Source: Ylistrum balloti
Lineage: Eukaryota
Length of the DNA stretch: 64,000 nucleotides
Direction: 5' to 3'
NCBI RefSeq assembly: GCF_031769215.1
Contig: NW_026782435.1
Location: 1-64,000 of the forward strand
Shown here: positions 1-64,000 of the stretch, in pieces
How the letters are laid out: the number at the start of each line of letters is the position of its first letter
Position numbering within the stretch: position 1 is the first letter of the stretch
Notes under the pieces: model-generated
Database searches by the model: none
The model's input: the letters and a program-made list of their open reading frames with translations, nothing else
Told to the model about the DNA's origin: nothing
Position numbers and translations under genes: made by a program

Positions 1-1350
1 GTGAAAGTATCGGTCACACTTCTCTAATGTCAGACAGGAGTGAAAGTATGTCACACCTCTCTAATGTCACACTTCTCTCAGGGAGGAGTGAAAGTATCAG
101 TCACACTTCTCTAATGTCAGACAGTAGTGAAAGTATCGGTCACACTTCTCTAATGTCAGGGAGGAGTGAATGTATCGGTCACACTTCTCTAATGTCAGAC
201 AGGAGTGGAAGTATCGGTCACACTTATCTAGTGTCAGAGAGGAGTGATGTGTCAGTGACACTTCTCTAATGTCAGACAGTAGTGAAAGTATCGGTCACAC
301 TTCTCTAATGCCGGACAGGAGTGAAAGTATCGGTCACACTTCTCTAATGTCAGACAGGAGTGAAAGTATCGGTCACACTTCTCTAATGCCAGACAGGAGT
401 GAAAGTATCGCTCACACATCTCTTGTGTCAGACAGGAGTGAAAGTATCAGTCACACTTACCTAATTTTAGGGAGGAGTGATGTTTCAGTCACACTTCTCT
501 TGTGTCAGTGAGGAGTAAAAGTATCGGTCACACTTCTCTAATGTCAGAAGTATCGGTTTCACAGAAGTGAAAGTATCGGTCACGCTTCTATAATGGCAGA
601 CAGGAGTGAAAGTATCGGTCACACTTCTCTAATGTCAGGGAGGAGTGAAAGTATCAGTCACACCTCTCTAATGTCAGACAGTAGTGAAAGTATCGGTCAC
701 ACTTCTCTAATGCCGGACAGGAGTGAAAGTATCGGCCATACTTCCCTTGTGACAGGGAGGAGTGAAAGTATCGGTCACACTTCTCTAATGTCAGGGAGGA
801 GTGAAAGTATCAGTCACACCTCTCTAATGTCAGACAGTAGTGAAAGTATCGGTCACACTTCTCTAATGCCAGACAGGAGTGAAAGTATCGGCCATACTTC
901 CCTTGTGACAGGGAGGAGTGAAAGTATCGGTCACACTTCTCTAATGTCAGGGAGGAATGAAAGTATCGGTCACACATCTCTTGTTTCAGAGAGGAGTAAA
1001 AGTATCGGTCACAGTACTCTAATATCAGAGAGGAGTGATGTGTCTGTCACACTTCTCTAATGCCAGACAAGTGTGAATGTATCGCTCACACTTCTATAAT
1101 GTCAGACAGGAGTGAAAGTATCGGTCATACTTCCCTTGTGACAGGGAGGAGTGAAAGTATCAGTCACACCTCTCTAATGTCAGACAATAGTGAAAGTATC
1201 GGTCACACTTATCTAATGTCAGTCAGTAGTGAAATTATCGGACACACTTCTCTAATGCCAGACAGGAGTGAAAGTATCGGTCACACTTCTCTAATGTCAG
1301 GGAGGAGTGATGTGTCAATCACATTTCTCTTGTGTTAGGGAGGAGTGAAA
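1..1350. repeat. 39-bp tandem minisatellite (about 34 units; consensus GGAGTGAAAGTATCGGTCACACTTCTCTAATGTCAGACA)
   Basis: The unit recurs directly throughout. Unit length is a multiple of 3, which explains the repetitive SDRSESIGHTSLM ORFs. The array runs off the left edge of the window. Confidence 0.95.
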
Positions 1351-1545
1351 TGTACACACACGTACAGGTTAGCTGTGTTTGAGTAGTACATGTGAAATGT
1401 ACACACAGGTACAGGTTAGTTGTGTGTGAGTAGTACATGTGAAATGTACACACAGGTACATGTTAGTTGTGCGAGTAGGTAGTACATGTGAAATGTACAC
1501 ACAGGTACAGGTTAGTTGTGTGAGTAGTACATTTGAAATGTACTT
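1345..1545. repeat. Tandem repeat of about 45-49 bp, about 4.5 copies (GTGAAATGTACACACAGGTACAGGTTAGTTGTGTGAGTAGTACAT)
   Basis: Direct repeats visible immediately after the 39-bp array. Confidence 0.9.
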
Positions 1546-1610
1546 ATTGATAATTCAGGTGTTTTAAATTCTGAGTACTCCTTTTAAATATATGAATCTT
1601 TATTTTACAG

Positions 1611-3478
1611 AAATCAAATCTGACTTGAAACCTTTAAGACCCTTGATAGGTGAGTGGCATCAACTTGACTGGGCACGGTGTGAGAAAAGTTACAGCAGAT
1701 TCCTCAAAACCAGACTCACAACAACAAGCACCATCAATGGAATTAATTGGACACCAAACTATTAAGTTATATTTCTGTTCACAAACGCAAATATCTCAGT
1801 ACACTCAGATTTATCCCTATTATAACACACATCAAATTCTTCTCTCCGTTCCTATAGGTCCTCACAATACACACATTAAACGGGTCGTATTCTGGTGAAA
1901 GACATAATTCAATATATAATACATTCCAATATAATATCTTGGACTTTGGTAATACAGGAATAAAAATGTTGTACAGGAATAAAAATGTTGTATAGAATGT
2001 ATGTTCATTCAAACTGCCCTTTAAAAGTTACATCTTAACGTATTTAAAGTGCTGTATACTAATAAAGGTTTTTAGTTTATTTTTAATATATATCCTTTCT
2101 TTATTTTCTTACAGTTCAAACTATAAACAGGATTAAAACAGAAAAAGAGGAGAAAAAGTTCATGGAGACCAAAGCTTTTCATGACGCACAAGAGAAACTC
2201 GGAAAGAACAGAGTCATAATGATCAAGGGTAACACAGGAGACGGCAAGACTTCGACTGCCTTTCAACTCATGGACTGGCTGATCAAGGAGCAGCAATGCA
2301 GGCAACCTCTTCAGCTTCATGAAATCAAGAAATTAGATAAATTGTCTCCAGACTCGAGTCTGGTTACTTTTATTGATGATATTTTTGGAGAGAGAAATGT
2401 TAGAAATACGGATGTAGCTGAGTGGAACAAAAGAATTAATAATGTAAAAACACTGTTTGTAGATCAACAAATGAAGGCCAATTTTTTGCTTGTTACTATT
2501 CGTAATGAAATATATAATGATTTGAAAGAGCGATCTTTGGAACCAGTTTTTACCAAAGATAACCTTATTGACATGAGTTCGGACACATACAGGATTTTAG
2601 AGGAAAGAAAAGAACTTCTACAAAAATATCTGCCAAACAATTATAAATGGGAAGAGAAAGAAATAGAAAGTATTGTAAAATCTGCTTCAAGCATTGGCTT
2701 TCCCCAATGCTGCCACCTTTTCTATAACTCCGTGGAATTGCAGGCAAAACGTGGGGAATTTTTTGAGAAACCTTTTAAATTTTTGAATGAAGCATTGTCT
2801 AGATTATCAGAATGTTGTGCCATTTTGTTTCTTTTCCTCAATGGAGGGGAGATAAAAGTTAAAGATCTAGACCCAAACAGTGATAAAATCAACAAAACAT
2901 TGTTAGAGGAATCATTTAATATTAATCTGATTGATGGTGAGGAGGACAGATCCTCATTGAAGTACGAGAGAAAAGTAGGATTTGTAAAAGAAAGTTTAGA
3001 CAGATTGCTAGGATTTTTAGTGGTGAAGGAGAAAAATTGGTTTGGTGATGAAGTATACAGATTTAATCATGATTCTGTACGTGTCACAGTAGCTCGTTTG
3101 TATTGGAACAAAACACCAGTTGGTTATATACAGAATTGTCCAGTGAAATTCCTCGGTTATCTCACAACCTCAAAAACATCCACAGACATGATTGTTTTAT
3201 CATCAGATAATTATACACGTCTGTGTGAACGTCTGCTCCGAGAGTTTGAGTGTGAGGAGTATGATTATGATAGTAGATATATTATTAAGTCTCTAGATGT
3301 ATGGAAAGATCCCGTATTTGTTGAAAGATTCGATGAGTTGTTGAATGAGAAAAAAGTTGATAAACGTGCTGTGTTAAATACGGTATGTAAATATGGTGTA
3401 AAAGAATGTGGTTTATATCTTCTGAGTGTGGGAGTCAAACCTGACAAGTACACAGACTTGTGGTCATTGATTATGTAG
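1611..3478 (+). CDS. 3' exons of an nSTAND3-type (STAND P-loop NTPase) gene, probably ankyrin-associated, truncated by an LTR insertion; join(1611..1649,2115..3478), 5' exons not identified
   Basis: Walker A GNTGDGKT and Walker B LVTFIDDIFG; typical downstream GFPQCC/LF and YRFNHDSV motifs. Ankyrin-like start AVLNTVCKYGVKECGLYLLSVG. Acceptor tttacag at 1610, donor gtgagt at 1650, acceptor cttacag at 2114, phases 1/1 in frame with ORF 2162..3478. The stop TAG falls inside the LTR end. Confidence 0.8.
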
Positions 3479-4221
3479 CCGGGTTCCAATGCTACAGTGT
3501 TTTATAAAATAACGCTGGATTCATTCCTTTCATACGTTTATTTAGACGCACCAAAAGACCCTACAATAACACAAATAAAACATAAGTTCACGTATAAGAC
3601 ATATTACAAACTACGCACTGTACCAACAGTACCGGTTACACTGGACATGGAGTCAACTTTACTTTTTACACATATTTATATTTCCCGTAACGGTTACACT
3701 AAACTTTACGAATTCATCAAAATATATATATCCAATGCCAACACATGATAAACTATAGGATTTACCATTTGTATTACACAGATGTAGTTAATAGTTAAAT
3801 AATATATATACATAATATACCTACCCTATCAATCTGACAGGGGTCTCAAGAGATAACATCCTTTTTTACAATAAAATGATCTATGGTTCTGTTGAAAGAA
3901 AAACAACAAAACGTAATTAACTATATCTGTAATAAATTTCTTTAAGATAATTCTGCAAAAATTACTATTCCCATTACAAAAGGAATAATGAAAAAACCAT
4001 ATAACATATAATTGCGACTGTCCATGTCTCTGTCCAGCGCGTGAATAACGATACAGAACATACAGGTGCACGAACAAGCATGTAATCACGTGACAAGACA
4101 TTTACATAACAAAACACAGGTGAGAAATTCTTAGAACATACACTGACAAAACAAACCGGTTGGACAAGTACATTTATAAAAATATATATAAATAGATAAA
4201 AGTAAAATTGACACTGCCACA
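3474..4221 (-). mobile_element. 3' LTR of a Gypsy retrotransposon (748 bp)
   Basis: On - it starts TGTGGCAG at 4221, directly after a polypurine tract, and ends GGCTACA at 3474 (TG...CA with short imperfect terminal inverted repeat). It lies just downstream of the pol stop. No second LTR copy was seen in the window. Confidence 0.75.
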
Positions 4222-4231
4222 TACTCCCCCT
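4222..4231 (-). other. Polypurine tract (AGGGGGAGTA) of the Gypsy element
   Basis: Sits between the pol stop/CGAGGACG motif and the LTR TG start on the - strand. Confidence 0.75.
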
Positions 4232-4252
4232 GGAAATAAGATGACGTCCTCG

Positions 4253-7204
4253 TCAGTTTTTCTTGGTGACAAGAGACACTACTGCTTCTGTCATCTGTGG
4301 AGAGAGATTTAAAAATTCTTTTGAATTAGCTAGTGTCAACAAGTATCTGACTCTACGCAGCCAATCAGGCTCCTGGCCTGACATGACAAACTCACCTGAG
4401 GTGAACCACTTGGGTGGAGCTCTAACACGCTCCGACCTCCTGAGCTCAGTCTCTGGCTCCCGAGGTTGCTCACCCTCAACGTCTTGGGGTGGATCGTCAT
4501 CAACAACCTCATCATCCCAGTCAGCTGTATGTGGACCGTCATCCTGCTGAACTGGAATATCTGTAACTGTAACAGATTCTTCTTCCGGTGTGGAAACATG
4601 GACTACCACTGATGAAGTATCACTTTGATCTTCGGGCTCCACCTCCACATCCTCACTCACTGTTTGTTTTGGTTTAGGCTTCCTATGCCTTGGCGCAGGT
4701 TTAGGCCTTGTAGGTGCTTTATCATCCATGCTCCTGGAATCTGGCGTCAAATATCCAACTGGAAGAAGATGGTTTCTGTGCATGGTTCTTTTTCTTCCAG
4801 TACCATCCTCCCGTTGAATGATATATACTGGAATATCATTGTTTGGCTGACTTTCCACTATATAAATTTCACTCTCCCATGGGTCAGCAATCTTGTGCCG
4901 GCCTTTGAATGCAAGTACTTTGACAAGTACTCTGTCTCCTGGCTCCAAGGTGGCACCACGTACTCGTACATCATACCCCACTTTCTGTTTCCTTTGTGCT
5001 TGATCAGCATTCAATGAAGCCAAATGATATGCTTGCTTCAAACGTTCACGTAACTCCTCAACATATGCAGAATATGAGGGTTGATCAGAGTCTTCATCCT
5101 GCTCCCTAACGCCAAAAGCAACATCAACTGGTAGTCTGGGGTGTCGACCGAACATCAGGTAGTACGGTGAATACCCTGTTGTCTCGTGCCTAGTGCAGTT
5201 GTATGCATTAGTGAAGGGTCCAATAAATGACTTCCAATCTTTCTTTTGGTCTGGATTCAATGTGCGAAGCATGTCAAGCAAAGTTCTGTTAAACCTCTCA
5301 CACAAACCATTTCCTTGCGGATGATAAGGACTTGTCCTCGACTTCTCTATTCCTAATAGCAGACATAACTCCTTTATGAGATCTCCTTCAAAGTTAGCTC
5401 CCTGGTCGAGGTGGATTCGCTTGGGCATCCCATAATGGATGAAGAAGTTATGGTAAAGAGCATCTGCAGTAGTATGAGCCGACATATTCCGAGTAGGTAT
5501 GGCTTGTGCATATTTAGTGAAGTGATCGGTTATCACTAAAAGATATTGATAATTTCCTTTGGCTGGTTCTAGTGTAAGAAAGTCAATACACACAAGTTCC
5601 ATTGGCTGTGATGTTTGTATGCTGACAAGTGGGGCTCGGGTTCTTGCTGGTGTCTTGGCTCTGGTACAGCGATCGCACAGCTTCACCCATTCCTCTATGT
5701 CCTTGCACATTCCAGGCCAATAGAATCGATCCTGTATGCTTGACGTCGTCCTATCACGCCCAGGGTGTCCTATGTCATTGTGTAAGGCCTGAAGCACCCT
5801 CCGTCTCAATGACAAGGGCAATACTAACTGAAGTGTATCATCTCGAGTCTTCTTGTATAGGACCCCTCTGGAGAGAGTTAAGTTGTAAAATTTCTTTGCA
5901 TAGACCTTGAACTCATTACAATTATCCATAAATCTTCTTGGCCTCTGATGATTCCTGACATAGGGCAATATGTCACCAATTGCTCCGTCCTCACTCTGTA
6001 GTTTCCTCATCTGTGTGGGTGTGTATTCTCCGAAGTCTTGTCCAATGTCGGTATCATCTAAGACCTCAGCTGACATGCACATGGTTTCCATAAATGGAGA
6101 TCCCTCAGTGATGGCATTGCACACAGCTTTGATGCATTCCCTGGTAATGTGTTGGATGTCTGTCCTACAATCATCCTCAAGTCCTGGGTATCTTGATAAA
6201 GTATCTGCATCCAGGTTGTTCTTTCCAGGCTTGTAGCGTATGTCAAAGTTGTATGTAGCTAAGGCCGACAACCAGCGATGGCCTGCAGCATCCAGTTTTG
6301 CCTTTGAAAGTACATAGGTTAAAGGGTTGTTATCCGTGTAAACTGTGAAGTGGTTTCCATACAAATAATCATGAAACTTGTCGGTAATGGCCCACTTCAT
6401 AGCTAAAAATTCTAGCTTATGAGCTGGGTAATTCTTCTCCGTTTTTGTAAGTCCACGACTGGCGTAAGCAACTGGACGGCATGTACCATCATGGTCCTGA
6501 TACAAAACAGCTCCCAAACCGATTGAACTGGCATCTGTATGAAGCTCAAATGGTTTGGTGTAATCGGCAAATTCAAGAACAGGTGGTGATGAAAGAGCTT
6601 CTTTCAAGTTTTGGAATGATATTCTCTCCCGGGTGCCCCATTTCCACTCAACTTCTTCCTGCTTCTTAGACTTTGCTGACTTCTTATGAGTAGGTGGTAG
6701 TAAATCAGTGAGCGGTCTGGCAATATGAGCAAAGTTGGGTACAAATTTGCGATAATATCCGGCAAATCCTAAAAATTTTCTTACATCTTCAGGCGTTGAT
6801 GGTTCTGGCCAATCTCGAATCTTTGCAATCTTGTCTGGATCAGCTTCTATACCAGCCTCCGATACAATATGTCCTACGTACTTCACTCGATTCCTGAAGA
6901 AACAGCATTTCTTTGGCGACAACTTCAAATCGCAATCCCTGAGTCTCTGAAATATCTTTTCAAGACGACGTAAATGTTCTTCATAAGTACCTGAAAACAC
7001 AATAAGATCATCCAAATAGATAAGACAAATGTTCAAATGAAGATCACCAAGACATTCTTCCATTAGACGCTGATAGGTCGCTGGGGCGTTGGACAATCCA
7101 AAAGGCATACGGTTAAATTCGAAAAATCCTAACGGTCCAACAGTGAATACTGTTCTTTCTTTGTGTGGTTCATCTACAGTGAAGGAACCTGAATGCTTTG
7201 TCAT
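4253..7204 (-). CDS. pol: Ty3/Gypsy pol, 5'-truncated: C-terminal half of RT, RNase H, integrase (983-aa ORF; roughly the first 8-10 aa come from the Kolobok end)
   Basis: RT motifs MPFGLSNAPATYQR and IYLDD. RNase H LHTDAS...KLEFLA...YTDNNPL. Integrase HHCC (LHNDIGH...CDRC) and D-D(35)-E (CIDF, HLDQG, NGLCERFN). Domain order RT-RH-IN is the Gypsy order. No gag, protease or RT N-terminus. Confidence 0.95.
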   Translation of the reverse strand: MTKHSGSFTVDEPHKERTVFTVGPLGFFEFNRMPFGLSNAPATYQRLMEECLGDLHLNICLIYLDDLIVFSGTYEEHLRRLEKIFQRLRDCDLKLSPKKCCFFRNRVKYVGHIVSEAGIEADPDKIAKIRDWPEPSTPEDVRKFLGFAGYYRKFVPNFAHIARPLTDLLPPTHKKSAKSKKQEEVEWKWGTRERISFQNLKEALSSPPVLEFADYTKPFELHTDASSIGLGAVLYQDHDGTCRPVAYASRGLTKTEKNYPAHKLEFLAMKWAITDKFHDYLYGNHFTVYTDNNPLTYVLSKAKLDAAGHRWLSALATYNFDIRYKPGKNNLDADTLSRYPGLEDDCRTDIQHITRECIKAVCNAITEGSPFMETMCMSAEVLDDTDIGQDFGEYTPTQMRKLQSEDGAIGDILPYVRNHQRPRRFMDNCNEFKVYAKKFYNLTLSRGVLYKKTRDDTLQLVLPLSLRRRVLQALHNDIGHPGRDRTTSSIQDRFYWPGMCKDIEEWVKLCDRCTRAKTPARTRAPLVSIQTSQPMELVCIDFLTLEPAKGNYQYLLVITDHFTKYAQAIPTRNMSAHTTADALYHNFFIHYGMPKRIHLDQGANFEGDLIKELCLLLGIEKSRTSPYHPQGNGLCERFNRTLLDMLRTLNPDQKKDWKSFIGPFTNAYNCTRHETTGYSPYYLMFGRHPRLPVDVAFGVREQDEDSDQPSYSAYVEELRERLKQAYHLASLNADQAQRKQKVGYDVRVRGATLEPGDRVLVKVLAFKGRHKIADPWESEIYIVESQPNNDIPVYIIQREDGTGRKRTMHRNHLLPVGYLTPDSRSMDDKAPTRPKPAPRHRKPKPKQTVSEDVEVEPEDQSDTSSVVVHVSTPEEESVTVTDIPVQQDDGPHTADWDDEVVDDDPPQDVEGEQPREPETELRRSERVRAPPKWFTSGEFVMSGQEPDWLRRVRYLLTLANSKEFLNLSPQMTEAVVSLVTKKN

Positions 7205-7354
7205 ATATGTGTCATTAAATCAAATAGCCTTTGCTCGTTCATTTACCGCAAAAATCGCCGAAAACGATCCACGCGTTCCAAAGTTATTGTCGAAAACGCT
7301 AAAAACACACCTGAACGAGATCATCGAACGGCACTGTAACATAGCTCTTCAGTA

Positions 7355-7377
7355 GTGACGTCACAAGTGGAAGCGCG
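7355..7377 (+). repeat. Left subterminal inverted repeat GTGACGTCACAAGTGGAAGCGCG, containing a full CRE palindrome
   Basis: Exact reverse complement of 14924-14946. Confidence 0.9.
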
Positions 7378-7583
7378 CGTTCTGTCCCACTCCGGCAGCC
7401 ATTAGTTTTCCAGCAGAAGCCAGGTTATATCGTTTCGTTTTTTTGGCCTACTTGAATGTTATTCGACTAATTTATACTATAATTGATGGTAAAGTAACAG
7501 TAGTGTCATCATCTGTGGAATGTTTTACTTAGGTTTCAAATATTTGTGAGCGTTCGTGGATTTTTCTGTCAATTATTGTGACC

Positions 7584-10500
7584 ATGGGTGACCCGTCGCC
7601 GACTGCCGGACGTTCAGGAAAAAGATGTGTTGTTTTCGGTTGCAGCAACACCAGTAAAGATGGAGTTTCCCTTCATTTCTTTCCATTGAAGAATAATGAT
7701 ATTTGTAGAAAGTGGACTTCATTTGTAACAACGAAAAGGAAGAACTGGGCCGGAGCCACCAAACATTCTGTAATTTGTTCGAAACATTTCGACATGTCCT
7801 GTTACCCGGCGAAGTATAAGATCATGGAAAGTTTAGGCCAGTCAGTCCGAAGAAAGGACCTGCTTCCAGATGCTGTTCCATCTATACACGCTTCAGAACC
7901 AAGCCCGATGTCTAATATTACAGACACGCCACCACCGCCAAAGAGACAAAGAATGGCTTTTACTAAGAGAGAAAATGCTAGGGTATGTACAATTTAGTAA
8001 TGACGTGCGTATTGGTATTTTCATAATTTTGTTAAACATTCAGACAACTAGAATTCTAGTCAATGTTTCATTGGTCTATATTACACATATGTATAATGGT
8101 GCCCCAACTTTCTATACTGGGAAGAGAATCAAATATACAGCATGTACATTTAAAGTGAAGGTATTATACCAGTATCAGCTAGTATATACCAGTCACACCT
8201 TTTTGTCTCAAATTTGAATTATGATATGAAATTTTAAAAGTCATTATTATTTTGATTTTGATCATTTGTTTTCCCCTCCAGATACTGTCACAGCATTTCC
8301 AAGCAACAGAACTGATGGAGATTGACCATGATGTTGACAACGGTTCGAATAATACCATGGTGTGCGGTATGGAGAGTGATAACTCAACACCACATGTAAG
8401 AATTTGAGGATAAACAATCTAAAGTGCAATTAGTTCATGGAAAGGAAACATCTGACAATTTATTTTAGCATATAGAATCTAAATGGTATTAATAGAGTTT
8501 GTAACTATGTCCTAGTTTTTAGCATCCATTCCGTAGAAGTTAGAACCAGATTCAGCTTTGTTGGATATATTTTGATATTGATACCAGATCAGAGTTCATA
8601 AAGAAGTATTTGAAAAGTGCTTTATTATAACAGTCTTATACCTAGATTAAAAATAAGCTTGTTTTCTTAAAAGTTAAAAAACTAGTATTTTTTCTTGATA
8701 TTACGGAGTCTGATATAGGCAGATAACAGAGAGGCATGGGGCAGAAGGGATACTTATGTAACAGGGTTTTCATGTGTTTTATTGAAGTTTGTGTATTTTA
8801 ACGTTTTTTTAGACACCATCAGGATCAACAACAGCTTTAACAAGAACCTATGGTTGCCAAGTAGGTTTGAAGAAGCCAGCAAGAAGGTCAAAGAAAATAC
8901 AAACAAGTTTTAAAACTCATAACCAAGGTACAGTGATTAATCAAAATTATGCATCAGAAATTGATATTGGGTGTAGTTAAATTTATGCAGATGTATTAAC
9001 AGTTCATCATATTGTAATGAAGACAGTTCTGTTTGATTTGCAAAAAGGAAGATAAATATACACTCAATCCTCTGAGTTAAAATTGCAATTATAATATCTT
9101 GTTCACAAAACAAATGATTTGTGTAGGGTGTTTGATGGAGTCCCCCCTACAATTTTTTGCAATTTTTAATGAATTTGTTTTCCAGTACACTTCCGAGTTT
9201 CGTTAGTAATACACCCATCTTGAATCCTGATGTTAGTATTATGACCTTGTTTCCAGTGCTTTTGTAAACTGGTACAACCTTTTTCTTCAGAGTTTTTTTA
9301 ATTCTGGTATCTGCATTATGGATGGCGGATTGTTAAATAGTTACACTTTACTACTACTCTCTGCTCCAAAGGAACAGGTGCAGCCCAATGTTACGTTGCT
9401 GTAAAGGTGTTGAATAGGAGAAAGTTATCATATTCTGAGCTCAGAAAAAAAGTGTTTTCATTCTCTTAGTGTGTTACACCACTTTTATCATTTTTCTTTA
9501 TTGTAGTATGTCAGACGACATCCAATGAATGCAAGTCTGTGGCCATCCAGTGTGATATTATAAAACCAGAACAAACGTCAAACACCAACATGTGCGAGGA
9601 CCACAATCTTACTTTTGATCATGATGGCACAGAGGAGGACAATGGAGATATGGATGACCATAGTCCCCAAGAAGACTTGCTTGACAGTTCATTTAATGCG
9701 TCATTTCAGAGTGAAGCAGATGAAGATGTTGACTCTGATAGCAACATAGATGATGAAAGGTGATTTTTTGTTATGATCAATTGTAAAGTTAAATGATTGT
9801 TATTAAAGGTCACTAGACCTCTGTGTTAAAAAGGTTTGTGGGTCATAATTAGTAACATTTTACCACATAATGGTACTTGTACATCTTCATCTATATCACT
9901 TTCTTTATCCCACCACCACTTTTTGGATCTCTTGTGTTATTACTAAGGCTAAATTATTACTCAGTGCAAGTGCCTTTCGTTGGCCTGGCAAATTATGACA
10001 AAATACACTGCCCAAACCAATAATTTAAAGTAAAAATTTTTTTTTTCAGGGATGATGGAAGAGACAGAAAATTTTTGGTTTACGAATCAGAACTCCTAAA
10101 ATTATTTTCAGCATGCCCAAGATGCTCCAGCCCAACATTTGGACATATTCAACAGCTGCGCGGTACAGCAGTGAAAATTCTACAGGACTGTGGTTTTTGT
10201 TCCTATACCAATGTTTGGAAGAGCCAACCAATGATCGGGTCAATACCAGCTGGAAACTTACTGCTTTCATGTGCAATTCTGTTTTCTGGGTCGCTTCCAA
10301 GCAAATCACTGCGGATGTTCAACTTTATGAACATGGCCACAATATCTTGCGATACATTTTTGCAACATCAGAGGTATTTTCTTCAGCCAGCCATATTGCA
10401 AGTTTGGAATGAGCATCAGCAGTGCTATTTGGACAGTGTGATTCAAGAAAATAGGGAAATTGTATTGGGAGGAGATGGACGTGCAGATACCCCAGGCCAC

Positions 10501-13339
10501 TCTGCAAAGTATGGCAGCTACACGATGATGGATTTAGATGAATCCAGAGTAGTCGACGTGCAATTGGTTCAGGTAATTGTTTTTAGTTCACCTGTCAGCT
10601 GAAAGCTCTTGTTCTATTGTGATCATGTTTTGTTTTCCCATATGGAAAAAATGGGTCAGAAATGGCCCCTTGGGGGCCTGCAATGGGCAAACAGAGGCCA
10701 TGTGAACTTGCAAATGTGAAGTAAATCTGTCCATACATGTTACTAGAAAATCTGTGATTTGTTTTGTACTATTATCATATGATTCCATCATGGGAGTGTA
10801 ACGTAGACAGAAAAATCTCCACCTGATGGTTGAGATTTTTTGTTCACTTTTCAACCCTACAATTGATTTTTTTTCTCCCACACTCATGATGCTGAAAACC
10901 TTGTTTCAGTGTTGGTATAATAAATTTTTTTGTGAATGAAATTGTGATGTCATTTGGCAGCTTTTGTGACATCATAGCATGTTTAAACTGTCTTTTCCCT
11001 AGTGGCTGTAAGACAGCCTTGTCTTTTCACAGGTGAATCCTTTTGGAAGTGTTGGGAAAAAAATCAAATAAATCCCTTGCCTTTACATTCAATTCATTTA
11101 TCAATTTCACACATTCTATTTTTAGAGTAACGAAGTCAAAAGTAGCTACCACATGGAAAAAGAAGGGTTGATCAGAAGTGTGAAGACCTTCAATGATGCT
11201 GGAATTACTATACAGAAGATTGTTACAGATCGTCATGTACAAATTTTGAAATGGGTCAGGGAAAATATGCCTAAAACAAAACACTGTGTAGATATCTGGC
11301 ATGTAGCAAAGGGTAAGTTTTCAACAAAAAATGCTTTTCATATGTATTTCATATAACACTCTTGGTTGTTGAAGTACTCGTATTCTAAGTGTAATTTAAG
11401 TTTGATATGTAAGTCATTTTTAGATAGTTAAAATTGTTTATGAAGACCCAGGTTTAGAGGAAAACTGTCCTTTATAGACAGTTGTCCTTAGTATAGAGGT
11501 CAGCTACATTGCAAACTGCACCGGGTGGGTTTAATCAATCTATCCATCATACAAAGATATGCTCCAAAGCAGGTTTGACTGTAGACAACTGCATAATGGT
11601 TTGATAGTTGAATATTTCTCACTAATTTTGACATGTTTTTTTATTACTAGGATTAAAGAAAAAACTGACAGCAATATCCAAGGATAAAGATTGTGATGCC
11701 TTAACACCTTGGATAAAGAGTATCAGCAACCACCTTTATTGGGTAGCTGCATCAACTCCGTCTGCAGATCCTTCCCTAATGATGGAAAAGTGGCAGAGTG
11801 TAGCAAACCATGTACAAAACATACATGAAGGTCATGGATCTCTGTTTGAGAAGTGTTGTCATGGTGACCTGTCCGGTAGAGAAAGGCAGAAGAAATGGAT
11901 TAAACCAGGTATTTGACAATACCAGTTATTTCAGAAATTAACTTCAACTTGCATAACAATGGTAGGGAAAATGTGTTGGGTCAAACGAATAATGGACACA
12001 AATTCTATGGACATGTTTTGTGAAAATAAACCATGACCATAGAAGAAACATTAATTATTGAAAATTTCAGTCCATTAATTAATCATAATTTTGAAATGAA
12101 AATCAACAAAGTGAAAAGTAACTAGTTATTTCCTGTTATAATTCTTGAACTCTCTTTACAGCAACCAAGGTTAGTGAAAGACTAGATGATGTCATTCTCT
12201 CCAACCAGATGAAGAAAGACATTCCTATGTTGTCCACAGGACAACAGACTTCCAGCATAGAGGCATACCATTCTGTCATAAATCATTTTGCACCAAAAAT
12301 GATTGGGTTTTCATACCATGGGATGATATGTAGGTATGTAAGTGATACATGTATATTGATATGTATGTGTGTGTGTCAGAGAAGAAAGGATCCAATTATA
12401 AAGAGATTTCCAAATACCATGAAATTTAAGATTTGTGAGCTCCTTAGTTTTTAAGGGAATATAGACTTGGTATATTAGCCTTTTTGTGTTAAAATTCCTA
12501 GTATTACTTTTTCCACAATTAAGCTATGATCATCTAACTTTGTAGATTATTTACACTTATACTTTGTGCTAGATTCAATGCCTACAACTCGCATTTTTTA
12601 CACAGCTCTTGGTAAAGATTCACGTTGGAAGTATAACTTGGCTTTGAATTTGGAGTATGTTAATGACATTTGATGTATACCATGACTTACCTATACTGCA
12701 TGAAGTTTAATTTACACAGTAAATGCGATGCAATGGAACATATAATCAACTTATATCTTTTCCATTATATTTCACTACAGGTTGCAGTTAGCAGCCCTTC
12801 ACTTTAATGAAAACCGCTCCAAATTACAAGCAGTCGATAAAGACGGTGTGTTGCGTTACCGCTTGGAATTTCCCAAATATAAAAAAGGAGAACATATCGT
12901 CAGGAAAGTCAAAGTTCATAGCACCTTTGGTAAGTTTTATGTATAGAATTTGAATTATTAGTATTAATACATTTGCTTCTCGTATATAAGTTTCAGTATA
13001 TTATCTTAAGCTGCCTATCGTGACCTGCCAGACATTTAAGCGCACACTTAATCAACAGAATGTGTCATTTGAATGTTTTTAGGTAATTGTAACTTTTCTG
13101 TAAATGTAGAAATCGAATGTACAGTTAAAATATGAATCATGAAACTTGCATTTTTTCTTTCAGATTACGTGGAAAATCTTACAGAAGTTGTCATGAGCAT
13201 GGCAGAAAGATCTTCACTAGCAAAGCAACGAATTCCTATTCCACCCACAGTTCCTCCACCGTTGTGTCATGACTTTCTTCACCCAGATATGTCGGATGCC
13301 ATAGCAGGAATGCATTCAAGATTTTCTATGAACTTTTGA
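7584..13339 (+). CDS. THAP-domain DDE transposase 1 (Kolobok type), 781 aa; join(7584..7982,8282..8395,8813..8927,9507..9759,10050..10572,11126..11312,11651..11908,12162..12333,12781..12929,13164..13339)
   Basis: THAP CVVFGC..FP..W..CSKHF plus AVPS box. CxxC pairs CPRC/CGFC. Catalytic candidates GGDGRADTPGH, VTDRH and QTSSIEAYHS. All nine introns are GT-AG and phase-compatible; 2346 nt with no internal stop. Confidence 0.85.
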
Positions 13340-13523
13340 ACTTAATTTTTGAAGTGAATACTTACCCTGCCGGTACAAACGTACCACTTTGATTTATGAT
13401 GCTAATTTTTTTCTGAAATCCACATATCTATGTCGCTTACATTTGTTATTTGAATTTTTTGCCTGTTGAATTTTGTTGTAAAAAGAAAATATTACATAGA
13501 ACAGCAAAAGAATACAAAAAATA

Positions 13524-13544
13524 TTTATTACGATTTTAAATAAA
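13524..13544. terminator. Candidate opposing polyadenylation signals: AATAAA on - (13524-13529) and on + (13539-13544)
   Basis: Hexamers lie in the 250-bp gap between the two convergent stop codons. Actual use is not shown. Confidence 0.4.
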
Positions 13545-13589
13545 TATACAAAATATCACAGAGACTTTTGTCATTTATCCCAAGAATTT

Positions 13590-14898
13590 TCATGCTGCAT
13601 GCTGGAAGCCAGTATATTCATCATCTTCAGCTGGGAAGTTGCTCCGTACTTTGCTGACAACACAGGATGGAATTAGAACCCTCACTTTCCTGCCCAAATA
13701 ACCAAAGCACCACCTGACCAGTTGTCTGTAGGCAACATACCTACGTCGGCTGTAAAATAATGTAGGAATTTTAAATAACACCACAGCGCAAGAAATTCAA
13801 TTTTACACGAATATATATCATTTACAAAATGAAATTTTATGCTGGGCAATTAAAATTTGTAAAAGCTTTCAAGTTGTTTTTTCCTGCAAAAAAATCAGAT
13901 CTTTGAATTCCTTGTAGAGATTCTAAATCACAATTATTTAATGAAACTTATCTGACTTGAATTTTGTAAAAGTGTTTGTTTGGGACAGTAAAGACTTTGT
14001 AAACATTCCTGTAAACAAATACTTACTCTGGAGTGTCTTCCATTTCTTCCCCATACTGCTGTCTATATGCAAAGTATGCGGCCCTCAATACATGGACATT
14101 GAGACAGACTGGTTCAAAACCTGGATGGTCGATGACACAATTAACGTTTGGGACCTCTCTCCTGATGTCGTTAACTTGGTTGATTTCTCTGCAGCAAACA
14201 GATTCTGTCATCGTGGACATAGGATAGCAATTCCCACATGTACACCTTAATACAATAAAAATAACCATGGTCATATATTATGAATTTAACAGTGATTATC
14301 TGTTACTCAACTTACTGTCATATGTATTGTTCAACGACTATACGAGAATGAATTTTACTTGAAACTTCAGTCTATTTTTAACCTTTTTTCTTCATTCCAG
14401 TAATGATTATGATGCTTTAAAACCCTCCTGGAGATATAATCATGCATTTAAGAAAGATTATGTTACTGTCTAGACAAGTGTCATGTGTATTCAGAGTATC
14501 ATTTGATCGAGCTCGAGAAGACCTATTGGTGCTATTGCACATGGTCTACAACCTATATTTGTTTATACATAATATCATAGATAATTTGATATCAAAACTG
14601 TTGACTCTATGGTCTAACTTCAGGTATAAAATAAGATACTACCATAAGCTATATGTTTACATTCTTACCAGTCGGTGTTACCAATGCGGTCAGCTTGGCT
14701 ATCAACAGTTTCATCTTCGTTCTCGCTGTCTTCTACGTCGTCTTCATATGGTTCAAACTGGTACGGAAGAACCCCACAATGTGATGTCTCGTCAACTACA
14801 TCGTTGTCTGAATCTTCGAAAGGCGATGATTCGCAAGACAAACGAAGAGCGCCATCAGTAGAGTACGAATCATTGTCGGAGTAGTCAGTACCGTCCAT
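13590..14898 (-). CDS. KolX: KolX protein 1 (homologue of the P2X7 C-terminal ballast), 202 aa; complement(join(13590..13749,14027..14245,14669..14898))
   Basis: Acidic N-terminus with PYQFEP, then WCTCGNC..ESVCC..CVIDHPGFEPVCL..RYVAYRQLVRW..GRKVRVLIPSCVVSKVRSNFP..YTGF. GT-AG joins, 609 nt open. No transmembrane or ectodomain exons. Confidence 0.85.
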
Positions 14899-14923
14899 GT
14901 TGAATTTTGTGATTTTCCCTCGA

Positions 14924-14946
14924 CGCGCTTCCACTTGTGACGTCAC
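14924..14946 (-). repeat. Right subterminal inverted repeat of element 1 (contains GTGACGTCAC at 14937-14946)
   Basis: Exact reverse complement of 7355-7377; the palindrome is 39 bp upstream of the KolX1 ATG. Confidence 0.9.
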
Positions 14947-15132
14947 CAATACCCGGATGTAAATCAGGGTAATTTGATCGCTTGCTTGATTAACATCTCG
15001 AAGCAGGTGTGAATCGGCGCGTTTAGACGGATATATCTCGGAAACGGATGGTCGAATTTCGATGCGGTTTTCGGCATTTTTGTTCTTATACAACAGCAAA
15101 TCCATTGAAAATCGAACCTATCAACATTCAGG

Positions 15133-17833
15133 TTGACCAACAAACGTTCACGTGGGAAGAGATGTGTAGCGTATGGATGTGGAAACACCACTTTAGACGG
15201 TGTTTCACTTCATTTTTTCCCATTAGACAGACCGGAAATATGCAAAGTTTGGACTGCATTTGTGCGGAGGAAAAGGGATTTGTGGGACGGGCCAACAAAA
15301 CATTCAGTTTTGTGTTCGGAACATTTCGGTGAGGACTGCTACCCGATGCAGTACAGATTTCTTCAATCAATGGGACGTACACCACCGAAAAAGAAAACGC
15401 TAATAAAAGATGCTGTGCCAACGATTAACAAAGGCTGCACCAACGTAGAGGAAACGCCTGTCAAAAGACCACGGACTGCTTTCGCAAAAAGAGAGAACAG
15501 AAGGGTAATTATTACATAATACATGAAGATCTAGGGCCTATGTATATCATATAAGTTATAGTAGTATCTGAGTAGAAAAGGTAATGAGTAATGCAGCCTT
15601 CCTTAGTGGACAATACTCCTATTTAGCATTTAATAAACCTTTTCCCAGTAAATGTTTCAGTGTATGCGAGGTATCTTCAGTTTTAACTTAAATGTACGTA
15701 TTAAACAGCTACACTGTGACTACATGTACATTATTTGTATGATAAATTTGATTTTTTTTTATAGATAGTCGAGCAATGTTTGAAAGAGAGTTCCACGGTA
15801 TCCACAGACACTCAGGTGGAGGAAGATCCTGATGTTTCAGCCAGTGATGAGGTTATGGAATTGCCAGAGGAACATGTACAGACAAGAAATGACCATGATT
15901 ATTTCTCCTGCAATTTCAAGGTACTAAAAATGATACTCATAAGGCCAAAAAAATTATATGCGAGTTTACTGTCACCATACCGACCCTAAACTTTTAATTC
16001 AGGTTTTCACACATGCACTGTAAAAGTCAAGGTTGTTGCTCTTATAAAAGTTATGTATAAAACCAGATTTACAGTTATTGCCCTTTATAGTTTTTCTTTG
16101 TCCGCACCATATTTACAACACTGTTTTACATATATGTAGGAACTCCAAACTTTATGTACAGAATGTTCCATATGTCACAGCAAACTACATGTTTCAAACA
16201 ACATAAATAGTGAAATGGTCTCTGATCTTGTGTGTCAAACATCGCCATGGGCATCTGTTGGGCTCTTGTAAGGTTGGTCAAGGAACATACTTTTTTTCCC
16301 ACCTTACATATACATAGGTTATGGAGGTTCAACTGTTAATGTACATCATAACTACCGTGTACAAGAAAAGTTTCTATTACAGGAAACACCATCAAAGACA
16401 AAAACCTGTGGCACGCAGCTCTCCCTGAAACCACCCAAGAGGAAAACGGTCAGGATACAAGTGGCCCCCAATGCAGTGGAGAAAGGTAAATTGTAACCTG
16501 CTTATGCATGTCAATAGGGTCTGTAAGTCTCGTCATGTGACCTGCAAGATTGTGACATTTTGAAAAGTCATAACTGTATGAAAAAATAGAGTATTACCAG
16601 TTGGTACAATACAGCTGTAAACTGTTTTAAGTACTTGTCCTAATTACAACATTTTAAAATTACTATTCCATTCATTCAATATTTGAATAAATCACAAGAC
16701 ATTTTTACTTGCATTAATGCATTGTGATTTTGTTTTATCTTATAGGATGTCAAACTCATGCTCCAAGACCAAAGGTGAGACATGCAGAAGTTCAATGTAA
16801 TCTTCTAAAGCCAGTGGTGGAGAAAGATGAAGAAACCAACTTGGAAAGTGATAGTGAGTACGAAGATCATCTAGACCTTTTCAAGACCAACAGTAAAGAT
16901 CTAGACGACTCCTATCATCCGGATTCTGGTCCAGACGACTCGGACACAGAGTTAGATATGGAAGAAAATGAGTATGTGTTGTAACATGTCTGACATTTTG
17001 CAGAGAAAAATAATTTATTTTGATACTTTCTGGCTTGTGTTTCGGGACTTTGATATGGCATGCTTTCTCAGTCATATCAATCCATTGTGTGCTAAAACAT
17101 CATTGCATTGCCTTTTTGGATGGCACTTTGATCTAACGGTGTTGTCCCAAGATGGAATAGAACCCTAACCTCAGTCTTGCTTATATCATTTCTCTATAAT
17201 AATATCATGTCATAGTGCCCTCATTCATATTATGGCAATTATGTATGTAGAATGTCATGAACATTTATGTATTGCAGAGATGTGCTACACAGTGGACAGA
17301 GCAGAGACAGACTCCTCATAATTGAAGAAAGCAAACTGCTTGAACTTTTTGATAAATGTAGACACTGTTTATCACCATGCCAAGGAGAAGTGACACGAAT
17401 GATCGGTACCATGTGTTGTGTGCATCAAGAATGTGACATGTGTGGTAGGACCTTTAAATGGAGAAGCCAGTCAATGGTGGGATCCCTTCCAAGAGGAAAT
17501 GTCCAGCTGTCTGCCAGCATTTTATTTTCTGGATCGTTGCCCTCAAAGACTCTAAGAATTTTTAACTTTATGGACATCCCGGTAATATGCCATGACACGT
17601 TTTTCAAGCATCAGCGACATTATTTACAGCCTACAATTCTAAGGATGTGGACAGAAAAACAAGTGCAATATTTTGCAGAAATGTGCGAAAGTGACAATGA
17701 CATTTGTATAGGAGGAGATGGTCGATGCGATACCCCCGGACACTGTGCTAAGTTTTGCAGTTATTCACTGATGGATTTGGACAGAGGGACAGTCGTAGAT
17801 ATACAGTTAGTTCAGGTTGGTATTTCTAATCGT

Positions 17834-17865
<32 letters not shown>

Positions 17866-20204
17866 TCCACTCATTATATATTCCACAATTTCTGAGACCA
17901 GGCTTAACCACTGGACGACTGTGGCCCCCGTTAATTTTATGTAAATTTATATGTAGAAACTGCTGATAGAAAATGTGGTCATGAATACATACAGAAACAA
18001 TTTCAATATATATATATATATATATATCTACAATCTACATGTACTTTCCAGAACATGAGTTATGTTAATTTTGGTACATTGTGTAATGTTAAGATTTTGA
18101 TCAATTTCAGAGCAATGAAGTCAAACATAGTGTCAACATGGAAAAGGAAGGGTTAATACGGAGCGTGGACAATCTAAAACGCCATGGGATCAACATAGAT
18201 ACCCTAGTCACCGACCGACATGTCCAGATCAGAAAGTGGGTGAGGGAGAACATGACAGAGACCAATCACTGCGTTGATGTATGGCATGTTGCAAAAGGTA
18301 TTGCATTTTCTTTAAGTGTTTGTGTTTAGCATAAACAAAACAAGAAGCCCAATCAGTATTAACAGTCACCGTAGTAAATAGTTTGATTTCAGTTTGTTTT
18401 GTTTTGCTAAGGGCTTTACTTCAGATACTTTGTAGACCATGTCCTAAGGACTAAATAAATATCAAATGGAATTAAATGTATGAACACACAACTCAATTTA
18501 AAGTATAGAATAATTTTTTATGTTAAAATATAATAGGTTTTGTATTAAAATGCATATGAAATATTCTTTAGGTTTGAAGAAGAAGTTGTTGGCACTGTCA
18601 AAAGAAAGAGATTGTGGTGAACTTGAAAGCTGGATAAAAAGTTTAACCAATCACTTATACTGGGTTCCTGCATCAACGCCCTCAGCAGATGGCGCTTTGA
18701 TGTACCAGAAGTGGGTTTCTGTAGTAAACCATGTCCAAAATATCCATGATGGTCATGGTGATCTGTTTCCTTGCTGTCTGCATGATGACTTGAGAACACA
18801 GGAAAGGAAGAAGAAATGGATAAAACCAGGTATTTTTCCTGTTATGGCATTGACTCAATTATTGTGTATCCTACCTTTAACTTGCTTACTTATTCATTTG
18901 GTTCGAAATTGGTGACGTATCAATAATTCAAATCATAACTAAATTACGAATGACATTTATCACTTGCTTAAAAACATTTTAAGTGCCTAATTTCTTTAGC
19001 AATGACATTTTTCACCTGAATGAAAAGCACATCCAGGAAAATGGTATCTTTAGTTTCTTGTTCTTAGCATGGAATTAATATTCGTGTTCTAAATTCCTTA
19101 TGATCCCATATTATATTTTTACTTCATCATTTGAAATCCTCACTTTCACTTTTCAGAGAGTAAAGTAATGGAGAAGCTAGAACTGATGTTGACATCACCA
19201 CAAATGAAAAAGGACATTCCCATGCTATCAACACATCACCAAACTTCAGAACTAGAAGGGTACCACTCAACAGTTAACCAGTTTGCCCCTAAAATGCATG
19301 GCTTTTCATTCAATGGAATGTTGTGCAGGTATATGATCACATGATTCTCATAAGACTATTATTTCTTTAGACATCAATTTGTACAGACAAGTTGATCGTA
19401 TATGTATATCTGTCTCAAGATCTAACATCATCAACAGGTTTTGGAAATATCATTATTCACTAGTAGTCTACCTGTCTCAAAACTCCTGTGGTGAATATTG
19501 CAATGTTAAAAGAGATTTAGTGTTGTAGCTAGATGTAAGATATGTTAAAATGAGTATGTAAAAGATTTAGGCAGCCAGTCTTAATTCTTAAGATATTGAT
19601 GATACTTAATCAGGAAAGTTTAAATATTGTTGCATCTCTTTGAATAGGGTGATTCTAGCTGCACTTCACCACAATGAAAATGTGAGAAGAGAACAAGCCA
19701 TGACATCTGCTGGGGAGAAAATGTTTAAGATAATCTACCCTAAACAGAAGAAAGGTGGATACACTGTCAGAAAAGTCAAAACAAAACAAACATTTGGTAA
19801 GTATTATGTTGCATATGAAGACGAGTTCAATATTTTAGGTTAGGTTCAGTATTCTATATATTGCAGTACATGATTCTTCAATTAACAACTTGCATTTTAG
19901 TTGCAGGAAAATATGTCCATGTATACAAAACATTTAAAGTCTTTACTAGCAATAGTGTCAGATTTTGTGTAATAGTGATTGGAAAAAATAATAAAACCAG
20001 TGTACTTGTATATGTACTTTTTATCTTACAGACTATGTACATGAACTGATGGCAGAAGTGCTACAAGTGGCAGAAAAAAGTACGATGCAAGTGGAGGATA
20101 TGCTACTTAAAGACCAACCCCCACCACTCTGTAGTGATTTTGTCAGACCTGTAAAAATGGAAGCTGTCGCATTGATGGAATCAAGATTTAACATGAACAT
20201 TTAA
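15133..20204 (+). CDS. THAP-domain DDE transposase 2, about 777 aa, no ATG (begins TTG); join(15133..15504,15765..15920,16383..16485,16746..16971,17278..17815,18111..18297,18572..18829,19157..19328,19648..19796,20032..20204)
   Basis: THAP CVAYGC..FP..W..CSEHF plus AVPT box. Motifs GGDGRCDTPGH, VTDRH and QTSELEGYHS. Nine GT-AG introns with the same phases as transposase 1; 2334 nt open. In-frame TGA at 15106 with no ATG before the THAP domain. Confidence 0.8.
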
Positions 20205-20560
20205 AATACATACATGTACATGAATTTTCATCTGTTTTTTAATATGGTCTGCAAGTCTGTTTTACTTTACTTCTGTGTACCAACTGACGTTTTAGGTAGT
20301 AGTCTTATAGAAGAAAAGTATTTTCAATTTCGACAAAATGCACATTTCCCAAGGAGTTTTTAAAAACGTACCTACTGGTAATCCTCCGTTTTCATAGTTA
20401 TGATTGTTCAAGTTAAGTGGTATGTTCTAGTAGGTCACATGACGAGACTTACAGATCCTATTACAGTTTCAAGTGTATATATGAATAAAAAACAACAATC
20501 AGATATCAATTATAATTTTATTGTTTCATGTCATTCTTTCAATGTTTTCAACACATATTT

Positions 20561-21950
20561 TTAATGCACAAAATTAAAACCTTTAAAATTTCCATTTGGT
20601 GCAGGAAATGTTTCTCTAATAATCTTCACAGCACACGCAGGTAATGGCACTCTTATGCTTTTTCCCAAGTACCCCCAACACCATCTCACAAATTGTCTGT
20701 ATGCTGTATAGCGGTATCTCCTGATAAAACAAGAACAATATATTCTGTAATCATTGTTAATGCCAAGTTTGCCATTAATCTGCGGAGGATGCAAGCACTA
20801 GTGAATTATGGTAAACACAAGTAACTCTACAATACATATGTGTAACAATTCCAAACCAGATTTTCAGAAATGTTGACTTATTATTGAAAATCTATTTTAT
20901 CTTGTCTGGTTATTGGTTCTTTTGCAGTATTTTAGACCTGTAACTTGATAGACAAGTTTGTAACATCATTTTTAAAATATCTTCTTAACAAATGAATTAT
21001 TTTATTATGTTTCAAGTTTTATAATAATAAATTTGATGCTGTAGATAAACATCATAACTTACTCAGGGCATTCTGGTATCTCTCCATGAAGTTGTCTGTA
21101 CTGGAAATAAGATGTTCTCAGCACATAAATATCCAAACAGACTGGCCCAAATCCAGGATGGTCTGTTATGCACTGTATCCCTGGTATGTCGTCTTTTGTG
21201 TTCAGTACACTGTGTATCTCACTACAGCACCTGCACTCCTCAATGGTAGGCATAAGACTGCAGTTACCGCAAAGACACCTGTAACATATAAAATTTTCTG
21301 TGTTTTATACATAATTCACTAGTATGTTGGTGTGAAAATACCTTTAAAATGTCTTGTTAGAAGTTTTCTATTCAACACTTTATAGTACATACCAGTACCA
21401 TTTGACATAGCAAAAGAATACACTTTGTTTCCAGGAAATGTTCTCCTTTGTAAAAAGAAATGCTATGCACATTAATTTATGTAACACAAAATATTTAGGG
21501 GTGGGTATTATGTAAAAGTCAAATAATTGTAAATGCAAAAAAAAGGCATTGGCTGTTATTATCTCGACAAAGTCGGACTTGTGAGGTTGAGCAAGTGGAG
21601 AAAAAATCCTGAAAATCCGCATTTGTTAACATGCACGATGCATTTTGAAAAGGGAAAATTCCTGGAAAAAAAATAATCATACGTGAAAGCTAACATCTCT
21701 GAACATACCAGTCTAAGGATCCCAGGCGATCAGCATTATCATCGCTACGTGTAGACGACGCAGGTGAAGATGGACTGCTTTCACCATCTACCTCGGGTTC
21801 AAATTGGTATGGTTGAATACCAGCTTGTCTCTCTATAACCTCCGTGTCGTAATCAGAAGATTCAAAGCTTAAATTCAGGCTGCATTCTTCCGAATTGTTT
21901 GAGTCTTCGAACCACTCGCACTCGCTGTTATCACTGTCCGACATTATCAT
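20561..21950 (-). CDS. KolX: KolX protein 2 (P2X7-ballast homologue), 205 aa; complement(join(20561..20720,21063..21278,21709..21950))
   Basis: PYQFEP, WCLCGNC..ECRCC..CITDHPGFGPVCL..RYTAYRQFVRW..GKSIRVPLPACAVKIIRETFP..FKGF. GT-AG joins, 618 nt open. Confidence 0.85.
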
Positions 21951-21973
21951 TTCTTAGACCAAGCGCTACCCTT

Positions 21974-21983
21974 GTGACGTCAC
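21974..21983. promoter_or_regulatory. GTGACGTCAC palindrome (CRE consensus) in the right subterminal region of element 2
   Basis: Perfect 10-bp palindrome 24 bp upstream of the KolX2 ATG, same context (CTTGTGACGTCAC) as in element 1. Function is inferred. Confidence 0.5.
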
Positions 21984-24749
21984 GGGATTTTCCGGTCTGT
22001 TAACCGGAAGTTGGGAAGTGTGTTAATTAGCCTCCATCGACAGGTGCAAACCGGTTCCGAACGGTGAATTTAACGACAAATATCTCAAAAACTAAGCGAC
22101 AAATTTTGACCGGGTTTCCGATTTTTTTAATAAGAAAGGAAACATAATTAATATTAATTAATACTATACCGTAATCTAGGTACACTTTAATGTTTGTATG
22201 GCTTTTGGTGCAAATGTTTTTTTTAAATGTGTAATAGGTGTAATTTTAGTGGTATTTGTGATTAAGTAAAATATCTAGTAAAAAAAAGCTAAATAACTTT
22301 CAACCATGTAATAATTTTTTTTAAAAGGTACACAAATTAGATAAATTGTAAATTAGGCAGAAAATAAACCAAATAACTCGCTTCGTTTAAATATGTAGTT
22401 CATTGATTCACATCAAGTTGGTAAACATTAAAAAGTAATATACTCACTGCGGTCTCTTTAGATAATTTGTGTATAAAAGTAGATAAATCATTTACATCCA
22501 GTCAGTAAGCCTTCAGTAATTAATACTACAAAGGGAAACTGTGAATAATTAACAACCAATACAAACCCTTCCAGACATATCTACTTTGTTTGTAAATAAG
22601 CACTGTAATTACGATACAACCAGAGAATAAATTCCAAACCATTCATTGATGATGTAAGTGTATGCCTATAAACTCCATGAATAACTTATACGAAGTCAAT
22701 ATTAATATTTTGATAATTTTTGACACTTGCTAAATAATTTGTATTACAATTACGCCATCATAAGGATCCTCTGATTCTCTAAAAATAACTTACAACATCA
22801 ATTTTGTGAACGTTAAATTAGCATGATAGAGTTTAGTTCATGATTATGTTCTTCTGTATCTAATTCTATTTTTTTTCTTTTGTTTGGATTTGTTTTGGTT
22901 TTGCAATAAAACGAGATAACGTTTTTCCTCCTTTTATGAATACGTTTCATTTTTCAACTAAAGGAATGTGGCCATATTAAGGATTTATTCGGTTTTACAA
23001 TATATAATGAAGGATCATACAGAGAGGAATAATGATTGCATAATAAACGCATAAAGCTTGTGACATGATCCTGTTCAATTTACAGTATTGTTGAGCTCGA
23101 CGAAGATTAAATAGACTAGGAATTTGTTCTGTAGCGTATAAGTATTCATATAAGACATTGGGGAGAAAGATCTGTCAGTTTACCTATCATTCCCATTGAC
23201 GTATGTTCTTTTTTTAGATAAAAGATAGACAAATGCATATTTTCAATGTGTATACTTTCGTCTTGTCATCATTAATTGTAATTTGGTGTTTAGTATATAA
23301 AAATCACATTCAACTTTACGCTACTTTTCTGAGAAAAAACTATGCATCGATAGCAAATCTTTTCTCGAAAATTTTCAGCATTGTGATGTCTTATGAAGTG
23401 GCCCAGGATAACGGGGGATTATAATCATGAATAAAATTACAGGTATTCTTATTGTTGTAAATTTATAGAAATCTTGTTTTAGTTTTTCTGTGCAAAATAT
23501 GTTGTTAAACGAGTTGGAAAAGAAACATTGTTACACTTCATGTTGTTAATAACCAAGTTCTGTCGTTTCAATATAATTTTTACGATGTTTTAAGAAAGGG
23601 TACTAATTAAACAGCATGACAGGTGTTTATTAATAATGAGGACGATGTTGTAAGGATTTAAACTTTATTATCGATATCACCAACACTTTATGTCCATAAA
23701 GGAATGTAAGGAAAATTGGAAATAATGAATGAAAGACGTTCTCATTTATATGTAATAGTTGTTGGACATTAGCAATATCTTCAGTTCTACTCTCGCTCAC
23801 GTGTTTTCAATCAATATCACGTTTCACTTATAATATGTCATTCCTCACTTCCGTCGGCCCAGTTGTTCAAAGTACGATTAATTGGTTAGACTTATCTCGT
23901 CAATGTATATATTGTATTTCAAAGTTAAAACAAAAACAAGAAACACGGGATATTAATTAGATTGGTGCAAAGTATCAAGGTGGAACATTGTTTAACCAGC
24001 GCAATTAAAACAATATTTTACGAGTCAAGTTTGACTTACTTAAATTATCAATGTCGAATGAAGGTTCGCACATGAATGTATATAATGTATGTTTATAAGG
24101 AGTCGCGAAAGCTAGGTTAGAGTTATTGTTACACATTTCACTGACTGATTGATGAAATGTATGTGCTGTTCTAATATGTATATGTAATTTGTTTCATTGA
24201 TTTTAAAACTGAGAAACCGATTCCGATGTGAGTGGTTTCACATTTTGTACTATATAGACATTCCCAACAGCAGCAATAGACTGCATAGATCTCTAAATAT
24301 ACATCAACTAACGATTCACGCAGTCGAACGATGTAAGGTTATCCAGAATAGAGAAAAAGTACACACTCATTCTATCGCAACAAAGTAGAATTCATATGGT
24401 TTATATCTCGCCACAGAAACAACAGTTACATATATAAACAGTGATAGTGACAAATGGAAGACGTGCCAAGTAATCAGCCATAAAAGAAAGACCAATTATC
24501 GAAGGACAAATAGATTGCATTAACTGAAATGGGTATAGTAGGGACTTTGCTTATGGTAATCAAGTGATTCAAGTGTAGTCACTGAAATGATCTTTCAGAC
24601 ACCTGACAAATGTTAATTGGTCATGTTCTATGTACACAGGAAGACAAGGGTCGTTGTATAAAGTTTATACTTCCACTATTTACATATTTACAGTCTTTTT
24701 GATTGCCACAAATTGTCAAGTTGCATAAATGATTTTGATTTTCAAAATC

Positions 24750-27700
24750 TCACGAAATTTCAATTTTCGGTATATCAAACGTCATTTTTCTCGTCCTTGG
24801 TGCTTGTGCACTATCGGGAAATAATGAATCAGGAGACTTCGGAGCTGTGGCGTCTCCTTTAAACGTCATTTCCGGCGAGGATGGAGACAGTGTAGAATCT
24901 GTTGAAAGTAGTGTGTCATTGCTTGGACGGCGTTCTCGTAAACTATCACATGATAACGCGAGGTCTCCAACTGTTACTTCCGATGTCGACCTGTTTGAAA
25001 ATGCGTCATGACTGAGCGAAGACAGGAAGCTTATGGCTATGGATGTCTTTCTAAAGGCTCGTCCATACATACTATCACTATGCTCCCCAGCTGAAATATG
25101 GGACTCCGTTGGAGACACTGCCCGCCCGGTCGCCAAGGCATCCTGGTATTTGGTCTGTAGACTACAGAACAAAGAAGAAATATAGAACTATACTATACCT
25201 ATTCTAATCCTAATACATCGTAGATGATTTGTTTGTTGCGTAAGTCTTTGAAACAGAATAAAAACATGTCAAACACTTCATGTTCGGAAAAGGGCATACA
25301 AGATATTGATCTTTTCACAACATTCAATAGAAAGCTAATCTTGTTGGTGTATTAAGTCTGGTATTGCTTTAGAGAGAGGATAAATTTTACTGATGATTAT
25401 CAAAACACTAGCATACTCACTCTAACATTTCCTGTGGGAGCGGTCTGTTGTAACGCCTTTTCCCAATCAGCCAGTATGTCTTCTGTAGGCCTTTACCCTG
25501 AATGACAATAACCGCATCCACATTACAATGTATCTCAACACTGAAGGTGGTAGACAATGCTGGTGAACATTGATCTCAGAGGTTTACCATAACCTTCATT
25601 CCATCTTTTAATTCATTTGAATAGTGTGGAAGTGAAGAATGTATACACTCATTTGAGATTCTTTTAAAATCAAGCAATATTGAAATTTATGAAATTTATT
25701 GAATTGTGCGAGCACCTCTCCATATGACATTTTACATTCCTTTCAACCAATTCTGATTTTCATCAGTCGCATGAAAGCTTTCAAAAATTTAGGTCTTTAA
25801 CGTCATTGAAATACCGTAGAAGGAAGAAACAGCTTTATGATGCAATTTCTTCATTATTTGACTATACTACATATAACTTAAAATTTACATAGAAAAGTGT
25901 TTTCCTCTTGTGTCTGTCCTACAATCTCTTTATATAAATGTATAATATAAATTGCCAATTTGAAATTTTATAAACACGTACTTGACTTTGAAAATCTCGA
26001 TTTAAAAAAAAATGTCCAGGTGTTGTTTTTTCTTTCGATTACTTTCGATTTTCCTCAGTCGACGCCTAGGCTTCAAAGTTAAGGCCCTGGGCATCACTGA
26101 CAAGTCTTAGATGATGTATGATGCAGTATCTAACTCTTAATTTATATTTGAAGGTGTAATTTTCTTGTGTCTTTTGAATAATCTTCTAGAGTATTGATTA
26201 AATCAAACGACGCCTTTCCTGTTTTATGAATGAGCATCGACATTTTCACTGACCTTGACCTCAATGATTCCTCTCTCTATGGTGATGAAACCCCACTTCA
26301 AATCCTCCAGAACCTTGTTCATAGATGAACTGATGTGGATATGCAGAGCTACAAGAGAACATAAAATTGTTTGGTAGTTAACTCTATGATATATGTATTT
26401 ACAACAAGACGTCCACGCACGCGGATATGTTAACCGTGTCTGAACTTTTGGATGAGAGTTAATATTTGATTTGATGACGTTTACGTATGATATACACTGG
26501 TATGTTGATACACTCTCCACTATAGGATATATATCTTATATAAACTGTGTGCGACATACACTCACAAACACATGTAGTTATTGATAATGAATGAAACATC
26601 CGACATCTTCAATCTTCACGTAGAGGACACAACAATGATACACAAGTTCTGATTTCACGAGCCCCCGTAGTGACACCCAGTGTTCCTCTTTTGCATTTAC
26701 ACTCATACTTAACCATTGAAATCTTGTTAGATATAGTCAAACTTTCGAGGTTGTTGCAATGATACCAATCATCGCGTCAAGTGATAGTCTGTCAATTGCT
26801 ATTACTTAAAAAATTCCTACCTTTTCCTGTTGACTCCATCCTTGATGCCATGTTTACAGTGTCCCCAAAGAGGCAATATCTTGGCATAATGGAACCCACC
26901 ACCCCTGCAGCACACCCGCCGGTGTGCAATCCTATCCGTAACTGCAATTTTCCCTCTGGCATGTGTCGGATCTGGAAGTTAGTCACCGCACTAAGTAGGT
27001 CTAGTGCCATGTTGGCGATTTCTCCTGCGTGTCGTCTTCCGTTCTTTCTAGGAAGGCCGCTTACACACATGTACGCGTCCCCAATAGTCTCTACCTTTAT
27101 TGAATCAAATAGAGTTAGAGGTTATTTATGTTTTAAATAAATGGCAAGTTTGGAAACGTGATAAAACACCGCAACCTACCACTGGGGGAACTTCTCTTTA
27201 ACTCGATCGGTTGAGCGTCAGAGTAGCAAACCGGACGTCCCGAATTCGAATGCAAGCGGAAACATTAAGATATATAATAATATTTGTTACCCTGCGGATC
27301 CTTTTAGTCAAACTATACATTTTCTACTAGTCTTATCACATTTGTCCGGGACAGACGAAATACTTAAACGGGGTCTTCGAGTTAGAAGAGTTCGGGATAA
27401 GGAGATTCGACTGCATTTTTTCAGAGTACCTATATTTGCATATTGAAATGTCTTTTGTGGAACCTACCTTATAAACATCGTGCATTGCAATGATACCATC
27501 AAACGTAGTATAAAGATCATTGAGAAGGTCAACAACCTGAAAAAAAATTACAAGCTAAAACATGTTGACACACTCTGCATTTACATTGAAGTAAAAAAAA
27601 ACATCTTTAGACAATATGTATACAAGTGTTACTGCAGATAGCAACATCTTTTGACAATATGTATTCAAGTGTTACTGTAGATCGCACCTGTAACGGTTCA

Positions 27701-30700
27701 CTGCTGCTTGCAATGGTTGTGAAGCCCACAATATCGGAAAAAAAGATGGACACGTCATCAAATGTCTCCGGGCGGACAGACTCTCCCCTCTTCAGTTGCT
27801 CGGCTACCATTCTGAAACATCGAATGTGCACAGTATTTTAATTGACAAAGCGTAAAAACCTAATTAAGCGTATACCAAAAGTACATGGACTTCTTCCTTG
27901 TTTGAAATTAATTGATTTGATTAGTGAAATATAACGAAGGAGTACCACCCCAAGTGGAATTACGCTATACTTAACGTACGGTGGAAGCATATTGTAAAGA
28001 AGTTTGTCCGTCTTCTGCTTTTCCAGGGCCAGTTCCTCGGTTCGGCTTGTGACCAGCTCCTCTAGATTATTGCTGTAAGCCTCCAACAAGTGGATCATGT
28101 TATCCATGATATTCATCTTCCTGCATTATATATCACAGTATCAGCATACAAGGACAACATGGAACAAATGCTTATATGCTGAACAGTTAAGCAAAACAGT
28201 GACGCTTTAGCATTATCGAAACGATAAAGTAAAAAGGTATTACATAAACATACTTTCCCCCATTTAAATCTATGAGCCTCTTTCTGACATGCTGGAAGTC
28301 CGGTCTACTTTCCGGGTGTTCGTGCCAACACAGCGTCATCAGACTTACGGCTTTGTCTGGCAGATTGCTGTCATCGGGAATATTAGGTCGATATGGAGGC
28401 GTTTCATTATAACGAACCCTGTTTACAATTTCTGAAATAATAAATTATATATCTAACTCTAATATTGAGAAGAAATGAGGTGTTCGATGAACAGAACTTT
28501 CACAAACGGTAGTCCTCTGATGGATATTTTAACATTTTTACTTAAAAAGTTTTACTTAACAAAATACTTCCTGAAAGTCAGTATTAAAACATTGCAATGG
28601 ACGAGGACAAAACCAGACTTGCATGTCGATAAAAGACATATATACACTTTTAAAGTGATGTCGTATACGACGCTACCTTTTGGCTTAGAAGCCCGATTGT
28701 AGAAGTATGGCGACACTCTCAGGAATACCTCCTGTAGTATGATGCCATAGCTAAACACATCTCCTTTCTGTGAGCCTTTTGGCGGTCGCTTCTGTAATCG
28801 TAGCAACTCTGGCGATGTCCACAGCAATTCTGTAATAGTATTGATAACAAAGCTTTTAAAAATATATCTATTGTGTTCTGACGGGTCAATTAACATTCGG
28901 TGAATGTTTCTTTGAAAAACTGAATCTTTGTTGCAAATGTATACCTGCCTATGCATCCGTTTAAAAGAGACTTAACTATTAATTGTGGTGCGGTGCTTAC
29001 TGTTATAGTACTCTGATTCGCCCTCCTCCTGGTCTGGTTCCTCTGGCTGGTTGGTAATTGCGCCATAGTCTGTGATCTTTAGTACCCACCGACTGTCAAT
29101 CACACAATTGGTCGACTTTAGGTTGCCATGTGATCTTAGTGGACTCTTGTGAAGGAACTCCATACCCTACATGTATATACAACAACACAAATTAGCAGAA
29201 TTGCCACATTTGGGAGAGACGTTTGTATCAGTAGCATGGAAACTGGACGTACTTAAGGGATATGTTCTTTAAAATTAGTTTTCAATCCTTTGTGAAACCG
29301 TTGTATATACGTTGTACCTATTTGAATGAACAGCGCGCCGTAACAGATCAATTCAGTGAGAAGAACAATGATTGACTGTAGTGTTTTATATCGTTGTAAC
29401 ATCGTATAAGAAGCGTTGCCTTACCTTTGCTAAATCTAAAGAGAAAGACATTTTGAACATCCAGTCGACCTTTATATCATCGTTTTCCAGTACGTCCTTG
29501 AAAATTAAGGGTACATATAATGAATATCAGTGCAAATCTATAATTTCAATTAGCAATTTAAGACAATGTACAAAAACATTGTCTGAAATAAACGACGTCC
29601 AGAAGATATATTGTAGAAGTGTTTAATATAAACAATGTTCTAGGATTTTCATTTACAATGAAAAAAAATAGTGTAGAGCAAAATACAGGCCAAGCAATGA
29701 AAATGTTATTCACGGAGTGTGATACCGATATATGTTATATGATATCACAGCTGTTCCTTACCTGGAGACTGCCCTTGGAACAATACCGTGTAAGTATATA
29801 GGTGTTCTGTGCCTCGAGGCTAGCACCAACAAAAGCATTAAGGTTGTCGTGTTGTAACTCCCGTAGCTGTGGGGCATTAACGAAAGTTTGCGTCAAAGAC
29901 ATGTTAAGGTCTCCACAAGGATTCAATTGAATGCCATCGCAATATCAATACCAATGGCAGTAGTTGAGTTCATCGGTGTTGATCGTGAGAATAATACGTG
30001 TAAAGAAAAGCCAATTGCTAAAAGACAACCTGTCTATAAAATCAACCTGTCAATAATGACCACTTGAACATGTCAAAAAAGCCAATTGCTATTAATAGTA
30101 ATCTGGTAATATATATTACTAGTGTAAACGTTCACCTGTAAATAGTGTACATATATATACAGTGTATACACGGTTGTTTGTTTTAATCTGTATTCAGATG
30201 TCATTACATGGATGGTTGTTATTTTTATATTTTTTCGCGGTTTGAATCAATTTTCGAAAATATAGAAAATAAACTATTACCTGTCAATAAATCATCACTG
30301 TCTATAAACACCCAGTACATATAGGGATATCTAGTACTGTATGGCACCTCTAAATAAACCCCTACTGTCTATAGGAATATGTCTTAACGATCACTGAGAT
30401 CAGTTTCTATAAAGGGTTTATAACTAAAAGATATACTTGTACTCACAGTTTTCAGATCGCGCAGCACATCCCGACTCAACCTGATAGATCTACGTTGTAT
30501 GTTTTTCACCGCTACCACTGATCCCTTCAGATTGCAAACAACAATACAGAATGTCATCAATGCAAATATATATCTATTAATTTTACAATGAACGTTGATG
30601 ATGATGTGTGACTTAGCATGGAGATCCTAACACATTGATATATTGTGTAATTTCTAAATAGATACTAACACGGTATAGTTGAAGTATTGTGCCACTTCAC

Positions 30701-33700
30701 TATGACAGTGATCTCAACACTTTTTACATAAGGGTATCGGAATACAGTCAGCTATTTACCTTATAGTTTCCTATTGGTGCATACAGAAGATTTTTGTCCA
30801 AACTGCAAGATGATCCGAAGCCCAGGGTACCTCTTGTTTCCTGCAAATTTATGCCACACAAAAACATCACGCTTTGAAACGGTGTAGTATCTAATTGTGC
30901 TAAACTTTTAGTCGGATTTTTCATAAAACGACAGAAGATATCTCTCACGAAACAAATACACGGATCATATAACTAAATGTTCTGGAAGTTTTTTTTTCTA
31001 TTTTTTAAGACACCTGCCAAGTAAATATATGTTGACCAAGCAATTTCCGATTCTAAATATGAGATCCTGGCACGAATACCTCAGAATCATGATTCTGCCA
31101 TGTTTGTACATCTTACCATTCGCACGAGCTTTTTCTTGTGCTGGACTTCCGGTTCACCATTGGAGGGGGCAGTTGTGCCATTACCAGGACGGGCCTTCCG
31201 CATTTTGACGTCATTTTCGTTTACTTTCCATAACATCCCCATGAGTTCTTTTTCGAATCTCTTTTTCCTAGATGAAAGTGAAATACAATTATTTGGTATT
31301 GTCTGACAGCGGGGCCTCCATTTCGTCAGAGGATGGTACTAATTCAAATTAGCTTTGTATACGTATCGAATATAATCCCAAGAGGAAATGTAGTAATCTA
31401 ATATTACAATTGACAGCATGAATGACATTTTAAGAGGGTGTGATATTGTAATACCTAAAATCATTGTAAAACGACAACCTATTTGTTGATTTCAGGAATT
31501 ATCAGAATAAGAGTGTAACATTTAACACATCTGATATGTTGCGTTACTGTACATATTCATTAGGGACAATAGACGAGATGGAGGACTCACATAAAACCAC
31601 ACAGCAGACAGTATTTTACAATGAAAACGCCAGCTTTCTAGCTGTTAGAGAGAACACTGTACAGGCTGCTGCACGCAACAAACGTTCTCTGCTGCAAAAT
31701 GAGTTCTTTCAACATTTTATTGATATTGCTAAAATGTTCAAGGTTACCGCGTTTCTTTGAAGATATTTCTTTTATGTAGATAGGAAGTAATTTTCTGTAT
31801 AGAATGCTTGTCTGTAAAAATTAATTGTATTTCACTGCAATGGTTGTCTAAGCAATATTTTTGTAACTTTATCACTATCTTCAAGATTCATTCTGATAGT
31901 AGAAGCATGCTTGTATTTCTAGGATACTTACAGACATTTTACACAAACTAGTTAAACTTAAATAAATGCAATCTGCTTTGATCAGTTCCAAGAAAAATGA
32001 CGCACGGTGACACATGCAAGACTGTTGTATCACATAATGTTCAATTCTTCTTTGGTAGAGTTTGATTGTAAAAACGAATTGGTTAAACTATTAAATATAA
32101 AGATATGTGGTTTTTACTATGGTTGAATTCGCCAGACAGCAAGGGTTAGTAAAACAAATGTGATCAGTTTTAGGGTTTCCATAAAATCAGCAATATTGTT
32201 GTGTCCTTTGTGTACGTCCAAAACTGTTTGAATACCTCCTAAACTGATTGAATACGTCCAAAACTGGTTGAATACGTCCAAAACGTATTGAATACGTCAA
32301 ATACTTATTGAATACGTCAAATACTTATTGAATACGTCCAAAACTGGTTGAATACGTTTAAAACTTTAATTCACCTGTAAAGGACGAAAAGGAAAAGAAT
32401 TGCTCCAATGATAAGAACTGTTCCTGTACACACACCTGCGACAATAGCAGCCGTATTATCTGAGAAAAAAAATAAACAAAAAACAGTTTAACATCAACAT
32501 ATTGTTATACTGTTAAATATTTTCCAGAATGATTGCATGTGATAATCACACGATATAAATATTGACATCAAAGAATCAAATACATAGAATACATACAAGA
32601 TATATACTTTTGGTGTCGTATATATAGTGTCCATCGCATTGCGCAGTCCTTGAGACAGAAACTTAAAAATCATGTGAATAAAAACATATAAATTGTGTAT
32701 ATCGATGATTGACTAAACAGCTGTATGAAACACGTTGGTTTATTTTTGGCTCGTCTTTATGTTATTATAAATTTGTATCAAAATGTGTAATTGACTTGTG
32801 TATCTTTTTTACAATGGCTGAAATTGTAAATTTTAACCACGAATGATAAACTAAATATCAAGTTGAAATGATTGATATGATACATTGTAAATAAAACGGA
32901 AGACATGGACCTTTATCACTAGGACATCACATGCAGTACTTCACCGATTTATCTAACAAAACACAGACAGAGTAAACAATCTATTGTTTCAAATGGGATA
33001 TATGATATAATTTGTTACATAATAACGATAAAATCAGTAGTTTCTGTGTAAATATTTTATTTGTTATTTGATTAGGAAGGTGTTATGTCTATTAGAAATT
33101 AGAGGAAGAGTTATAAGAGAATTTACTGTAGTATATATTCATGTACAAAAGATCATTAATTTACTTCCTCATCAACAAGCAATCATTTCAAACGTGAAAA
33201 TGTCACATCCTTACAGACTGCTGAAAACGAAAGAGAAATCAGAAAACCACCAGGGTCCTGTTCATGAAACCGTTCTCACGCTCAAGCATGAATTTTGTGC
33301 CCAAGACTTATGTCTTGTTTAAGTTAAAAATGAATAAATAAGACTGATTTTGCCAAAGATTTTTACAAAATTTAAAGGACTTCAAGTCAAAGTTATATTC
33401 CATGCTTATATTTGACATTTGTATTATTTTTTATGATTTAGGTGAATAATAAAAACGTTTGCTAGTGCACAAAATCTATGCTTGTGCATGAGAATGGTTC
33501 ATGAATACGGGCCCAGAAGAATGTTGTTGGTTATCGACGTAAGCTATTCGAATACTCTGCTGTTAAGGAACTTCCACGAAATTCACTACACACACATAAA
33601 GATTTAGACAACAGTTTACATGCTAAAACGTTTGTTCCCATGCCACTTACCTTGCATGTTTGGTATTGAGTCATAACCTCCACGAGTTTGTCCTTATACT

Positions 33701-36700
33701 CACGATTCATTCATTACCAATTAACATGTATCTATTATATAATGGTCTACATTATAGAGAGCTGACGAAACCCGTATGATTCCTGAATGTATATTCCATT
33801 GAGTGAGTTGAGCTCAAATGAATCGGCCAATGAAATGAATTTAACCTTTCGTGACCTATCATGGAGATGCTTAGTTATAAAAAGACCCTGTGCCTTACCT
33901 TGGGGAGTAACTGATCACAAACTGGAATACCAACATACTACATGTTATAAAACAGGAATACCAACATACTACGTGTTATACAAACAGGAATACCAACATA
34001 CTACGTGTTATAAACAAGAATACCAACATACTACATGTTATAAAACAGGAATACCATCATACTACGTGTTATAAACATGAATACCAACATACTACATGTT
34101 ATACAAACAGGAATATCAACATACTACATGTTATACAAACAGGAATACCAACATACTACATGTTATACAAACAGGAATACCAACATACTACATGTTATTA
34201 AACAGGAATACCATCATACTACGTGTTATAAACAGGAATACCAACATACTACATGTTATACAAACAGAAATACCAACATACTACATGTTATACAAACAGA
34301 AATACCAACATACTATATGTTATACAAACAGGAATACCAACATACTACATGTTATACAAACAGAAATACCAACATACTACATGTTATAAAACAGGAATAC
34401 CATCATACTACATGTTATACAAACAGAAATACCAACATACTACATGTTATACAAACAGAAATACCAACATACTACATGTTAGACTTCCATGCAGATGTAA
34501 AGTAATTAACAAAAATATTAATAACCAAACAGGAGCAGATATTATACTGTCTTCTATTTGTATTATGTTAAATTTATTTGTGTCTAGGTATGAGTCTCTA
34601 AATATCAGATGGTTATGCAAAGATCATGGTTGATCATGTCTGCCTCCCGATTCGACAAAAACATCAAGAAAATACCAACATGGCGACATTATCATAATTC
34701 AAACTCAAATAAAACTAGGGCAAATAGGAAGAAAAGAAAGAATGAACATTGAGACACCTAAAACAGTACAAGGATAATAAGACCAGGTGTTCCGGAAGTG
34801 TATAAGCGTCTTCCACTTCATCGACGACACCCGCCATGTAAACCTTAGTCAATCCAAGTAAGTAATGTTACGCTCTCAAATGAGGACAAGGTGTATAACA
34901 ACGGAACCAACAGACAAACTAATGAGCATCAAATACGATACGTCCAGCTTCATGTCGTACAAAGAAATAAAACATTTCAATGAGATCACCTTGGCGACCA
35001 TAAACGTCGTTCGGAAGTTTAAGTAAAGTCCTTGGAGACGAATGTCCTTTATTTGATCTTCCGAATTGGACTAGAATCCTCTTGGCATTTATTCTCATGC
35101 CTACATAGACTAGAGAGAATACACCCTGCTGGTAATAGTCATTTGCTACTAAAATGGAAAGGTGTAATGCTTACGGACGGCAAATAATCTCCAAATTTGG
35201 ACGGTAGTTATTCTGCCAGATGATCGACCAATATCTCTAAGACTGTATTGGTATCCCACTGAAGGATGACTTAGTTGCTTTTTGTGTAGGAAAATGGGTG
35301 GTCAGGATATCAATGTGTATCTACAGTCCCTGTGTTCACGACTTTGCATCATAATGTATCATAACTTTACCCTGTTCATTTATAGGCTGGGCCCTGTAAT
35401 ACTGTCCTAGAATTCAGGAACGTAATAATTCAACATCATTCTGCAAAATCCTAAAATAGATTATTTTAAACATTCAAATCGCTATTGTCGATGAAAAAAT
35501 CACCTCTGACTTGAATATCGACGTGGATTTCCATCCTTTACCAGTAATTCGATTTTATCAGGAAAAAATCAAGCCTGGAATTGTGTTTTATGAACACTGC
35601 ACCGATTCGATTTATGCCAAGCTAGGGCGTATTTACAGTGATGTCTCTATATAAGGTGTAACCTGGCTACGTTTTACGACGAGGTTTCCTGCAGGCCTGT
35701 GCGTACTGGTACTACCGGTACTAACGACCCGGACTTATGTACATCATTATATAGACTTAAACTAAGAAACTGGTAAAAGGGTTGCCACAGTAACGGGGTT
35801 ATGTGTCTCGTGAAAACACAATCAGTGTAAAGACTGAGATTAATGACAATTCAAACCTTATTAGCAGCGTACCTGATTGCATCGTTTTAAATGAGAACAA
35901 ATCCATACACTCATGTTGTAGAATAATCATTACTTTGCTAATGTCAACAATCCATCGGTTTTGTGAATGGTGGCCTAGCGGGAACGTTGTAGCTATCCCG
36001 GCTCTCACTTTGAAAACTTGACCAACTGTATAAGGATTTGACCTAGCGTCACCTTAATGTTTCCATTGGTAGGCGTGAATTTATACTCAATTTCCCTTTC
36101 AATCGTTCTTTTGGTTATACTTTGACCCGGTTCGTTGGTGTTAAGACTCCTATTCAACCCATATCATAATACCATAACCGTATATATAGCTACTACAAAG
36201 TTTGGTGTAAGACTGAAATTATATTAATTAGTATTCTGCTCATTAAAGGGCAACAACCTCATTATTCTGGAATGCATCTAATGGATGGCTGACTGGAACT
36301 TTCTTTAGAGTGAACTGGGACCTTGTGATTATCTAAAAACACGTCCTGATCAATAAAATATCCATGTTGATATCAATGTGGAAATTAAACATCCCAAAAG
36401 GTTGAAATTATACATACATATTTAGAAACATACACATAAAGGTTGAAAGCCAGACTGACATTCCAAAATGTGTTTGCGAAAGTAGACAATAACCAATCAG
36501 AATCAAAGCGAATAGAGGGCGAGACAAACTAAAACAATGAAATAAACAATACAGAACAAAGTATAGATACATTACCCAAGTCCATATATAGATCTTACAC
36601 ATGCGTCTTGAAATCGATGTAGCGTCAAACTGACAAATAATTGACGTCTCGACGGATGTCTCTTGTTTGAAAAAATTCGAAACCTTTGCAATTATATTTT

Positions 36701-39700
36701 CTGCACATTTTTTTGCTCTCTCTCCAATGCAGCACTTACCTTGAATTATTAACAGCTTTGGCTCTGTCAGCTATTTCTCGGCTACTTGTTCAATACCCAC
36801 TGTCATATAGATTTAGTTTCATTTGTTCTTCGCCCATACCTTTACCTGTATTCGTCGACTTTGTTTCCCGTTTTAAACATTGTTCATCAATGCCATATTA
36901 CCCGTATATTTATATGCAGAAAAACAAAATGAAAAAAAAAATAATAAGGAAAGCCGACATAACCATATATACATTTCAATATATACCTGTATTGTCACAG
37001 CTGGAGTCCGAGCTACACATTTTTGGAAGCGTGTCCTTGGGTTGGTGTCCTTTTGGCCATGAAACACTCATGTACGATGTAAATATCCCATTTTTCACCA
37101 ACGCCACTGTTTCGTACTTTTGATTTTGATAATGGTATATCCCAAACTCCCGCATTGCCTGGCCCTTACTCAGTATCTTAAAATATCCTGATTTTCCTGT
37201 ATAAAAGCCGTTCAGTAACATGACAATGTATGGCTATACAACAGAAAGACATAACGTTTTATGCCATGTTAAATGATGCAAAGGCTTTTTGTTATATATA
37301 ACTGTCTGTCTTTATTTTCTGTTACACATTTTAGCAATTGATTACATCACTAGTATTGTATAAAAATACATAGATTATTATCTTTAATCCATTTGCTACA
37401 TGTTTATGTATCTTAACAGGTCATACGTATTTCATAACTCACCAACGTAACTGGACATTCTTTTGATGTCGTTAACAATATCTAGACCAGTCGCGTTAGC
37501 CTTCGCCTGCCTAGTGGTATTGTAATACGTAGCAAACATCACAGTAGCGTCATATAGATACAGCACAAAGTCATCAATCTGAGACGGAATATCGGGCGAA
37601 TTAAAACAAGTCATACAAGGCAGAGTAATATATAATCTTATATGTCATATATTAGAATTGGCTGTTCATGTCTTTATCGGATTACTGATTTCCAACGCAT
37701 CATTACTGGATTTATGCTATAAATTACATGAAATAATGTAGTTTTATGAACTAGATTAACAAGATGCATAATATATGAAAACCGATCTCGAAAACATGAA
37801 TCACACCCAGATACACTAGAATATTGACAAACATCCACGAGGGCCCCGTATTTTGTCAGACACTATGCCTACTAACTTAATAAGCATTTACTCGCGTACA
37901 AGTGTATTGAAAATGAAGTAAAAAATCAACCAGACACTTCATAGGAATCATACAAATACTGCTGTATACGTACCGTATGATTTAACGTTGATCCGAATCT
38001 GTTAACTTCCGACGGTTTAATCATGGTTTGTGGACCGAAGTGGAGAACTGACTCCATGATCTGCTCCATACGCTCCTTGTTTGTGCCGTTATTTACAGGC
38101 AGATGGTTGATTAGAGGGTTAAACTTACAGTATATAAACATGTAATCCCCGCTAGCCATACCCTTCTTCTGAGCCACGAGTAGGACATCCAGTAGATACT
38201 CACTCGGTAAACACAAGATAATAACTGTAATAGCAAGGAGTGTACTATAGACAAAAAAGTCAAGAAGAACCCACAAATATATATATAATGTTTTAACTTA
38301 TTCGATACTAAATATTATGATATATATTGAGCTTTGAAGCCGTGACCTCATTGTCTGAGTTTTGACCTTTATTTAGACACCTCCTTGGGTTCCACAATTT
38401 TTGCACATAGCATCCGTGGCGTTAGCTAAAGGACGAGACAGCTGTATGATGTAGTTTAACTTATTAGCTGACTCTCATTTTCTCATTCTAAATTTGTTTT
38501 GAAAAGTGTTGTCATTTGCGTGTCTTTTGTAAAATCTTTTCAAAAGTCAATATGAAAACAAATCGAGAGCTGAGGAATCATCACAGCAAAATTAAGATAG
38601 CAGAAAGTGTGTTTACATTGCTCATATTGTTGTACATGTATCTTTCTCAATTGATTCTAGTAATTAATATAATTGAGGATTTAATATACCGATACACCAC
38701 AAAGTTTTAGGGTGTGACACTAGAATGGTTTGGTTATCATGCTCATGAATTGTTCCATTAGATAACTTTGTTACATCTGTTTACCAGTTTTATCTTTCCT
38801 GTGATGTATATTGGCATATCTATATTTAGAACAATACTCAGCTGCTTCAAAATCAGCAACTATGTATGTAAGTTTACTCACTGCTTAGATACAGGTGTTC
38901 ATACCATACAATGTTTCGCTTCACCAAAACTTTATTGAAGGGAAAATCACGTGACTTACTGGCTACTTGGTCTTTGACATTGCTGATGGCCTTATCCACT
39001 TCCGGTTGGGTGAAATTGTCTAACTTTTCCACCCGATGGATGAGGATGTCATTGTCCGGAAATCCGGTGGAGATGTAATGGGATATTTTCTCACATATCT
39101 CATTTCCGAAGTATATCACGCCTACACGGAAATAATACCGACAAGATAAATTAGTCACAGTCCAAACCCAAACGATGAAAAGAGATGAACAAAAATGATT
39201 TTTTTAAATCCTCAAGAAAGCAAATGAAAAAGTCATGAGTCTAGGTGCTCTGGAAGAATGAACGGCTTCTTCGTCTTGCTCAACCCCGGCAACTAATGTT
39301 TCGTTCTCAAATAAAAATAAATACAACGAAACGATCAGCATCTTAACGAGCATCAGTTCAATCTTATATCAATTTTAATGGACAAGACCGAAAAAGTTCA
39401 CTGAATGAAATAAAAGTTAGAATATATAAAACGATACATTACTCGTAACCAACATTTGAAACTAACACAAGCGACTTAAACATAAGAAGACAAACTCTTT
39501 TGATCCTTTTATAAGATAAATGTATTCTCTCCTCAACAATATATACATATATGTATAGAGACAACTATATTGATTTCAATATTCCAAGATAATAATATAT
39601 CAGGGAAGTGTTGTAATATCATAATCATATGACTGTGTTATATTAGCATAATAGGTACGCAGACAAACACAAATCAATTGCGCATATCCTATAGATGCAT

Positions 39701-42700
39701 TCCAATTAAAAAGAAGTAAATTTTTTTTCGTGTTTAAAGAATACGGACAATTTCTGATTTCACAGCAATTTGAGATACTCGAGTTTGCTACGGTATCCAC
39801 AAGTATTGTAATCCGTCTATTGAGATAAGCGGAGCGAGCAAAGTTTATCGCACATGTCCGGATATGGGAGAAACTTCCATCTCCCCCAGACATTTCTGAG
39901 GACCACCACTGTGGAATGCATAAAAATCTTTATCTCAACACATGAAGTGTATAAACCTCGTTTCTATTTCAGATGTTTACTGTCTAGTATTTAACGTTGA
40001 GAAACATTATTTTTGTGCATTCAAATTATACGGTATTTACAGTAAAACTAAAAAAATAAAATACTGTCAGCGGCGATATGTTGCGGTCATATTATCTTAT
40101 CGTTCACAAAGTAATGCATTTTAATACATCATTGCGCAAATTGTAGTTTCTGCATTGCGTTTATTTAACAATTATTACGGCTGCTTAATGTCGTCATTGC
40201 ACCACTTCATCAAAAATTCTTGAAGCGCTAAAATGTTATTATGCTGACATAAGTACATTTAGAGCAAGCATTTTCTTAATGTGATCCATTTTGCCTATAC
40301 CTTACAAAAACAATTTGTTGTATTAAACTGTTCTCAATTTCTATTTTTCTTTCCATATCCTTATGTACGATACAAGAATATGAACCTGCAAGAAAGCACG
40401 TGTGAGGGATATGAAAAATGTACTATCAGAGTTCCAGTATCCTTGGTAGATACGTATACTGTACAGAAATTTAAAGTCATATCATGGTAATGGGTTGAAT
40501 ATCAGAAAGTATATCTTAATGTTTCCTATTACCTATATTTTTCCAAGAGTATTGTAACAAAACTCTTGCGAGCGACTGTGTGAAATTCTGGTATGTTCCA
40601 AATGTAGAGATGAGTGTCGTTATTTCGTGGGACTGGAAGTACTCCTCTCCAACTGGAGTCCATGTTATAATGGGAATTCCCCAGGCAGACACCAACAGAG
40701 ACACAACATGGATAGCTGAAAAACAGATGGAAATACATGAAGTCTCAATGTTAAAGTGTTAATGTATTTCTGTAAGTGATAAGAAAATATCGAGTAACCA
40801 CCAATTCAACAAAATTATAATTCAAATTCAACATCGATGAAATGATGAAAAAGATAAGATATATGGAGACCTTTGTGAGGACATGTGAACTAAGACCAAA
40901 TTTTCATGTAGGGTAAACTGTCTCATCGCAAGCACTGTCATTGAAATCTGGGTCAAGGGTCGCAATGCTACGTTCTCAAAGCTATATTACCGCGAGATGT
41001 GTTTCAAACAATTTAATTAAGATAAAATCATATTGTTTATCAATATCCATCGTAACCTGAGATATAAAACCAATAAGCAACATTATTTATACTGTAAGGT
41101 TAAGAGACTATGCAGATATCTATATACCATGTTGAATTTTTAAAGATCTTAAAATGTAGACATTATAATATTGTCTATTAATGCTAAAAAATATAACACG
41201 TGACCAAAATAACACAAGCAATATTAATAACGAACGCCCATCTCATGTTTCATGTTTATAAACAGAAAATCAATGATACATTCCAAGACAATTCAATCAC
41301 TAGTAATATGATAATAAAGTTGTTATTTACACGGCGAGTTTCTTCTTCCGTCCTTGACACATAAGTACATTTACATGTTTACTTAACATTGGTATATCAT
41401 TGTATCTGCATAATGTGGTATTGAAAAATGAATTAAACCAATCTACATAAATATCACGGTAACTAGCCGACTACTCTCTATCTCAATACCGTTATTACAT
41501 AAAGGTGTTAATTGTGTTGATTTCGTGGCAAACGTTCGTGTTCTAGTGAGTAATTAATTGGTCCGAATTATACAATAAACCGTGACAAAGGGAGCGACCT
41601 ACGACCATGTGCTTGTGTTGTCACCGTACTTAATCAGACCGGGTACACAGACTGCCAATGATAAGATTGTAAACGATTGTGTTTACATTCAATCTCTACG
41701 TCTTTAACAACCTAAACACACACGTAGATAACATGCCCGTTTGTGTAACACGAAACTAATCATCAATCACTGAGACCAATCAATTCTCTTTGTCTATTGT
41801 ATATACAGAGTTTAACTTTTCTTCGATCAGCCTTTAGAAGTTAAATTAATTGTGATATAAGTGTTTGGGGCCATCGGTTCATCATAATATATAGTCATTA
41901 TTTATAAGTGGGTACACGATTTGTGAATCGACAGCTTACCTGCCCTCACATCTCTACGCGACACCTAGGTTCGGAAGTCTGTTTCTGCAGTGTTTCTAGA
42001 TCTAACTATGTTTACATGTATATGTAACAAGCATATCAATGCCTAGCAGATTAAATTACTTATTTCTGATGCCAGGATGTAACTCTCTAATATAATTATC
42101 AATAAAGTTGGTAGGCATACAATTCATTCCTGAGAGGAATATTTTAACGTCTGATGACTACTACTGGGTTTGGTAAAACAGAGATAGACAACTTACATCC
42201 AACGGAGACTGATACAAAGAACAATACTAAGAGAAAATAATGAAACATTGTGTATTATCAGTGGAACCGTTAGAAAAAAACGAAATGCAATATAGAAACA
42301 CACTAAACCATGAATTAGGAAGAGGGTAAACGTGTTGTGAATTATAATCTTCACGATAAGGAGATTTGCTGGCTTTCTGTGACAAAACGAGCACATGCAT
42401 TACAGACTATGGAGGTAGACATATTGGTTAAGTTGCGCAAGGATAATTATCAAAATAAAAACTAGTAGTTGATATTGTAGACCTTCATTGAATCTCTCTG
42501 TATACACGTTTATCATATAAACTTATCTACACAAATTTATCATATCTCAATATATATTTTATAAATTTGTCATTCATACATACATATATTTGTCATATAT
42601 ACATATGTATATAAAAGTATCATCTATACATATATACATTAGTTTATCATACATACGTTTATCTTATCAACCTATGTAAAGTAGTCTATCATATTAGTGT

Positions 42701-45700
42701 GTTTACAAGTTGATTAAAACAATAAAAATAGATAATATTTTGCATCATTACGAAAGTCTAGAGTTAGCTGAAGCACTATAATATTGTCTATAACTTAGTT
42801 TTCTTGTGTGACTTTTCCCCTAAGATTTACCAAACATCGGTTATAGANNNNNNNNNNNNNNNNNNNNNNNNNNNNNNNNNNNNNNNNNNNNNNNNNNNNN
42901 NNNNNNNNNNNNNNNNNNNNNNNNNNNNNNNNNNNNNNNNNNNNNNNNNNNNNNNNNNNNNNNNNNNNNNNNNNNNNNNNNNNNNNNNNNNNNNNNNNNN
43001 NNNNNNNNNNNNNNNNNNNNNNNNNNNNNNNNNNNNNNNNNNNNNNNNNNNNNNNNNNNNNNNNNNNNNNNNNNNNNNNNNNNNNNNNNNNNNNNNNNNN
43101 NNNNNNNNNNNNNNNNNNNNNNNNNNNNNNNNNNNNNNNNNNNNNNNNNNCACTAGGACCTTATTCTGTCTAAACGTAACCGAAATTAAAATCAACGAAT
43201 GCACATGCGTTGTCAGAAATCGTATTTATCTTTACTACGTGATTAATTGAAATAGGTGTTCAGGAGTCCTTCTAGTGCGTCTCGTTCTGGGACGTTTTTG
43301 GTAGAACGCCATCACTGTTACATTCTATACTCATACTCTTGTTTAATAATGCAAAACAAAAGATATTCAAATATAGCTTGTTATTCAATTTGCATCGATT
43401 CTACTTTGATATAAAACCGAGACAAACAATAATTTTAGTGAGAATGATAATTGTAAATCGTAAACAACACAACGTGTATAAACATTATGTTTATTGAATG
43501 AGCTAGTGTAGGGATATTGCAATAAACTAAATATGAGTTACGATATTTTCAAAAACTATAAAACACCAAACAATGGTTCCTAGTGACGCAGTAAAGCCCT
43601 CTATCAGACTTGCCTGTAGCGTCTGTATCATACACAAACGCCTCATTGTCGTTTTACACAGAATCAAATAAAAACCTATTACATTATACGGTGGTCATAT
43701 CTCCGAGTCCACTCATACATGTACTACATATATTATCAAATCCACTTGGTGTTGTTCACTTGGACGCCTGCATGTGTATAGTCCTTTATAAAACCATGTG
43801 CCTTTTGTTCACTCGACTGATGTTTACTTGTTATGTTAGTTTTGTCGACCGTTGCAATGTATCTTACACTCCTTTGCATATCTGCGGAGTGTCCGTGTAT
43901 TTTTTTGATATATTTCAATAGATAATTGACATTAACCTGTTATGAATAGTGATTGCTTGAAAGCTTCTGCAATAGACACACAAACCGACTAGCACATTTC
44001 AATACAAAGTATTAGATATCAATGTACCAAATAATGAATAAAAATGCGACATACAGCTGTTTCGTCCTTCTAGAACTCGACAATAATGCTAGGAGATTAA
44101 ATATTAAAACCTAGGAGTTGGCCGAGAAAAATCCATATTTGCCGAAATAAATGCCAAAAAGTAGCTGAGCAGGTGCACTAACCGCAAAATTCAATAAATG
44201 TAATGATTTTCAATATCGAATTGTTTCAAACGAACGCCAACTCCATCTTGTATATGAGTTTATAGATCAAAACATGCCTTGTTGGTTACAAAAAACCTCC
44301 GGTGCTAAAAGTTCACCAGTATTGTCTACCACCTGCAATCTCAAACAGTGTACAAATTAATAAATTGTCAAGTGAATTGCACTTGTCAACAGACATACAG
44401 ATTAAGACATCCTAAGTAGGGCCAAATGACGGATTAAACTACGTTATACACTAATTATCTTATAGCAGTACTTCCATTAGCTTTCTAAATTCAAACACTA
44501 CGTTCCTATAACAACCACAATGTAAAATATAATGGTTTTATAAGTGATGTGTAGTATTATTGATTTAAACATAATCATTTAAACTTCAGCTTTTACGACT
44601 ACTGGGCGTAAAAACAACCGAAATCATCACCCACACTTCAGTAGTATCTTAATTCAAACTCAAACTTGGTAACCGATTATTATCAGCAGAAAGATTTAAA
44701 TAGATACCACTGAAAAAATGCAAGGAGAATAAGACCAGGTGTTCCGGAAGAGTAAGCACATTCTGCTTTCTGACGACAAAATGTATCTAAATATTGATCA
44801 ATCCTAGTAAGTAATGTCAGGTTCTCAAATAATGAAAAGGTTTACATTACGAACCAATAAGGATTATTGTTTTTTTGTTTATTGTCTTTTTCGCCCCTTA
44901 GATCGTTATATATGAGAATAGAAAAAAATGGTTTATATGAGAAAATAATAAAGATAAACTTATTATGAATATTCCACACGTCGTCACTGTAGTGATGTTT
45001 TATCGGCTAATCTGTGTGTTCTACCGTATCACGTCGCTTGCGTAAATTAATAGTATAGTATACATAATGTGCTATACAAGTTTAAACATTGTGTAACTTG
45101 ATGCATCATATATACACTTGTAATTGAAATACTTTACTCGTGGATTTTTCCACGTTTTACACTAGTGTAATTTGGCCTATTATGACGTCAGTAAATAATA
45201 AGAATCAAAACATAAAGATAAACTGACGTCACACATTCGCAGATAATGTGTGACGTTACAATACAGACCATCGATTTTTTCAAGAATGACCCGGAAACTG
45301 TGTTTTCTGTGATATTTACACGTAGATCAATTGTTCACGTGAAAAAATCTTGAAATTTGGTTCCATTTCGTATGCAATTTATGACACCCGTCTTTTTTTA
45401 TTTCAGCTTAAGCCTCCAAAATATTGTTAAGACTCATTTCATAAGTTGCACACGACATAGAAACTCCAGATTCTAAATGTATCTTTATTACATACAAATA
45501 TTATTTTCTTTATATCTTAACAAACAGAATAATGTATTACAATAGCACGGCTGTAATCATTCCTTACACTTAAAAATTTGCACGATAACTCAATTCTACG
45601 GAGAATTGTAATGTTGTGTTTATTTTATGCTTCTTGTCGTATAAACTTCACCTCCAAAACAACGGGTTTCCATATCACGAACGCTCTCGCGCGCTATCTC

Positions 45701-48700
45701 ATACAACTATCTCTAAAAACGTTAAAACAACCATGATGAAATGTAGTTGTACAGGATTTGAAATTCAATCTTTATATTTGACAATTGAATGTTTATATCT
45801 ATCTTTCACACACAGTGATTGTGTGATTAATTTGCTATGTAGTAAATCCCTACTGTTTACAGTTACAATACCACTCAAGGACAAGATAATATGGCCAATC
45901 TGTCGTCAAACTGACGACTGCTTTGCTCTTCAGTGACACTTCAAACTCTCGTTTGCCACACAACTCACTACTCCTAGTGTTCCACTATACTTGTACAATC
46001 ACGCCCTACTCGTTGTTGATACAATTTCAATAGGTGTAAACAATGTGTCCTTCCTACGACACACCTTAATCTACTTTATATCGTGTAGGTGTTTATCTTA
46101 CGTTGATAACGGCCGATAGCCTGAACATGCTGTAAGTCCATAATATGTACTAACTTCATTGTCTTTCAATCTGGTGTCCACGACTGTTTATTTTTGTCAG
46201 ACGACCTATAACAATTACGCACCAACTCAAGGTAATGTCCCATTAAAAAACAAACAAACAAAACAAAAACAAAAAACAAAACAAACAAGAAAAGAACCTT
46301 TTTCATTTCGTCCACTGTACAAAAACAGCTTTATGTCTGTTTAGTTTATCTCATCAAACTTTTTCATTTCAAGTTTTGCTGTTCTTTGAATAAAATGATT
46401 GTGACAAATGATACCTGTCTGCTTATTAGGGACAACCTTTTGTCCTACGACAGTGACGCCACATGAATGATTGTATAGTATCAACATATTAATCTTTGTC
46501 CTCTTGGAAACACGTCGCTAATATAAACAAAAATGATTGTATTTTTTGCCAATATTCATCTAATATCACCCGACCATACTGTATTTGTATATAAGTTTAT
46601 GTCCAGTTTATATCTTCCATATCATTTTCAATTTTCTCAGTTCTGTCCCGTTCAGGCGATGAGGATGTATGGAGACACAAATCCCTTATTATGAATACAT
46701 ATATAATGATGCCATTGTGTACAGATACAGATACAGTATACAGATACTTTCACGCACTACCCTAATAGAGATACTGATTTGGTCCTCAGATATTTAGTAA
46801 CGGGTATATATATATATATATATGTTTGACTATGAAGATGTGTGGTTCTCTGTTATCACAGAGGGTATATAATGGGTTTTCTTTGACTATAATGCATTTA
46901 AGGGACTAAATGGTTAGATTACTTTAATTTTCCCATGCGTTTAATTTCGGGTAAGTAATGTAATACTTGAAATTAGACTTTGTCACAAAAAATAACACCT
47001 TTTGAGAAAAACATTATAAAGATTATCAGCTTCAAACTAATGGTAGTCGACACTCGGTGTTATGTCTATCGCCATTCGCTGTTTTTATCGGAGAGAGCCG
47101 AGTTTATCACGTGACCTTTCGGAACTTCGTTTTGACTTACCGCATCAAATGATTATGCAAACTTTTGAATACTAAAATTAGCAGAAAGTGCGAAGCTTTT
47201 AAGAGATTTTTAAATGTTATAATGGTTTTAATCTGTTATGAAATGAAAATTAAACCATGCAGTCCCTTTTAACAAGCGTGATAATGTATTGATATTTCTC
47301 ACCAAGGTGGAGCAGCACGATTTAGATGTATACAGATGTATACGGTATTTTCTGACATACGAATGAAACATATGTGATATTCAACGGGAAATCATTGAAT
47401 TATCTTTATTATATTTTCAAAATGGTATAGTGAGAAGAAAATATCTTGGTTTTCAATAACGCGAAAATCAGTAGTGAAATCTTAGCGGTATTCCTGCCCT
47501 TGATGTCATGCCAGCACCCTGTTGAGCGGGTTGTTCTAAGCAATCTACTATTGTTAACTATCCGAACAGAGTTGATCTGTTGTGTATACACAGCTATGAG
47601 GCAATGTAAGCTAACCACTTATCCGACTTTCGGTTTCTGGCTGAAAGCATCGATATGATTGGTCAATAAAAAAATAATATCATCAACGTATCACCCTGAT
47701 GGTATATGTAGTAGTGATTTTTTAGAGATGTCGTACATCACTATTGTATTGATTTATACTTCTTACTCCAAAAGTGATATATGTTTAACGTTATCTGTCA
47801 CATGATCCACCAGAAGTAGAGTTAAGGACGGACGCTACTTTACCAGACATACCAATTCAATTAGACGACATTTCTGACATTCTTAAATCATTACATACTT
47901 ATAAAGCGGTAGGCAGTGATACACTTAGATTATATTAAAAAATACCGCAGAATCTATAGCTATGTATTGTCGTTAATATTTAGAGCTTCCTTGGAAACTG
48001 GTGTCTTTCCGTCACATTGGAAATTAGCTCTAGTAATGCCGTTATTTAAAAAAGGGGATACGCGTGAATATTGTGACTACAGACCTTCAGCGCTACGTGA
48101 AATTAGACGTAGTGTTACTTATTCAGTTTTTAAAAATTTTATTCGAACCCCCGTACTAGTTACTTATTATTTGATTAGTACACGGCAAGCTAATATACTG
48201 CATAATTCTAGTACTTTTTTAAACAATGACCTTTTCGGATCTAATTTAATAGACAACCGTCACTGCCATACAGACATCCTCTTGACAACACCTGCCACTA
48301 CTTCTTCATTTGTAATAATTATGCGGACCAGAGAATAATTCTATACCGAAACCTAAATTAATCAAAATAAAAGAGAATGTTAAATGAAATGTCTCTGCTT
48401 ACTCTGGCAAACTAGGAGCGAGAATAACATGAAGGACCCGGAAGACGGGGCCTCTCTCTCTCTCTCTCTCTCTCTCTCCCCCTCTCTCTCCCTCCCCCAC
48501 CCCTCTCTCTCCGTTTAATTTTGTATTTAAACATGATGTCGTTTTATCTTCGCATTATGTATTTTGTCAAACTTTACGGGGAAAGGGCTTGATATAAGAT
48601 GGAAAACTTGGGCCCAATCCCATTTTAATTGTTACAATAAAATATGTTTAAGTGAAACGTGATTCACCTGTTTTCCAGTCCATGTCACTAGTGTATATCC

Positions 48701-51700
48701 TGGGGTGATTGCTATCGGCGGTTTTACATAACATCAGTTATTATCATTTTTATCATGTAGCTTCGATTTTTTTCTATCTTTTCTATTGTAACATCGTCTA
48801 CAAATCAACCTAATAAAGCTTGAAGGAGACATAGAACGAATACATCAGTTTTCAGGAGGATTGGAACGATAGCGTTTTCACCATCTCCCAAGACTATCAA
48901 GTAGCTAAGATATTGACGTTATTTTCAGAAATAAACATCTAAAAGAGGAAAAGACGAACGTGACCTATTGTTCAGTGCTGTAAGAAATGTCAGTATTTTG
49001 GGCTCATAATGGTTAGGGTCGCGACAAATCAAACGTTTGAAGCCGGTCTGTACGATAAAGTTATAACAGGAATTCAAAACCAGAGTGTCAGCTCCATGAT
49101 TACCTCTTCTGTGGTATAATAACAGTCCTGGTTAACCAATATTGTCAGTATATTAAGGACACTCTTACCGGTAATATCAGACGCAGTTTATATTTTATCT
49201 ATTCTATTTCTCATTATAAATAGTCGAGTGTTGGAAGTTGGGAACAGGGGCATCGACCTTAAAAACCTTCAATAATTTGTATTTTATTTTTGCTATTTCT
49301 GATTATAAATAGTCGAGTGCTGGAGATTTAGAAAAGGGTCCAAGACCTTAAAAACCTCAAATAGTTTGCATTTTATCTTTGTTAAGAAATTCTATGGAGG
49401 TGTCGCAACAAAGATGTATATAACATTTTGGTTAAGTAACGAAATTGCACCGATAAACCGCGATGTATCGCCCTTGTTAAACAATACAAACGGGACTTGG
49501 ACATGTAGTCGGAGTCGCGTAAAGTCTAACACGGCGTAATTTTACAAATTAGTTTGTGCAAGGAATAACTTGTTCTGGGAATGTGTGTAAAATGTTTGAC
49601 GCCATGTGGATACAACAGGAACTTCTCTCAGAAAGCAACATACAATCAAGGAGAAACTTTTCTCACATTATCGACGCGAAATCCAAAATTCACAAAAATT
49701 TCTCTTATGTGACGTCACAATTTTGCTGACGTTTTGGTATCATTTCAGGTGTACAAATGTTTAAATAATTCTATGTAATTCCATGTTATGAATATTGTAC
49801 ATACGACATATAGGTGTATATCACATTTAACATACTATAACGTACTTTTCATTTCCAGTGACACGGTTCAGAATATTCACATGTACTTAACGTTATTTTA
49901 ACTTTTTGACATTTGATTCGACAAATTCGGATCTATATTAGTCACCGCCAAAGTTATGTGATGCAGTTAACTTCATTATTGGTCTTTACTGTATCTAATT
50001 AATGTATTGCAAGGCGCTACTTGTACGTCTTTTGTATAAGTAAAAATGTAATGAACACACGCATACGATGAACAGGTACCCCGCTAGATCACAACTTTAA
50101 GAAGTTACAGCTATGATACGACACCAAAGGAGCAATATGGTAACTCAAATTCAGAACTAGCAAACACGTCTAGTTGATATGATCTCGATGAATTTCTCAG
50201 TCATGGCTCTCTAAATTTACCCATGTCTCAAAGGTACAACTCCCCAAAAAACACGAAAATACCAACAAATCAACATATTCATAATCAAAACTCGAATACC
50301 ATAATTCTAGGGCAAAATATGAACAAAATAAAGATTTAAACGGAGACTCCTGAAAAGGTACAAGGAAAATAAGACCAGGTCTTCCGGAGGAGTAAACGTC
50401 TTCCGCTTCATCGACACCCGCCATATAAACCTTTGCCAATCCAAGTACGTAATATCACGTTCTCAAATGAGAGCAAGATATACAACAACAGAACCAACAG
50501 GCAAAATAACGATCACCAAAACTTTGAGTGTTCAAACCAAATTACTACACATCTTCCATAAAATATTGGGAAAATGTAATATGAGTCAAGTATGATACAC
50601 ATCAAACACATTATTGAACCTGAATGACATGTTCCATTAACAAACCATGTAAGATATAAGGTAAAGGTGTATTGATATCATACAGTGAAGTTAAACCAAC
50701 AACGGGAAATTAAACCCAAAATACCTCCAAGGAAACTGTCGTTATTTATTGTAAGAACAAAACGTATCATAATTACATAAAGTTGCATAACGTGCTCTTT
50801 TGAAATGTCATGGCCGCTGGTAATGTGATTAATGATAACATATAGATAACTCTATTTACACGTGCTGTCATATTGGTTTTTTATGGGGTACTGAACTATG
50901 GTGTGTAGTGCTATGGTAATACACACTGAAAAAAATAGTCTCTCCACGAGTATATGGTACTGAACTATGGTGTGTAGTGCTATGGTAATACACACTGAAA
51001 AAAATAGTCCCTCCACGAGTATATGGTACTGAACTATGGTGTGTAGTGCTATGGTAATACACACTGAAAAAATAGTCCCTCCACGAGTATATGGTACTGA
51101 ACTATGGTGTGTAGTGCTATGGTAATACACACTGAAAAAATAGTCCCTCCACGAGTATATGGTACTGAACTATGGTGTGTGGTGCTATGGTAATACACAC
51201 TGAAAAAAATAGTCCCTCCACGAGTATATGGTACTGAACTATGGTGTGTGGTGCTATGGTAATACACACTGAAAAAAATAGTCCCTCCACGAGTATATGG
51301 TACTGAACTATGGTGTGTGGTGCTATGGTAATACACACTGAAGAAAGATAGCCTCTCCGCGAGTATATGGTACTGATCTATGATGTTTAGAGATTTCGTA
51401 ATGCACATTGTAAAGAATAGCCTCTCCACTTGTATATAGTACTAAAGTATCTAGAGATCTGGTCGTATACATTGTAAAAACAGCTTCTCAACATGTATAA
51501 TGATAAGCATTTCCTTGCACATGTTCTCCATTCTTAATTCATTCACATAATTTTCAAAATCGAAGGTAGAAAATTGCTTCACATTAGATCAGACAATAGC
51601 CCCAAAATATTAGAAATAAAAAATGTAGACATTGTTATTTTATAATGAACAGCACCTACATCCGACTCTTCTGCTCTAAATAATGATATCTATTGTTGGT

Positions 51701-54174
51701 ACTTAATATCACTTTGTATACCTTACAGATGACAAAACAATGTTTCAAATATCACCGGTTCAATTATCTCGTCACTGAGACAATTTTTGTTTATTTAGAG
51801 ATCAGCTCAAGTTTTACCTAAATGACATTGATTACTAGTAAAACATGAAAATAAATGTAATATCATCTCCCATACTCCCATGTAAACAGAAACAAAATAG
51901 AACAGGAATATGACGGTATATGAACACACTTTATCAGCATATTGTCGGCTCAAAGAAACCAACTCAAGTGACCAAAATATTAGAACAACTTAAGTGTTGC
52001 GCAGAATAGAGAGATCATTGTCAGAGTTGAAATCCTAGGTTCAATATTTCTTGACAATATGTTGTCATGCAAGACGGCTCTCATTTGTTCAAACAACCAA
52101 CTCCCTTAAATAAACAAAACATATATTACATTCCCACATACTGTACAAAATCCTAACATTCGTAGATATAATACACTTAATATACCACACAAAAACACAC
52201 AATTCCGTGTAATATTGATATATGTATGAATAATTACAAAGTGATCACGTGTATATACACAGTTTGTACATACACAATATTCGTATAATCACAAATGATT
52301 ATTGTTTATAATGTAATGAATAAGAACAACTGATGTATATGATCATATATTACCTTGGATTAACGTTTGGATATGAATTCACATTGTTAACCATCACAAA
52401 ACCAAACTGTTATATTCTCAACTGATATGAAATCTAAAATGGCGCTACGTTGACAGTGTATTTTAATTTCCCTGAATTATTGCCATGGTGACTTTTTGTG
52501 ACTAAGTGGGGATTGAAAAAGACAAATACACGAACTGAAATAATTCCATATAGAAAGAAAAGAAAATGTCTGTTTCTTTCCAATCGTAAAACAAAAGTGT
52601 ATGACATGAAATCAATTTCACAATAAAACGGTGTTAGGCGAAACTCTTATTTTACTCGGTGACCTATTCGTTTGAAACATACAACTTCATGTGTTCCAAC
52701 AGCCGTGTGGTAACTACATATTGCTAATGATAATAACAACACTTGGTAAATTGTGCTAAGTGTAATGAATAAATGGACTTTTATACTGTAGTATTATCTG
52801 AACTAATGTTTGGTATAACGAATGACACTAATTAACAAATTAAAATCTTAAATAAAAAACATATATCGACAAAACATATTTTATACTCAAAAATTGATTA
52901 AACAAAGCCAAACTATACAATATCAGAAAGATTTGCACGGACAACATTGAAAAAAACTTGGTGTTCCGGAAGTGTAGCTTCATCGACGACACCTAGTAAC
53001 GGAAGTATATGTTATACATCCAACATGAACTATCACAGATATCTTCCTACGCGAAACAAAGTAACGAAAAATTTAGATTGTTAAAATAAAGTTTTCTTTG
53101 ACACGGATCTTGAAGTTTTCAGTTATGTTACATGTAATACAATTGGACATTACGTAACTTAGTGTTACATTATCATCTAAGTTCTCAATTTTGTTCATTT
53201 AACATATAGGACAGTAAATTCGTATATAGAACACCAGACATTCGAATTGTGACCAATGAGTAAATATAGCACATAGTGAACAAGGTATACCTGTGTGAAA
53301 TTGATTTCGGAAGATATGACAAACTATATCAAACAGTTACGGGGCTTTATCAATAATCACAAGGCATTACATATAGTAGGTACCTACTTTTTCAAACGTC
53401 ATCAAAATGTTTTTATTTAAAGCCCAATTTTATCAATAGACCTACAAATGATAGTCTCACCGACACCAACAGTGGCAGGCGGTAGATATCACATCTTACT
53501 CTAAAGCCTTTATATTGATTTGAGATAAGTCAGGAAATCCCTGCTGATCCACAAGGCAATTTAACCTTAACACAGAGAAATTAGTTTAACCCAAGTATTC
53601 GTCAAATATCTATAACGCCTATTCAAATGTTGGTATTTTCTTCTTGTTGTGATAAGCAAATACAAGTTTTAAAAATCATTATTCTTTGATCCATTATTTT
53701 TAGAAACAATTGTTGATGATAAATGTCATATAATATTTTTGTTCTAACACTTTACTTTTACGATTGCGAATTATTAACATAGAAATCAAGTTATCTAAGA
53801 TGAATGACCAAGACCCACATTTCAGGGCAAAGTGCTCGAACTTCAAACTGGAAATAACTTTTAAAAAACTTTTAATGCTTAATCATACCTTCCTCTCCAC
53901 AAGACGGACCAATTATGACGTCGACATTTTTGCTGATATTAGCTGTTCCGGCCAGAGCGAGGCTGTTGAGACAAAACGTGTCAATGAACGTGAATTGTAC
54001 GGTATCATTGGGTATGTGGATGTCACTGACAGCTGCCAAAAAGGCCCCAGAAGATGTCTGGTAACTTGGAATCCCATAATTATAAACATCCTTGGGCATC
54101 AACAAACCAATCCTCAGAGAAGACGATAATCCAACATTGCACAAAACAACAATTAACCAATGGAGAACACTCAT
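24750..54174 (-). CDS. Receptor (single-pass) guanylyl cyclase, natriuretic-peptide-receptor-like, about 1162 aa, 22 exons: 53889..54174, 40533..40715, 38960..39121, 37974..38224, 37443..37578, 36987..37196, 32375..32459, 31117..31267, 30760..30840, 30447..30524, 29762..29866, 29425..29496, 29001..29166, 28677..28829, 28254..28431, 27980..28120, 27688..27811, 27468..27536, 26821..27094, 26254..26348, 25421..25497, 24750..25161
   Basis: Signal peptide [22 protein letters not shown]-receptor-type ectodomain ([19 protein letters not shown]). [27 protein letters not shown]. Pseudokinase ([27 protein letters not shown]) and coiled coil ([12 protein letters not shown]). Cyclase with [18 protein letters not shown] and [11 protein letters not shown] (GC-specifying Glu and Cys). 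All joins are GT-AG and phase-consistent; 3489 nt. The exact orthologue cannot be named. Confidence 0.9.
27195..27262 (+). mobile_element. Degenerate tRNA-like sequence (probable SINE head or tRNA pseudogene) in a cyclase intron
   Basis: A-box-like TAACTCGATCGGTTGAGCG and B-box-like GAATTCGAATGC at tRNA-like spacing. Stems are degraded. Confidence 0.35.
32221..32360. repeat. 20-bp tandem repeat, 7 copies (AAACTGGTTGAATACGTCCA)
   Basis: Directly visible; about 13 bp from the donor site of the TM exon. Confidence 0.9.
33921..34480. repeat. 30-32-bp tandem minisatellite, about 18 copies (AAACAGGAATACCAACATACTACATGTTATAC)
   Basis: Directly visible; explains the overlapping repetitive ORFs at 33787-34633. 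Confidence 0.95.
34740..35560 (-). mobile_element. Degraded 3' part of a non-LTR (possibly Penelope-like) retroelement with its 3' tail
   Basis: Frameshifted - strand traces ([19 protein letters not shown]) resemble the C-terminus of RT proteins of the 'NFPFLSSNIP..AYGVY..KFYGRH' type. These are followed by the GACCAGGTGTTCCGGAAG tail motif repeated elsewhere in the window. Family assignment is tentative. Confidence 0.45.
42848..43150. other. Assembly gap (303 N) in intron 1 of the guanylyl cyclase
   Basis: Run of N. Confidence 1.
44720..44870 (-). mobile_element. Dispersed copy of the retroelement-tail repeat (CAAGGA.AATAAGACCAGGTGTTCCGGAAG...CAATCC.AGTAAGTAAT)
   Basis: Aligns by eye with 34768-34920 and 50360-50500. 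Confidence 0.6.
47830..48075 (+). pseudogene. Fragment of a CR1/L2-type LINE ORF2 (region just before the RT core)
   Basis: Translates with a frameshift to ..[53 protein letters not shown], the classic KAxGxD / P..WK.A.V.P.FKKG..NYRP signature. Confidence 0.75.
48453..48512. repeat. (CT)n / pyrimidine-rich microsatellite
   Basis: Directly visible. Confidence 0.9.
50355..50520 (-). mobile_element. Dispersed copy of the retroelement-tail repeat
   Basis: AAGACCAGGTCTTCCGGAGG..CTTCATCGACACCCGCCAT..CAATCCAAGTA..TCTCAAATGAG..GAACCAACAG matches 34778-34915. Confidence 0.7.
50888..51380. repeat. 68-69-bp tandem repeat, about 7 copies
   Basis: CCACGAG recurs at 51013, 51081, 51149 and 51218. Confidence 0.95.
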
Positions 54175-57100
54175 TTTAGTTCTACAGTAATGTTGAAATC
54201 AGTACCCGATCAAGATTGTCCTAAATCTTGTCAGCGACACGTGGGTGGTTTAATGAATAAGATATTAACATTCCAAAACTAATTTCCAAACAGAATGTGT
54301 CTAAATTACGGATTATGCACAGCTATCTCGTTAGCACCTCCAACACAAATGATTTCTAAATAGTCGGCAAGTAACAATCCTTGGTGTATAATTTGAACAT
54401 GCCATTTTGAAAGTGCTAAGTAGTCGTTCCCACTGTTGTTTTAGTAATTCGATGTGATTCTTTCAGTATCACGAGAGATTCCAGTTGAGGTTTGTTGTAT
54501 AGGATGACTTCGTCTGAAATACCCATACAGTATGTATCCATTCACAATTATCAGTCGAGAATTAACAGATAAATACAACACGTAATTGAAGACACATATA
54601 TACCCCGGAGGGATGGGTCTCGTGTGTATCTGAAAACAAGTGGTACCTTGGCCCCTGTTCTGGAGGAGCCTGACGAGCTACCCATAAGTTGCTCCGTGAC
54701 GTAGTATACTCGTGTCTTCCTGTTGTCTTAATACAAGAACTTGAGAGGGTACAGAGATAGCCCCGGCTGTCAATCATGCTCCGAGTCACTGGACAGATAA
54801 ATCTCTCACGTACCTGCATGACTTCGATCTCCCGCTGTCCACACCTGGAATAATGAATTTGAATTATATCATTGAAGTTCATGAGATACCAAACAGTCAC
54901 AGAAAATTCATCATTAACATAAAAATCAGAAATCCTATCTTTAATCAAAATCCATTATGTTAATTTGATGACAACTTTTCAACTTCAAATGTCATTGCCC
55001 TACAATTGGTATCGTGTGTAAATGATATGAGGTGTTTCTTTCAAATCACAAAGTGAAACAAAAGTGCAGAAATAAATAGACGGTTAAAACACTTTAACAG
55101 AATCCACGGAGAAGTTATCTCCGAGAAGCTAAGGAATCGATGAGGTTAATGATACAAGATCAGAAATCACAGTTGGAACTGATTGCAGATGTCTGCTCGC
55201 CGTGATCTAGGAAATCAACAAAGCACTTTCCAATCAAGTTCCATTCACAAGAGTTTCTGATGTGAAAACTAGTTAAGTGTTGACATCACTGTATGTTACT
55301 CCACAACACGTGAATCTGCATGTTCTACACAGCTTTAACAGCCAAGCTACAACATCGTATTAGCATATTTAAATCATTATATATATACTACTGATATTTT
55401 AACGTCCTGTTGTATACGTCTTTTTGTATTACTTGTATGATATTTCATAAAAAGTTTTAAATATAAGTCAACGCCAGACTTACCGGTGGAAGAATCTGAC
55501 ATCATGTTCCGATACCTTTGTTCAGGAAATAGTTACTTCAGTATTATGTCAAATTAGAAGACCGGTAGACATTGAATGCCGCAATTCATTGTCGATAAGA
55601 GAGCTGTCATGATACAGATTGATGTTATTCTGTTCTCGGAACTCACCTCATCGTCTGACCGGACACCATGCTAACTCGACACACATCTATCGGGAAAGAT
55701 TGAATGCATAATCCTGTTTACTATCACTGTATGATTGGAGTATCAATTTAGTTTATATAAGAAGGGATTACTATCGTTATACAATCCTGGGAAAGACATC
55801 TCTTGAGAATGTAATCATCTAGGTAAGCGCTGGAAGCTAAATTTTTGTTCCGAAAATAAGAAACATCTTTATTTAAGCAATTAATTATCGATTTTACTGA
55901 AGAGATGAAGAAATATTAGTGAATGTCTCCAATTGAACGGATAAGTTGAAATGCATTTGATCCTATATGCATTGTAAAAGACACAAAAGACAACACTGTA
56001 CATTTCCGTTTTGAACCTGTGTAGAGTATTATATATAAACTTATCTTTTGATTACTGTATGACATTTACATACGTCTTGAAAACGAACACAGAAACATGT
56101 ATTATCGTATTTGTCTTCTAGAATCTTTCGTCTGAGGTAATGCTATCTCCTTTTTGCAGCGTGACAGTAATAAATCGCCTACACAGCATTCACTATTACA
56201 CAGATTGGTTTAAACTGGTTTTGTTCCCAAGAGAATCATCCAAAAGTAGTCCGCTTCTCTTTGAATTTGGTGTTTTATTGATACCACGTCAATCTTTTTT
56301 ATCGTATATTTGAACTAAAGCTAAATTTCTAAATAAATGATTAACAAAGTAAGCACTTGGCCTTACACAGCTATACCTAAGTCTGTAGTAGTCCTGAAAA
56401 ACTGATGGTTTCTCTGAACAAACAATTGATATAGTCGTATAACGGAAATTTTATATTATAACTCTACATAAGGGTTTCTAATAAACAAATGAATTTCGTG
56501 TTGTCATTTGTAATTTCTAGTATTTACTGTGTATAAAGTTACATTATATATCAATAAGGATGGGAGTTTTGCAAAGTGTTATTGCATATACTGGGGAAAT
56601 ACTTTGATCACTTACAAAATGTTGCCATCTGTCCATCCAATCCACAGTTCACATTGAAAAGTCACATATATTCCATTAGTGATATCTCTCTACACCAGTA
56701 CTGACATAGAACTCCCGGTCCTTTACACTGAAAAGAATGCCTGTACTTGTGTTTGTACTGTGTTTCTCTCTACTTCGAGTTTCACTTCTCTGCCTGTTGG
56801 AACGTAAGATTCATGTAACTGTTTCTGTGAACCAGTCTGTGTACCAATTCTATCAGCTATCATATAAACAAAACTTCCTTTTCTAACATAACACGTTTCC
56901 ACTCTGTCAACAATCAAGTGTTTTATCGTCGTTAATCTGGTTTCATTTTGCCTTTTAACTTCAGTATTAAAGAGCCAGGTACCTGTTTTCTATAACGAGA
57001 GTATATATACACAAGGTGGGTTGTATAGTCCATGCTACACCGTTTCGGTGTTGGACAGCTGAGGTATATAATGGATCTCTACGGATATCTGGACATTTAA

Positions 57101-57438
57101 ATCAATCTTATCGCATCATTGTATACGGTCAGTCTGGTGCGCGCTACTGTGTAATTTGCCCGTGTTTGATAGTCTACTAGGTGTTCACTAATCTCCGGTA
57201 ATTGTCGTGTACATCATGATGTTTACAAAAAACTGCAAGGAAAAAGCATTAACATGTCTATTTTGTATCTTCATCATTGTTATGTCTAGTGGTTTTAGTT
57301 GCTTATTTTTAATATTTAGACAGATACTCGCTTTGATCTGGCTTGAGACATACTCATGGCTTTTACGGTGCTAAAATGGACAGGCAGTTTTTCATCCAGC
57401 TAACAACTTACGAGTTCATGTGCACTTATCTAATATGG

Positions 57439-59031
57439 TATCGTGCTATCTACACACGCGTCGTATTGTCTACTCATTTATCGTGCTATCAACACACGCG
57501 TCGTATTGTCTACTCATTTATCGTGCTATCAACACAGGCGTCGTATTGTCTACTCATTTATCGTGATATCTACACTTGTGTAGTGTTATACACTCCTTAA
57601 TTGTGTTATATACACACGCGTCGTGTTATCGACTCCTTTGTTGTGTTGATTCCTTTATCGTGCTATCTACACTAATATTGTGTTGTACACTCTGGTATTG
57701 CTTTCTTCACTCTAGTATCGTGTTATCCACTCTTGTATCCCGTTTTCCACTTTAGTATTGAGTTTTTCGACATTAATATCGCGTTATCCACTCTTGTATT
57801 GTGTTATCCACTCTAGTATCGTGTTATTCATCCTAACATTGTGTTGTACACTCTTGGTATCATGCTCCTCGCTCTAGTATCGAGTTATCCAATCTGATAT
57901 CGAGTTATCCACTCTAGTATTGTGTTATCCACTCTAGTATTGTGTTATCCACTCTAGTATAGTGTTATCCACTCTAGTACCGTGTTATCCATCTAGTAGC
58001 GTGTTATCCACTTTAGTATTGTGTTATCCACGCTAGTATAGTGTTATCCACCACTCTAGTATTGTGTTATCCATCCTAACATTGTGTTGTACACTCTTGG
58101 TATCATGCTCCTCGCTCTAGTATTGTGTTATCCACTCTAGTATCGTGTTATCCACTTTAGTATTGTGTTATCCACTCTAGTATCGTGTTATCCACTTTAG
58201 TATTGTGTTATCCACTCTAGTATCGTGTTATCCACTTTAGTATTGTGTTATCCACTCTAGCACCGTGTTATCCACTCTAGTATAGTGTTATTCACTTTAG
58301 TATTGTGTTATCCACTTTAGTATTGTGTTATCCACTCTAGCACCGTGTTATCCACTCTAGTATAGTGTTATTCACTTTAGTATTGTGTTATCCACTCTAG
58401 TATCGTGTTATCCACTCTAGTATTGTGTTATCCACTCTAGTAGCGTTTATCCACTCTAGTATAGTGTTATCCACTCTAGTATCGTGTTATCCATCTAGTA
58501 GCGTGTTATCCACTTTAGTATTGTGTTATCCACGCTAGTATAGTGTTATCCACTCTAGTATCGTGTTATCCATCTAGTAGCGTGTTATCCACTTTAGTAT
58601 TGTGTTATCCACGCTAGTATAGTGTTATCCACTCTAGTATTGTGTTATCCATCCTAACATTGTGTTGTACACTCTTGGTATCATGCTCCTCGCTCTAGTA
58701 TTGTGTTATCCACTTTAGTATTGTGTTATCCACTCTAGTGTAGTGTTATCCACTCTAGTATTGTGTTATCCACTCTAGTATTGTGTTATCCACTCTAGTA
58801 TCGTGTTATCCACTCTAGTATTGTGTTATCCACTCTAGTATTGTGTTATCCACTCTAGTATTGTGTTATCCACTCTAGTATTGTGTTATCCACTCTAGTA
58901 TTGTGTTATCCACTCTAGTATTGTGTTATCCACTCTAGTATTGTGTTATCCACTCTAGTATTGTGTTATCCACTCTAGTATTGTGTTATCCACTCTAGTA
59001 TCGTGTTATCCACTCTAGTATTGTGTTATCC
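57439..59031. repeat. 20-bp minisatellite (TATTGTGTTATCCACTCTAG) with a degenerate 40-bp left flank and a recurring variant block
   Basis: Directly visible; highly homogeneous from about 58690 to 59031. Confidence 0.95.
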
Positions 59032-60872
59032 ATTTGAATCACGTTCTACACTTTAGTACTGTTGTTCGTTTAGGTATTAAATGATCTCCTCAGGAGTTAT
59101 CCTCTTTAATATATGTTTTTGGTTCCTATTAGAACAACATGATTGGCTCACCACTCATTACAAAAGAAAGCAATAAGTCTTGAAATATGAAATTTTACAT
59201 TGTACATTTTAGGCCTAAGACAGCATAGTAGCACTAATACTTATCCTCTACTATAAAGTCACAGTACTTCAGTTGGAGACATCGTCATTACGACACCAGA
59301 ACAGACGGACTAAGTTTGTGTGGTATTCCCTTCCCTCCAGTCTAATGATTACTGATAATGTCAACCTCTCACTTACAGTTAGTCCTGCTGAAGCAGATCA
59401 AATTGTTCTCCTCCAGTACTGACAGTCTTTTCTATTTTATCTGACCTAAACGATCGAATGGCAGACTTTAACAAGAGTCAATGTCGGAATTCACGTTATC
59501 GGGAACATTGCTTTGCAATACGAAAGTAAACAAAGTCTTCTTATTCGACTAGCACAGTAAGTGAATTACTTGTTTTTTTTACTACATATTGTCATGAAAT
59601 ACTATTTATAGTAAAATGGCCTCCGTTTGTTGTTTGATAATATAAAGCGTACACCCTCGTTGAGTGAAATTTCTATAACAATGGTTTCTTTGTCACAATA
59701 TACATACTTTAGCATGATATTGTTTTGATTTTTGATCATGATCACAGTCTATACTTCCCTGTCAGATTAAATCAGGCCAAGTATATATGTAGTATTAAAA
59801 TGTATTTATGACTTATAAAATATAATACAAGTCTGTAATTAGTGTGTATCACGCGGGCAGTAGTCTCTGTCATCACAAACCTACTTTAATACCATTGCAT
59901 GTTGGAAGGCAGTGGCTCTGTGCCAGACATTATTTAATAAATTCATCAAACCAAATCGTGACCTTAATATCATACATGCTTTTGAAGTCAATATTCTTAT
60001 AATGTATTGTGTAATAATGGTTTCCTAGCAACCAATAACATCCCCCATATCCGGATGTGTTGAGGTATGATAACTTAATATATTTAATATTTGATATATT
60101 TTATTGAATTCATCAACTTATTTTCGGATATGTTGGTGTTTTTCTTTGTAAAATTATCACCAACATATACGACTTTTTCTCTCGATTGCTTTCATTCCTA
60201 CAGAACTAGATGACGCTCAGCCATATATATGACCAGTATAGGTCATCATATGTTCCAATCAACGACATGATTAAACTATTCCAATTATTATTACTACTTT
60301 TGCTGTTTTTATTCCAGTAATAATTTATAGAAGTGTTTTCTACGTTTATTAATTTCACAAATGTACATATTCTACAGATGTTGCATCAGATAACCTTAAA
60401 GCCATTTTGTAGAGCATCACATATTAGAGTTACCATAGAAACTATTTGTCTCATAGAATTCATGAGAACCTGAACTACACAATTTCCTTTTTACTAAAAC
60501 TTCGCTTCTACCATCATTTGTTACCATTTAGATCAATATTGTTATTTACACTTTGGAGATGTTGATAATTGGTACATTGGTGATTCAATTATCTATTTAC
60601 TTATTAGAAACTTTTCGCTGTAAATCACAATATCCTGTTAGACAATACCAGAAAGAAAGACAAATATGCCGTCACGTGTCTGTCACATTTTGATTCCAAC
60701 ACTTTCAGAATACGCGCAAAATGTACTTGCAGTTCTTTTGTAAATCAAGAAAATTATGAAATGTTTAGAGTTTTAAGGTTCGTTTATCTCCCTTGCTGTT
60801 TCTGACATTTATTTCGATTAATCTGGATCCTCCAATGTCGCCTTTCAGATTTCAACAATTTAAGCTTTAAGT

Positions 60873-61292
60873 ATCACTGACGAGGCCTAGAAGGACGAAA
60901 CTGCTGTTTATTGCAGTTTAGTACATATTTCGCAATATTTTGTCTAATGACGAGTCCTAGAAGGATGGAACACCTGTATGATGTAGCATCACTGACGAGT
61001 CCTAGAAGGGTGAAACTGCTGTATGATGTAGCATCAGTAACGAGGCCTAGAATGATGCATGGTATAGCATTAGTGACGAGTCCTAGAAGGATGAAACAGC
61101 TGTATAAAGTAGAATCAGTGACGAGACTTAAAAGGATGAAACAGCTGTATGATGTAGCATCAGTGACGAGGCCTAGAAGGGTGAAACAACTGTATGATAT
61201 AAAACATCAGTGACGACACTTAGAAGGGTGAAACATCTGTATGATGTAGTATCAGTGACGAATCCTAAAAGGATGAAACGCCTGTATGATAC
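60873..61292. repeat. 45-bp tandem repeat, about 9 copies (CAGTGACGAGGCCTAGAAGGGTGAAACAGCTGTATGATGTAGCAT)
   Basis: GACGAG at 60949 and 60994 gives a 45-bp period; explains ORF 60911..61213. Confidence 0.9.
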
Positions 61293-62614
61293 ATTATATT
61301 TAATCATTTGACTCACTGAACCTCATTCTAAATTTGTATATAAATGTGCCATTCACTTTTTTGTCTTTTGTACAATCTTAGACATTGTGTTTATGGTATC
61401 AGTTTATGATTTTCCTCTCAGAAGTCAATCGGTATAGGATCATATTTATTATCGTGTGAGTTTACCCAATAACGCTTCAGTAAGGCCTACGAACCAACAA
61501 TAAGGGTGAAAGAGGGTAAAATTAAGTTCTTAAATGTCCTATTGAAGGGAACATCTATGTGTTAAATCCTTTGTATTCATGGTAGCATGTTAATCACTTG
61601 TTATATTTACACTTTGTGAAATGCAGAAGAGTATCCTGATACAAAAATTATATTATGTACACGTGTAGACATAATTACACTTATTTCTTTATACATATGA
61701 AACAATGACAGAACAGATCATCATTTGAATGGTTTCTTTTGATGCATGAACCATGTTAAGCGACTATTCTTAATGGAACTGTACTGTTTTCTCTGGTCAC
61801 TACTGCAATCATTATGTCAAGGATATCCTTAGGGAGGCTATTTCTTACATGCACATAGCCAGTCGCTTCTTCGACCACTGTCTCAGTTTGTCCGATTCAT
61901 ATTGCTTCCTACAATAATGACTAACCATGAATGCACCGAAGCATATTAGATGTCAATGCTTTTCATGGGCTTTTCATGGATGTTTGGAGCGTTGGATATA
62001 AAAACTGAGAAATTCTTGCATCAGTTGTATTGCTGTACAACTCATTATATATATTTACAGCGTATATATTACATTCCGTATCGCTAACAACTAAAACACT
62101 AGAAATGTTATTTTCTTTTTGTCGTTTTGATGAGAATTTCGATGATTGATATCAACACACACTACACATATATCTTAATGTGTTCACAATGTTTACAATT
62201 TTCTTATTCAAAGTGATAACTATGTAAAGCTGTTATAATGATGTGGGGAATACTCGTATTGTAGAAGCTTTTTTCATTTCATCTTTAACATATCTAGATG
62301 GAATGTTTTCGACAACATAAAATAACCGATCCGGTTTAAATCTAGAGTGATTTGAATAGAAAGAACAGTTTGGGAAAATCTGCTCGCCATCGATATTGGC
62401 CTGTTGGTTCAAAATGCATTGAATAAAATAGAACATATTTTCGGACTTGGCAGAACCGATCACGTACATGGTCAGTCATGGGTGGCCGTGTATGTCTACT
62501 GACAAAAGTTTTTTTTAAAGCGTTTGATGTTCCTTAATAAAACTGACAATTCCGTTGTGGTCAACCATGTATTCATTAAGAAACGTAACATTATTAACCT
62601 GAATTGACCAAGAT

Positions 62615-62670
62615 TGATATGGCAGGTGTCGTCATTGAAGCAAAAGACGCTTACTCTTCCGAAACAGGAG
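62615..62670 (+). mobile_element. Inverted-orientation short copy of the retroelement-tail repeat
   Basis: GGCAGGTGTCGTC..GAAGCAAAAGACGCTTACTCTTCCGAAACA is close to the reverse complement of the 34786-34835 and 50376-50422 motifs. Confidence 0.5.
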
Positions 62671-63959
62671 TATCCGTGCATATATTTTTTGTTCAATTTT
62701 ATTGATCTTGGATTATCATTGTATTGATATGTTTTCTTTGTTGCTTTAGTTAAACATGGGAATCATAAAACCAGTGTCTAAATGTCCATGGACCCACGCT
62801 CTGATGTCAATCGGATCTGAGGAATACTACCAGTTTAGGTAATAATTCTCAAGTTAGAACCAAAGTAATTATAAACAGAAGAACATGTTCAACTCGCTAT
62901 TCTTGTGAAGGGCATTGCGTAGGAGCTAGACAAATCACAGTCTTCATTAGTTAGATTGTTGTTACAAATGGTGTGTGAACTTCGATGGATCTTCTGATTA
63001 GTATAGTTAGATGTGTAACCATTAGTATTCTGTGATGCACTTCCAAAGTCAAGTTCTGTTATTGTCGTATTATTGTTTTACGATATGGGGGATTTAAGTC
63101 CCTGAGAGGTTAAATATCGTTAGGTCAGTATAAAGAATTATAGTCGAGTTAACATTAATTAGCCGGCTAATTAGTTTTATGTCCGAATAACATTTTTTCT
63201 CTTATTACCATTGTCGTTACAAATGCTTCACAAACGGGCAAAGTCATCAATCAATTTCCTCCCAACCAGTAGAGACAATGCGTCCAGAAATAGATATTTA
63301 CATCTGACTTCAGAAAACCATTAAACTTAGGTAAAGCTTTCACTGAATACACATGGATGCCCAGCTTCGTGCCCTGTTTTGTCAGCTTAAGCCATTACTT
63401 CATTTGAACGAAATTCCCTTCGTCTACCCTTAAAACTTGATAACAAATCTATCAATTTTTTTATGTTTAAATTCAGAAAATCATTTTATATTTGTGTCAA
63501 TCAGGAGCCAGTTTAACACGAAAATTAGTACGGTTTTATAAAAGGTTAAGTATATCATGCACCCGCCAATTAGAGCGCTGGACTTGTTTTTCTTCTGACC
63601 CCCAAGGGCCCCATCATAAAGTCTAGTCGAATTATGTCTCGTTACCATTGTCAATCTTTTCGTTAAAGGTTCGGTCTACCTAAGCATGTGGCCATGCAAG
63701 AATGGCGTGTATGTCTGTTTAATACTACAAGCAGTTCTAAGGCATATCAAGGGTGGATCGATGAGGTAAAACCCATGCTTTATAGCTGTTATCATTTACT
63801 GCGGACTTATACTTATCAAAGAACACATGCAAATATTCATGTGGCTTTTACACGTCTCGATCTTTACTCAACTACTGACCAGTTCAGCTGAAACAACCCA
63901 TTGCACACTCATATTTTCGAAAGGCAAAGGTGGTGGGTATATAAACAAATTCTCTTGAA

Positions 63960-64000
63960 GAAATTAGACCAGGTGTTCCGAAAGAATAAGCGTATTCTGC
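63960..64000 (-). mobile_element. Partial copy of the retroelement-tail repeat at the window edge
   Basis: AGACCAGGTGTTCCGAAAGAATAAGCGTATTCTGC. Confidence 0.55.

What the first reader, a model, noticed from the sequence alone, without database searches (positions are those of the whole stretch)
13590..21950. Two free-standing P2X7-ballast (KolX) genes: a candidate Zn/guanine-nucleotide-binding accessory protein of transposition
Seen: both proteins keep WCxCGNC, xCC, C..HPGF..VCL, RY.AYRQ..RW, PSC/PAC, R..FP and a terminal (Y/F).GF, behind a very acidic N-terminal tail containing PYQFEP. Established: Kolobok elements encode a second protein, KolX, related to the P2X7 cytoplasmic ballast; structures show that ballast binds two Zn ions through a Cys cluster and binds GDP/GTP. 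Inference: the Cys cluster and several basic residues of that pocket appear conserved (the His of P2X7 RH is Tyr here). KolX could be a nucleotide-sensing regulator or cofactor of the transposase, with the acidic tail acting as a DNA mimic against the basic THAP domain. To my knowledge KolX function is uncharacterised.
Basis: partly seen in the sequence, partly recalled or inferred. Interest (0 to 1): 0.7.

Follow-up and report, generated by a model that had tools for sequence, protein, structure and literature searches.

The report
KolX genes of two scallop Koloboks
The two small genes are real and intact, but each is the already described second gene (KolX, a free-standing relative of the P2X7 "ballast" domain) of a young Kolobok DNA transposon in a scallop genome, and what KolX does is still unknown.

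Summary
Observation confirmed. KolX2 is identical to an NCBI protein of Ylistrum balloti. Its AlphaFold2 model matches only the P2X7 ballast among solved structures (Z 10.3-11.7; next 3.7). All seven zinc-binding cysteines are kept. Of the five GDP contacts of rat P2X7 only two remain (R546, R578), and H547 is Tyr.

Neither gene is a host gene. Each lies tail-to-tail behind a THAP-DDE transposase inside a Kolobok element of the Kol0 lineage (TTAA duplications, AG...CT tips), in two families with 99-100% identical copies elsewhere in the genome. The same layout occurs in an oyster and a sponge.

The KolX-ballast link, the conserved cysteines and the partly conserved GDP site are already published (Kojima & Bao 2022; Rump et al. 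2020). The scan also noted a Kolobok/KolX element elsewhere in this genome.

Two modest additions: a conserved motif, (I/V)xPYQFEP, in the otherwise variable acidic tail across at least seven phyla, and a conserved subterminal inverted repeat in both families. Both window elements lack intact tips. Interest is low to moderate.

The parts
14669..14898 (-). KolX1 exon 1: ATG at 14898, acidic disordered tail, PYQFEP at 14749-14766, ends in phase 2 inside the Trp codon of WCxCGNC
   Evidence: start codon agrees with NCBI protein P0001 from a decayed sister copy
14027..14245 (-). KolX1 exon 2: Cys cluster (C78, C80, C83, C94, C95, C113) and the DHPGF..VCL helix region
   Evidence: weak PF20478 match
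13590..13749 (-). KolX1 exon 3: RRRYVAYRQ..PSC..R..FP..YTGF, with stop codon
   Evidence: PF20478 E 4.5e-12; aligns to human P2X7 residues 544-592
21709..21950 (-). KolX2 exon 1: ATG at 21950, acidic tail, PYQFEP at 21795-21812
   Evidence: spliced product identical to P0043
21063..21278 (-). KolX2 exon 2: Cys cluster (C82, C84, C87, C98, C99, C117)
20561..20720 (-). KolX2 exon 3: RYRYTAYRQ..PAC..R..FP..FKGF, with stop codon
   Evidence: PF20478 E 6.5e-9; whole protein 56 bits
7183..15134 (.). Kolobok family A element carrying transposase A and KolX1. The window copy lacks 2 nt of the left tip, the last 5 nt (CCTCT) of the right tip, and both TTAA duplications.
   Evidence: genome self-search; flank comparison with copies on C475, C157, C536 and C835
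15135..22187 (.). Kolobok family B element carrying transposase B and KolX2. The window copy lacks the first 391 bp (left TIR, subterminal motif, transposase ATG). The right end is intact with TTAA.
7584..13339 (+). Multi-exon THAP-DDE transposase of family A, convergent with KolX1
   Evidence: THAP PF05485 E 9e-16; exon-by-exon homology to B showing GGDGRxDTPGH, VTDRH, CxxH and ExYHS motifs
15135..20204 (+). Multi-exon THAP-DDE transposase of family B, cut off before its start codon in this copy, convergent with KolX2
   Evidence: THAP E 8e-15
7355..7377 (+). Left copy of the 23-nt perfect subterminal inverted repeat of A (GTGACGTCACAAGTGGAAGCGCG), 174 nt from the canonical tip
14924..14946 (-). 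Right copy of the same 23-nt repeat, 193 nt from the canonical tip and 26 nt upstream of the KolX1 ATG
21965..21983 (-). Family B version of the subterminal motif (GTGACGTCACAAGGGTAGC), 204 nt from the right tip and 15 nt upstream of the KolX2 ATG. Its left partner survives only in full copies elsewhere.

Best explanation
What it is (shown). KolX1 and KolX2 are the second genes of two diverged families of Kol0-lineage Kolobok DNA transposons in the scallop Ylistrum balloti. Each lies tail-to-tail behind the element's THAP-DDE transposase gene. Each protein has two parts. The first is a disordered acidic N-terminal tail of about 75 residues carrying one conserved short motif, (I/V)xPYQFEP. The second is a C-terminal domain of about 125 residues with the P2X7 cytoplasmic-ballast fold and its complete seven-cysteine cluster, which holds two zinc ions in P2X7.

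How it most likely works (inferred, not shown). KolX is a trans-acting accessory subunit that the transposon needs to propagate. The zinc-stabilised ballast domain would be the working module. It may bind a phosphate-bearing ligand such as a guanine nucleotide, through the invariant Arg/Tyr/Arg triad that lines the GDP site in P2X7. The PYQFEP motif in the tail would be the docking peptide that ties KolX to its partner, most plausibly the transposase or the transposase-DNA complex. I hold the identity at about 0.95, 'needed accessory factor of transposition' at about 0.5, and any particular ligand or partner well below that.
For: Identity:
- Gene models; KolX2 is identical to NCBI protein P0043.
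- PF20478 at 56 bits against a cut-off of 23.5.
- AF2 model of KolX2 with pLDDT 89-98 over residues 71-200.
- It matches only P2X7 chains: Z 10.3-11.7, 115-128 residues, rmsd 3.0-4.3 A, next hit Z 3.7. The homologue model and the ESM Atlas give the same result.
- The seven cysteines align to P2X7 C477, C479, C482, C498, C499, C506 and C572.

Transposon gene, not host gene:
- Both genes lie inside TIR-bounded, TTAA-flanked, multi-copy elements with 99-100% identical copies.
- KolX is intact in the young copies (A: window, C157, C475; B: window, C339, C698, C331, C566) and broken in older ones.

Selected function:
- KolX1 against KolX2 gives pN 0.35 against a saturated pS of 0.91, and their introns align no better than random.
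- The same convergent KolX/THAP-transposase layout occurs in an oyster and a sponge.

Pocket and motif:
- The R546, Y550 and R578 equivalents are invariant or at least 90% conserved in 105 homologues.
- PY[QLE]FEP is found in 66, and a looser form in 90, of 116 homologues of 160 aa or more, a median 35 residues before the Cys cluster, in tails that are otherwise unalignable and net acidic.
- The motif lies outside the Pfam domain and in the low-confidence part of both models.

Literature: KolX equals the ballast fold in the Kol0 lineage (PMC9587614).
Against: - No functional datum exists for any KolX, and I found none in the literature.
- Three of the five GDP contacts of rat P2X7 are not kept: H547 is Tyr, R574 is Val, K583 is Ala. 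Nucleotide binding is therefore not implied by sequence.
- The conserved Arg/Tyr/Arg could be purely structural.
- A relative of family B (C695, C825, C558, at 93-94% identity) lacks KolX exon 2 in all three copies. KolX in cis is thus not needed for a copy to exist, although supply in trans is possible.
- The complex prediction of the THAP exon with the tail gave no verdict.
- No RNA run is available to show expression.
- The structure of KolX1 itself was not predicted. Its fold is inferred from 45% identity to KolX2.
Confidence: 0.6

Rival explanations
1. KolX is a self-limiting regulator or inhibitor. Its acidic tail mimics DNA and occupies the basic THAP domain of the transposase, perhaps released or engaged according to the GDP/GTP state of the ballast domain.
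For: The tails are strongly acidic in both proteins and across the family, with a median net charge of -0.21 per residue. The transposases carry an N-terminal THAP domain. KolX and transposase lie in the same element, each reading inward from an end that carries the same subterminal motif.
Against: The one test possible here, THAP exon with KolX1 tail, gave ipSAE 0.00, which the tool scores as no answer. What is conserved in the tail is a specific hydrophobic/aromatic motif, not the charge pattern; that points to peptide docking rather than generic DNA mimicry. The GDP pocket is incomplete.
Confidence: 0.1
2. KolX is the element's interface with the host rather than with its own transposase. 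PYQFEP would dock a conserved host protein (nuclear transport, chromatin, DNA repair or a silencing factor), and the ballast domain would be the effector or a decoy.
For: The motif is nearly unchanged from sponges to fish, while the transposases and the rest of the tail diverge; this fits a slowly evolving host partner. The ballast domain was later co-opted into host proteins such as P2X7 and nanor (PMC9587614).
Against: The motif matches no known short linear motif that I could recall; this was not tested with a tool. No interaction data exist. Frog homologues replace the motif with a different N-terminus.
Confidence: 0.2
3. These are domesticated host genes (nanor-like ballast proteins) that merely lie next to transposon remnants.
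For: NCBI annotates them as ordinary protein-coding genes ('P2X purinoceptor 7-like'). Both window elements have damaged tips and are probably immobile.
Against: Identical or 99% identical copies of the whole units, KolX included, lie at other loci between TIRs with TTAA duplications. Older copies carry frameshifts and stops. The genome holds at least 48 exon matches from many KolX lineages.
Confidence: 0.02

Closest known systems
KolX proteins of the Kol0 lineage of Kolobok DNA transposons (type element Kolobok-1_XT; Kojima & Bao 2022, PMC9587614)
   Same: A second gene beside a DDE transposase. TTAA target duplication and 5'-RR..YY-3' tips. Ballast-like C-terminal domain with seven conserved cysteines.
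   Different: These are new families in a pectinid bivalve. The paper lists Kol0 in vertebrates, annelids, cnidarians and sponges. The conserved N-terminal PYQFEP motif and the subterminal GTGACGTCAC repeat are not mentioned in its main text; its supplementary alignment was not read.
Cytoplasmic ballast domain of the vertebrate P2X7 receptor (PDB 6u9v, 6u9w, 9e3m)
   Same: Same fold (Z about 11, 26-30% identity over about 120 residues). Same seven zinc cysteines. R546, Y550, R578, F581-P582 and G590-F591 are kept.
   Different: KolX has no P2X channel part. P2X7 has no acidic tail and no PYQFEP. GDP contacts H547, R574 and K583 are replaced, C573 is absent, and the family has its own invariant Arg (R176 in KolX2). 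KolX is encoded in three exons here, whereas the P2X7 ballast is reported as one exon (exon 13; Rump et al.).
Ballast-like 'ZCD' proteins of Metazoa and zebrafish nanor (Rump et al. 2020, PMC7016195; PANTHER PTHR36981)
   Same: Short proteins with a C-terminal zinc-cysteine ballast domain. Only R546 and R578 of the GDP site are kept outside deuterostomes, and H is sometimes Y.
   Different: That paper treated them as host genes with N-termini 'without obvious homologs'. Here they are shown to be transposon genes, with a conserved N-terminal motif.
GTP-binding insertion domain of the Drosophila P element transposase / THAP9 (review PMC7776569)
   Same: An analogy only. It is a THAP-type cut-and-paste transposase that uses a guanine nucleotide as a non-hydrolysed structural cofactor, and it binds subterminal sites inside the element.
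   Different: The folds are unrelated as far as tested: no P element chain appears among the fold matches. The GTP domain lies inside the P element transposase, not in a separate protein. No nucleotide requirement is known for Kolobok.

Membership tests
P2RX7_C / cytoplasmic ballast domain (Pfam PF20478) | Profile match above the curated cut-off | tested here: met
   Whole KolX2: 56 bits against 23.5, residues 65-201. KolX1 exon 3 alone: 46.7 bits. Family profile against the PDB: P2X7 at E 1e-18.
P2RX7_C / cytoplasmic ballast domain (Pfam PF20478) | Seven cysteines that hold the dinuclear zinc site (P2X7 C477, C479, C482, C498, C499, C506, C572) | tested here: met
   KolX1: C78, C80, C83, C94, C95, C113, C179. 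KolX2: C82, C84, C87, C98, C99, C117, C182. All are at least 90% conserved in 105 homologues.
P2RX7_C / cytoplasmic ballast domain (Pfam PF20478) | Ballast three-dimensional fold | tested here: met
   KolX2 model: pLDDT 89-98 in the domain. 14 P2X7 chains at Z 10.3-11.7, next hit 3.7. KolX1 was not folded itself; it is 45% identical to KolX2.
P2RX7_C / cytoplasmic ballast domain (Pfam PF20478) | Guanine-nucleotide contacts of rat P2X7 (R546, H547, R574, R578, K583) | tested here: not met
   Only R546 and R578 are kept. H547 is Y, R574 is V and K583 is A in both proteins. Rump et al. report the same for invertebrate homologues.
P2RX7_C / cytoplasmic ballast domain (Pfam PF20478) | Actual binding of two zinc ions and of GDP/GTP | not testable with these tools
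   Needs purified protein.
Kolobok superfamily, Kol0 lineage | TTAA target-site duplication | tested here: met
   Family A: TTAA on both sides of C475, C157 and C536, on the left side of C835 (right end not found), and on both sides of two short derivatives. Family B: both sides of C331 and C566, and the right side of the window copy. Absent at both ends of window copy A and at copy C339 of B.
Kolobok superfamily, Kol0 lineage | Termini 5'-RR ... YY-3' with short terminal inverted repeats | tested here: met
   A: AGAGGAACCTGAATG ... CATTCAGGTTCCTCT. B: AGTGTACCTAGATTAC ... GTAATCTAGGTACACT.
Kolobok superfamily, Kol0 lineage | [quoted passage not shown] | tested here: inconclusive
   By eye, both transposases show GGDGRxDTPGH, VTDRH, CxxH (CCLH / CCHG) and ExYHS, plus an N-terminal THAP domain. 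They are homologous to the transposases beside KolX in an oyster and a sponge. No reference Kolobok transposase was available for a direct comparison or a tree.
Kolobok superfamily, Kol0 lineage | A second gene encoding KolX | tested here: met
P2X7 receptor (as the NCBI name 'P2X purinoceptor 7-like' suggests) | P2X channel domain (PF00864) N-terminal to the ballast | tested here: not met
   Only PF20478 is found in KolX2. The protein has 205 aa, and a disordered tail stands where the channel would be.
Domesticated ballast genes (nanor-like) | Single-copy host locus outside a mobile element | tested here: not met
   Multi-copy, within TIR/TTAA-bounded units.

The most novel reading that the evidence does not exclude
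KolX is the guanine-nucleotide-binding subunit of the Kol0 transposition machine, supplied in trans. It would play the part that the built-in GTP-binding insertion domain plays in the THAP-type P element transposase (positioning of the transposon ends), docked through the PYQFEP peptide. The still unexplained GDP/zinc ballast of P2X7 would then be a fossil of a nucleotide-gated transposition cofactor.
Probability: 0.1. Interest if true: 0.75.

Novelty: new member of a known kind. Interest (0 to 1): 0.3.

Why it matters
The function of the P2X7 ballast domain, with its two zinc ions and tightly bound GDP, is an open question in purinergic signalling. KolX is its free-standing, transposon-borne relative and probable ancestor.

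This scallop genome holds two young Kol0 families with intact KolX genes, near-identical full-length copies and short non-autonomous derivatives. That gives natural material for the first functional tests: metal and nucleotide content, partners of the PYQFEP motif, and excision assays with and without KolX.

There is also a practical point for annotation. Many invertebrate, fish and frog proteins named 'P2X purinoceptor 7-like' belong to this KolX-like family and not to P2X receptors, and here and in the oyster and sponge loci checked they are transposon genes.

None of this changes what was already published about what KolX is.

Tried and rejected
- Complex prediction of the family A THAP exon (115 aa) with the KolX1 tail (76 aa): score 0.00, 'no answer'. 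This is neither for nor against binding.
- RNA evidence: no RNA run holds the stretch, and only one DNA run was listed. Splicing and expression could not be checked with reads. The gene model rests on GT..AG sites, conserved intron phases and the identical NCBI protein.
- phmmer of exon 2 alone against the PDB found nothing meaningful. The profile search was needed.
- The spliced KolX1 protein could not be passed to the structure or family tools, because no reference exists for a spliced product. The only database protein close to it (P0001) comes from a decayed copy with part of the domain spliced out.
- The look-up of encoding contigs for P0043 returned nothing; the genome's own records are withheld there.
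- A dN/dS ratio between KolX1 and KolX2 could not be computed because synonymous sites are saturated. Only pN well below pS is reported.
- Searches for a remote fold relative that might hint at function (Foldseek PDB, VIA wide, ESM Atlas) gave only P2X7 and P2RX7_C.
- Longer family members (P0048, P0096, P0101, P0098) carry no extra Pfam domain, so there is no THAP-ballast fusion among them.
- The idea that the two elements form one compound transposon was rejected; see Noticed in passing.

Full report
1. THE OBSERVATION

The stretch 13590-21950 holds two small genes on the minus strand.
- KolX1 has exons 14669-14898, 14027-14245 and 13590-13749 and encodes 202 aa.
- KolX2 has exons 21709-21950, 21063-21278 and 20561-20720 and encodes 205 aa.

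All four introns begin with GT and end with AG. They interrupt the two genes at the same codons and in the same phase: inside the Trp codon of WCxCGNC, and just before the RY.AYRQ helix.

The N-terminal 76-80 residues are very acidic: 25 D/E against 2 K/R, and 21 against 3.

The spliced KolX2 is letter for letter the NCBI protein 'P2X purinoceptor 7-like [Ylistrum balloti]' (P0043). This confirms the gene model independently and names the genome: Ballot's saucer scallop, 648.5 Mb in 1372 contigs.

2. WHAT THE PROTEINS ARE

Sequence evidence:
- Pfam PF20478 (P2RX7_C) matches exon 3 of both genes on its own (E 4.5e-12 and 6.5e-9).
- It matches whole KolX2 at 56 bits against a cut-off of 23.5, over residues 65-201.
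- A profile of 105 homologues finds P2X7 in the PDB at E 1e-18. It aligns the seven family cysteines to P2X7 C477, C479, C482, C498, C499, C506 and C572 (residue numbers).

Structure evidence:
- An AlphaFold2 model of KolX2 is confident over residues 71-200 (pLDDT 89-98) and poor over the tail (53-59), so the tail is probably disordered.
- Against solved structures it matches 14 P2X7 chains at Z 10.3-11.7 (115-128 residues, rmsd 3.0-4.3 A, 26-30% identity). The next hit has Z 3.7.
- A model of the oyster homologue P0004 gives the same picture in Foldseek and in the wide search.
- The ESM Atlas returns only P2RX7_C clusters.

3. THE POCKET

Rat P2X7 contacts GDP through R546, H547, R574, R578 and K583 (McCarthy et al. 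2019, as cited by Rump et al.). In both KolX proteins R546 and R578 are kept, H547 is Tyr, R574 is Val and K583 is Ala.

In the 105-sequence alignment the equivalents of R546 and Y550 are invariant, and that of R578 is at least 90% conserved. So part of the pocket is under strong constraint while the phosphate-binding half is not kept.

Rump et al. 2020 already report exactly this pattern, including H replaced by Y, for ballast-like proteins outside the vertebrates. It neither proves nor excludes nucleotide binding.

4. CONTEXT: TWO KOLOBOK ELEMENTS

A self-search of the genome gives sharp repeat boundaries.

Family A is about 7.96 kb.
- Canonical copies on C475, C157 and C536 are 99% identical to the window.
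- They read TTAA | AGAGGAACCTGAATG ... CATTCAGGTTCCTCT | TTAA.
- Short derivatives of 0.9-1.2 kb have the same ends and duplications.

Family B has the tips AGTGTACCTAGATTAC ... GTAATCTAGGTACACT.
- TTAA lies on both sides of two internally deleted copies.
- Two full copies are 100% identical to the window (C339, C698).

TTAA duplications and 5'-RR..YY-3' tips are the hallmarks of Kolobok. A second gene, KolX, defines its Kol0 lineage (PMC9587614).

Each element carries a multi-exon transposase on the plus strand. It has an N-terminal THAP domain (E 9e-16 and 8e-15). By eye it also shows the DDE and CxxH motifs. KolX lies tail-to-tail behind it.

The same convergent pair is present around the KolX homologues of an oyster (Saccostrea echinata) and a sponge (Dysidea avara).

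The genome holds at least 48 ballast-exon matches from many KolX lineages.

5. STATE OF THE COPIES

KolX is intact in the young copies:
- Family A: the window, C157 and C475.
- Family B: the window, C339, C698, C331 and C566, all identical. C807 has an in-frame 3-nt deletion.

It is broken by stops, frameshifts or deletions in older copies.

Between the two families pN is 0.35 while synonymous sites are saturated (pS 0.91), and the introns align no better than random. KolX has therefore been under purifying selection along active transposon lineages. It is not a host gene and not a dead passenger.

The two window elements are themselves damaged at the tips.
- A lacks 2 nt on the left, where it abuts a gypsy-like pol ORF, and the last 5 nt on the right, and it has no duplications.
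- B lacks its first 391 bp: the left TIR, the subterminal motif and the transposase start codon.

6. WHAT IS ALREADY KNOWN

Kojima & Bao 2022 (Mob DNA 13:24, PMC9587614) state three things:
- KolX of the Kol0 lineage has the cytoplasmic ballast fold with seven conserved cysteines.
- P2X7 arose by capture of a KolX gene.
- Zebrafish nanor is probably a domesticated KolX.

Rump et al. 2020 (PMC7016195) described the ballast-like proteins across Metazoa, including molluscs, and the partial conservation of the GDP residues.

I found no paper on KolX function. The scan had also noted a Kolobok element with THAP and KolX gene starts elsewhere in this genome (s1-234417).

(a) A conserved tail motif. 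The acidic tail cannot be aligned between phyla except for one motif, (I/V)xPYQFEP.
- It occurs in strict form in 66, and in looser form in 90, of 116 homologues of 160 aa or more.
- These come from molluscs, cnidarians, sponges, echinoderms, hemichordates, amphioxus and fishes.
- It lies a median 35 residues before the Cys cluster.
- It lies outside the Pfam domain and in the low-confidence part of the models.
- Rump et al. called the N-termini 'without obvious homologs', and the main text of Kojima & Bao does not mention the motif.
- A conserved aromatic peptide inside a disordered acidic region is the usual signature of a docking motif. Its partner is unknown.
- Frog homologues have a different N-terminus.

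(b) A conserved subterminal repeat. Both families carry GTGACGTCACAAG... in inverted orientation.
- It lies about 175 nt from the left tip, and 193 nt (A) or 204 nt (B) from the right tip. In family A the repeat is 23 nt and perfect.
- The short non-autonomous derivatives keep it at the same distances.
- On the right it lies 15-26 nt upstream of the KolX start codon. On the left it lies about 180-205 nt upstream of the transposase start.
- Its constant distance from the tips, rather than from the genes, suggests a transposase-binding site like the subterminal sites of the P element (PMC7776569). A promoter role, through its CRE-like palindrome, is not excluded.

8. MECHANISM

Shown:
- the fold
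- the complete zinc cluster
- the partial pocket
- the disordered tail with a conserved motif
- linkage to a THAP-DDE transposase from sponge to scallop
- purifying selection
- intact copies in young elements

Inferred: KolX is a trans-acting accessory subunit. Its ballast domain is the working part and its tail motif is the tether.

The one complex prediction I could run (THAP exon with KolX1 tail) gave no verdict, and no RNA data exist.

One observation argues against an absolute need in cis. Three copies of a B-related subfamily share a 525-bp deletion that removes KolX exon 2.

9. VERDICT

The identification is correct but already published. The functional proposal is untested. These are new family members of a known kind, with two small new descriptive points. 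Interest is low to moderate, and the value lies mainly in the material the genome offers for experiments.

Noticed in passing
window 7355-7377, 14924-14946, 21965-21983; L047 1812-1830: Both Kolobok families carry a conserved subterminal inverted repeat, GTGACGTCACAAG... (23 nt and perfect in A), with a CRE-like TGACGTCA palindrome. It lies about 175 nt from the left tip and 193 nt (A) or 204 nt (B) from the right tip. Short non-autonomous derivatives (L063, L064) keep it at the same distances. It is a candidate THAP-transposase binding site, a shared promoter element for both genes, or both.
   Followed up: partly
window 15134|15135: The A-B junction is not a clean compound element. A lacks its last 5 nt and its TTAA; B lacks its first 391 bp. 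No other genome copy has this junction. Contigs of the only public DNA run do not bridge it: their loose ends show the canonical A end plus TTAA and the canonical B upstream sequence. It is either a rare rearrangement or an assembly join.
   Followed up: partly
window 4253-7204 (-) and 7183: A gypsy-like pol ORF (983 aa, RT-RNase H-integrase by its motifs) runs into the clipped left tip of element A. Its flank 7000-7183 is itself a repeat with many 98-99% copies. I observed this only.
   Followed up: no
G000 C695:22103-26695, C825:4601-9211, C558:34332-38937: Three copies of a B-related subfamily (93-94% identical) share a deletion of about 525 bp that removes KolX exon 2, the Cys cluster. These elements exist, and perhaps spread, without their own KolX.
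   Followed up: partly
window 16513-16607 and 20368-20462: A 95-nt inverted repeat (77% identity, with a 37-nt core at 92%) lies inside element B and brackets the catalytic transposase exons. It is present in all B copies. Unexplained.
   Followed up: no
window 15891-15902 (+): DHDY lies in an open stretch downstream of the THAP exon of transposase B. It resembles the HCF-1 binding motif ([DE]HxY) of THAP proteins. No counterpart was found in A.
   Followed up: no
proteins P0079, P0084, P0085, P0090, P0093, P0103, P0105, P0106, P0119 (ranid frogs): Frog KolX-like proteins lack PYQFEP. They share another N-terminus, EERR..I..LL.RY ... AFPxNP. This is a distinct, multi-copy lineage, either domesticated or from a different element.
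   Followed up: no
window 2162-3478 (+): A 438-aa ORF has an nSTAND3 NTPase domain (PF20720, E 9e-31). It is a STAND NTPase gene or fragment upstream of the transposon cluster.
   Followed up: no
G000 C200:967100-967477 (L003): A ballast-domain match lies in one uninterrupted 175-aa frame (HMM positions 67-189, no intron), only 26% identical to KolX1. It could be a different KolX lineage or a domesticated or retrocopied gene.
   Followed up: no
window 593-1060, 34077-34633, 51049-51429: Long open frames made of tandem repeats (for example the SESIGHTSLM units). These are probably satellite-like repeats and not genes.
   Followed up: no
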